DNA of 39,896 nucleotides from positions 1-39,896 of the forward strand of contig SOKM01000139.1 of the NCBI GenBank assembly GCA_004375785.1, in the 5' to 3' direction. This stretch comes from Candidatus Cloacimonadota bacterium (GTDB lineage Bacteria > Hydrothermota > E44-bin80). The translations under genes were made by a program, and so were the position numbers. Shown here one piece after another: positions 1 to 39,896 of the stretch. Each line of letters opens with the position of its first letter. The first letter of the stretch is position 1. A model generated the notes under the pieces. It searched no databases. It was not told the origin of the DNA and saw nothing but the letters and a program-made list of their open reading frames with translations.

Positions 1-561
1 TGTATAACTCCAGGAATAATCGGTCTGTTCTATTCTCAGTCCCATTGCTCTGTGTGCAGCCGGCGAAGCATTCACAACAAATTCGTCCGAATATGCCATA
101 AGGAAATCCTGCTCGGAAACAGCGGTGCTGTCGGAAGGGTTTCTTGTTGACATTACATGAATGGTGTCTGAATCTGCAGATGTAGGCCAAAATTCATTCT
201 CCCACGCCCACCCATCAGCGCCAACAGAAACGAGTGTATCAGCAGTAGTATCCGATGTTTGAATAATTGCACCTATCCAGAGGGCGCCCTGAAATAGATA
301 ATCAGCATGCGACCCACCGGGAAATTCACAGGAAGGAAAGTTCTTACCATATATCTTCCAGGTGCCGGAATTACCAAAAAAACCAAAGTTTGTCACGGTC
401 AGCCAGATATTCCCTACATCGTGAAATTTATACTGGGTAGCGGGTTTTGACCCCATCTGTGGGCCGATATACGGAGGCTGCGAAGAGTCAATATAAGCAT
501 AACTGTATGTTAAATTGATAGAGATAAAAAGAAGAACAAAAAAAATAATTTTCCTTTTCAT
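1..561 (-). CDS. Hypothetical secreted protein, N-terminal 187 codons (gene runs off the left edge)
   Basis: Not in the ORF track because it is open at the window edge. Minus-strand ATG at 561-559 lies 4 nt after GGAGG (rc of 566-570). Hand translation MKRKIIFFVLLFISINLTYSYAYIDSSQPPYIGPQMGSKPATQYKFHDVGNIWLTVTNFGFFGNSG... stays open in frame to base 1. Hydrophobic signal-peptide-like N-terminus. No family recognised. Confidence 0.6.
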   Translation of the reverse strand, partial: MKRKIIFFVLLFISINLTYSYAYIDSSQPPYIGPQMGSKPATQYKFHDVGNIWLTVTNFGFFGNSGTWKIYGKNFPSCEFPGGSHADYLFQGALWIGAIIQTSDTTADTLVSVGADGWAWENEFWPTSADSDTIHVMSTRNPSDSTAVSEQDFLMAYSDEFVVNASPAAHRAMGLRIEQTDYSWSYT

Positions 562-633
562 TTTTCCTCCTTTTGTAAATATTCAGTCAACTATATTGTA
601 GGTTCAAAAACAAAAAACATAAACTATTTTAAT

Positions 634-1248
634 CTATTCCTGAAGAACAAACTTCATAGGGTAACTTACCCAAACCTTTACAGGTTTATCCCTCTGTTTT
701 GCGGGATAGAAACTTGTAGCATAGGCTGCCTGGATTGCTGCATTATTCAGGTCGGGCGTCAATTTCTTCAATATCTTAACATCAAGTACCTTTCCATTCA
801 CATCAATAAGCAGTTTAAGAATGACCGTACCTTCTATGCCTGCCTGTTTCGCTATCTGTGGATAAACAGGCTTCACAATCTGTTTGGGTCTTGGAGGTGT
901 ATCATATGCAACAAAGTCTGGTGTTTCTCCTCCTGGTTCAATAGGCAGCTTTTCAAAGGTCTCAAAGTCAGCGGTCTTTTCTATGGTTGCCTGCTGAATT
1001 TCTTCTTCGCTTTCTGCCTCAACAGGCAGTTGAGGTTTTTCCGGGGGTGGTAGTTCCTCCACCCGTTCAATCTCTTCAGGTACATCTTCCAGTTTTGTTG
1101 GTTGCTCAACACGAGGAATATAAGGATGAAGTGTATAATGTGGAAACAGGTAAAAACCTACAATAAAAAAAAGAACTGCAGATAAGACACTTATCCTTAA
1201 ATATAATGGAAATCTTTCCTTCAGGTCAACAATAACATTTTTTTCCAT
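634..1248 (-). CDS. tonB: Energy transducer TonB
   Basis: 204 aa. N-terminal hydrophobic anchor (LRISVLSAVLFFIVGFYLF), Pro/Glu-rich spacer (EELPPPEKPQLPVEAESEEE) and C-terminal TonB-type domain (KPVYPQIAKQAGIEGTVILKLLIDVNGKVLDVKILK...VWVSYPMKF). Last gene of an exbB-exbD-exbD-tonB string. Confidence 0.85.
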   Translation of the reverse strand: MEKNVIVDLKERFPLYLRISVLSAVLFFIVGFYLFPHYTLHPYIPRVEQPTKLEDVPEEIERVEELPPPEKPQLPVEAESEEEIQQATIEKTADFETFEKLPIEPGGETPDFVAYDTPPRPKQIVKPVYPQIAKQAGIEGTVILKLLIDVNGKVLDVKILKKLTPDLNNAAIQAAYATSFYPAKQRDKPVKVWVSYPMKFVLQE

Positions 1249-1252
1249 TGAC

Positions 1253-1660
1253 TTAACCTCTCAATCTATCAGTTGCAAGAGAAACTCGCAGTGCTCCTGC
1301 CTCTGATAACTGGTCAAAGATATCACCAACGATATCATATTTTGCACTTTTATCTATTCTTAAGGATACAATAGTGCTCCGGTCTATCTGCATCTTCTTT
1401 GCCATTTCAATTGAAACCTGGTTGACTCTCATCTGATTATCATCGATGGAAATCAAACCCACCGCACTGACATAAATATGAGCAATCCCTCTACTGGGAA
1501 GTTTATGTCCCTCCTCTGCCTCTGGAAGTTTTATGTCAAGACCTGTTTCAGCACGGAATACAGTTGTAACCATGAAGAAAAAGATAAGGAGAAACGCAAT
1601 GTCTGCCATTGAACCAGTAGGTATCCCCGCTGTATCCTCTTTCTTCTTTGCAAAACGCAT
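1253..1660 (-). CDS. exbD: Biopolymer transport protein ExbD/TolR
   Basis: 135 aa. Single N-terminal TM (MADIAFLLIFFFMVTTVF) followed by a small periplasmic domain. 4-nt gap to tonB. Confidence 0.85.
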   Translation of the reverse strand: MRFAKKKEDTAGIPTGSMADIAFLLIFFFMVTTVFRAETGLDIKLPEAEEGHKLPSRGIAHIYVSAVGLISIDDNQMRVNQVSIEMAKKMQIDRSTIVSLRIDKSAKYDIVGDIFDQLSEAGALRVSLATDRLRG

Positions 1661-1679
1661 TTTTGACTCCTATTTCAAT

Positions 1680-2093
1680 CTACTTCTTTTCTGGTGGTCC
1701 TTTTGGTGCAAAACTTATCCTTTCTGCACCACCATGTTTTAATTTATCGAAGACTCTTACCATATAATCATATTTTGCTTCAGGATGTGTTTTTATAGAA
1801 AATACAAGACTATCATTCTCGGTAAGCATTGCCTTTGCTTTATCAGCTATCAAATTGAGTTTTGTTGGGTCTCCATCAATCTTCACATCTCCTGTTTTAT
1901 TGACATAAACATGGGCGATGTTACCCGGCGCTATTATAATTATCTTACCATGTTCTGGAAGAATAATCTGCAGCCCCATCTCATTACTGAATATGGTGCT
2001 TACCAAAAAAAAGATAATGAGAAGAAATGCTATATCAGCCATCGATGCTGTGGGAATTTCTGCCTGTCTATCTTCCCTCTTCCTTAATTCCAC
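1680..2093 (-). CDS. exbD: Biopolymer transport protein ExbD/TolR (second copy)
   Basis: 137 aa. Same layout and N-terminal motif as the neighbouring ORF (ASMADIAFLLIIFFLVSTIF). 3-nt gap to exbB. Confidence 0.85.
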   Translation of the reverse strand: MELRKREDRQAEIPTASMADIAFLLIIFFLVSTIFSNEMGLQIILPEHGKIIIIAPGNIAHVYVNKTGDVKIDGDPTKLNLIADKAKAMLTENDSLVFSIKTHPEAKYDYMVRVFDKLKHGGAERISFAPKGPPEKK

Positions 2094-2096
2094 AAT

Positions 2097-2732
2097 TCAA
2101 CCTCCCTTCTCAACTTCTTCCAGCAGGTAGTCTATGAGGTAATTGGATGCCTGCTCCATAGAACGTGTGTATGTATTTATTCTCGAGGTGAAGAAAACAT
2201 GAGCAGATGATGCAGGAATTGCAATAATTAGACCTGTTGCTGTCGTAATCAAAGCCTCTGAAATACCCTGTGCAACAAGTGTCGGGTCAATGGTGCCGGC
2301 TAAAACAATTGCATCGAAAGCATTTATCATCCCTGAAACAGTCCCCAGAAAACCTATCAGTGGTGCAACACCTGCAACCGCAGCAAGAACGAGCATACCC
2401 CTGTCAAGAAAAGCAAGTTCAACTGAACCTGCAGAAGTAATAGCTTCCTCAAGAACTGTTTTAAGATCACTTGAGCTTCTGTATTTTTCGAATTTTTCAA
2501 GCGTTGGAGTAAATATTTTGGCAACCGGATTTGGATTCTGATTGCAGAGTGTGATCGCAGCTTCAACTCCTCCCTCTTCATACGCTGAAATCACCTGTTT
2601 GACAAAGAGACCAGGATTTACCCGTGCCCTGAGCAGGGTGAAGAATCTTTCCAATATGTAAGCAATACAGATTATAGCCGCAAGTAAAAGCGGCCACATA
2701 GCCCATTTACCTCGTAGGAAAAGATCCAGCAT
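2097..2732 (-). CDS. exbB: MotA/TolQ/ExbB proton-channel protein
   Basis: 211 aa. Three hydrophobic segments and the conserved C-terminal half (VAPLIGFLGTVSGMINAF ... GISEALITTATGLIIAIP) typical of the family. Context with 2 exbD genes and tonB. Confidence 0.85.
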   Translation of the reverse strand: MLDLFLRGKWAMWPLLLAAIICIAYILERFFTLLRARVNPGLFVKQVISAYEEGGVEAAITLCNQNPNPVAKIFTPTLEKFEKYRSSSDLKTVLEEAITSAGSVELAFLDRGMLVLAAVAGVAPLIGFLGTVSGMINAFDAIVLAGTIDPTLVAQGISEALITTATGLIIAIPASSAHVFFTSRINTYTRSMEQASNYLIDYLLEEVEKGG

Positions 2733-2760
2733 TAACGCCTCCTTTCAGATTTTATAAAAA

Positions 2761-5700
2761 CTAAAACTCATAACCGAGTGCTATACCAAAATAGAGCTGT
2801 CTTCTTGATCCCCAGTTTCTTGGATTCCTATCATACTCAGTCCCTGGAATACCATCATCCGTCGAATCGTGTGCATTACCTGTAGCACCGTAAACATTCA
2901 TTGTGTTACTTCTATCAAACAAATTCCTTACCTCTAAAAGGAATTCATACCTCAAAGGGCCTAAATAAAAGAATTTTGTTGCCTTGACATTGGTCGTAAT
3001 TGTATAAGGTTTTCTCGCAGAATTTGGTAGTATGGTAACATCCTCTTCTCCTTCTTTACCTGAAGGAGTGTATGGAAGACCGGTTGCAAATTGTGTTAGT
3101 ATATTCATTCCCCATTTATCTGGCAAGGAGAGACCGAAGAGAACAGGATGTTCACCAGAGTGTGATCTTAAATCAATAACATTAGTAACTGCATGCCTCT
3201 GGTCCCAGTCAAGAGGATATTCACGAAGAGGAAGCGGTATCCCCTGGTAAGAATAATCATATCCCTGCCTATCAGAGGAACTCTTCCCCATTGCCCACAT
3301 AATGCTATAATCGAATGAAATAGAATAAAAATGCGAATGTCTCTTTATAAAATTGACCTCTACACCCCTCACACTCCCGTAATCCTTGTTTACCCTTATC
3401 TGATAGGTAAAGGGTGAAACCCCTCTCTGCTCTGTATCTATTAAGCCTCTTATGTCCTTATAGAAACCTTTAAGTTCCAGTGTCGTTAACCTCCCAAATG
3501 CATGTTTAATCCCAAGTTGATAGGCAACAGTTTGTTCACAATCAAGATTGGCATTTCCATACAATCTTATAGCGCTGCTAAATTGTGTCGTGTCCTGATA
3601 GAAATATTCAAATTCTGGCGGCTGTGAGAAATGTCCATAAGAGAAATACATCTTATCAAACTCGGATATGGGGAATGATATTCCAAATCTTGGACTCAAA
3701 CGAAATTCATATTCTGACATAAGAGGGAATCCAAAAAACTCACGGTCTTCTCTCTGGTCACTCACCTCCCAACCTGGATAAACAAAGTCAAACCTCAAAC
3801 CACCATTTATTATCATCCCCTCGGTCTCTATTTTATCCTGTATATATAACGCACCAGAAGAGGGGTGTCTTGTGTAGAAATCTCTGAAATAACCCCTGTC
3901 AGGCCAGGGACCGGGAGGAGGAGGGTCTCTGCCCTCTTCCTTAAACCAGGGATACTGTATCTCCTGCATACTCATCTCATACCGTTTATATTCAATACCT
4001 GTTTTAACAAGATGAACCTTTGTTATCTGACTTGTCACATCTCCCTTGATTGAAAGGACATCCGAATACCTCTTATGCCATTGAGCCCACTGGTCAAAAC
4101 CATATTCCCAGAACCGGTCACCAAGAGGATAATCCCTCACTCCATTTCCATTATAATCCTCAAAAGGCTCGTGTCCCCATTCGCCTTCGTCATATACACC
4201 ATTACCTTCCAGGCTATCATGGTTGTCGGGTATCCCATCCATTCCGTAGTCGTAGTAAGGTTCTCTCCCTGTCCAGATACCATCACCATTATAATCCCTG
4301 AAACGTTCCCCTATATCATAATGATAATTCTTTTCTGCCAGATCAGTAAAAGGCTCGCCGTCATCCCAGAAACCATTCTTATTCAAATCAATAAACTGCT
4401 CTCCCCAATCATAAACTCCATTATATCTTAACAAATCATCAAAAGGCTCCTGATCCCCATCAATATTTATAATAATGTCAATTGGGTCATCACTTGTATT
4501 TGGATATTGGTTGATTTCATTCGACATTTTACCACCAGGGGTAAGCTCATATTCTGTGTGGAAAAAACCAACAGCCACAGTATAGAATGTTTTTCCAGAC
4601 AGAGTATGGTTCCAGTCTGCAACTGTTTGGTTACTACCTTTTGTTCTTCTATATGCATTCTCGGGGATGTATTTGAACTTGTGGGAATAACGAAACTCTC
4701 TTACCCAGGATGTCCTGTATCCCAGGCTCAATTTTGCTGTGGAAGAAAACCGGCAGGCAAGTTTCGAATTTGTAGTATATGTATTTTGCATTCTGTCCTG
4801 CATTCTTATCTTATCCCAGAGGAGGTAAGTTGTCAAAAAAGAATTAAGTCGTTTATCGGAATAGGGTGTATGGGTATCTGTCCAGTCACCAGTCGTTGAA
4901 ACATAGTAAGTTATAGTCCACGGAACCTTTATTCCTAACGCGGGCAGGATATGCTGAGACACTAATTCAGGACCACCCGCTGAAAAAACTGCCTTGTCAT
5001 TGTTGAAACTATTCTTTACCCGACCCCATTGGTCAAGGTCCTGTTTCATAAGGATATGGTCGTTTTTATAAGATACCTTTACAGAATGACCCTTAGTACT
5101 ACCCTCCCTTGTAACAAGGTTCACTATTGCTGATTGTGCAAAACCATATTCAGCATTAAATCCACCCGTAAGGATCTCCATCGCATCAATTTCACTATCC
5201 TCAATGCTGATACCAAGCCCACCTCCGACAAGAGGATCTGTTACTTCCATTCCATCAATCAGGTATAACACCTCTCCTCCCCTTCCACCACGGACATGGA
5301 TTTCCCTTCGAGCTGGATCCATAACCATACTTGCTCCTGTCAGGAGTGCTTCAACAGGATTGGTAACAGCCATCCGCTCTATTTGCTCTCCTGTCATCTC
5401 CACCTTTGATGTAGTCACATCACGTTCTATTATTTTTTTAGCATAAACAACTATTTCCGGCACCTCAATAACTTCCATTGGAAGTGCAAAATTTACTGTT
5501 GAGGTTTGGTCAATCTTGACCTTAACACCATTTACAGTTAAATCATGAAATCCCATCATTCTTGCCTGGACATTATAGACGCCAGGCGGAATATTCAAGA
5601 TGAAATAATCGCCGTTTATATCTGTTACAGCACCCATTGTAGTTTCAAGGATAAGAACATTGGCAAAAGGTAGTGCTTCCCCATCCGTATCAACTACCCT

Positions 5701-5796
5701 TCCTGCTATCTTGCCAGTCCTGCCAGCATAAAGCAGGGATAAACTCAGAAAGGTTACTATGAGAAGAACCAGTAGAATATATCTTGAAGATTTCAT
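2761..5796 (-). CDS. TonB-dependent outer-membrane receptor, Oar-like (carboxypeptidase-regulatory-like domain + plug + large barrel)
   Basis: 1011 aa. Signal peptide MKSSRYILLVLLIVTFLSLSLLYA. N-terminal CarboxypepD_reg-like fold (GKIAGRVVDTDGEALPFANVLILETTMGAVTDINGDYFILNIPPGVYNVQARMMGFHD). Plug-like segment (VEALLTGASMV...IHVRGGRGGEVLYLIDGMEV). Alternating beta-strand pattern ending ...YFGIALGYEF with terminal Phe. Sits directly upstream of exbB. Confidence 0.85.
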   Translation of the reverse strand: MKSSRYILLVLLIVTFLSLSLLYAGRTGKIAGRVVDTDGEALPFANVLILETTMGAVTDINGDYFILNIPPGVYNVQARMMGFHDLTVNGVKVKIDQTSTVNFALPMEVIEVPEIVVYAKKIIERDVTTSKVEMTGEQIERMAVTNPVEALLTGASMVMDPARREIHVRGGRGGEVLYLIDGMEVTDPLVGGGLGISIEDSEIDAMEILTGGFNAEYGFAQSAIVNLVTREGSTKGHSVKVSYKNDHILMKQDLDQWGRVKNSFNNDKAVFSAGGPELVSQHILPALGIKVPWTITYYVSTTGDWTDTHTPYSDKRLNSFLTTYLLWDKIRMQDRMQNTYTTNSKLACRFSSTAKLSLGYRTSWVREFRYSHKFKYIPENAYRRTKGSNQTVADWNHTLSGKTFYTVAVGFFHTEYELTPGGKMSNEINQYPNTSDDPIDIIINIDGDQEPFDDLLRYNGVYDWGEQFIDLNKNGFWDDGEPFTDLAEKNYHYDIGERFRDYNGDGIWTGREPYYDYGMDGIPDNHDSLEGNGVYDEGEWGHEPFEDYNGNGVRDYPLGDRFWEYGFDQWAQWHKRYSDVLSIKGDVTSQITKVHLVKTGIEYKRYEMSMQEIQYPWFKEEGRDPPPPGPWPDRGYFRDFYTRHPSSGALYIQDKIETEGMIINGGLRFDFVYPGWEVSDQREDREFFGFPLMSEYEFRLSPRFGISFPISEFDKMYFSYGHFSQPPEFEYFYQDTTQFSSAIRLYGNANLDCEQTVAYQLGIKHAFGRLTTLELKGFYKDIRGLIDTEQRGVSPFTYQIRVNKDYGSVRGVEVNFIKRHSHFYSISFDYSIMWAMGKSSSDRQGYDYSYQGIPLPLREYPLDWDQRHAVTNVIDLRSHSGEHPVLFGLSLPDKWGMNILTQFATGLPYTPSGKEGEEDVTILPNSARKPYTITTNVKATKFFYLGPLRYEFLLEVRNLFDRSNTMNVYGATGNAHDSTDDGIPGTEYDRNPRNWGSRRQLYFGIALGYEF

Positions 5797-5806
5797 TTTC
5801 CCTCCT

Positions 5807-7315
5807 TTATTTTTTAAATACTTTAATACAGGCGTTGCCCATATCTACTACATAAATCCTGCCCTCACTATCAATAAAAATATCTGTAGGAAAATTAAAC
5901 TGATCATCTCCTCCACCGAGGCTCCCGAAAGAACGGACATAATCACCCTTTTCATCGTATTCAACTACTCTATGATAAGACTTCTCACTTCCTCCACCTT
6001 CAGTGACAAAAATGTGACCGTCCTGTGCAATTGCTATTCCGCTTACATATTGAAGGGTTGTATCATTATCAGATGAAATTTCAAAAACTTCTGTTGGAGG
6101 AACCCCTGGATTTTCTATATCTGTAAATCTTCTTATAAGACTATGAACTGTATCCTTTTTAACACCAAAACTGGCGAGGTAGAGGTCTCCGTCGAAGAGT
6201 TTTAATCCGCGTCCTTTATAATTAATCTGATTTTTTGCTATGGACATCGACCAATATTTCTTCCATCCATCAGTTGACCAAGTAGTATCATAGGCTACGA
6301 TACTAATTTCTGTTGATATATATAACCATTGACTGCTTGGGTCAATCACACTGGAATAAGGCGATTTTATTCTGGAATTTAGATCGCTCCTGTCATTTTG
6401 TCGAAATTGATAACCATACAGACACACTGTATCCAACAATAATGTATCCGTTAGTGTATCCCATACTCCACTTCCGCTGTCTGTAGACATTGTAACAACT
6501 GTAGATAATGCTGTCACAGTATCTTCTGATGTAAACATCTTGTCGAAGTCATAAATAGACATTACGGTGCTATCGAGTTTTACATTGGCAACATAGACAA
6601 AATTCATATTTTCGTCCACCGATATAGCCGATGGAGAATCATATAAATCTTTACCAATAAAAGTCTCTACAACCTTTGTCGTATCTATAAATAATATTGT
6701 TGTGTCAGTGGAATCTATTTCAAAGGTTGTGTCGTAAGTTGTAGTGATATTAATCGTTGTATCCAAACCAAAATAGTTCCAGGAAATCCATCTCGTACCA
6801 TTGTAGTAATGGATAGCAGATAAACCTGGATCTGTGAGATACATCTTTCCTGCATCATCAAGATACATAGAAAAAGGAGAACTGAATTCATCTTCGCCAA
6901 TTATAGTGTCAAGGCTGTAGATACTGACAGAAACAGTTACGTTCGTATCTACAAATCCGGGGGTGTCTCCTATACTATCCGTGCAGGTAACGGAAATTTT
7001 GTAATTACTTTCCACTGCAGGAGGCTTCCACCAACAGGGGTTTGCAGTATTTGAAGCAGTATTAAGCGTTTCATCTGCAAAGAATTCTCCTTGCCCTTGA
7101 GAGCAAGACCACTCAAAATACATTTTATCCTCATCTGGATCAGTAACCGCCAGGTTCAGGTAAACCACTCCTTCTTTAAAAACAATGTTTGGTGACGCCT
7201 CTATTGAATTTATGATGGGGTACAAGTTGTCTCGTTGTGCAGGTTTTTTGGTGCAACTCAAGAGCAAAAGAATTATAAATAGAGGAATTGCAAAAAACAG
7301 CATCTTTTTCGTCAT
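5807..7315 (-). CDS. Lipoprotein with N-terminal Ig/PKD-like domain and NHL-repeat beta-propeller
   Basis: 502 aa. Signal peptide with lipobox-like LLLLSC. C-terminal NHL-type repeats (GIAIAQDGHIFVTEGG..., FNFPTDIFIDSEGRIYVVDMGNACIKVF). AGGAGG 5 nt upstream of the ATG. 10-nt gap to the receptor gene. Confidence 0.7.
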   Translation of the reverse strand: MTKKMLFFAIPLFIILLLLSCTKKPAQRDNLYPIINSIEASPNIVFKEGVVYLNLAVTDPDEDKMYFEWSCSQGQGEFFADETLNTASNTANPCWWKPPAVESNYKISVTCTDSIGDTPGFVDTNVTVSVSIYSLDTIIGEDEFSSPFSMYLDDAGKMYLTDPGLSAIHYYNGTRWISWNYFGLDTTINITTTYDTTFEIDSTDTTILFIDTTKVVETFIGKDLYDSPSAISVDENMNFVYVANVKLDSTVMSIYDFDKMFTSEDTVTALSTVVTMSTDSGSGVWDTLTDTLLLDTVCLYGYQFRQNDRSDLNSRIKSPYSSVIDPSSQWLYISTEISIVAYDTTWSTDGWKKYWSMSIAKNQINYKGRGLKLFDGDLYLASFGVKKDTVHSLIRRFTDIENPGVPPTEVFEISSDNDTTLQYVSGIAIAQDGHIFVTEGGGSEKSYHRVVEYDEKGDYVRSFGSLGGGDDQFNFPTDIFIDSEGRIYVVDMGNACIKVFKK

Positions 7316-7363
7316 CTTACCTCCTTTTCATATAATAAAATCCCAATTAACACTCATCAAGTA

Positions 7364-7392
7364 AATATAACACAGAAAAATCCAGATGTCAA
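7364..7392 (-). promoter_or_regulatory. Sigma70-type promoter for the NHL-lipoprotein/receptor/exbBD/tonB operon
   Basis: Minus strand reads TTGACA (7392-7387), then a 17-nt spacer ending TGT, then TATATT (7369-7364). It lies in the 85-bp gap upstream of the 7315 start. Confidence 0.6.
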
Positions 7393-7400
7393 GAAAAAAA

Positions 7401-7751
7401 TTAATGGCTCACCCAAAAGTTGTAAACAATACCTCCCAGGAGACTCAGGAGACCAGCAAGAAAAATCGATATAGATTCATATGTACCCATTCTTAAAGAA
7501 TTGACAATAAGTGGAAAAAGATCTCCGGGGTCAGCCGCTCTCAGCGCAGGAAGGAAAAAGCCCACTCTAACAAAATGTAGAAAAGTGCCAATAATGAGCA
7601 CAATGCCGCCTAAAAACGGAAAAATCCAGATGCCCGCCTTCCTTATGAGTTTCAGTAACCTTTTTAAAATAAGACCGTAAATAATGATAGAGAGGGCAAA
7701 AAGAAGAATTCCAACTGCAAAAAGTATTTCACCATAAAGATTTGGTCTCAT
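7401..7751 (-). CDS. Small multi-pass membrane protein (hypothetical)
   Basis: 116 aa, 3-4 hydrophobic helices. Similar layout to the upstream ORF (basic loop after helix 1, C-terminal ...LSLLGGIVYNFWV versus ...LSLAAAFRFYNVV). Confidence 0.6.
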   Translation of the reverse strand: MRPNLYGEILFAVGILLFALSIIIYGLILKRLLKLIRKAGIWIFPFLGGIVLIIGTFLHFVRVGFFLPALRAADPGDLFPLIVNSLRMGTYESISIFLAGLLSLLGGIVYNFWVSH

Positions 7752-7754
7752 TCA

Positions 7755-8132
7755 TCACCCCTTTTTTGGTTTAACGACATTATAGAACCTGAACGCTGCA
7801 GCAAGAGATAATATCCCTGATAGGAAGAATATTCCGTATGCAATCCAACTCTGTATGAAAGTCATCTTCAAAAATCCTTTTATTACGGCTGCGTAAGTTT
7901 TTATGATCGCAAAGATGAGTATACCTGATGGAGCAATTATCATGAATTGCCAATCTGTCTTCTTTCTCAGGACTATTTCATATTTCTTGGCAATAATACT
8001 AAAAAGAATCAGAGATAACCAGAGTACCAGAGCACCTGCAATTGTAAGATAACTCGAAATATTTTTCCAGAAAACCACTTCTTTGGGCCACTGTGAAGGA
8101 AGTGTCGTAAAAAAAAGTATTATTTTTATCAT
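7755..8132 (-). CDS. Small multi-pass membrane protein (hypothetical), tandem paralog of 7401..7751
   Basis: 125 aa, 4 hydrophobic helices. GAGGAGG 5 nt upstream of the ATG. 3-nt gap to the next ORF. Confidence 0.6.
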   Translation of the reverse strand: MIKIILFFTTLPSQWPKEVVFWKNISSYLTIAGALVLWLSLILFSIIAKKYEIVLRKKTDWQFMIIAPSGILIFAIIKTYAAVIKGFLKMTFIQSWIAYGIFFLSGILSLAAAFRFYNVVKPKKG

Positions 8133-8160
8133 AGATACCTCCTCAGACTATTTACTTTTC

Positions 8161-8456
8161 ATAAATAATCAGTCAACCCCGTTATATTCTCACGAAATGT
8201 TGTCATTGCGAGTATTTTTTCATAATTTCTTCCGAAGCAATCTCGGTTTTCCGCACTATGAGATTGACTCCTCACTATGTTCATTATTCTCCTGCTTGTC
8301 GTCGTTCTCCTTACTTCGTTTCGTCGTTCATTGTCCTTGAATAGACCAGTCTGCGGTAATGTTCTTTCTCCTTCGGAGAAAGTTCACGCTCACGAAGTTT
8401 ACACTAAAAGAAGTGAATGTGTTCGCTCGCAATGACGGGGTTTACTGACTATTTAC
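8161..8456. repeat. Roughly 300-bp element bounded by imperfect terminal inverted repeats (MITE/REP-like)
   Basis: Left arm is ATAAATAATCAGTCAACCCC (8161-8180), then a 21-nt insert, then GTCATTGCGAG (8202-8212). Right arm is CTCGCAATGAC (8426-8436) GGGGTTTACTGACTATTTAC (8437-8456). The 11-mers are perfect reverse complements and the 20-mers match 17/20. Internal sub-palindromes include GCAATCTC/GAGATTG (about 8236-8268) and a CTTTCTC-cttcg-GAGAAAG hairpin (8364-8382). Confidence 0.5.
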
Positions 8457-9085
8457 TCTTCATCTCTTATAACGGATAAAAGTTTATCGATCATCTCTCT
8501 TGCAAAAGATGGACCAATAAGCATAGCAGATGCTTTTTGAAGTGAGAAACATAATTTCTGCACCTCAGAAAATGTTGCAGATTCGGTAGCAATCTTCATA
8601 TCTGACATTTGATTCTCAAAAATTGTCTCGCTAAAATCACCAAGATACTCGGAAAGAATCTCTTTTATCTTCTCGAAAATTGAGGAAGAAAGTATTCTTT
8701 CTTCCTTCTCCGGAACCTTAACGGATGACTTTACCTTTACTTCTTCTTTTGCCTTTACCTCAACACCTACAAATGTAGAGATAACTTTCTGATAAATACT
8801 TTTAATACTACTAAAAGCAATATTTTTTGGAAAAATAATACCACAATATCCGTCATCATATTTGAAAATAGAAACCCTTTTATTCTCGCCTTCTAATAAA
8901 AACGAGTCAAACACCATAGCACCGAGAGCATCCATTGTCTGTGTTAAAACAAGAGCTATTCTCTTTATTCTCGATTCTGGAACACTATATTTTTCTGTAA
9001 AAGAAAATAGGTTTTCTTCGCCTTTAAAATAGAACAAACCGAGAACAAGTTCATTTTTAATTAGTTCCTGAAGCAGTTCTTTCAT
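8453..9085 (-). CDS. Roadblock/LC7-like N-terminal domain protein with shared C-terminal helical module (hypothetical)
   Basis: 210 aa. The first ~100 aa have the alternating pattern of Roadblock/MglB-like folds (LVLGLFYFKGEENLF...ALGAMVFDSFLLEGENKRVSIFKYDDGYCGIIF). The C-terminus (TFSEVQKLCFSLQKASAMLIGPSFAREMIDKLLSVI) matches the tails of the two upstream ORFs. ATGA overlap with 9082..9795. Fold assignment is by eye only. Confidence 0.45.
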   Translation of the reverse strand: MKELLQELIKNELVLGLFYFKGEENLFSFTEKYSVPESRIKRIALVLTQTMDALGAMVFDSFLLEGENKRVSIFKYDDGYCGIIFPKNIAFSSIKSIYQKVISTFVGVEVKAKEEVKVKSSVKVPEKEERILSSSIFEKIKEILSEYLGDFSETIFENQMSDMKIATESATFSEVQKLCFSLQKASAMLIGPSFAREMIDKLLSVIRDEE

Positions 9086-9795
9086 TTTGTTATTCCCAAT
9101 TTCTCAATAACATTGTGGACCTTCTTCTTTGCTTCAATGGCTCCGAACTTCTCAACTGCTTTTCTACAGAGTGAATCTGTTACAAGCTTTGAAACAATGG
9201 AAATATCTTCTTCTTTAGTTTCCGGGTCCAAATTGCCTTCAAATATCACCTTATTATTATCAAAATGAATAACACTTATCATCTTCTTTCCAATCTCATT
9301 TTCATAGAACTTCTCTCTTACAAGCTCTATCCACTGAACTCTGTCTTCTCTATCACTGAATTCATCTATAAGGAGGTTGATCTGATTAACCTTGCTGTCG
9401 AGGAATCTGGTTTGCTGACTTAATTCACCAACGGAAGAAACAGATACCTTTTCGGGTTCTTTCATCTCCCCATCTGTTTTTTCTATCCCTTGTATTTTTT
9501 TCATTACCACCTCAAAAGCGATATCTGAAGACAACTCACATCCTATGTAACCACCTTCTTTCACAAGGATAACGAACTTCTGGTTCTCTTTCTCAAGATA
9601 ACTAAATTTAAGTCTCTTGATACCAAGTGAAGATGCAACAACATCAAATCCTGAGCCAAAGAATGCAGTGATATCTTCAAGTAAAGGATTTATATCTCCT
9701 TCCTTCAACAGAACAGAACCATCCTGTGGATCCACAGTAATACAACCTGTAATCCCATCTATGGCAATGATTTTTTTAAGTAACGATTCAAACAT
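9082..9795 (-). CDS. Roadblock/LC7-like N-terminal domain protein with shared C-terminal module (hypothetical)
   Basis: 237 aa. N-terminus IIAIDGITGCITVDPQDGSVLLKEG...ASSLGIKRLKFSYLEKENQKFVILVKEGGYIGCEL fits the Roadblock/MglB pattern. C-terminal ~95 aa (VQWIELVREKF...DISIVSKLVTDSLCRKAVEKFGAIEAKKKVHNVIEKL) are homologous to the tail of the DUF4388 protein. 1-nt overlap with the upstream gene. Confidence 0.5.
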   Translation of the reverse strand: MFESLLKKIIAIDGITGCITVDPQDGSVLLKEGDINPLLEDITAFFGSGFDVVASSLGIKRLKFSYLEKENQKFVILVKEGGYIGCELSSDIAFEVVMKKIQGIEKTDGEMKEPEKVSVSSVGELSQQTRFLDSKVNQINLLIDEFSDREDRVQWIELVREKFYENEIGKKMISVIHFDNNKVIFEGNLDPETKEEDISIVSKLVTDSLCRKAVEKFGAIEAKKKVHNVIEKLGITK

Positions 9796-10667
9796 TATTT
9801 CCTTATCTCGCTTATTCTTTTAAGGGCAGCATTAAATTTTGTTCTGGTTAGCATAGGTCCGAACTCTCTTTGACATTTCTCTTTCAGAATACTCTCCACC
9901 TGAGAAAATAATTCTTTTATCTCTTCTTTCGAGATATCCATTTTCTTTTTCGCTTTCACAGAGAGATTTGCATCACTAAAAACAACATTTTCAAGTAACC
10001 TTCTTCCAGCCTTATCCTTATCCAACGTATCCTTTGTAAGTTCTATCCATTCCTTCTCATCAATGCCAAGAGTCGCAAGTTCCCTGGATAAAATATTAAT
10101 GAATTGAATTTTCTCTTTTAGGATATGCTCAAGCTCTTTTGGGTCGTATATTAAACCTTTTTCTAAAAGCCAGGCTGTTGTTTTATAGACAGTGAGTGCT
10201 CCCATCCCACTTTTTTCAATGATATCTTTTATATTGTTTTTCCCATCCATCAGCACTAATATCTTCCAATCACTTTTTCTCAACGCAACAGCACCTTCTG
10301 GAGGTTTCTGGGATTTAACGAGAATTGTATCAAATGGGGGAAGTTTTGCTTTTATCTCATTAATCTCTACTCTTCTTCTTTCAATTTCTCCTATCAAAGT
10401 CGAAACTTCATCCTTAATTGTAACCTCGGCTATCTTTTCATCAGGGAAAAATTCAATCTGTCCATTCAAAAAAATAGAAAGGTTGTATAATGCCTCAACA
10501 CCCTTTAATTTCTTGTAAGAAGAGTGGGTAACCTTCCCTTTGACAAAATAGACCTCTCCTTTTTCACCTGCTGAACGTAGCTCGAGCCTTCCAGTTTTAT
10601 CAAATTTTGTCAAAAGGAAAAAAATCTGGCTTGCAGAAAAATCGGATAAAGATGCTACTAAACCCAT
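9795..10667 (-). CDS. PATAN/DUF4388 domain protein with winged-helix-like middle region
   Basis: 290 aa. N-terminus SLSDFSASQIFFLLTKFDKTGRLELRSAGEKGEVYFVKGKVTHSSY...GVEALYNLSIFLNGQIEFFPDE matches the DUF4388/PATAN signature. Middle SDWKILVLMDGKNNIKDIIEKSGMGALTVYKTTAWLLEKGLI is the usual companion wHTH-like segment. The C-terminal module is shared with the next two ORFs. Confidence 0.65.
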   Translation of the reverse strand: MGLVASLSDFSASQIFFLLTKFDKTGRLELRSAGEKGEVYFVKGKVTHSSYKKLKGVEALYNLSIFLNGQIEFFPDEKIAEVTIKDEVSTLIGEIERRRVEINEIKAKLPPFDTILVKSQKPPEGAVALRKSDWKILVLMDGKNNIKDIIEKSGMGALTVYKTTAWLLEKGLIYDPKELEHILKEKIQFINILSRELATLGIDEKEWIELTKDTLDKDKAGRRLLENVVFSDANLSVKAKKKMDISKEEIKELFSQVESILKEKCQREFGPMLTRTKFNAALKRISEIRK

Positions 10668-10799
10668 ATCTCTTTATTTTTATATCACTTAAAACCATCC
10701 AGAAATTGACTATTCTTCACTAAACTCTTGAAAAACTTTTTCAAAGTTTATCTTACTTTCTACATTTTGATTCAAAACATTACAGAATCACACAGAAAT

Positions 10800-10828
10800 A
10801 TTATACCTCTAAAACATACCCTTGTCAA
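10800..10828 (-). promoter_or_regulatory. Consensus sigma70 promoter for the DUF4388 operon
   Basis: Minus strand reads TTGACA (10828-10823), a 17-nt spacer (agggtatgttttagagg), then TATAAT (10805-10800). Both hexamers are perfect. About 125-nt leader to the ATG at 10667. Confidence 0.7.
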
Positions 10829-10837
10829 GAAAAAAAA

Positions 10838-11614
10838 TTAGACACAATAATTCCACTCTTCTGACTCATATTTATTTTTCAACAGCTTTTTTCTCTCAAG
10901 CTCTTCTGTGGACAATTCTCTTCTTTCTATATTTATATTATAAGTGTGTTCCATACCGTCCTTTAATTTATCGCTGAAGAACTCGAAACTCAGAACCTTG
11001 CTTTCTTCGATATAAAAAAAATCATCAATTGTAAAGATATCAAAAAAAGCAGAGCGTGGTCTCTTGAGAAGAAGAGAACCCTGAACAAGGATAGCATCTT
11101 TTCTTCGATATTGTGAAACACCTAATACTTTCTTCTTATGTATAGTCAGTTCATATCGCGAGATTGAAGAAAAACAGAACGGATTGTGTTGAAGGTAAAC
11201 ATCTTTTTTCATCTCCTTCGCATGTTTCACTTTCTCCCATTTTACAGGAATATTTAATGACCTCAGAGAATAAAGAAAAGCCTCAGAAATTGCCTTGTAG
11301 GTCTCGTATATATTACCGCCCAGAATTGGATTATTTTTTTTAATTATCAAACTAAATGTAAAATCACCAGAATGAACGACTGCCCTTCCACCAGTGAGTC
11401 TTCTTACAACATCAATTCTGTTCTTTTTACATAAACTCACATTAATTTCTTCCATTTTCTGCAATCTTCCAATCGTTATAGCCGGTGGGCAAAAATCAAA
11501 AAATCTTATTGTTTCCGGAGAACTCTTGTCTATAACACCATCAAGTATGGCTTCATCCACTGCCATCTGTGTAAAAGCGTCTATTCCTCTCATTACTACC
11601 AAACGATAATCCAT
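10838..11614 (-). CDS. Lipoate-protein ligase / octanoyltransferase family protein (BPL/LPL catalytic domain only)
   Basis: 258 aa. Motifs FTQMAVDEAIL, IRFFDFCPPAITIGRLQ, VVRRLTGGRAVVHSGDFTFSLI and KKVLGVSQYRRKDAILVQGSLLL (lysine-containing motif) match the LplA/LipB/LipM catalytic fold. No LplA C-terminal accessory domain. Confidence 0.75.
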   Translation of the reverse strand: MDYRLVVMRGIDAFTQMAVDEAILDGVIDKSSPETIRFFDFCPPAITIGRLQKMEEINVSLCKKNRIDVVRRLTGGRAVVHSGDFTFSLIIKKNNPILGGNIYETYKAISEAFLYSLRSLNIPVKWEKVKHAKEMKKDVYLQHNPFCFSSISRYELTIHKKKVLGVSQYRRKDAILVQGSLLLKRPRSAFFDIFTIDDFFYIEESKVLSFEFFSDKLKDGMEHTYNINIERRELSTEELERKKLLKNKYESEEWNYCV

Positions 11615-11682
11615 ATCTTCTTACTTATAAAACATTTTTATGAAAATTTCAAGTGATTTCCCTAAGGATTCCTTTACATTCA

Positions 11683-14061
11683 TCATTTCAGTTCTTCCAA
11701 ACTTTCTCCTTTAATAATTTTTATTCTTTTTATCCTCTCTCCTATCCCGAATTTTGCGGATTCTATAAAAGAAATAGAAAGTGCTTTTTTATAAAATTCC
11801 AATGCTCTATCAAACAACATCAGTTCTTCAGCAGACAGACCAGCTTCATAAAGTGCTCGAATCCTGTCGCTCATATCTTCGTATGTTATGGAAGATTTCT
11901 CATATAAATCTATGGCCTCTTTTAGTGCTCCTAACTCCTTCTTATATTGAGCTTTTAGGAAATATGATTCTGCTCTTATTTTTAGACTTGCTATTTTTAT
12001 CAGATTATCGAGATATTCTAAATATTCTTCACCCTTCCCTTCCAGGTAAAAAGTTTTAGCAATCAAAAGTTTTGCCTGCTCTTTTAATCGAAACACCTTT
12101 TTGCTCTTTACAACCAATTCAAAAGAAACCCTTGCCTCCTTGGGTAAATTCAATTCCAGATAATTCTTACCAATGATGAAATTTCCATAATCGGTCATAT
12201 TACTTTCCGGGAATCTTCTTGTTAGTTCCTTGAAAATATCTATTGATTCTTTATACATTTCATTAGAAAAGAATGTCTCACCCATTGAAACAAATGCAGA
12301 CTCAGCGTATTCATCTTTCCCCTCTGAAAGTTCCTTATAAATATCGAGCGATTTCTCATAATAACCAATTTGAGAATAACTTTGTGCCAATTTAAAAAGG
12401 ACAAAACGACTGTTTTCATCTTTTGGAAAAAGATTGAGAAACCGTTCATATTCCCTGATTGCCTCCCAGTATTTCTGTAATTGAAAGTAGTACTCTGCAA
12501 CTTCCAACTGCAGGTAAGCACTTTTAGGGCTTTCTGGATATTTACGTACAAAAGCCCTGTTCATATCGACTGGATTCCTGTAATATCTTAAATTTAAGAG
12601 ACATCTCTCTGTCTGGAATCTCACTTCATCAAGCAGGCTTGGCGAAAGTTCCAACTCAAGAAGTTTTTTATATGTATTGTATGCATTCAGGTATTCCTCT
12701 TTTTCGAAACTAATTCTTGCAATCATATTCATTGCATGTGATTTCCATCTTGAATTAGGGAAAGTAGAAATTATCTTTCTAAAATCCGCATTGGCTCGTT
12801 CGTATTCTCTAAGGAAAAATTCAGATTTACCACGAAGGTAATATATTCTATCTTTATCTTCAAGCGAAGGAGCAATTTTCAGCAATCTTGTAAAATAAAA
12901 TTCTGCTTCTTTATGTTCTCCAACATAAAAAAGAGAGAGTGCTGATAATCTCATGATTTTTGAGAGATGTGGGGATTCAGGGTACAAAACCAGAAAATCC
13001 TTGAGTACAGCATAAGCACTGGAGTATTTGCCAAGTCGAAAATATGCCCAGGCCAACCCATAGAGTGCAAACTTTTTTTTACTGGCACTATTGACCATAC
13101 CAGTATATTTTCTGTAATACTTTACTGCCTCCTTATAATCCTTAAGAAAATAGTAACATTCAGCAGAAAGAATAGTTATCATTTCCTTTATCCTTTTAGA
13201 TATGGAGGTATCGTTTTCAATTGATTGAAACTCTTCTTTTGCTTTCATAAAAGAACCATTTCTATAAAAAAGGTAACCCTTCATTGCCGATATTTCGCAT
13301 CTTCCTTCAGTGTTAATTGTTGTCAAAATATCAAAAGATTCTTTTTCTTTACCTTGGGTCCCCCAGATAAGTCCAAGATAAAGTGAAGATTTATATCCAA
13401 CTTCGTCCTCCTTAAAGTTTTTTTCAAGGAATTCAAAATATGGCTCTGCATTTTTGTAATCCATTTTTTTCAGGGTGATATATCCGAGGGAATACATAGT
13501 AAGTTTTAATTGTCCTCTGCTAATACTCTCAATTTCATCCTCGTTGTGTTGAAGAGTTTTTAATACATCAGTAAAGGTTTTCTCAGCTCTCTTTAGTGAA
13601 TCAAGGGAAAGAAAGAGTAGTGCAATCTTTGTTTCAAAAAAAATCTTGTTCTTCTCATCAGGTTCCTGAGTAATAAGCATTTTTAAACTCTCTATTGCCT
13701 CCAGAGTTTTGTTTAATCTCTCCAAACATTCTGCCATTAATAAAAGAAATTCGCTCCCTTTATGCCCTTCTGTCACGTTGTTTTCAATTACCTCAATTGC
13801 TTTTTTATAATTTCCGAGTTTCATAAGTGATATAACTTTTTTTCTGAGTGCATTATTTCGCACTTCCTTATCAAAAGAAAATTTGTAAGCAAGTTCAAAC
13901 TCTTTAATAGCTCTCCTGTAATATCCATCCTCAACAAATTCTTCTCCTTTCATCATATGGAAATATGCACGATTATTAACATCAGGCTGAACAGGAGACC
14001 AAGCAAGAACATTGTGTGTTATGTTTAATAGAATAAATAAAAGAGTTATAATTTTTTTCAT
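11683..14061 (-). CDS. Secreted tetratricopeptide-repeat protein
   Basis: 792 aa. Signal peptide MKKIITLLFILLNITHNVLA. The whole length is 34-residue helical repeats with the W/Y-A-Y-G-Y-A-P pattern (for example YYRRAIKEFELAY, GKYSSAYAVLKDFLVLYP). Confidence 0.8.
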   Translation of the reverse strand: MKKIITLLFILLNITHNVLAWSPVQPDVNNRAYFHMMKGEEFVEDGYYRRAIKEFELAYKFSFDKEVRNNALRKKVISLMKLGNYKKAIEVIENNVTEGHKGSEFLLLMAECLERLNKTLEAIESLKMLITQEPDEKNKIFFETKIALLFLSLDSLKRAEKTFTDVLKTLQHNEDEIESISRGQLKLTMYSLGYITLKKMDYKNAEPYFEFLEKNFKEDEVGYKSSLYLGLIWGTQGKEKESFDILTTINTEGRCEISAMKGYLFYRNGSFMKAKEEFQSIENDTSISKRIKEMITILSAECYYFLKDYKEAVKYYRKYTGMVNSASKKKFALYGLAWAYFRLGKYSSAYAVLKDFLVLYPESPHLSKIMRLSALSLFYVGEHKEAEFYFTRLLKIAPSLEDKDRIYYLRGKSEFFLREYERANADFRKIISTFPNSRWKSHAMNMIARISFEKEEYLNAYNTYKKLLELELSPSLLDEVRFQTERCLLNLRYYRNPVDMNRAFVRKYPESPKSAYLQLEVAEYYFQLQKYWEAIREYERFLNLFPKDENSRFVLFKLAQSYSQIGYYEKSLDIYKELSEGKDEYAESAFVSMGETFFSNEMYKESIDIFKELTRRFPESNMTDYGNFIIGKNYLELNLPKEARVSFELVVKSKKVFRLKEQAKLLIAKTFYLEGKGEEYLEYLDNLIKIASLKIRAESYFLKAQYKKELGALKEAIDLYEKSSITYEDMSDRIRALYEAGLSAEELMLFDRALEFYKKALSISFIESAKFGIGERIKRIKIIKGESLEELK

Positions 14062-14091
14062 ATTAACTTCAGACTTTTTTTTACTGTTACA

Positions 14092-14180
14092 CTTACTCCC
14101 TACTCTTTGCTCCTTTTCCCCGTTTCTCCCATTCCCCGTTTCACAAACGTTCTATCTACTCCCTACTGCTTACTCCCTAC
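14092..14180. repeat. Low-complexity repeat patch (3 copies of CT(T)ACTCCCTAC, 2 copies of TTCCCCGTTTC)
   Basis: CTTACTCCCTAC occurs at 14092-14103 and 14169-14180, and CTACTCCCTAC at 14156-14166. TTCCCCGTTTC occurs twice between 14115 and 14142. The patch fills the ABC/TPR intergenic gap, and the last copy overlaps the ABC stop codon (14177-14179). Confidence 0.6.
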
Positions 14181-16279
14181 TTTCTTTGTGTATCAGTGTT
14201 CTTGAACTGTACCCTGTAGAGGTCGTAATAATAACCTCTTTTCTCAAGCAGTTCCTTATGGGTACCCCGTTCAACAATCCTCCCCTTTTGAAGTACAATA
14301 ATATTCTTGATTCTTTCAATGGTTGAAAGTCTATGTGCGATAACAATGAATGTTCTTCCCTTCATCAGTTTAGCAAGTGCATCCTGGATAAGGGATTCTG
14401 TCTCTGTATCAACACTTGACGTCGCCTCGTCAAGTATCAAAACACTCGGATTATATGCAAGCGCCCTGGCAAACGCAAGCAGTTGTTTTTCACCCTGTGA
14501 GAGTGAAACGCCTCTTTCCTTAACTTCGGCATCAAATCCATCAGGTATCTTATTGATAAACCTATCAGCGTTAACATATCGTGCTATCATTTCAAGTTCT
14601 CCTTCATTCATATCTTCCTTGCTTAATGCAATATTTCTTTTTATTGAACCCGAAAAAAGGAAAACATCCTGCAAGACAACTCCTATGTTCTTCCTCAAAA
14701 AATCCCTATCAAGGTCTCTTATATCAACATTATCAAGGCTAATCTTCCCTTTTTCAACCTCATAAAATCGTAAAAGAAGGTTAATAAGGGAAGTCTTCCC
14801 TGCCCCTGTTGCTCCCACAATTGCCATGCTTTCACCAGGTTCCACACTGAATGTGATGTTCTTTAAGACATAATTATCATCAGAGTATGCAAACCAGACT
14901 CTATCAAAATTAATACTGCCTTTAACCTCTTTCAGTTCTCTTTTGCCGCTGGTATCTTCAAGTTCATCTTTTTTATCAAGAAGCAGGAAAACTCTTTCAG
15001 ACGCTGCCATTGCTGCCTGGAGTATATTATACTTCTCGCTCAAATCCCTTATCGGTTGAAAAAATCTTTCAACATATGATAGAAAGGCAACGAATGCTCC
15101 AAGTGTGAGAGTCTGTTCAATCACCCTCCCTCCACCATACCATACAATAAGCGCAACAGCAAGTGCACCTATAATTTCAATCAAGGGCCTGAAAATAGCG
15201 AAAACAATTAGCTGAGACATATTTGCATCAAAATTTTCCCTATTGATTTTCCTGAATCTTCTCATATTCTCTTTTTCACGAGTAAAGAGTTGAACAACAC
15301 GCATCCCCGAAATATTTTCCTGAAGATAAACATTTATCTTTGCCACTGTGAGTCTAACCCACCTAAATGCCTTTCTCACTCTATTTCTGAAGATAATTGT
15401 AACGACAATAATAATAGGTGTAACAAGCATTGTCGCTGAAGCAAGCTGCCAGTTGAGATAAAACATAATGATAACAACACCAGTGAGGATAAAAATATCG
15501 CTGAACAGAAAAACTATGACATTGGTGAACATCTCATTTATTACAGCAACGTCATTTGTTACCCTGGTGACAAGCCTGCCAACGGGATTTTTGTCGAAAA
15601 AGGAGACATTTAACTGCTGGAGATGAGAGAAGATTTTCATCCTCATATCAAACATTACTTTCTGTCCTGTGTACTGAAGAATATAAACCTGAACATAATT
15701 AAAAATAAAAGTCAGAATTAGTATTATTCCAAAAATAATTGCAAGATAATTAATTCCCACAATATCCTTCTTTCGAAGTGTAAGCATCTCCTGTAATGAA
15801 AGTTTCCCTGCTTTTTTCGCATCAAGGAAGTATAAGGTATTATATTGTATGAGAATATTTTTTTTGTTTAATGATTCCAGAATACTTTTATCAATTATCT
15901 TGGAGTCAAAAATAAAATATTTTTCTTGAAAAAGATGCTGTTTTTCGAGTTCATATCTTGTATCCTTATCAACCCTTCTTAAGTCAAGGATGTACCCATC
16001 TTTTAATGGAAAAATGGCATCCATACTTTTTAGCCTATCCAACACATCCTCATCTTTCACATCCATAAAACGACCCGGGGGTGTGATGTATCTATCAATT
16101 GCAATCTTAGTTATATAAGGAAGGGAAAGATTAAATCCTGTTATGAAAAAAAGAAGAAAAATACAGATAATAACGAGACCTTTATAGGGCATAACAAAAA
16201 CCAACAGTCTCTTCATAAGCCTAACATCGTATGGCTTCGATAACTCTTCTTCCTCATGGTAGTATCCACCGTGATGCAT
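14177..16279 (-). CDS. ABC exporter half-transporter (TMD-NBD), consensus-site subunit with enlarged first external loop
   Basis: 700 aa. Walker A GATGAGKTS, Walker B VLILDEATSSVD (catalytic Glu present), H-loop IAHR. The signature is degenerate (LSQGE, 14503-14489). About 110 extra residues lie between TM1 and TM2. 1-nt overlap with the upstream partner. Confidence 0.9.
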   Translation of the reverse strand: MHHGGYYHEEEELSKPYDVRLMKRLLVFVMPYKGLVIICIFLLFFITGFNLSLPYITKIAIDRYITPPGRFMDVKDEDVLDRLKSMDAIFPLKDGYILDLRRVDKDTRYELEKQHLFQEKYFIFDSKIIDKSILESLNKKNILIQYNTLYFLDAKKAGKLSLQEMLTLRKKDIVGINYLAIIFGIILILTFIFNYVQVYILQYTGQKVMFDMRMKIFSHLQQLNVSFFDKNPVGRLVTRVTNDVAVINEMFTNVIVFLFSDIFILTGVVIIMFYLNWQLASATMLVTPIIIVVTIIFRNRVRKAFRWVRLTVAKINVYLQENISGMRVVQLFTREKENMRRFRKINRENFDANMSQLIVFAIFRPLIEIIGALAVALIVWYGGGRVIEQTLTLGAFVAFLSYVERFFQPIRDLSEKYNILQAAMAASERVFLLLDKKDELEDTSGKRELKEVKGSINFDRVWFAYSDDNYVLKNITFSVEPGESMAIVGATGAGKTSLINLLLRFYEVEKGKISLDNVDIRDLDRDFLRKNIGVVLQDVFLFSGSIKRNIALSKEDMNEGELEMIARYVNADRFINKIPDGFDAEVKERGVSLSQGEKQLLAFARALAYNPSVLILDEATSSVDTETESLIQDALAKLMKGRTFIVIAHRLSTIERIKNIIVLQKGRIVERGTHKELLEKRGYYYDLYRVQFKNTDTQRK

Positions 16280-18030
16280 CAGAAACCCCTCTCAAGTTTT
16301 TCTTTTAACATCTGTTTTTCGTAAAGATTTTTATACATCCCTCCATGAGAGATTAACTCTTCATGGCTCCCATCCTCTGTAATGGAACCAGCTTCAATAA
16401 CAATAATCCTGCTAATATTCTTTATCGAAGACATACGGTGTGTTATAATAATCGTTGTCCTTTCTTTCATTATAGGTGTAAGTTTCCCGATAATCTTCTC
16501 TTCAGTTTCTGTATCAATCGAGGAAAGGGCATCATCAAGGATAAGTATATCCGGGTTAAGGATTATTGCCCGGGCAATCGCTATTCTCTGCTTTTGTCCT
16601 CCTGAAAGTGAAACTCCCCTTTCTCCAATAACGGTATCAAATTTATTAGGGAATTCCATTATCTCATCATAAATCTGGGCAACCTTTGCCGCCTCGATTA
16701 TCCTTTCCATTGGTATCTCGGGATTCCCAAATCCAATGTTTTCTTTTAGAGAGAGAGAAAAAAGGAATGTATCCTGAGGCACGAAACCAATTCTTCTTCT
16801 GATATCCTTTAATCTATAGTTTTTAACATCTTTACCGTCGATTAAAACTGCACCGGATTCTGGTTCAAATACTCTTGCAATTAAATTAACCAGCGTTGTC
16901 TTTCCCTCTCCCGTTCTTCCAACAATAGCGACCTGTTCCTTCGCAAGAATTTTTAAATCTATGGATTTAAGCACATAAGGAAGTTTTTTTGAATACCTGA
17001 AGTGCACATCGGAAAACTCTATTGTTCCTTTTAGCGGTCGTGTTATTCTGAGAGCTTGAGGCAGGTCCTTTATCTTTGGTTCGGTCTCAAGCACTTGATT
17101 AATCCTTCCCAGAGAGGCTGAGCCCCTTTGAAGAAGATTCACCACCCAACCTATTCCAATCATAGGCCAGGTCAGTATTGCAAGGTAACTTGTAAAAGCA
17201 ACAAAATCACCAAGTGTTATAATATTCATTATGACCTGTCGTCCACCCCAGAAAAGAACAATCGCTGTGCTTACCCCTGCAAGTAACATAAGAAGGGGGA
17301 AAAAACCTCCCCATATCTTAACAAGCCGCATATTTTCTCTGACAAAAAATTGATTATATTTTTTGAAGTTATATACTTCATATGATTCCTGAACAAACGC
17401 CTTCACTACCCTTATTCCTGAAAGATTCTCCTGAACCTTATCGGTAAGCTTTGCAAAGGCATCCTGAACATTCTTAAATCTGACATGCAGAGCTTTTCCC
17501 AGAAAAAATGTTGAAATTGAAAGTAGCGGTAGAGGGATAAGCACATAGAATGTCAGAAGCATATTTATTCTAAACATCATAATGAGAGAGGCAATCGTCA
17601 ATACAATTGTATCTGTGAGAATAACAAGGCCAATGCCAACTGCCCTTCTTACTGCAAGAATATCATTCGTTGCAAGTGCCATTAATTCACCGGTTTTTGT
17701 ATTATTGAAAAAGTTGAATGAGAGGGTTTGAAGATGAGAAAAAAACCTGTCTCTTAAAAGTTCCAGTATCTTAAGTGATGTCCCGATGACGAAATACCGC
17801 CAGCAAAACCTGAAAAACGCAATAAAAATTGAAATAAGAAGGATAAAGAATGCAAACTTAAGGAGTAAAAATCCTGATATTTCCCCCGCATTTATACCAT
17901 CAACTGCATATTTAAGGATTCTCGGAATTATGAGTTGTAGACCATCTGTTATTATAAGGGCAACAAGTCCAAGAAAAATTCTAAACTTGTACTTAAGAAA
18001 ATATTCTTTTAAAACTAAAAAATTCCTCAA
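16279..18030 (-). CDS. ABC exporter half-transporter (TMD-NBD), degenerate-site subunit
   Basis: 583 aa. Walker A GRTGEGKTT, canonical signature LSGGQKQR. Walker B is ILILDDALSSID, with Asp (16533-16531) where the catalytic Glu is expected. Start is TTG (18030-18028) 6 nt after GGGAG. Confidence 0.9.
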   Translation of the reverse strand: MRNFLVLKEYFLKYKFRIFLGLVALIITDGLQLIIPRILKYAVDGINAGEISGFLLLKFAFFILLISIFIAFFRFCWRYFVIGTSLKILELLRDRFFSHLQTLSFNFFNNTKTGELMALATNDILAVRRAVGIGLVILTDTIVLTIASLIMMFRINMLLTFYVLIPLPLLSISTFFLGKALHVRFKNVQDAFAKLTDKVQENLSGIRVVKAFVQESYEVYNFKKYNQFFVRENMRLVKIWGGFFPLLMLLAGVSTAIVLFWGGRQVIMNIITLGDFVAFTSYLAILTWPMIGIGWVVNLLQRGSASLGRINQVLETEPKIKDLPQALRITRPLKGTIEFSDVHFRYSKKLPYVLKSIDLKILAKEQVAIVGRTGEGKTTLVNLIARVFEPESGAVLIDGKDVKNYRLKDIRRRIGFVPQDTFLFSLSLKENIGFGNPEIPMERIIEAAKVAQIYDEIMEFPNKFDTVIGERGVSLSGGQKQRIAIARAIILNPDILILDDALSSIDTETEEKIIGKLTPIMKERTTIIITHRMSSIKNISRIIVIEAGSITEDGSHEELISHGGMYKNLYEKQMLKEKLERGF

Positions 18031-18083
18031 GAAATACTCCCTGTATTACTTCACCTCAGACATAAGACTTTTAAAAAAGATAG

Positions 18084-18113
18084 ATATTAGGAAATTCGCA
18101 CATAAAATCGCAA
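18084..18113 (-). promoter_or_regulatory. Possible sigma70 promoter for the ABC pair
   Basis: Minus strand reads TTGCGA (18113-18108), an 18-nt spacer, then TAATAT (18089-18084). Weaker than the other promoters in the window. Confidence 0.35.
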
Positions 18114-18130
18114 TAGACGAGGTTTCAATA

Positions 18131-18170
18131 GGCGAGGCTTCCAGCCTCGCTGTGAGGCAAGATGCCTCAC
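18131..18170 (-). terminator. Tandem GC-rich hairpins downstream of the 235-aa TPR gene
   Basis: GCGAGGCT-tcc-AGCCTCGC (18132-18150) and GTGAGGCA-aga-TGCCTCAC (18152-18170), 54 bp past the stop at 18224. No strong T-tract, so this may be a REP-like element or attenuator rather than a full terminator. Confidence 0.45.
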
Positions 18171-18223
18171 CTGTTATCTTCTTCATTCTCCAGCTCTGTG
18201 GTCTTATGCCTGGATCATTGACA

Positions 18224-18931
18224 CTATTTCGGAATCCTTTCAGACTCGGTTGCTCCTCTTAAGAAAACAATTCTTTTCTTTGCCTCATCTGCAAAAACAG
18301 CATCGGGGTATTCATTCTCTATCATTAAATAAACCTCAATTGCTTCAGTATAGCAGTTTGTAAATTCAAGACATCGCGCCTTTGAAAACAGCGCATCTAT
18401 CCTTGCGGGTGTATCCTTATAATTAACAATTACATCTGTATACTTTTTAATTGCCTCTTCAAACATACCCTTCTGTTCAAAAACAGATGCAATACCTATT
18501 GCAGCTGAACTTGCCCAGTTCGGGTTCCTCTTTAATATATCCAACGATTTCTCGTAATATAGCAATGCATTATCCATATCCCCGGAGAAGAAATAACTGT
18601 TTGCGAGAAAAAGTGTTGCAATCTTCGCAGTTTTAGTGCCGCCATGCATATTTACAACTTCCAGATAAGATGACACAGCTTCTTTGAAATTGCCATTTTC
18701 GTAAAGTGAATTTGAATAGAGTATCTTCACACGCGCTGTTTCTTCAGCATTTCTCCTGTTTGCAAAATATATATTAACTGCAATCACTACTCCAAGCAAA
18801 ATAATAACTGCTAAGATAACCCTTGATGAATTTGCCCTGAAAAAGGTTATAAAATTCTTAGTAGTTTCAAGGAACCTGTCTTCCTTTAACTTATGCTTTG
18901 TTACCTTCTTTTTTCTAATAATTTTAGCCAT
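18224..18931 (-). CDS. Membrane-anchored TPR protein (YfgM-like layout)
   Basis: 235 aa. Basic N-terminus, single TM (VILAVIILLGVVIAVNIYF), then TPR-like repeats (GNFKEAVSSYLEVV, GDMDNALLYYEKSL, GMFEEAIKKYTDVI). AGGAGG upstream of the ATG. Confidence 0.75.
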   Translation of the reverse strand: MAKIIRKKKVTKHKLKEDRFLETTKNFITFFRANSSRVILAVIILLGVVIAVNIYFANRRNAEETARVKILYSNSLYENGNFKEAVSSYLEVVNMHGGTKTAKIATLFLANSYFFSGDMDNALLYYEKSLDILKRNPNWASSAAIGIASVFEQKGMFEEAIKKYTDVIVNYKDTPARIDALFSKARCLEFTNCYTEAIEVYLMIENEYPDAVFADEAKKRIVFLRGATESERIPK

Positions 18932-18953
18932 TGTTCTACCTCCTACCTTTATT

Positions 18954-19025
18954 TAGTTTATTCAGTCTTTTTAGTCTATTTGGTTTATTTAGTCTATTTA
19001 GTTTGTTTGGTCTATCTGGTTTATC
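18954..19025. repeat. Eight tandem 9-bp units, consensus T(A/G)GT(C/T)TATT
   Basis: Units are TAGTTTATT CAGTCTTTT TAGTCTATT TGGTTTATT TAGTCTATT TAGTTTGTT TGGTCTATC TGGTTTATC. They lie between the tRNA 3' end and the SD of the TPR gene and are followed by CTTTATC x2. Confidence 0.8.
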
Positions 19026-19108
19026 CTTTATCCTTGCCCTTTGTGATTATTGCGGTTTCTGTCCTCTGTTTGCCATACGCCATTTGCCAACCGCATTCTG
19101 CGGTTTGC

Positions 19109-19184
19109 TGGCGCCCCTGGGGCGATTCGAACGCTCGACTCCCGGTTTAGGAAACCGGTGCTCTATCCTCTGAGCTACAGGGGC
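19109..19184 (-). tRNA. tRNA-Arg: tRNA-Arg (anticodon CCU)
   Basis: Minus strand reads GCCCCTG TA GCTC AGAGGATA GAGC A CCGGT TTCCTAA ACCGG GAGTC GAGCG TTCGAAT CGCCC CAGGGGC G CCA. It is 76 nt and folds as a cloverleaf with 7-bp acceptor, 4-bp D, 5-bp anticodon and 5-bp T stems (one A-C mismatch). U8/A9 and the T-loop TTCGAAT are present, and the CCA is encoded. Confidence 0.9.
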
Positions 19185-19198
19185 AGCAAATTTCTTGT

Positions 19199-19227
19199 AA
19201 ATTATCATAAAAATGGATAGGTGTCAA
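19199..19227 (-). promoter_or_regulatory. Sigma70 promoter for tRNA-Arg
   Basis: Minus strand reads TTGACA (19227-19222), a 17-nt spacer, then TAATTT (19204-19199). The -10 ends 14 nt before the tRNA 5' end. Confidence 0.6.
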
Positions 19228-19273
19228 TAAGATTTTCGTTCAAATTTTTTCTCAAAAAATTTTTTAAAAAATC

Positions 19274-19302
19274 TTGACAGAGTAATCTTTTTCCTTTATA
19301 CT
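19274..19302 (+). promoter_or_regulatory. Sigma70 promoter for paralog A
   Basis: TTGACA (19274-19279), a 17-nt spacer, then TATACT (19297-19302). Divergent from the tRNA promoter. About 130-nt leader to the ATG at 19440. Confidence 0.6.
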
Positions 19303-19439
19303 TGTATTTATAATAAAAAGTTTGGTCAGTATTGAAACTGAAGAAAATGCATCAAAGAGATTCGACCTGATTAATTTAAAAAGGAAGGAGGTGAGTTTAT
19401 TTTCCAAGTTAAATCAAAACCTAAAAAGGAGAACTCAAG

Positions 19440-21212
19440 ATGAAAATTTCAGGCTTATTTATTTTGTTAATCTTTTTATTTAGTGTCTGTCTTCTTTGGG
19501 GGAATTATCCTCTCCAGCAAATAGAAAGGATGCCAGCGAGTGACGGTGCGGAAAGTGGATACGTACCGGAGAATCCACCTCCTATAGATAGCCTCTGTCT
19601 CGTTTTTTCTGGTATTGATTATGGTGATCCTAATAATTCACCGCAGGCTTACCCATCTGCAAAGCATATTACTAATGTTATGGTTGGCAGTTATTATTTT
19701 CCTGTAGTAACATGGGAAACTGGTGATGCGTGGGGAAAACAATCCCTTTTTTCATATTGGGACGATATGTTCAAATTCTGGTCTTATCCCGACAGTTTTA
19801 CATCAAACAATGCCATAGATACTGGAAGACCAGCAATGTGTTCGGATAGCAAAGGAAATCTACACTTTGCATGGCATCAATTAGGTAACCCGGATGGTTA
19901 TGAAATTTTCTATACACGTGCATTTCTTGACACATCTGCTGGTGTAATCCAGTACAGTGTTGAACGACCAGCAACAATGATATCTATAACGAATGGACAG
20001 GAAGAAACATTTCCATCTATTGCAATCTATGGCGATACTCTTATTATGGTTGTTTACCCACGTAGAATGGGAACAGATAGAAATGCTATTGCATATAATT
20101 ATTCAACAGATGGTGGAAATACATGGGCTGGACAAGCATTAGCGTATGACCATGGTGGAATAATGCCTGGCTCCTGGATACAACCTTCAATTGGTCCAGA
20201 TCCAAATAATGGAAATATGTGGGTTACTGTAAACTTTGATTACACAGGCAATGCATGTATGGATATTACAGCACTCTACTGGGAAGCCGCAACTAACAAC
20301 TGGAGCATCGAATTAGCTGCTGAAGGCCAAGTTCCTCCTAATGATGATGCACTCTGCATGCCAGCAATCGTTGTAGACTATAATGGTATTCCACATATTA
20401 TTTTCGCCGTAAACATAGGTTCAGGTGGAGGAGGGCTTGGTGGTCTTTGGACTTTTGGCGCCTGTGGACCAGCAGGTACTCTCTTCTACATTCATCGTTC
20501 TGGTGGTACGTGGGCTCCTCGAAGTATAATAGAATTCCCAAGATATGAGGTATGTAATTATGAATCAGGCTGGCCTTCTTTAGGGATTGCGACGGATAAT
20601 ACAATATATTTTTCAACAACACAGCCAGAGAGCGCAACGCCAGATACATCTGCATTTCTCCCCTTCAATGTCTACTATGCTGAAATTTCACCATACACGG
20701 GAGCTGTTTCATATGGTGGAAAAGTGAGTAACCTTACCTTCGGCGACTCAGCAAATACTATCTACGCACATACTACATACAATGTTCCACTTGGTGGTGA
20801 AGTACCTTCTGGTACGGAAGGACCTGGTATTACATGGTGCCAACTGATCAATGAAGCACCACCTTCAGATTGTTATTATAACCATATGGATAGTCTATTA
20901 GCAGTAAAGGAAACGAAAACTGTTTCCAATCCATCACCCGTAACACTCTATCAGAATTATCCGAATCCTGCCCATAATAAGACGATGATTCGCTTTACCG
21001 TTCCGAGCAATACTTTCATATCACTCGATATCTACGACATATCTGGAAGACTGGTCAAAACTCTTGCGAAAGGTGTTCCCGGTGCGGGTTCATACTTTGT
21101 GGTCTGGGATGGAAAGGATTTGAATGGTAAAGCGACTCCCGGTGGTGTTTATCTTTATACCCTGAGAGCAGGTTTACACAAAGAAACAAGAAAACTACTT
21201 CTTATTCACTAA
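19440..21212 (+). CDS. Secreted Asp-box/beta-propeller-like protein with T9SS C-terminal sorting domain (paralog A)
   Basis: 590 aa. Signal peptide MKISGLFILLIFLFSVCLLWG. One clear Asp-box STDGGNTW (20103-20126). The C-terminal ~85 aa LYQNYPNPAHNKTMIRFTVPSNTFISLDIYDISGRLVKTL...WDGKDLNGK..GGVYLYTLRAG...RKLLLIH match the type-A T9SS sorting domain pattern. This is the only plus-strand gene in the window. Confidence 0.85.
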   Translation: MKISGLFILLIFLFSVCLLWGNYPLQQIERMPASDGAESGYVPENPPPIDSLCLVFSGIDYGDPNNSPQAYPSAKHITNVMVGSYYFPVVTWETGDAWGKQSLFSYWDDMFKFWSYPDSFTSNNAIDTGRPAMCSDSKGNLHFAWHQLGNPDGYEIFYTRAFLDTSAGVIQYSVERPATMISITNGQEETFPSIAIYGDTLIMVVYPRRMGTDRNAIAYNYSTDGGNTWAGQALAYDHGGIMPGSWIQPSIGPDPNNGNMWVTVNFDYTGNACMDITALYWEAATNNWSIELAAEGQVPPNDDALCMPAIVVDYNGIPHIIFAVNIGSGGGGLGGLWTFGACGPAGTLFYIHRSGGTWAPRSIIEFPRYEVCNYESGWPSLGIATDNTIYFSTTQPESATPDTSAFLPFNVYYAEISPYTGAVSYGGKVSNLTFGDSANTIYAHTTYNVPLGGEVPSGTEGPGITWCQLINEAPPSDCYYNHMDSLLAVKETKTVSNPSPVTLYQNYPNPAHNKTMIRFTVPSNTFISLDIYDISGRLVKTLAKGVPGAGSYFVVWDGKDLNGKATPGGVYLYTLRAGLHKETRKLLLIH

Positions 21213-21220
21213 TACAACTG

Positions 21221-21252
21221 AAGTAGGGGCGCTCGATTGAACGCCCCTACTT
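21221..21252 (+). terminator. Hairpin terminator of paralog A
   Basis: AAGTAGGGGCG (21221-21231), a 10-nt loop, then CGCCCCTACTT (21242-21252), giving a perfect 11-bp stem 9 nt after the stop. A second hairpin CGCAGGC-ttta-GCCTGCG lies at 21284-21301. Confidence 0.6.
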
Positions 21253-21370
21253 TCATCTGTCAATTGCAATCAAGCAAGGTAGTCGCAGGCTTTAGCCTGC
21301 GTAAATACTTTACGTTTCTTAAACTAACCGAGCAATAATTGTTACTTCTCCAAATAGCTACTTTCTAATC

Positions 21371-21650
21371 TTACTGTAAAACAAGAAGAGGGATAAGCAT
21401 CTCATTCTTATTTAATCCACCATGGTGTGCTTTAAGGTCAAACTGGCTGTCCTGTCTCTGCTCTTTGAACCCATCTTTCTGATACCGAAGAGATTCAACT
21501 CTATTGATTCATTCCTTGTCAGTATAATAAATTTATTGGAAAATCTCTTGAATAGTTCCTTCAAACATTCTTCTTCACACCCATATTTTAGATAAAGATA
21601 AGATGCCCTGAATTCACTTTCCCTTTGTATTCAAGCGGAAAAATTTAACA
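21371..21650 (-). pseudogene. Possible decayed 3' remnant of an alkaline-phosphatase-superfamily-like gene
   Basis: Minus-strand frames in the A/B convergent gap read ...KELFKRFSNKFIILTRNES... and, after a frame change, ...VESLRYQKDGFKEQRQDSQFDLKAHHGGLNKNEMLIPLLVLQ* (stop at 21373-21371). The HGG..xEMxxPL tail is reminiscent of the AP/PglZ superfamily C-terminus. The reading is broken by stops and a frameshift. Very tentative. Confidence 0.2.
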
Positions 21651-21663
21651 AAGTAGGAATAAG

Positions 21664-21690
21664 ACAGGCGAGGCTGAGAGCCTCGCCTGT
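21664..21690 (-). terminator. Hairpin terminator of paralog B
   Basis: ACAGGCGAGGCT-gag-AGCCTCGCCTGT, a perfect 12-bp stem 29 bp past the stop at 21719, followed on the minus strand by a T-rich stretch (CTTATTCCTACTTTGTT). Confidence 0.6.
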
Positions 21691-21718
21691 TAAGACTAAC
21701 ATATTTTTCTCGACAGAA

Positions 21719-23464
21719 TTAGTGAACGAGAAGTAATTTCCTGGTTTCAGTATATGAACCTGCTCTCAGGGTATAAAGATAAACCCCACCAGGAGCCTCT
21801 TTACCATTCAAATCCTTTCCATCCCAGACTACAAAGTATGAACCTGCACCGGGAACACCTTTCGCAAGAGTTTTGACCAGTCTTCCAGATATGTCGTAGA
21901 TATCGAGTGATATGAAAGTATTGCTCGGAACAGTAAAGCGGATCATCGTCTTCCCATTGGCAGGATTCGGATAATTCTGATAGAGTGTGACAGGTGATGG
22001 ATGGGAAATAGTCTTAGACTCTCTTACTGCAACCAGGGTATCACAGTGGCGATAGTAAATATCTGTAGGTGGAACTGCATTGTACATTTGAGACCAGGTA
22101 ATGCCTGGACCCTCAATTGGAACAAATTGTGGAGTTTGTCCATAGATGGCGTTGTATGTTGTGTCACCCACACTAACTATACCACCGTATGAAACCGCAC
22201 CTGTATAGGGTGAAATCTCTGCATAATGGACATCGAAGGGAAAATATGCAGAATTAGTGTCAGGAGTAGCGCTATCTGGCTGTGTCGTGCTGAAATAGAT
22301 TGTGTTATCCGTCGCAATGCCAGCAGAAGGAAAACCAGCTTCATAATTGTTTATTTCATATGTTGGAAACATAATTTGTTTAGGTGTGGACCAGGAACCA
22401 CCACTTCTATGAATATAATAGAGTGTCCCTGCAGGACCACATTGATTCCAGCCTGTAAGACCACCATTTACTCCACCATCATCGACTAAGTTTTGCTGGA
22501 AAATTATATGTGGAATACTATTGTAATCAACAACAGTTGTAGGCAGAGAGTAAGGGTGCATAGTTGTACCTGGAGTCTCTGCAGCCAATTCATCAGTCCA
22601 GGTATTGGTTGCTGCGTCCCAATGGTAAGCAACTATATCCTGCCGACCATCACCAGTGTAATCCCAGGATACCGACATCCACATATTTTCTGTATTGGGG
22701 TCAGGGGCAAGGGAATTCAGTTGCCAGGCACTGGGCATCGTGCCACCGTGGTCGTATAGTACAAATGGACCAAGCCAGGTATCACCACCATCTGTGGAAT
22801 AGTTGTAACCAATACCTCTTGCTTCCAGACCAATGGTCCAGACAATCATAATAAGTGTATCACCCGAACATGCTATCGAACCGAACCAGTCATACTCCCC
22901 ATTGGTTGGGGTAACCATAACAGCGGGTCTTTCAACACTGTACTGTATTATCCCTGCTGATGTGTCAAGAAAAGCCCTTGTATAGTAGACTTCGTAACCA
23001 TCAGGATTGCCAGTTTGGTACCAGGAGAAATGTAAATTACCTTTGCTATCCGCACATACTCCTGTTCTGCCAGTTTTAATGCTCTGACTCGACGTAAAAC
23101 TATCAGGATAAGACCAGAACTTAAACAAATCATCCCAGTATGAGAAAACACTCTGTTCCCCCCATGATGTTCCCATTTGCCATATTACAACAGGAAAATA
23201 GTAACTGCCCACCTTAACGTTGGTGATATGTTTTGCATTTGGATATGCCTGAGGTGAATCGAAGTTGCCGCCATAGTCAACACCAGAAAAGACAAGACAA
23301 AGGCTGTCGATGGGAGGTGGATTCTCTGGTATGCATCCACTTTCAGCACGTAAAATAGTTCCAGCATCTATCTTCAAATTAACCTTCTGAATAGGCTCAT
23401 TACCAAAAAGGAAACCTACACTAATTAAAAGGATTACTACTATTAGTATGCTTGGAATTTTCAT
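21719..23464 (-). CDS. Secreted Asp-box/beta-propeller-like protein with T9SS C-terminal sorting domain (paralog B)
   Basis: 581 aa. Signal peptide MKIPSILIVVILLISVGFLFG. Asp-box STDGGDTW. The sorting domain is nearly identical to that of paralog A. GGAGG 7 nt upstream of the ATG. Confidence 0.85.
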   Translation of the reverse strand: MKIPSILIVVILLISVGFLFGNEPIQKVNLKIDAGTILRAESGCIPENPPPIDSLCLVFSGVDYGGNFDSPQAYPNAKHITNVKVGSYYFPVVIWQMGTSWGEQSVFSYWDDLFKFWSYPDSFTSSQSIKTGRTGVCADSKGNLHFSWYQTGNPDGYEVYYTRAFLDTSAGIIQYSVERPAVMVTPTNGEYDWFGSIACSGDTLIMIVWTIGLEARGIGYNYSTDGGDTWLGPFVLYDHGGTMPSAWQLNSLAPDPNTENMWMSVSWDYTGDGRQDIVAYHWDAATNTWTDELAAETPGTTMHPYSLPTTVVDYNSIPHIIFQQNLVDDGGVNGGLTGWNQCGPAGTLYYIHRSGGSWSTPKQIMFPTYEINNYEAGFPSAGIATDNTIYFSTTQPDSATPDTNSAYFPFDVHYAEISPYTGAVSYGGIVSVGDTTYNAIYGQTPQFVPIEGPGITWSQMYNAVPPTDIYYRHCDTLVAVRESKTISHPSPVTLYQNYPNPANGKTMIRFTVPSNTFISLDIYDISGRLVKTLAKGVPGAGSYFVVWDGKDLNGKEAPGGVYLYTLRAGSYTETRKLLLVH

Positions 23465-23640
23465 CTGTCAACCTCCTTTTTAGTTCTTTAAATCAAGTAA
23501 ATAAAAAATTCACCCCCTTTCATTAAAATTTTATTCAAGCAGATAAACCTTCTTATTCTGCATCACTTTTCTATTAATTGATTCATAACACATTTTCTTT
23601 ACAAAATCAAGAAAAAAAATCACAACTGCCTAACCTCCTA

Positions 23641-25242
23641 TTATTCTATACAAAAAATCCTTTTATCCATACAGACAATATAAAGCCTTTCAAACGATGG
23701 CGTGAATACAGCAGAATAGGGATACATTCCGACATCTATGTTCCATTCCACACTGTAATCAAATGTATTGATAACCAGAACTTTATAATCTGACCCCACG
23801 AAGAGATGATCACCGTTATCTGTTATTGACATCCCTTTTGGATGACTCAAACCATAAGGTGAAATCTCATCCAAAAGAGTATGAGTGGATGTCTCTATTA
23901 TCCCAACTGAATTGTTATCAAGTTCAGAAACGTAAGCCATTTCATAACCTGGTGAGAATAGTAATTCCCACGGCCTCCCTGAAATAGAGATAGTTGCAAT
24001 AACTGTATTCCACTCTATATCTATTACAGAGATTAGATTTTGGGCATAGAGACAGACATAAACCTCCTTATGGACAGTATCAATGGCTAATGCTGTCGGA
24101 TCTCCAGAGAGAGGGATAGAATCTACGATACTGCTTGCTTGAAGGGAATAAATCAGAACATCCTGCTTTGAATTTCTCGCAATATATAGTTTTTCATTAT
24201 TTGAACGTACAATGCCCTGTGGGCATCCACCAACATCTATTGTTTCAATAATCTGATTTAAGAAAATATCATATATTGCAAATGAACTGCCCGTAGTAAA
24301 ATAGACCTGGTTGTTTTCAAAAACATCCAGAAAATATGAAGTTCCTGTAAAAAACCGGGTAGTCCTTTCGATACTATTTGTTTCTGTATTGAGCATTACA
24401 AGATCATGACCTCCTGAGTCTACCTGGACAAAGAAGAGCTTCGTTCCATCCTCTGTTATATCTGCCCTGAACGGTATCCTTGCTGTATAAATGGTATCTA
24501 TTATCACATAGGGGAATGACGGATGAAATCCTATGAAAACATTGAGAGTGTCCGAAAAGCCAATATTTGCACTGTAATCCTCTGCAGTAGCATAAACTTT
24601 ATAAATTTCGCCTTCTTGAAAATCCCTGACATCAAGTATGCAATAATACGGAAAATATTTGTCTGTTTCAATCAATGAATCGTTTATAAAAAAAGAGACC
24701 CTTTTTACACCAGTATTATCCGTTGCATTCACTGAAATATATTCAAACCCGTATAAGGTATCACCTTCAACAGGATCTATAACTCTCACAGAGGGTGCGA
24801 ATGAATCAACCTGTACCCCAATCCCAAAAAAAGTAAGTGTGGTATCCTTAATCCTGTTCCCACTTATATCCTCAATATCCCTTATATTTATTTCATAAAA
24901 GGTTGACTCCTGCGGTTCTGTTATAAGTATACAATTCATCTTCATTGGGTCAATGTTTACAAGATGAACATCGAGGGTTTCATAACTTGTAATTATGTAG
25001 TTCATTGTGTCAATTGCCTGTGAGTCATTTAAGGTTTCGTTAAATGATACAAGCAACTTTGTTGTATCCAACGAAACAATACTTTTTATATAAGGAGGAG
25101 ATGTATCAGGAGGAAGAGGTTTATCCTTTTTTGTACAAGCTGATAAAAGGATTATAATTATTAAAATTCTCATAAAGACCGAATAATATTTTACGGGTTC
25201 ACTTTTCAACATAACTAATCTCTGCAACTTTAAGAAGAACAT
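23641..25242 (-). CDS. Lipoprotein with two Ig-like domains and a YVTN-type beta-propeller
   Basis: 533-aa ORF. The likely true start is Met24 (ATG 25173-25171), giving MRILIIIILLSAC with lipobox LSAC. An SbsA/Big-like domain (PPYIKSIVSLDTTKLLVSFNETL...YEINIRDIEDISGNRI) is followed by a second Ig-like domain (APSVRVIDPVEGDTLYGFEYISVNATDNTGVKRVSFFIND). Repeats then follow of the 40-residue YVTN type (NEKLYIARNSKQDVLIYSL..., HKEVYVCLYAQNLISVIDIE..., YEMAYVSELDNNSVGIIE...). No T9SS sorting domain. Confidence 0.75.
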   Translation of the reverse strand: MFFLKLQRLVMLKSEPVKYYSVFMRILIIIILLSACTKKDKPLPPDTSPPYIKSIVSLDTTKLLVSFNETLNDSQAIDTMNYIITSYETLDVHLVNIDPMKMNCILITEPQESTFYEINIRDIEDISGNRIKDTTLTFFGIGVQVDSFAPSVRVIDPVEGDTLYGFEYISVNATDNTGVKRVSFFINDSLIETDKYFPYYCILDVRDFQEGEIYKVYATAEDYSANIGFSDTLNVFIGFHPSFPYVIIDTIYTARIPFRADITEDGTKLFFVQVDSGGHDLVMLNTETNSIERTTRFFTGTSYFLDVFENNQVYFTTGSSFAIYDIFLNQIIETIDVGGCPQGIVRSNNEKLYIARNSKQDVLIYSLQASSIVDSIPLSGDPTALAIDTVHKEVYVCLYAQNLISVIDIEWNTVIATISISGRPWELLFSPGYEMAYVSELDNNSVGIIETSTHTLLDEISPYGLSHPKGMSITDNGDHLFVGSDYKVLVINTFDYSVEWNIDVGMYPYSAVFTPSFERLYIVCMDKRIFCIE

Positions 25243-25265
25243 AGAAGATCAGTAAATTCTGAATA

Positions 25266-25294
25266 AATATAACAAGTCTACTATCCTTTGTCAA
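25266..25294 (-). promoter_or_regulatory. Sigma70 promoter for the Ig/YVTN lipoprotein gene
   Basis: Minus strand reads TTGACA (25294-25289), a 17-nt spacer ending TGT, then TATATT (25271-25266). Confidence 0.6.
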
Positions 25295-25387
25295 GGGAAA
25301 TCTTGAGCCATTTTCAATTCAGACTTAAGACAAGGGTTTATAGATTTTTGAGGAGGACACAATTTTCCTTGACCGAGCGTAAAACTC

Positions 25388-25420
25388 AAAAAAAAACAAG
25401 GGATGGACATTAGCCTTCCT
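25388..25420 (-). terminator. Probable intrinsic terminator of paralog C
   Basis: On the minus strand a short imperfect hairpin (GGAAGG-ctaatgt-CCATCC, one mismatch) is followed by CTTG and a run of 9 T (rc of 25388-25396). It starts about 18 bp after the stop at 25438. Confidence 0.4.
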
Positions 25421-25437
25421 TTTTGACGTCTGATATA

Positions 25438-27234
25438 TTATTGAATAAGAAGTAATTTTCTGGTTTTTATGTATGAACCTGCTCTCAAGGTATAAAGATA
25501 GACGCCATCTGGAACATCTTTACCATTCAAATCCTTTCCATCCCAGACCACAAAATATGAACCCGCACCAGGAACACCATTTGCAAGATTTTTGACTAAT
25601 CTTCCAGATATGTCATAGATGTCAAGCGACATGGAAGTGTTGTTCGGAACCGTAAAACTAATTGTTGTCTTTTCCCTTACAGGATTTGGATAATTCTGAT
25701 AGAGCATAAGCAAAGATAGATTGGAAATCTCTTTTATTCCTGTTATAAAGTTCAAGTTAGGCACACGGGAATAATAAACACCAGCAGGGGGAACTCCATT
25801 AGCCATCTGACACCAGGTAATTCCACAACCTTGTGTATTAAGAGAAGCTTTTCCTTCTTGGATATAGTATGTCGTATGTGCATAAATAGCGTTTCTTGAG
25901 TCTCCGTAGCTTAGACTACTCACCTTACCACCGTATCTAACTGTTCCGGCATATGGTGTAATTGCTGCATAGTATACATTGAAAGGAGGATATGCACCTG
26001 TATCTTGTGAAGCACTTTCTGGCTGTGTTGTGGAGAAATAGATCTTATTATCAATTCCTATACCTGCAGAAGGATAACCACTTTCATAATTGCATACTTC
26101 ATATCTTGGGAACATAATTTTAACAGGTGTATGCCAGCAATCACCAAGTTTATGGGTATACCATAGTGTCCCAGCAGGACCGCATACATTAAAGCCAAGC
26201 AACCCAACCTGGCCACCTCCAGTCCCCATATTTTCCTGGAAGATAATATGTGGAACACCGTTATAATCCACAACAATTGCAGGACAGCAAAGAGCATGAT
26301 CATTAGGTGGCGATTGACCAAGAGCAACCAGTTCATGGTTCCAGGTATTGGTTACTGCATCCCAATAGAGTGCTAAAATGTCCATACACATATTGTCATC
26401 GTAATCAAAATTGAATGCTACCCACATATCTTTATTAGGTGTTGTTGTATTGGAACGATTAGGATTTGATGCAATTGAAGGGAGAAGCCAGGAGCCAGGC
26501 ATCTCTGAACCGTGTTCGTATGCTATACCTTGACCAACCCATGTTTCACCGCCGTCAGTTGAATAGTTGTAACCAATTGCATGCTCAAAACCAACAATAA
26601 CCCCTACTGTGAAGACAATCATAATGAGACTATCATTATTTATTGCCATTGAAGGGAAATATTCCTCTTCCCCATTCGTTGCAGAAATCATAATTGCAGG
26701 TCTCTCTACATTGTATTGAATTATTCCTCCTGATGTATCAAGGAATGCTCTTGCATAGAAGACTTCATACCCATCAGGGGTGCCCCCTATCTGATGCCAG
26801 GCAAAATGGAGATTCCCTTTACTGTCTGCACATACATTTCCTCTTCCTGTATCACGTCCTTGATTTGATGTAAAACTATCAGGATAAGACCAGCATTTTA
26901 ACAAATCATCCCAGTAGGAAAAAAGGGATTGTTGTCCCCAATCAGTTTCTGTTTCCCAAATAACAACAGGAAAAGAGTAACTTCCAACTATTACATTGGT
27001 GATATGTTTTGCATTTACATAATTCTGGGGAGAAAGGTAAGAACCACCATACCAGACGGGTTCATAGACTAAACAGACGGTGTCTAATGGGGGCGGATTA
27101 TCTACTGGGTGAATACAGCTTTCCTCACCTAAAGTCGGAAGCATTGGGCCTTCCATGCGAAGAGGATAGTTTCCGAAAAGTAAACTTCTACTTAATAGAA
27201 AGATTATCAAAAATAATAAACCTGAAAATTTCAT
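25438..27234 (-). CDS. Secreted Asp-box/beta-propeller-like protein with T9SS C-terminal sorting domain (paralog C)
   Basis: 598 aa. Signal peptide MKFSGLLFLIIFLLSRSLLFG. Asp-box STDGGETW. Sorting domain ...LYQNYPNPVREKTTISFTVPNNTSMSLDIYDISGRLVKNL...VWDGKDLNGK...RKLLLIQ. GGAGG 5 nt upstream of the ATG. Confidence 0.85.
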   Translation of the reverse strand: MKFSGLLFLIIFLLSRSLLFGNYPLRMEGPMLPTLGEESCIHPVDNPPPLDTVCLVYEPVWYGGSYLSPQNYVNAKHITNVIVGSYSFPVVIWETETDWGQQSLFSYWDDLLKCWSYPDSFTSNQGRDTGRGNVCADSKGNLHFAWHQIGGTPDGYEVFYARAFLDTSGGIIQYNVERPAIMISATNGEEEYFPSMAINNDSLIMIVFTVGVIVGFEHAIGYNYSTDGGETWVGQGIAYEHGSEMPGSWLLPSIASNPNRSNTTTPNKDMWVAFNFDYDDNMCMDILALYWDAVTNTWNHELVALGQSPPNDHALCCPAIVVDYNGVPHIIFQENMGTGGGQVGLLGFNVCGPAGTLWYTHKLGDCWHTPVKIMFPRYEVCNYESGYPSAGIGIDNKIYFSTTQPESASQDTGAYPPFNVYYAAITPYAGTVRYGGKVSSLSYGDSRNAIYAHTTYYIQEGKASLNTQGCGITWCQMANGVPPAGVYYSRVPNLNFITGIKEISNLSLLMLYQNYPNPVREKTTISFTVPNNTSMSLDIYDISGRLVKNLANGVPGAGSYFVVWDGKDLNGKDVPDGVYLYTLRAGSYIKTRKLLLIQ

Positions 27235-27375
27235 CTTTACCTCCTTCTTTCTTAAACATAAAACATTTGCACATCAGACCAAAGACATAAAACTTTTTCA
27301 TCCATTTTCTTATTCTCTATCTTTAAGGTCTTAAGTCTGTTGTCTAATATCTGAGTCCTATTATACTTATTCATA

Positions 27376-27412
27376 AATCTGTGACTATCTTTCCAATCTG
27401 TGCAAATCTGTG
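27376..27412. promoter_or_regulatory. Three direct AATCTGTG repeats in the D-C intergenic gap
   Basis: AATCTGTG occurs at 27376-27383, 27395-27402 and 27405-27412 (CACAGATT on the coding strand). The repeats lie directly upstream of a TATAAT (rc of 27360-27365) that lacks a -35 hexamer. Confidence 0.4.
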
Positions 27413-27429
27413 TGCTTTCTTTAACAATT

Positions 27430-29073
27430 TTACTCCAGCAGAATGAGTTTTTTTGTTAACACCTTCTCCCCTACTTTCAAATTTACGAAATAGACCCCAC
27501 TTTTCACCCTAATCCCAGTATTATCTCTCCCATCCCAGGACACGGCAGTGCCAGGTAACGAGTGCCCAGTACCCAGTGAAAAGTCTTTCACTAACCTCCC
27601 GCTCAAATCGTAGATTTTCAGTTCTATGTTCTTTACCCTTTGCCCTTTGCCCTCTGCACTTTGCTCTATGCCCTCTGCACTATGCACAATGCTGGGGAGT
27701 GTTAGGGAAATATGGGTGGTAGTGGTGAATGGGTTGGGACAAATCTTAAGAGATGAATTACTAAATTTATCTCTTTCTTCTTCTACTCCAACATAAAGCG
27801 GTGGCATATGTCTGAAATATATACTTCTACTGCCTGAGTCCTCACACCAGCATATATCAGGACCTGGCGGGGTTACAGGCAATGGCACATAGTAAATAAT
27901 ATGTGGGTGATAACAATATGCAGAATCTGAGCTGACAAGCACTCTTTCAATATTATAGATATTAGAATCAGGAACAATCTTCGTATAATAGACGGGTCCG
28001 ATGCCGTATCTGTTTCTTTGTTTCAGGCTAACAGGTTGGGTAAAAGCAATGTAAATATCATTACTCTCAGCAATTCCTACAGAGGGCCATCCAATATAAC
28101 CATTAAGTTCTGGAGTTGTTGTTGGTTTTATAGTGTCCGGCTCTGTCCAATTCCCACTTATCCTTCTTGTAAAAAGTAAAGAACCATATGGATCTACAAT
28201 GAACCTATTTTTATATTCTGATATAGTAGAACTGAGAAAAACAATTCCTGGCACACCATTGTAGTTGACGGTTATACCAGCACATACAAAGTCCTGCGAA
28301 TTCACTCCATAAGCAGCAACCTCGTTTGACCAGGTTCCAGATGATTTGTCGTAGTGAAGTGCGACAATGTCAATAAGGCTGTCTAAATTTATGTCAAATG
28401 TGGATGCAACCCACAGGTCGCCTGTTAAAGGGTCAGGTGCTATACTGTTGAGTAAAAACCCTCCTGATATTGGACCGGCATATGCTGTCTCAGCTGCTGC
28501 AATGTTTGAAAAGATAGCACTCTCTTCACCAATGATTCCGTGATTCCATACAATGTAAACACTGTCATTGTAAAGACAGAGTGCTGGAAAAGCATCCTCT
28601 TCGCTATCAGTTGCAGACATCATAACAGGTGGTCTCTGTACACTGAATTGAATTAATCCTGCCGAAGTATCAAAGAAAGCAGTTGTATAAAATATTTCGG
28701 AACCATCAGGATTGCCTGTTTGTTGCCAGGCAAAATGGAGGTTTCCATGACTATCCGATGCAACATTACCCCTTCCTGTATTCATCCCCTGACTCATTGT
28801 AAAACTATCTGGAAAAGACCAATATTTGAACATATCGTCCCAGTAAGAGAAAAGTGATTGATAACCCCACAAGCCACCTGTCTCCCAAATTACAACAGGG
28901 AAGTAGTAACTACCCATAATTACATCTGTAATATGCTTTGCGTTGGGCCAGGCAAGCGGCTGGTCATAACCAATTCCTGTCCATACGCTTGATATAGAAT
29001 CGGGTGGAGAAAATGGTTGAGTAACTGAAATAATCGGGATAAAAACGATTAGAAAAATAATTAAGTATTTCAT
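27430..29073 (-). CDS. Secreted propeller-like protein with T9SS C-terminal sorting domain (paralog D, most divergent)
   Basis: The ORF track extends to 29169, but that extension translates a GC-rich hairpin. By alignment with paralog E (GGAGGTATTATG versus GGAGGTATGATG) the start is ATG 29073-29071 (MKYLIIFLIVFIPIISV), or 29076. The family blocks are shared (AKHITDVIMGSYYFPVVIWETG, SLFSYWDDMFKYWSFPDSFT, GNLHFAWQQTGNPDGSEIFYT) but there is no Asp-box. The sorting domain carries a heptamer-tract insertion. Confidence 0.8.
   Translation of the reverse strand: MKYLIIFLIVFIPIISVTQPFSPPDSISSVWTGIGYDQPLAWPNAKHITDVIMGSYYFPVVIWETGGLWGYQSLFSYWDDMFKYWSFPDSFTMSQGMNTGRGNVASDSHGNLHFAWQQTGNPDGSEIFYTTAFFDTSAGLIQFSVQRPPVMMSATDSEEDAFPALCLYNDSVYIVWNHGIIGEESAIFSNIAAAETAYAGPISGGFLLNSIAPDPLTGDLWVASTFDINLDSLIDIVALHYDKSSGTWSNEVAAYGVNSQDFVCAGITVNYNGVPGIVFLSSTISEYKNRFIVDPYGSLLFTRRISGNWTEPDTIKPTTTPELNGYIGWPSVGIAESNDIYIAFTQPVSLKQRNRYGIGPVYYTKIVPDSNIYNIERVLVSSDSAYCYHPHIIYYVPLPVTPPGPDICWCEDSGSRSIYFRHMPPLYVGVEEERDKFSNSSLKICPNPFTTTTHISLTLPSIVHSAEGIEQSAEGKGQRVKNIELKIYDLSGRLVKDFSLGTGHSLPGTAVSWDGRDNTGIRVKSGVYFVNLKVGEKVLTKKLILLE
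27631..27693 (-). repeat. Nine tandem 7-bp units (CTTTGCC-like) inside the sorting-domain coding sequence of paralog D
   Basis: Units are CTTTACC CTTTGCC CTTTGCC CTCTGCA CTTTGCT CTATGCC CTCTGCA CTATGCA CAATGCT. On the coding strand they are GGCAAAG-like and encode IVHSAEGIEQSAEGKGQRVK. Confidence 0.8.
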
Positions 29074-29133
29074 CATACCTCCTTGTTCTTTGGAGTACAA
29101 CAAGCCCTTTTGTTGCGTCCTTGTATAAGGCGA

Positions 29134-29150
29134 TGAGGCTCGAAGCCTCA
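29134..29150 (-). terminator. GC-rich hairpin between paralogs E and D (attenuator/REP-like)
   Basis: TGAGGCT-cga-AGCCTCA in the context AGGCGATGAGGCTCGAAGCCTCACCTGT. Same family as the hairpins at 18131-18170 and 21664-21690. 119 bp past the E stop and 58 bp before the D start. Confidence 0.4.
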
Positions 29151-29222
29151 CCTGTTGAAAAGGAAACAAATTTGCTTAACAAGGTACTTGTATAATTACG
29201 CATTTCATCTATTATGTTTTTC

Positions 29223-29256
29223 ATCTGTGTAATCTGTTCTTATAATCTGTGTAATC
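29223..29256. promoter_or_regulatory. Two perfect 12-bp direct repeats ATCTGTGTAATC, 22 bp apart
   Basis: Copies at 29223-29234 and 29245-29256, with a partial third copy AATCTGTT at 29231-29238. Same ATCTGTG core as the repeats at 27376-27412. Starts 13 bp past the stop of paralog E. Confidence 0.4.
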
Positions 29257-29268
29257 ACGTCATTCTTT

Positions 29269-30996
29269 TTACTCAAGCAGGATGAGTTTTTTTGTTAGCA
29301 TCTTCTCCCCTACTTTCAAGTTTACGAAATAGACCCCACTCCGCACTCTCCTGCCAGAGTCATCCCTCCCATCCCAGGACACAACAGTGACAAGTGACGA
29401 GTGCCCAGTGCCCAGTGAAAAGTCTTTCACTAATCTCCCACTCAGGTCATAGATCTTCAGTCCTATGTTCTTTACCCTTTGCCCTTTGCCCTCTGCCCTT
29501 TGCCCTATGCTGGGGAAAGACAGGGAGATATGGGTGGTATTGGTGAAAGGATTTGGGTAAGCTGTTAATTTTGGATTTAAAATTTCGAGTTTAGGATTTT
29601 CAGTCTGTTTAATACCCACTAATTGATGCATTTGTTTATAGTAAACATCTGCAGGTGGAACACATGATTCCATCTGACACCATGTGATACCAGGTCCGTC
29701 AGAGGAATCTGTAGGGATGTTATAAACTATATGAGGATAGATGGTATTCATTGAACTGCCCCAGGGAATCTCACTAACCTTCGTTCTTGGAACAGAGAAC
29801 ATTCCAAGTTCAGGGTTAATCTTCCAATAATAAACGTTAAATGGCCAATAAGCTCCTGTATCAGGAGAAGCGCTATCTGGCTGTGTGCAGGTTATGTATA
29901 TCTCATTTTCCTGGGTTATGCCTGCGGATGGAAAACCGGATAATGCATTAGTAGGTCCACTTTCTGGAAATCCAATTTCAACAGGTGAACTCCAACCCCC
30001 TGTTTCTCTTCTTGTAAAGACAAGAATACCACTTAGCCGCTCTGGAAACGGTGGTATACCTCCTCCTCCAGGATTATAAATTTTCAAGAAGACAATTGAA
30101 GGGTTTCCAAAAAAATCAACACATATTACTGGAAGTGAATATGCCCATTCAATAGAAGAAGAAACTAAAACTTCTTTTGTCCAGATGTTACCAATTGCAT
30201 CATAGTACAATGATACAACATCTATTTGATCATCACCAGAATCATCAAAGTTTAAGGCAACCCACATATCTCCTGTGTTGGGGTCGGGAGCAATGGAGGG
30301 CAGTATCCAATCACCCGTCATACTAGTTCCGTGCTCATATGCTATATCTCGACCAACCCAGCTGTTTCCACCATCAGTTGAATAGTTATAACCAACTGTA
30401 TGCTCTTCATAAATTGGTCCAACATTGAAGACAACCATAATGAGGGTGTCACCATATATAGCCATTGCAGGAAAGAGTTCCATTTCACCATTTGTTGCAG
30501 AAATCATAACAGCAGGTCTCTCTACATTATACTGTATTATCCCTGCAGATGTATCAAGGATAGCCCTTGAATAAAATATTTCGTAACCATCTGGAGAACC
30601 TGCCTGATGCCAGACAAAGTGCAGATTCCCTTTACTATCAACACAAACATTCCCCCTTCCAGTATCCTGACCATTGTTTGATGTAAAGCTGTCAGGATAA
30701 GACCAGAATTTGAACATATCATCCCAGTAAGAGAAAAGTGATTGATTGCTCCACGAACCTCCCGTCTCCCATATTACAACAGGGAAATAGTAACTCCCCA
30801 CTTTTACATTTGTGATATGTTTTGCATTGGGATAGTTCTGGGGAGAACTCTCATAACCTCCATAATCAATTCCAGAAAAAACCATACATAGGCTATCTGG
30901 GGGAGGCGGATTATCCATCCCCTGCGCTTCAATCCTCTCTCCTATAAAGAGAAGGATTAAGAATATGAAAATAAGAGAAAAATTTATTTTTTTCAT
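29269..30996 (-). CDS. Secreted Asp-box/beta-propeller-like protein with T9SS C-terminal sorting domain (paralog E)
   Basis: The ORF track starts at 31017, but GGAGG falls inside that extension (NNGG). The likely start is ATG 30996-30994 (MKKINFSLIFIFLILLFIG), 4 nt after GGAGG. Asp-box variant STDGGNSW. The sorting domain carries a heptamer-tract insertion (SIGQRAEGKGQRVKNIGLKIYDLSGRLV). Confidence 0.85.
   Translation of the reverse strand: MKKINFSLIFIFLILLFIGERIEAQGMDNPPPPDSLCMVFSGIDYGGYESSPQNYPNAKHITNVKVGSYYFPVVIWETGGSWSNQSLFSYWDDMFKFWSYPDSFTSNNGQDTGRGNVCVDSKGNLHFVWHQAGSPDGYEIFYSRAILDTSAGIIQYNVERPAVMISATNGEMELFPAMAIYGDTLIMVVFNVGPIYEEHTVGYNYSTDGGNSWVGRDIAYEHGTSMTGDWILPSIAPDPNTGDMWVALNFDDSGDDQIDVVSLYYDAIGNIWTKEVLVSSSIEWAYSLPVICVDFFGNPSIVFLKIYNPGGGGIPPFPERLSGILVFTRRETGGWSSPVEIGFPESGPTNALSGFPSAGITQENEIYITCTQPDSASPDTGAYWPFNVYYWKINPELGMFSVPRTKVSEIPWGSSMNTIYPHIVYNIPTDSSDGPGITWCQMESCVPPADVYYKQMHQLVGIKQTENPKLEILNPKLTAYPNPFTNTTHISLSFPSIGQRAEGKGQRVKNIGLKIYDLSGRLVKDFSLGTGHSSLVTVVSWDGRDDSGRRVRSGVYFVNLKVGEKMLTKKLILLE
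29470..29511 (-). repeat. Six tandem 7-bp units (CTTTGCC-like) inside the sorting-domain coding sequence of paralog E
   Basis: Units are CTTTACC CTTTGCC CTTTGCC CTCTGCC CTTTGCC CTATGCT, encoding GQRAEGKGQRVK. A second 7-bp-periodic tract GACAAGT GACGAGT GCCCAGT GCCCAGT lies at 29388-29415. Confidence 0.8.
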
Positions 30997-31037
30997 AATA
31001 CCTCCATTATTAAACATTAGTCATTCGCAGACTACTT

Positions 31038-31078
31038 TTAACATACCCTCCAGTTAAAAGTGATGAAGGGTATGTTAA
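31038..31078 (-). other. 12-bp perfect inverted repeat in the predicted 5' leader of paralog E
   Basis: TTAACATACCCT (31038-31049), 17 nt, then AGGGTATGTTAA (31067-31078). On the transcript it would begin about 7 nt after the predicted sigma54 start site and is not followed by a U-tract. Confidence 0.5.
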
Positions 31079-31095
31079 CATCTAAATAATAAATA

Positions 31096-31111
31096 AGCAA
31101 GAACTGTGCCA
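31096..31111 (-). promoter_or_regulatory. Sigma54 (-24/-12) promoter upstream of paralog E
   Basis: Minus strand 31111-31096 reads TGGCACAGTTCTTGCT, that is TGGCAC-N5-TTGCT. This matches the TGGCACG-N4-TTGCW consensus in 10 of its 11 fixed positions, with correct GG-N10-GC spacing. 100 nt upstream of the ATG at 30996. Confidence 0.7.
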
Positions 31112-31172
31112 TGATAATAAGTGCTTGTATTTATGGAGTTATGGTAAAAATAAGGGAAACTTTTATCGTTTA

Positions 31173-31195
31173 ATATGTATACAAAGTATACATAT
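31173..31195. promoter_or_regulatory. Candidate enhancer (UAS) palindrome 1
   Basis: ATATGTATAC-aaa-GTATACATAT with perfect 10-bp arms, about 75 bp upstream of the -24 element. Confidence 0.5.
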
Positions 31196-31242
31196 TTTGA
31201 ACTTCCTGCAAAACCTTACTACTATTGAATTTCTTTAAGGGG

Positions 31243-31265
31243 AAGTGTATACTTAATATACACTT
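31243..31265. promoter_or_regulatory. Candidate enhancer (UAS) palindrome 2
   Basis: AAGTGTATA-cttaa-TATACACTT with perfect 9-bp arms. Shares the TGTATA half-site with palindrome 1, centres about 70 bp apart. About 40 bp past the stop of the activator gene. Confidence 0.5.
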
Positions 31266-31305
31266 TTCAGACGTGAGTATTTATTAAGAGGGGTGTGTAA
31301 CCCCC

Positions 31306-34300
31306 TTACTTAGAGGGAACTTTGTGGATATTATATTTATCTATATATTTATAGATGGTTCTTCTCGTTACACCTAAGAATTTAGCTGCCTTTGCAATAT
31401 TCCAGTTACTTATCTGCAATGCATCGATGACTGCTGCCCTCTTGAGTTCTTTTAATGGAACAATTTCCTTTCTGGATATATCTGCAAACCCCAGATCTTG
31501 AATGGTAATCAACTCATCCTTTGAAAGCACAACTGCCCTCTCAATAACATTCTGCAGTTCTCGTATATTTCCGGGCCACTGATATTCTTTCAAAGATTCA
31601 ACCACCTGTGGGGAAAAACCTTTAATATCATTATTTATCTCTTTACTGAACCTTTCAAGAAAGAATTGGGCAAGAACCGATATATCATTTACTCGCTTTC
31701 TTAAAGGAGGGACATCAATGCTAAAGACATTAATTCGATAGAAAAGGTCTTTTCTAAACCTCCCCTCTTTGACCTCAACATCTAACTCTTTATTTGTAGC
31801 AAAGAGAAATCGAACATCTACTCTTCGCGTTTTTGTTTCTCCAAGCCCACGAATTCTCTTCTCCTCGATTGCCTCAAGAAGTTTTGCCTGGAATGCGAGA
31901 CTTGTATTGGCAATTTCATCCAAAAATACGGTCCCTGATTCACCCTCTTCTAATAGTCCTTTTTTGTCACTTACAGCGCCGGTAAACGAACCCTTTTTAT
32001 GACCAAAGAGTTCTGATTCCAGAAGGGTTTCGGGAATTGTTCCACAATTTATTGTGAGAAATTTGTTCTTTTTTCTTTTGCTTTTTAGGTGAACAAGTCG
32101 GGCGAGCATACCTTTTCCAGTCCCGGTTTCACCAAGTATGAGAACAGGGGAATTTGTTTTTGCAACGCTTTCAATTAATCGGTAGACCTTTTTCATAGGT
32201 GCAGATTTACCGATAATATAACCCGCACCAATCTCTTCAATCATTTTGCTCTTTAACAGAATATTCTCCTCGCTTATTGAACGAAAAGCAATTGATTTTT
32301 CTATTACTGAAGCAAGGATTCTCGATACGGTTAAGAGGAAATCTTTATCTTGAATGCCAAATATTCCACTGGAAATTCTTGAATCGAGATATAGTGCGCC
32401 GATAACATTCTCTGATACTAAAAGTGGAATACAGAGTAAGGAACGAATTTTATTTAACATAACACTCTTTTTTATGTTAAAATTTGTATCCGAGAGAGCA
32501 TCCCGGGTAAAGATAATTTTAGTCTTTTCTATCTCTTTAATAGCGGTTTTGGAAAGTTCTTTCGCATCCTTTATTGTAATGTTGTCAATATCCCTTCCAG
32601 CGCAAAATTTCATTCCCTTAGCTCCTTTTATAAATAATGCCCCTCTTTCTGCGTTGGTTGTCTGGATTATTAAATCGAGCGTACTCTGAATAAAATCCTC
32701 ATCACCAAGATGGAGGCTAATAAGCTCTGCAAGTTTTGAAAATGTATCAAGGTATTCAGCCGAAATAACCCTTCTCGAATAATCCTCGGTGATAATTGGC
32801 AATAATTTTAACTGAATCTTCTCAACCCTGCTAAGTTCCAACCCTGCACCAAGTGAAGCAAATATTTCTTTTACTCTATTCAATCCCTCTGCAATATTTT
32901 TTATTTCCTCATCTGCAATGCCTCTATTTATTATTGATTCAATGTGCAGTCTCTCAAGATATGCATAGTCATAAATACAACCTATCTCTTTTAACCTGTT
33001 TGTTTCCTGTTCTATGTCAAGAGCATCCACATTCTTGAGGTTGAATCTGTTTATTTTTATAAAACCAGTGGCAATCGTATATTCTCTACTTGAAGGATTT
33101 GTCAATTCTTTTATCTTCTTTGAAAAACTTAGAGACCTCTTAAAATCTCTTTTCTCATAATAAAACTGAGATGTCACAAAAAATGACTCAATCCTTGTCT
33201 GAATGTCAAGTTTTTCGGTCTTGAGCATTTTCAATCCCTTATTGAGTGCGTTCTCTGCAAATTCAGTTCTCCCAAGACTCAAATTAATCATTGCCATTGC
33301 AAAGAAATAAAGGAGCTCTTCTTTTATCCCAGATTGCTCTTCTATAAATAATTTTGCCTGAGTAATCTCACCCTTTTTATAGAATACCCTTGAGAGGCAA
33401 TAGTTTGACATCGGAGCGTAGGGCTTGTTCTTAAGTACTTTTTTATAAAAATTGATTGCCCTATCAAATCTTCCTGAATTTTCATTTATATTACCGAGGT
33501 TTCCTAAAGCTCTATATTCCGCTGCCCTATTACTGGTCTGGTATGCTATGATTAATACATCGTTAAATAATTCCCTCGCCTTTGAGAAATTACCCCGACA
33601 GACGCATAGAAATGCAAGATTATTTAACGAACTCGCCTGGGCATTGGCTAACCTCATTTCTCTAAACCTCTTGATGGCATCTTCCACATATCCCTGTGCC
33701 TGCCCTATCTCTCCTTTTTGCTGTAACAGGAAACTTACAAGATTTTCCATATATGCAAACTGCTTTAAGAGTTTATTCTTTTTGGTAAATCTTAAACTCG
33801 CTTTAGCCTTTTCTATCCCACTCTCAAAATTACCTTTAAGCCCTTCGTAGAGTGCCTGATAATACATAGTTTCCGCCAGCATTTCAGCTTTACTGATTTT
33901 ATTTTTTGACAAAAATGACTGATTAAGAATAAACTTTACCTCTTCGAAGCGTTTTAAGTATAACAAAGAATAAACGGCTATTTTTATATAATCCTGGGTT
34001 TCCTTGCTCTTACTAAATACCATAGCCTTCCGTAAAAATTTTACTGCCTCTGTGTATTCTCCCACTGCTGAATAGACCAAACCCAGACCAGTATATACCC
34101 TGCCTGTTAAATCTTTTCTTTTGCATTTCAGCACCTTATTATAGTATTCAATTGCAATCTTATTTCTACCTATAATTTGATTTAAATCCGCAATTCTTAT
34201 TAAGGTCTCTGTATATTTTTCATGAATATTTCTCTTTTCATATCGAAGCATTATTTCGTAATACTTTAGTGCAGAATCATAATCATAAATTGAGTCTGCA

Positions 34301-36213
34301 TTTTTTGCAGACGATTGAAAATATGTATATGTCTTATCTTTATCTCCAATTCTATCACATAATCGGGCAAGAATTGGTAGATAATCTTTATCTTTTGGTA
34401 TGGTGTTCTCTATTGCATTGATAAGGGTCTGAGAGAGTAATTTCTTTTCTTTCCTCTTTAAATCCTTAACAATTAAGTGAACAAGTATCTGATTGGGTAT
34501 ATAGACTACTCTCTTATTATTTATAATTTCTTCACTTAACAAACCAAAATTTTTCAGATGTTCAATTTGAATATCAAGATTGGATTTCAGAACCAAACTG
34601 ATAACCGCAGTCTCCAGGGGATGATTGGCAAGGGAAAGAACCTTTAATATCTCTATTTCAAGATTTTCAAGTGCCTTAACCCTCATTTCTAATAAATCCT
34701 CTATTTTAAAAGGTATTACAGTTTTATGGAGCAAGCCCATTTTTATCTGCCATCTATCAGCCCGATAAAAAATAATCTTATTCTCATACAGTGTCTTTAA
34801 AATTTCCTCAATAAATAAGGGATTACCACCACTCTGTTTATGTAACCAGCTTGCGATATCTGTAAGATATGAATTTTTAACACTACCTGTTGGCACAATC
34901 TCGAAGAAGGTTCTTTCTAATAATTTTTTTACATCATTTATAGAAAGGGGTTGTAAAGAGAGACTTTTAAATCCTAAACCATTCACCCTTTCAGTAGATT
35001 TTGAAGTACCAATCAATAAAATATCAGTCCCTTTAAGACCATAGCCAATATATCTGAACAATTCCAGGTCATAATCAGACAGTCCATCAAGGTCATCAAC
35101 CATAATTATAACATGCTTATCTTTTGCAAAATTAATAAGCTCCGCTGTAATCTCTTCAAAAATTTGAAACTTATCTTCTTTGTCGGAAAGGTCAATCTTT
35201 TTACCGCCGATAAAATTTTGTAGTGATTTAAGAAAATTGGTTTTTTCTCTGGAAATATAATAGGATACTGAACAACCCTGCATTAAATATTTAAACTTCA
35301 TTTCCAGTAATAATCGGGTCTTACCAGAACCAGTATCACCATTAATTATAACCGCCTTACTTCTTGCACTTGCCAATTTTTCTAAAATCTCAGGCTTCTC
35401 CACAAATCCAGTTTTAGGTAATTTAACTTCATACGGTGGTATTTCTATTTTAATCGAAGTTAGGTATCGACTCAATGTATGAAGGAGTTCAGAAATTGTC
35501 GGTCTTACCGCAGGTTCTTCTGAAACAAGTCGAGTAAGAATATCTTTTATCTCACGCGAAATATTCTTTATTGGTTTATAAGTCTTCTTGAATTTTTTAC
35601 CGGAAAGAATTTCGTAAATTATTACACCGAGTGAATACAGGTCGCTTCGTTGGTCAACACCAATCCCTTTAATAACCTCTGGTGCCATATAGCCAATGGT
35701 CCCAGCCAGTTTGGTGGAATGTGTTGGAATGCCAGCAAAACCAAAATCAATAAGAACAGCTCTCTTCTCTTTTGGAGCATATAAGATATTCTCAGGTTTT
35801 ATATCACTGTGAATAAACCCTCTATTATGAAATGAACCAAGTCCATTGATTACTTGAATTACTGCTGAAATAAACTCTTCTGAAAATCCCTTAAAAGATT
35901 CATTTATAGGTTTTCCCGAAACATATTCGAGTGTAAAATATGACCTTCCGTCCCAGGTAATATTGTAATCAAAGACCAAAACAATATTGGGGTGTTTGAA
36001 TTGAGAAAGTATCTGGTATTCTCGTGAGATTAATTCATTATACTCGGCATCTTCTTTTCGTGCTATTTTTAAGGCTAAAGGGGGCTTACCAGTCTCTTTG
36101 ACTTTATAGACAATTGCATAATTGGTCTCTTCAATCTTCTCAAGGATGTGATAACTTTCTATTTTTTTAATTTTTTTAGGCATACGGTTCAGGGTTCGCT
36201 TTGCGCTTTTCAT
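31306..36213 (-). CDS. Giant fusion regulator: Ser/Thr kinase + STAND (AAA_16-like) NTPase + TPR + GAF + sigma54-interaction AAA+ + Fis-type HTH
   Basis: 1635 aa.
- Kinase motifs: LALKIA (Lys49), HSDIKPENIL, DFG, GYMAPE.
- STAND NTPase: Walker A GDTGSGKT (aa 292-299), Walker B HVIIMVDDLD.
- Long TPR-like region.
- GAF-like region: AERGALFIKG...LLCIPLLVSENVIGALYLDS.
- Sigma54 module from about aa 1332: GETGTGKG, ESELFGH, GSFTGA, TVFLDEI, RVDVRFLFATN, WPGNIRELQN.
- C-terminal HTH: NIAKAAKFLGVTRRTIYKYI. Confidence 0.9.
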   Translation of the reverse strand: MKSAKRTLNRMPKKIKKIESYHILEKIEETNYAIVYKVKETGKPPLALKIARKEDAEYNELISREYQILSQFKHPNIVLVFDYNITWDGRSYFTLEYVSGKPINESFKGFSEEFISAVIQVINGLGSFHNRGFIHSDIKPENILYAPKEKRAVLIDFGFAGIPTHSTKLAGTIGYMAPEVIKGIGVDQRSDLYSLGVIIYEILSGKKFKKTYKPIKNISREIKDILTRLVSEEPAVRPTISELLHTLSRYLTSIKIEIPPYEVKLPKTGFVEKPEILEKLASARSKAVIINGDTGSGKTRLLLEMKFKYLMQGCSVSYYISREKTNFLKSLQNFIGGKKIDLSDKEDKFQIFEEITAELINFAKDKHVIIMVDDLDGLSDYDLELFRYIGYGLKGTDILLIGTSKSTERVNGLGFKSLSLQPLSINDVKKLLERTFFEIVPTGSVKNSYLTDIASWLHKQSGGNPLFIEEILKTLYENKIIFYRADRWQIKMGLLHKTVIPFKIEDLLEMRVKALENLEIEILKVLSLANHPLETAVISLVLKSNLDIQIEHLKNFGLLSEEIINNKRVVYIPNQILVHLIVKDLKRKEKKLLSQTLINAIENTIPKDKDYLPILARLCDRIGDKDKTYTYFQSSAKNADSIYDYDSALKYYEIMLRYEKRNIHEKYTETLIRIADLNQIIGRNKIAIEYYNKVLKCKRKDLTGRVYTGLGLVYSAVGEYTEAVKFLRKAMVFSKSKETQDYIKIAVYSLLYLKRFEEVKFILNQSFLSKNKISKAEMLAETMYYQALYEGLKGNFESGIEKAKASLRFTKKNKLLKQFAYMENLVSFLLQQKGEIGQAQGYVEDAIKRFREMRLANAQASSLNNLAFLCVCRGNFSKARELFNDVLIIAYQTSNRAAEYRALGNLGNINENSGRFDRAINFYKKVLKNKPYAPMSNYCLSRVFYKKGEITQAKLFIEEQSGIKEELLYFFAMAMINLSLGRTEFAENALNKGLKMLKTEKLDIQTRIESFFVTSQFYYEKRDFKRSLSFSKKIKELTNPSSREYTIATGFIKINRFNLKNVDALDIEQETNRLKEIGCIYDYAYLERLHIESIINRGIADEEIKNIAEGLNRVKEIFASLGAGLELSRVEKIQLKLLPIITEDYSRRVISAEYLDTFSKLAELISLHLGDEDFIQSTLDLIIQTTNAERGALFIKGAKGMKFCAGRDIDNITIKDAKELSKTAIKEIEKTKIIFTRDALSDTNFNIKKSVMLNKIRSLLCIPLLVSENVIGALYLDSRISSGIFGIQDKDFLLTVSRILASVIEKSIAFRSISEENILLKSKMIEEIGAGYIIGKSAPMKKVYRLIESVAKTNSPVLILGETGTGKGMLARLVHLKSKRKKNKFLTINCGTIPETLLESELFGHKKGSFTGAVSDKKGLLEEGESGTVFLDEIANTSLAFQAKLLEAIEEKRIRGLGETKTRRVDVRFLFATNKELDVEVKEGRFRKDLFYRINVFSIDVPPLRKRVNDISVLAQFFLERFSKEINNDIKGFSPQVVESLKEYQWPGNIRELQNVIERAVVLSKDELITIQDLGFADISRKEIVPLKELKRAAVIDALQISNWNIAKAAKFLGVTRRTIYKYIDKYNIHKVPSK

Positions 36214-36243
36214 ATCTTATATTATCGCAGGTAAAACCTGCTC

Positions 36244-39200
36244 CTACATATTTTCTATTTCCTTCACTTTTTTAAGCCAGCTGTGAGCACAGGATTTTTT
36301 AAAGATTTTCTTCGCACTATTTATCTCTCTCTTAGCCTCTTTAATTTTTCCTGCATCTGCAAGAATCCTTGCAAGTTCATAAGATGATTTTGCAATTTCA
36401 AGCTGCATCTTCTGTTTTTTTGCGAGAGCTATTGATTGCCTAAGATAAGAAATTGCTTTTTTCAGATTCTGACTGGGTATTGTTTTTTTTCGCTGTTCTC
36501 TGTCCTTTAACCTACATCTTACATCGTACATCTTACATCCCTTTTCCTCTCTCTTCCTTCTGCTATCTTCTATCTGCTTTCTGCTAACTTCAAATAATGC
36601 CTTACCGAAAACCCGCAAAGCAATGACTTCTTTTTCCCTTGCGCCTGTCTCCTTCGCAAGGGAAAGTGCTTTTTCTGAGAATGTAAGAGCAGTTTCATAC
36701 TCTTCCCTAACCGTATCCAAATCAGATAGTGAAGCATAAACCGACGACAAATTAATTTTATCCCCTATTTTCGTCAGGATTTTTTTTGACTTTTCAAGAT
36801 ATTTTCTGGAAGTATTGAGCTCTCCCTTACTACAATAGACAATTCCAATATTGCAAAAAGCCGCACCAATACCACCTTTGTAACCTATTCCCTTTGCTAC
36901 AGCAAGGGACTTTTTATAATAGTTTAAAGTCCTATCGAATTTTCCTTTATCATGATAGACAGAACCAATGTCACCTGAAACAATACTAACTCCCAATTTA
37001 TCGCCCATCTCCTCTGCTATGGTGAGATATTTTTTAAAATATTTCAAAGCAGTATCAAGGTCACCTCTATCAAAATAGATAGTCCCGATTTTACCAGAAG
37101 CTCTTCCGACTCCCATTTTATCGCCAATCTCTTCAGATATAGAAAGATAAATTTTACAATATTTCAATGCAGGAGCAAATTCTCCTTTCTTTCCATAGAC
37201 TACCCCGATATTACCAGACACAGCACCAATTCCACTTTTATAACCTATTCCCTTTGATGTGGCAAGACCTCTCTTATAATGTCTTAAAGCAGTATCAAGT
37301 TCGCCTTTATCATGATAGACATTACCAATATTGTTGGATGTAACAACTATTCCCTTTTTATCATTTAATTCACCATAGATTTCCAATGCCTTCTCGTGAT
37401 GCTTTAGTATTTTTTCATAATCTCCTTTGAGCAGAAAAATGTTACCAAGCGTGGTTAAACCCCTAGCATAGATCTTATTTTCTCCTATCTTATCTAATTT
37501 TTTTAATGTTCTTTCTATCATTTCCTGAGCTTTTTCGTAATCATTTCTTCCATCGGCAAGAACGAAAGCATAATTAATAAGTGTTTCTGACAGAACAGGC
37601 GAATCAGGTATGTTTTTTAGCATTCGTATTGCTTCCTCATAATTAGAAAAAGCGCTATCGTATTTCCCCTTTTGCCTGAATATATGCCCTGTCTTTCTTT
37701 TAATTCCTGCCATTTTTTCTATATCTCTGTAATAACCAAAAGCAACCTTATAGTTTTTTATTGCGTTATCATATTCTGCTTTTATTTCTTCTACATCACC
37801 CATTTTTTCAAATAGTTCTGCCATACTCTCTTGTTCATCTTCAGGAAATAATTTTTTATGAATCTCTATTGCCTTTGCATAACACCCTATTGCTACATTA
37901 TTGCTGTAGAGTTTTTTTGCCCTGTCCCCCGCCTTTTTATAATACTCATAAGATTTCTCAAGAATCTCTGCATTAAAATAATGATAGGCAATGACCTCAT
38001 AGTAGTCCTCTATTTTTTCTCGAAATATTCGCTCCACACATTCTGCAACCTTTTTATGTATTTCACATTTTTTCTTTTTTGATAACCCGGTATATGCGAC
38101 ATCCTTTATTAGAATGTGTTTAAAACCATATTCTGCATCTTGTGAGAATTGCGCAGCAGTGAAGGAATTTGTTTTTCTCTGGATAAACCCTCTCTCTTCA
38201 AGAAAACCAAGATTTTTTGAGAGATTATCTTTCTTACTTATAGAGGAAAGAATCCTACAGAGAAAATTTTTTCCGATAACCGAAGCCCTGCCAAGAACCT
38301 CTTGTACCTCAGGGGGTAATTGGTCGATTCTTGACCGTATTACCGCTTCGACTGTATCGGGCACTTCAAACGAAGAGATACTTTTTGCAACCCGCCATGA
38401 ACCGCTATCACGTTTTAGAACACCCGATTCAATGAATGAGCGGACGATTTCTTCTATGTAAAATGGATTACCCTCTGATTTTTCCAGAACAAGGGATGAT
38501 AATTCCCCTGGAGGCTCAGGAATCTTCAGAAGGTTCTGAATGAGTCTCTTTGCATCATTGGTGTCAAGTGCTCTCAAGCTGATTTCATTATATCTCTTTT
38601 TGAAAATATTTTGAATAGACTCTTTGATTTTATATAAACCTGTTTTCTTCTCGGGTCTTGTTTCAAAGAGAAAAAATATGGATTCATCCTGTAATCCATC
38701 AAGAAGAAATTTTAGAAGCTCTAACGATTCAGGGTCAATCCAGTGCATATCCTCAAAATAGAGGATGAGTGGTTTATTTTTTGCAATATCTCTAAAGAGC
38801 ACCTTCACAGAGACAAATTCCTGCAAGCGCAAAGATTCAGGGTCAAGGTATTTTACCTTTTCCTGAAGGTGTTCAAGAACCTTGATAGACAAGAATATGC
38901 AAAGATAGGGAAGATATTCATCTGTCCTCTCCTTAAAAAGGCTCTCCGCTTTCCCTCCCACTTTTCTTCTTGATTGCAAATCAAGGTCGGAATCACGGAC
39001 TCCAAGATAGGAGCGGATTTGCTCGAGAAATACCCAGAAGGGAAAACCCTTACCATAGGAGGGACATCTCCCACTCAACCAGTTCACCTTATCTTTTGTA
39101 ATCTTTTTGAATTCATCGATAAGACGTGACTTCCCAACACCAGCCTCTCCATTTATGGATAACACTGCACTCTTCGCCTTCATAACCTTATCCAGAACCG

Positions 39201-39888
39201 ACTTCATCATCTCAAATTCTTTATCCCGTCCTATAAGAGGAGAGCTGAGCTGAAGAAGACCATGTTTACTGCCCGGTGCTTCCCTTATCCCCACCACCCT
39301 GTATGGTATAATACCTGCTGTTTCTCCCTTGAGACCAACCGGTTTAAGTCTATTCATCTCAAACAGATTTACAGTGCTTTTATAAACAGATTCACTTACC
39401 AGAACCTCCTCTTTTGCCATCAACATCAACCGTTCAGCATAATCTACTGTATCTCCCATAACTGTATAATCCTTGCTTGAACCCGAACTGTCTCTACAAA
39501 CAACCACAGCCCCGGAACTTATTCCAGTATGAATGGAAAGGTTTGTCCCCTGCTCTTCGTTGAATCGTCCCAGTTTACTCATTATGTCCAGAGCTGCATA
39601 AACTGCTCGCTCAGGGTCATCCTCATGTTTTATTGAGACACCAAAGAGTATCATTATGCAATTACCAATAAAATTGTCTATTGTGCCTTCATATCTATTC
39701 ACAATTTCTTTTAAGATCTTGAGAAGGTTGCCTATAATATCCTTAAAATCGGGAGGGGGAAGTTTTTCTGATAATGTAGTTAATCCTGAGATGTTTGCAA
39801 AAAGAAGAGTAACATTCTTACGCTCACCCTCTATCTGAGAAGTGTTAATTATTTTCTTTTTTGCATTTGGAATAAATCTTTTATTCAT
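36244..39888 (-). CDS. Giant STAND regulator: degenerate class III cyclase-homology domain + AAA_16-like NTPase + TPR
   Basis: 1214 aa.
- Cyclase-homology domain aa ~24-200: VTLLFANISGLT, GTIDNFIGNCIMILFG, YTVMGDTVDYAERL.
- Walker A GEAGVGKS (aa ~247-254), Walker B PLILYFEDMHWID.
- The C-terminal half is TPR (repeated GxxDxAxxxYxKxLxI units).
- 30-bp gap to the downstream kinase/sigma54 fusion gene. Confidence 0.9.
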   Translation of the reverse strand: MNKRFIPNAKKKIINTSQIEGERKNVTLLFANISGLTTLSEKLPPPDFKDIIGNLLKILKEIVNRYEGTIDNFIGNCIMILFGVSIKHEDDPERAVYAALDIMSKLGRFNEEQGTNLSIHTGISSGAVVVCRDSSGSSKDYTVMGDTVDYAERLMLMAKEEVLVSESVYKSTVNLFEMNRLKPVGLKGETAGIIPYRVVGIREAPGSKHGLLQLSSPLIGRDKEFEMMKSVLDKVMKAKSAVLSINGEAGVGKSRLIDEFKKITKDKVNWLSGRCPSYGKGFPFWVFLEQIRSYLGVRDSDLDLQSRRKVGGKAESLFKERTDEYLPYLCIFLSIKVLEHLQEKVKYLDPESLRLQEFVSVKVLFRDIAKNKPLILYFEDMHWIDPESLELLKFLLDGLQDESIFFLFETRPEKKTGLYKIKESIQNIFKKRYNEISLRALDTNDAKRLIQNLLKIPEPPGELSSLVLEKSEGNPFYIEEIVRSFIESGVLKRDSGSWRVAKSISSFEVPDTVEAVIRSRIDQLPPEVQEVLGRASVIGKNFLCRILSSISKKDNLSKNLGFLEERGFIQRKTNSFTAAQFSQDAEYGFKHILIKDVAYTGLSKKKKCEIHKKVAECVERIFREKIEDYYEVIAYHYFNAEILEKSYEYYKKAGDRAKKLYSNNVAIGCYAKAIEIHKKLFPEDEQESMAELFEKMGDVEEIKAEYDNAIKNYKVAFGYYRDIEKMAGIKRKTGHIFRQKGKYDSAFSNYEEAIRMLKNIPDSPVLSETLINYAFVLADGRNDYEKAQEMIERTLKKLDKIGENKIYARGLTTLGNIFLLKGDYEKILKHHEKALEIYGELNDKKGIVVTSNNIGNVYHDKGELDTALRHYKRGLATSKGIGYKSGIGAVSGNIGVVYGKKGEFAPALKYCKIYLSISEEIGDKMGVGRASGKIGTIYFDRGDLDTALKYFKKYLTIAEEMGDKLGVSIVSGDIGSVYHDKGKFDRTLNYYKKSLAVAKGIGYKGGIGAAFCNIGIVYCSKGELNTSRKYLEKSKKILTKIGDKINLSSVYASLSDLDTVREEYETALTFSEKALSLAKETGAREKEVIALRVFGKALFEVSRKQIEDSRRKREEKGCKMYDVRCRLKDREQRKKTIPSQNLKKAISYLRQSIALAKKQKMQLEIAKSSYELARILADAGKIKEAKREINSAKKIFKKSCAHSWLKKVKEIENM
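36513..36540 (-). repeat. Four tandem 7-bp units inside the STAND gene
   Basis: Units are TACATCT TACATCG TACATCT TACATCC. On the coding strand they are GATGTAA GATGTAC GATGTAA GATGTAG, encoding CKMYDVRCR within a basic linker before the last ~85 aa. Confidence 0.8.
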
Positions 39889-39896
39889 CGCAGTTT

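Follow-up and report, generated by a model that had tools for sequence, protein, structure and literature searches.

The spacer at 31018-31305 of the window (the whole stretch of 39,896 nt that was analysed) raises the question of whether a giant regulator controls the gene that follows its own. These 288 bp lie between the regulator gene and paralog E, and contain a sigma-54 promoter element and two palindromes, which the sequence-only reading took to put paralog E under the adjacent activator. This proposal is supported by the conservation of the module in 21 orthologs, by its fixed geometry, and by the covariation of the regulator's recognition helix with the half-sites of the palindromes. 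Judged from these sequence comparisons, the spacer is very probably a complete sigma-54-dependent control region for paralog E, a reading to which we give a probability of about 85%.

The -24/-12 promoter element, TGGCACAGTTCTTGCT, lies on the minus strand at 31096..31111, with the GG at 31110-31109 and the GC at 31098-31097. It is read in the direction of the downstream gene, and its two dinucleotides have the 10-nt separation of TGGCAC-N5-TTGCW; every part was found where it had been proposed, with consensus spacing, and a homologous element occurs at the corresponding place in the 21 orthologous loci. The distance of 100 nt between the -12 element and the probable ATG of paralog E at 30996 was likewise as proposed, and transcription of paralog E is predicted to start near 31085, some 12 nt past the GC. 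The exact pattern TGGCAC-N5-TTGC occurs once on the two strands of the 39.9 kb, against a mean of 0.04 in dinucleotide shuffles (at least one in 4 of 100 shuffles), and in this exact form the site is indeed the only sigma-54-type element of the window. When up to one mismatch is allowed, the window holds 1 sigma-54-like match against 1.45 expected in shuffles, that is, without enrichment, thus the lone promoter site is by itself suggestive at most, and the excess of promoter plus dyads over chance is decided by evidence from other genomes. The further claim that all other recognisable promoters are of the form TTGACA-N17-TATAxT stood for two sites (19.27 kb and 25.29 kb); taken as a class, sigma-70-like matches were not above shuffles. 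No rpoN gene was found within the 39.9-kb window, and the RpoN-box RRT[VIL][ASTG]KYR had no match in six-frame translations of the window and all fetched loci (458 kb); indirect support for a sigma-54 in the genome comes solely from the intact EBPs (enhancer-binding proteins) and the conserved -24/-12 elements.

Upstream of this element, the two palindromes are centred at 31184 and 31254, the spacing of about 70 bp that had been claimed. The first was correctly placed and is perfectly symmetrical, with arms of 11 nt (31172-31182 and 31186-31196) instead of the 10 first given; the second has the perfect 9-nt arms ascribed to it (31243-31251 and 31257-31265) and lies 40 bp from the stop codon of the regulator gene at 31306-31308, again in agreement. 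Both fit the 17-bp dyad TGTATA-N5-TATACA exactly, and the window holds no third exact match. Perfect palindromes with arms of at least 9 nt and a spacer of 3-5 nt number five distinct cases in the window versus 0.68 in shuffles, two of the five being in this spacer. The putative proximal enhancer (UAS) dyad, TGTATACAAAGTATACA, a perfect palindrome at 31176..31192, has its centre 73 bp before the -24 T (about -99 with respect to the predicted start), and the putative distal dyad, TGTATACTTAATATACA, also a perfect palindrome, at 31246..31262, is centred 143 bp upstream of that T and about -169 from the start, both in keeping with the roughly 80-200 bp upstream of a -24/-12 element at which a UAS is expected. 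A third dyad would be expected at about 31326, within the coding end of the regulator, and inspection of the sequence found none there. The spacing of 70 bp corresponds to about 6.7 helical turns, so the two dyads would not be on the same face of relaxed B-DNA, in contrast to the close-set sites of NtrC or PspF, which we count against the model.

Two hairpins accompany these sites. Directly after the regulator stop codon, a short GC hairpin, GGGGGTTACACACCCC (31290..31305, minus strand), was read from the sequence and was also scored as an imperfect dyad; it may act as a weak terminator-like element separating the regulator transcript from the enhancer, and it was not called by the terminator scan. 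With only this weak hairpin between the regulator gene and the spacer, some read-through transcription into paralog E is possible. In the predicted 5' UTR of paralog E, an inverted repeat at 31038..31078 (minus strand) forms a hairpin with a 15-bp stem (RNA fold -25.5 kcal/mol, z = -3.6). As a conserved riboregulator it was rejected, since it is missing in four orthologous loci (L003, L005, L009 and L011) and has no Rfam match; by this comparison the hairpin is lineage-specific.

The putative target, paralog E (29269..30996, minus strand), encodes a signal peptide, a sialidase/ulvan-lyase-like beta-propeller and a T9SS C-terminal sorting domain. Its true start is probably the ATG at 30996, which has GGAGG 8 nt upstream and opens the signal peptide MKKINFSLIF... 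with the hydrophobic N-terminus MKKINFSLIFIFLILLFIG. The type-A sorting domain scores 40.2 bits with TIGR04183 (cut-off 23) and 32 bits with PF18962 (Por_Secre_tail; cut-off 27), and paralog E thus carries both the N-terminal signal peptide and the C-terminal type-A domain of a T9SS cargo. The AlphaFold model (pLDDT 85) has Foldseek matches to PL25/PL24 lyases and sialidases with E of about 1e-9, and an ortholog sits at the same position in L003 and L002. Control of paralog D by read-through from E, which had also been suggested, was not borne out: the E-D spacer of 190 nt carries the ACACAGAT repeats also found in the spacer before paralog C, an arrangement that suggests separate control.

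The regulator, the putative cognate enhancer-binding protein (EBP), is a protein of 1635 aa encoded at 31306..36213 on the minus strand, in which Pfam recognises Pkinase, a STAND NTPase (AAA_16/NACHT-like), TPR, GAF, Sigma54_activat, AAA_lid_14 and HTH_8. The complete sigma-54-interaction module with a C-terminal HTH that had been described is therefore present, as the last three of these domains together with a conserved G[AS]FTGA loop: PF00158 covers model positions 1-167 of 168 (E = 1.4e-65), and the Fis-type PF02954 covers residues 1589-1627 (35.4 bits; cut-off 22). Its best solved-structure relatives are NifA and ZraR; the alignment with both runs from end to end and takes in Walker A, GSFTGA and Walker B (motifs GETGTGKG, GSFTGA and FLDEI). 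WOR-3-group bacteria have more than 100 orthologs of about 1620 aa, and among 82 compared the catalytic and motif residues, the P-loop of the STAND domain and the G[AS]FTGA loop are all conserved, the first two being invariant. The GSFTGA variant of GAFTGA carried by this regulator is present in 23 of the 82 and is counted against the model. A second STAND gene (36244..39888, minus strand; cyclase-homology domain, AAA_16 and TPR by Pfam) lies 30 bp upstream and is probably co-transcribed with the regulator. This neighbour also adjoins the regulator in L004, L005 and L009, and is found downstream of it in L007 and L008. We considered a relay in which the neighbouring cyclase makes a cyclic-nucleotide ligand for the GAF domain of the regulator, an idea weakened by the replacement of both catalytic metal-binding Asp residues of the cyclase-homology domain by Asn.

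Beyond the window, 21 further orthologous loci were recovered from WOR-3, Stahlbacteria and TA06, with regulators of 44-74% identity, giving 22 loci in all. In each, the regulator is followed by a -24/-12 element, 160-410 bp past the stop codon of the regulator gene, except that in L007 and L008 the element follows a downstream STAND (AAA_16-TPR) gene. The 26 promoters of these loci fit TGGCAY-N5-TTGCW, with minor variants (TTGT in L004 and L016; AGGCAC or GGGCAC in L043 and L020). A proximal 17-bp dyad is centred 70-75 or 59-60 bp upstream of the TGGCA T in all loci but L020, which has just an A/T-only palindrome at this position, and the proximal dyad of L011 is degenerate. Most loci have further dyads at about 143 and sometimes about 215 bp, which makes two or three for each promoter, 69-73 bp apart. 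The class-A dyad is placed 72-75 bp before the -24 T in L003, L005 and L009 (a degenerate copy in L011). A second dyad is found at 143-146 bp in every class-A locus, and most of the other classes have one at 140-145 bp. When the class-A loci are aligned, unbroken stretches of invariant columns are longest over the dyads and the GG/TTGC blocks, and other invariant positions are scattered over the rest.

This composite arrangement far exceeds chance. Sigma-54-like matches scoring at least 10/11 number 25 in 325 kb of family loci versus 4.35 in shuffles; 22 of the 25 have a dyad at the expected distance versus 0.25 in shuffles, and 17 have two dyads versus none. All 22 dyad-paired matches share the strand of the regulator gene and follow it, and within each locus the class-specific dyad is confined to its own module. 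A scan of metagenome contigs for the exact class-A pattern GTATAC-N3-GTATAC-N55-80-TGGCA-N6-TTGC gave 14 matches, only two of which (L032 and L033) are in the family, both adjoining the regulator, the remainder being GC-rich or unrelated; a composite site found only beside the regulator is compatible with a one-promoter regulon. In L025, a locus from the complete WOR-3 chromosome, 100-N gaps leave the downstream module unreadable.

The geometry bears directly on the strongest of the alternatives, in which the -24/-12 element is functional, paralog E owes most of its transcription to read-through from the regulator operon or to an unrecognised sigma-70-type promoter, and the dyads serve autoregulation or form a roadblock for the regulator transcript. 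We regard this as improbable. The regulator stop codon is indeed followed by a weak hairpin without a T-tract, weak sigma-70-like matches (9/12) overlap the spacer at 31212-31185 and 31024-30995, and autoregulatory use of a dyad may exist in L025, where one lies just upstream of a TTGACA box before a regulator gene. Against it, the dyad-promoter distance is fixed across the 21 loci with a recognisable proximal dyad (72 +/- 2 or about 60 bp) whereas the distance to the regulator stop codon varies from 160 to 410 bp, which ties the dyads to the promoter and not to the end of the regulator gene, and in L007 and L008 it is a different gene altogether that precedes the module. Autoregulation as such was rejected for the source contig, in which neither dyads nor -24/-12 elements lie upstream of the cyclase-like/regulator operon.

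The evidence that the dyads belong to the regulator comes from its DNA-binding helix. Across the 22 loci the half-site changes with the recognition helix of the HTH, with about eight helix types and five or six half-site types. The helix VTR[RK]TIYKYI is found with TGTATAC (the window, L003, L005, L009, L011), IGRATLWRYI and ISRSTLWRYI with TGTTTCA (L004, L016, L007, L008), IGRTSIYRYM with TGTGTCA (L010, L012, L014, L015), IGRR[ST]LHRYI with TGTGCCA (L019, L024), RRTI[QE]RYIKK with TGCGACA (L040, L041, L043), SRRTVYRYI with TGTGACA (L042), and R[RK]TLYN[LY]L with TGTG[TC]AA (L018, L021; degenerate in L020). The half-site TGTTTCA was predicted from the HTH ahead of seeing the DNA of L007 and L008, and an exact dyad was found in L008 and degenerate copies in L007. 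Moreover, one helix and dyad class can precede different targets, small proteins in L011 and the T9SS paralog in the window, thus the dyad tracks the regulator and not the target. The specificity of a UAS for its cognate EBP is in this way supported in silico, and the covariation is strong evidence, at the level of sequence, that the dyads are the enhancer of the neighbouring regulator.

The same covariation weighs on the view that the palindromes act at the RNA level, whether in a leader structure or as hairpins that terminate or process the regulator mRNA, and are not protein-binding DNA sites. Perfect inverted repeats can form hairpins, and these are located just downstream of a stop codon. 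On the other hand, they are A/T-rich, have loops of 3 nt and no U-tract behind them, were not called by the terminator scan, match no Rfam family and are situated before the point where the E transcript is predicted to start; the arm sequence itself, not just its pairing, is conserved within a class, and across classes the arms change together with the recognition helix. We consider such a role very unlikely. It is just as unlikely that the dyads are bound by an unlinked transcription factor with a different EBP activating the promoter, or that the -24/-12 match is due to chance, for although TGT...ACA dyads are also used by unrelated regulators and a single TGGCAC-N5-TTGC is not overwhelming alone when 1.45 are expected with one mismatch, the half-site class agrees with the neighbouring HTH class over 22 loci, advance prediction included, and the composite is enriched as given above.

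For control of paralog E by the adjacent regulator, we infer the presence of sigma-54, the binding, the looping, the activating signal and the transcription start. The sigma-54 holoenzyme would bind TGGCAC-N5-TTGCT (31111-31096) as a closed complex, and dimers of the EBP would bind both dyads, TGTATAC-N3-(G/A)TATACA, through the C-terminal Fis-type HTH. The N-terminal sensory modules (Ser/Thr kinase, STAND NTPase, TPR, GAF) might then release the AAA+ domain, whereupon the bound dimers would form an active ring that reaches sigma-54 through DNA looping and uses ATP for promoter opening, and transcription from near 31085 would yield the message for the T9SS-secreted beta-propeller protein. Far more tentatively, the kinase-STAND-TPR-GAF-EBP family might be a self-contained one-promoter device, in which the AAA+ ring is built on the DNA from dimers at dyads spaced by about 71 bp (in many loci three dyads, three dimers and one hexamer), the STAND/TPR region drives long-range oligomerisation, the intervening DNA is wrapped, and each paralog or lineage has a private, insulated enhancer. 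Seven turns of about 10.15 bp, the helical repeat of surface-bound DNA, make up a distance of 71 bp. If this idea is true, diversification of helix and half-site has produced a natural set of orthogonal EBP/UAS pairs.

As far as could be told without a literature search, this is the first specific, testable transcriptional circuit for the uncultured WOR-3/Stahlbacteria, naming a regulator, its predicted binding sites and a target gene. The direct joining of a eukaryotic-type kinase and a STAND switch to a sigma-54 activator is an unusual input route, and to our knowledge such an input is outside the textbook EBP repertoire. The comparative data also amount to a table of Fis-type recognition helices against five or six half-site types and a strict geometry (about 72 bp, with further steps of about 71 bp), both of which could serve as orthogonal sigma-54 parts. 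The usual target among the relatives is a pair of small proteins, and in the window it is paralog E, pointing to target turnover, in which a secreted beta-propeller gene has taken the place of a small-protein/GAF-HD operon under the same regulator and enhancer.

Compared with known systems, the locus looks like a classical EBP/UAS/sigma-54 unit in which the architecture of the regulator and the geometry of the sites are unusual. NifA acts at the sigma-54 nif promoters of Klebsiella, Azotobacter and rhizobia through the 16-bp UAS TGT-N10-ACA. The resemblance to NifA lies in the order GAF, sigma-54 AAA+ and Fis-type HTH in the C-terminal third of the regulator, in its top matches among solved structures (9qq6, E = 2.4e-75) and in NCBIfam, and in a dyad that begins with TGT, ends with ACA and precedes a -24/-12 promoter by about 100 bp or more. 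However, the regulator scores 342.1 bits with TIGR01817, below the cut-off of 528.85, the dyad is of 17 bp (TGT-N11-ACA, 7-N3-7), there are two or three dyads 69-73 bp apart, and a kinase-STAND-TPR extension of 1150 aa precedes the shared part. Neither the domain scans of the window nor the gene tables of the other loci showed any nif gene, and the regulator was rejected as NifA proper on score, context and UAS.

The NtrC site, TGCACCA-N3-TGGTGCA, is a 17-bp 7-N3-7 dyad upstream of a sigma-54 promoter (glnAp2), and the gene of a classical EBP often adjoins its target. Like NtrC, PspF, ZraR and DctD, the present system combines an EBP with 17-bp 7-N3-7 dyads upstream of a sigma-54 promoter and has the EBP gene beside the target, and the AAA+ domain aligns with ZraR, NtrC1, NtrC4 and PspF at E of 1e-54 to 1e-75. 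Here, in contrast, the input is a fused Ser/Thr kinase, STAND NTPase, TPR and GAF with no receiver domain, and the dyads, up to three, are about 71 bp apart, whereas classical sites are about three helical turns apart. The STAND regulators MalT, AfsR and GutR and the mycobacterial cyclase-ATPase-TPR-LuxR proteins share the order of a P-loop NTPase (AAA_16, NACHT or NB-ARC-like), TPR sensor repeats and a DNA-binding output; known STAND regulators use a LuxR or SARP HTH and act on the sigma-70 holoenzyme, whereas the output here is a sigma-54 AAA+ activator module. Finally, FHA-domain EBPs of Myxococcus xanthus are under the control of Ser/Thr kinases; in both cases Ser/Thr phosphorylation signalling feeds sigma-54 activators, with the difference that in M. 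xanthus the kinase is a separate protein read via FHA, and here kinase domain and activator are fused in one polypeptide.

The best-supported reading of the spacer at 31018-31305 is that, together with the neighbouring regulator gene, it would work as a classical sigma-54/activator unit. A near-consensus sigma-54-type -24/-12 element had been described on the minus strand at 31111-31096 in the sequence-only reading; it reads TGGCACAGTTCTTGCT and is the single exact match to TGGCAC-N5-TTGC on both strands of the 39.9-kb window, where 0.04 were expected from dinucleotide shuffles. When one mismatch was permitted, one site was found against 1.45 expected, showing no enrichment, thus the promoter site by itself is only suggestive. 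Placing the C of GC at -12 (31097), following the usual sigma-54 geometry, predicts a transcription start of paralog E near 31085 and a leader of ~89 nt before its likely start codon, ATG 30996, with a GGAGG upstream and a signal peptide encoded after it. The predicted 5' UTR contains a hairpin with a 15-bp stem (31038-31078, minus strand; fold z = -3.6), whose arms, with CCCUUC in one and GGAGGG in the other, resemble anti-SD and SD, and which was sought in four related loci (L003, L005, L009 and L011) and found not to be conserved there. Two palindromes with a TGTATA half-site upstream of the promoter were also borne out, with perfect arms of 11 nt (31172-31182 and 31186-31196) and 9 nt (31243-31251 and 31257-31265). 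Both follow a single 17-bp pattern, the dyad TGTATA-N5-TATACA, whose arms are 7 nt long and whose spacer is 3 nt, and they are the only exact matches to it in the window; five perfect short-spacer palindromes were found in the window versus 0.68 in shuffles, two of them being these dyads. With centres at 31184 and 31254, they are located 73 and 143 bp from the T of TGGCA on its upstream side, or about -99 and -169 counted from the predicted start.

The regulator gene (31306-36213, minus strand, 1635 aa) encodes, from N to C terminus, a Ser/Thr protein kinase, a P-loop NTPase of the STAND type (AAA_16, NACHT or NB-ARC-like), TPR repeats, GAF, the entire sigma-54 interaction domain plus lid and a Fis-type HTH, thus the complete activator module with C-terminal HTH previously ascribed to this gene is present. 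The last 320 residues of the regulator can be aligned over their entire length with NifA and ZraR, and the aligned region takes in Walker A (GETGTGKG), the loop that contacts sigma-54 (GSFTGA) and Walker B (FLDEI). Orthologs of ~1620 aa number more than 100 and come from WOR-3, Stahlbacteria, TA06 and a small number of other bins. Across 82 aligned full-length sequences, the Lys, catalytic Asp, DFG and APE of the kinase are invariant or nearly so, as are the P-loop of the STAND domain and G[AS]FTGA, while the kinase glycine loop is degenerate. Beside the regulator, the gene at 36244-39888 (minus strand) encodes a cyclase-homology, AAA_16 and TPR protein in which both class III cyclase metal-binding Asp residues are replaced by Asn (FANISGLT and IGNCIM versus fsDIrGFT and vGDcvM in CyaB), and the cyclase domain is probably catalytically dead; among NCBIfam models the protein scores best against the TOMM kinase/cyclase fusion, though under the cut-off.

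The window was placed in a candidate division WOR-3 genome bin (GCA_030588585.1). Ortholog loci were retrieved by exact-protein look-up, and species-representative genomes were scanned once with the GAF region specific to the family as query. A -24/-12 element was found downstream of the regulator in every locus with readable downstream DNA (21 in addition to the window), following a STAND (AAA_16-TPR) gene directly downstream of the regulator in L007 and L008, and 17-bp dyads precede it in most of these loci. In most loci with a recognisable proximal dyad, 70-75 bp separate its centre from the downstream T of TGGCA, against 59-60 bp in L018, L021, L042 and L043, four loci whose recognition helices are unlike the rest; the proximal copy is degenerate in L011, and L020 has an A/T-only palindrome at ~60 bp and nothing else there. 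Successive dyads are 69-73 bp apart (mean ~71); promoters of the window's class have two dyads each, and those of several other classes three. The module is tied to the promoter and not to the regulator gene, from whose stop codon the promoter is 160 to 410 bp away. In an alignment of five spacers with the TGTATAC half-site, the longest runs of invariant columns are the dyads and the GG/TTGC blocks, with scattered invariant positions elsewhere. As a control, both strands of the family loci (325 kb) were scanned, yielding 25 strong sigma-54-like hits (a score of 10 or more out of 11) versus 4.35 in shuffles, of which 22 had a dyad at the expected distance (shuffles 0.25) and 17 had two dyads (shuffles 0); all 22 dyad-bearing hits lie on the regulator's strand and downstream of it.

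The dyad sequence varies among loci in step with the HTH recognition helix of the adjoining regulator. Helix VTR[RK]TIYKYI accompanies half-site TGTATAC (window, L003, L005, L009, L011), IGRATLWRYI or ISRSTLWRYI accompanies TGTTTCA (L004, L016, L007, L008), IGRTSIYRYM TGTGTCA (L010, L012, L014, L015), IGRR[ST]LHRYI TGTGCCA (L019, L024), RRTI[QE]RYIKK TGCGACA (L040, L041, L043), SRRTVYRYI TGTGACA (L042) and R[RK]TLYN[LY]L TGTG[TC]AA (L018, L021; L020 degenerate). The TGTTTCA class was predicted beforehand: regulators P0043 and P0066 were picked after L004 for their shared helix despite 44-48% overall identity to the query, and the exact dyad was found in L008, with degenerate copies at the expected positions in L007. 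Within each locus the class-specific dyad is confined to the module. L011 belongs to the TGTATAC class and yet drives two small proteins, thus the dyad belongs to the regulator and not to the target. Short of experiments, this is the best available evidence for taking the palindromes as the neighbouring regulator's own enhancer. In the IGRTSIYRYM class (L010, at 5528 and 6288, also L012, L014 and L015) the whole module is tandemly duplicated ~650-760 bp apart, each with up to three dyads and a -24/-12 element and driving one copy of a small HLYEIKMLDG... protein; another dyad, TGAATTACCCTAAATCA, imperfect but conserved, lies 24 bp upstream of the -24 T. A perfect TGTGCCATTTTGGCACA dyad was also identified at L025 6663-6679 (CP070664.1, a WOR-3 chromosome that also encodes a second regulator paralog, P0019), just upstream of a TTGACA box before regulator paralog P0017, whose HTH is obscured by an assembly gap of 100 N; this could reflect autoregulation.

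Targets differ among lineages. Most relatives have as targets a protein of 62-68 aa bearing a signal or membrane-anchor segment (and, in several loci, a proline-rich tail) together with one of 60-71 aa, HLYEIKMLDGxRYxGEIAYKD..., whose Hfq-like match is faint (E = 0.07), and a GAF-HD protein often comes next; these small-protein genes were looked for in the window and are absent. The target is a radical SAM enzyme in L004 and L016, a C1 peptidase in L007, an S8 peptidase with a T9SS tail in L008, and a T9SS beta-propeller paralog in the window's clade (window, L003, L005), thus the family exchanges its targets while keeping the regulator/enhancer pair constant. A T9SS type-A sorting domain was identified in paralog E, and its AlphaFold model (pLDDT 85) is a beta-propeller whose closest solved structures are PL25/PL24 ulvan lyases, a rhamnose-glucuronate lyase and sialidases (E ~1e-9, TM 0.5-0.6). 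Its family comprises 69 proteins in 5.8 billion, some labelled exo-alpha-sialidase; named members are nearly all labelled WOR-3, and two Cloacimonadota. Five such paralogs of this WOR-3-dominated family occupy 12 kb (19440-31017), with an unrelated Big_7/beta-propeller-like gene (23641-25242) in their midst. Elsewhere in the window (634-7315, minus strand), a TonB-ExbD-ExbD-ExbB cluster, unrelated to the promoter/enhancer finding, adjoins genes for an NHL-repeat protein and for a TonB-dependent receptor-like protein of 1011 aa (CarboxypepD_reg + Plug).

Among the five window paralogs, the module is present at paralog E alone. The earlier view that the other promoters are of the TTGACA-N17-TATAxT type holds for paralog A (19440, plus strand), with near-consensus TTGACA-N17-TATACT at 19272-19300 (plus), and for gene 25242 (minus), with near-consensus TTGACA-N17-TATATT and a TG extension at 25294-25266 (minus), thus the organism seems to use E. 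coli-like -35/-10 boxes and not the Bacteroidetes type. The spacers upstream of paralogs D and C instead share ACACAGAT(T) repeats (29223-29252 and 27406-27413, minus strand), two or three copies each; exact copies of ACACAGAT number 4 in the window versus 1.29 expected, and the repeats may form a control element that is common to both spacers and separate from the sigma-54 module. Given these repeats and a GC hairpin without a T-tract in the 190-nt E-D spacer, separate control of paralog D looks at least as likely as read-through from E.

For the sigma-54/activator unit, we propose that sigma-54 holoenzyme would form a closed complex at the -24/-12 element and regulator dimers would occupy the dyads; a signal sensed through the kinase, STAND, TPR and GAF part would release the AAA+ domain, and the assembled ring would reach sigma-54 by looping and open the promoter. 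Identification of the regulator as NifA was rejected owing to a score below the family cut-off, a dyad of 17 bp and not the 16 bp of NifA, and no nif context. The input is unusual, with kinase, STAND and TPR fused to a NifA-like GAF-AAA+-HTH core. While NtrC and PspF sites are roughly three turns apart, the dyads here keep a far larger, rigid period of ~71 bp, which is not an integral number of 10.5-bp turns; speculatively, oligomerisation through the STAND module or DNA wrapping would explain it. Where three dyads are present, as in many loci, they would correspond to three dimers making up one hexamer. Judged by its predicted parts, the system is of the EBP/UAS/sigma-54 kind, and departs from known examples in regulator architecture, enhancer geometry and diversification of helix and half-site.
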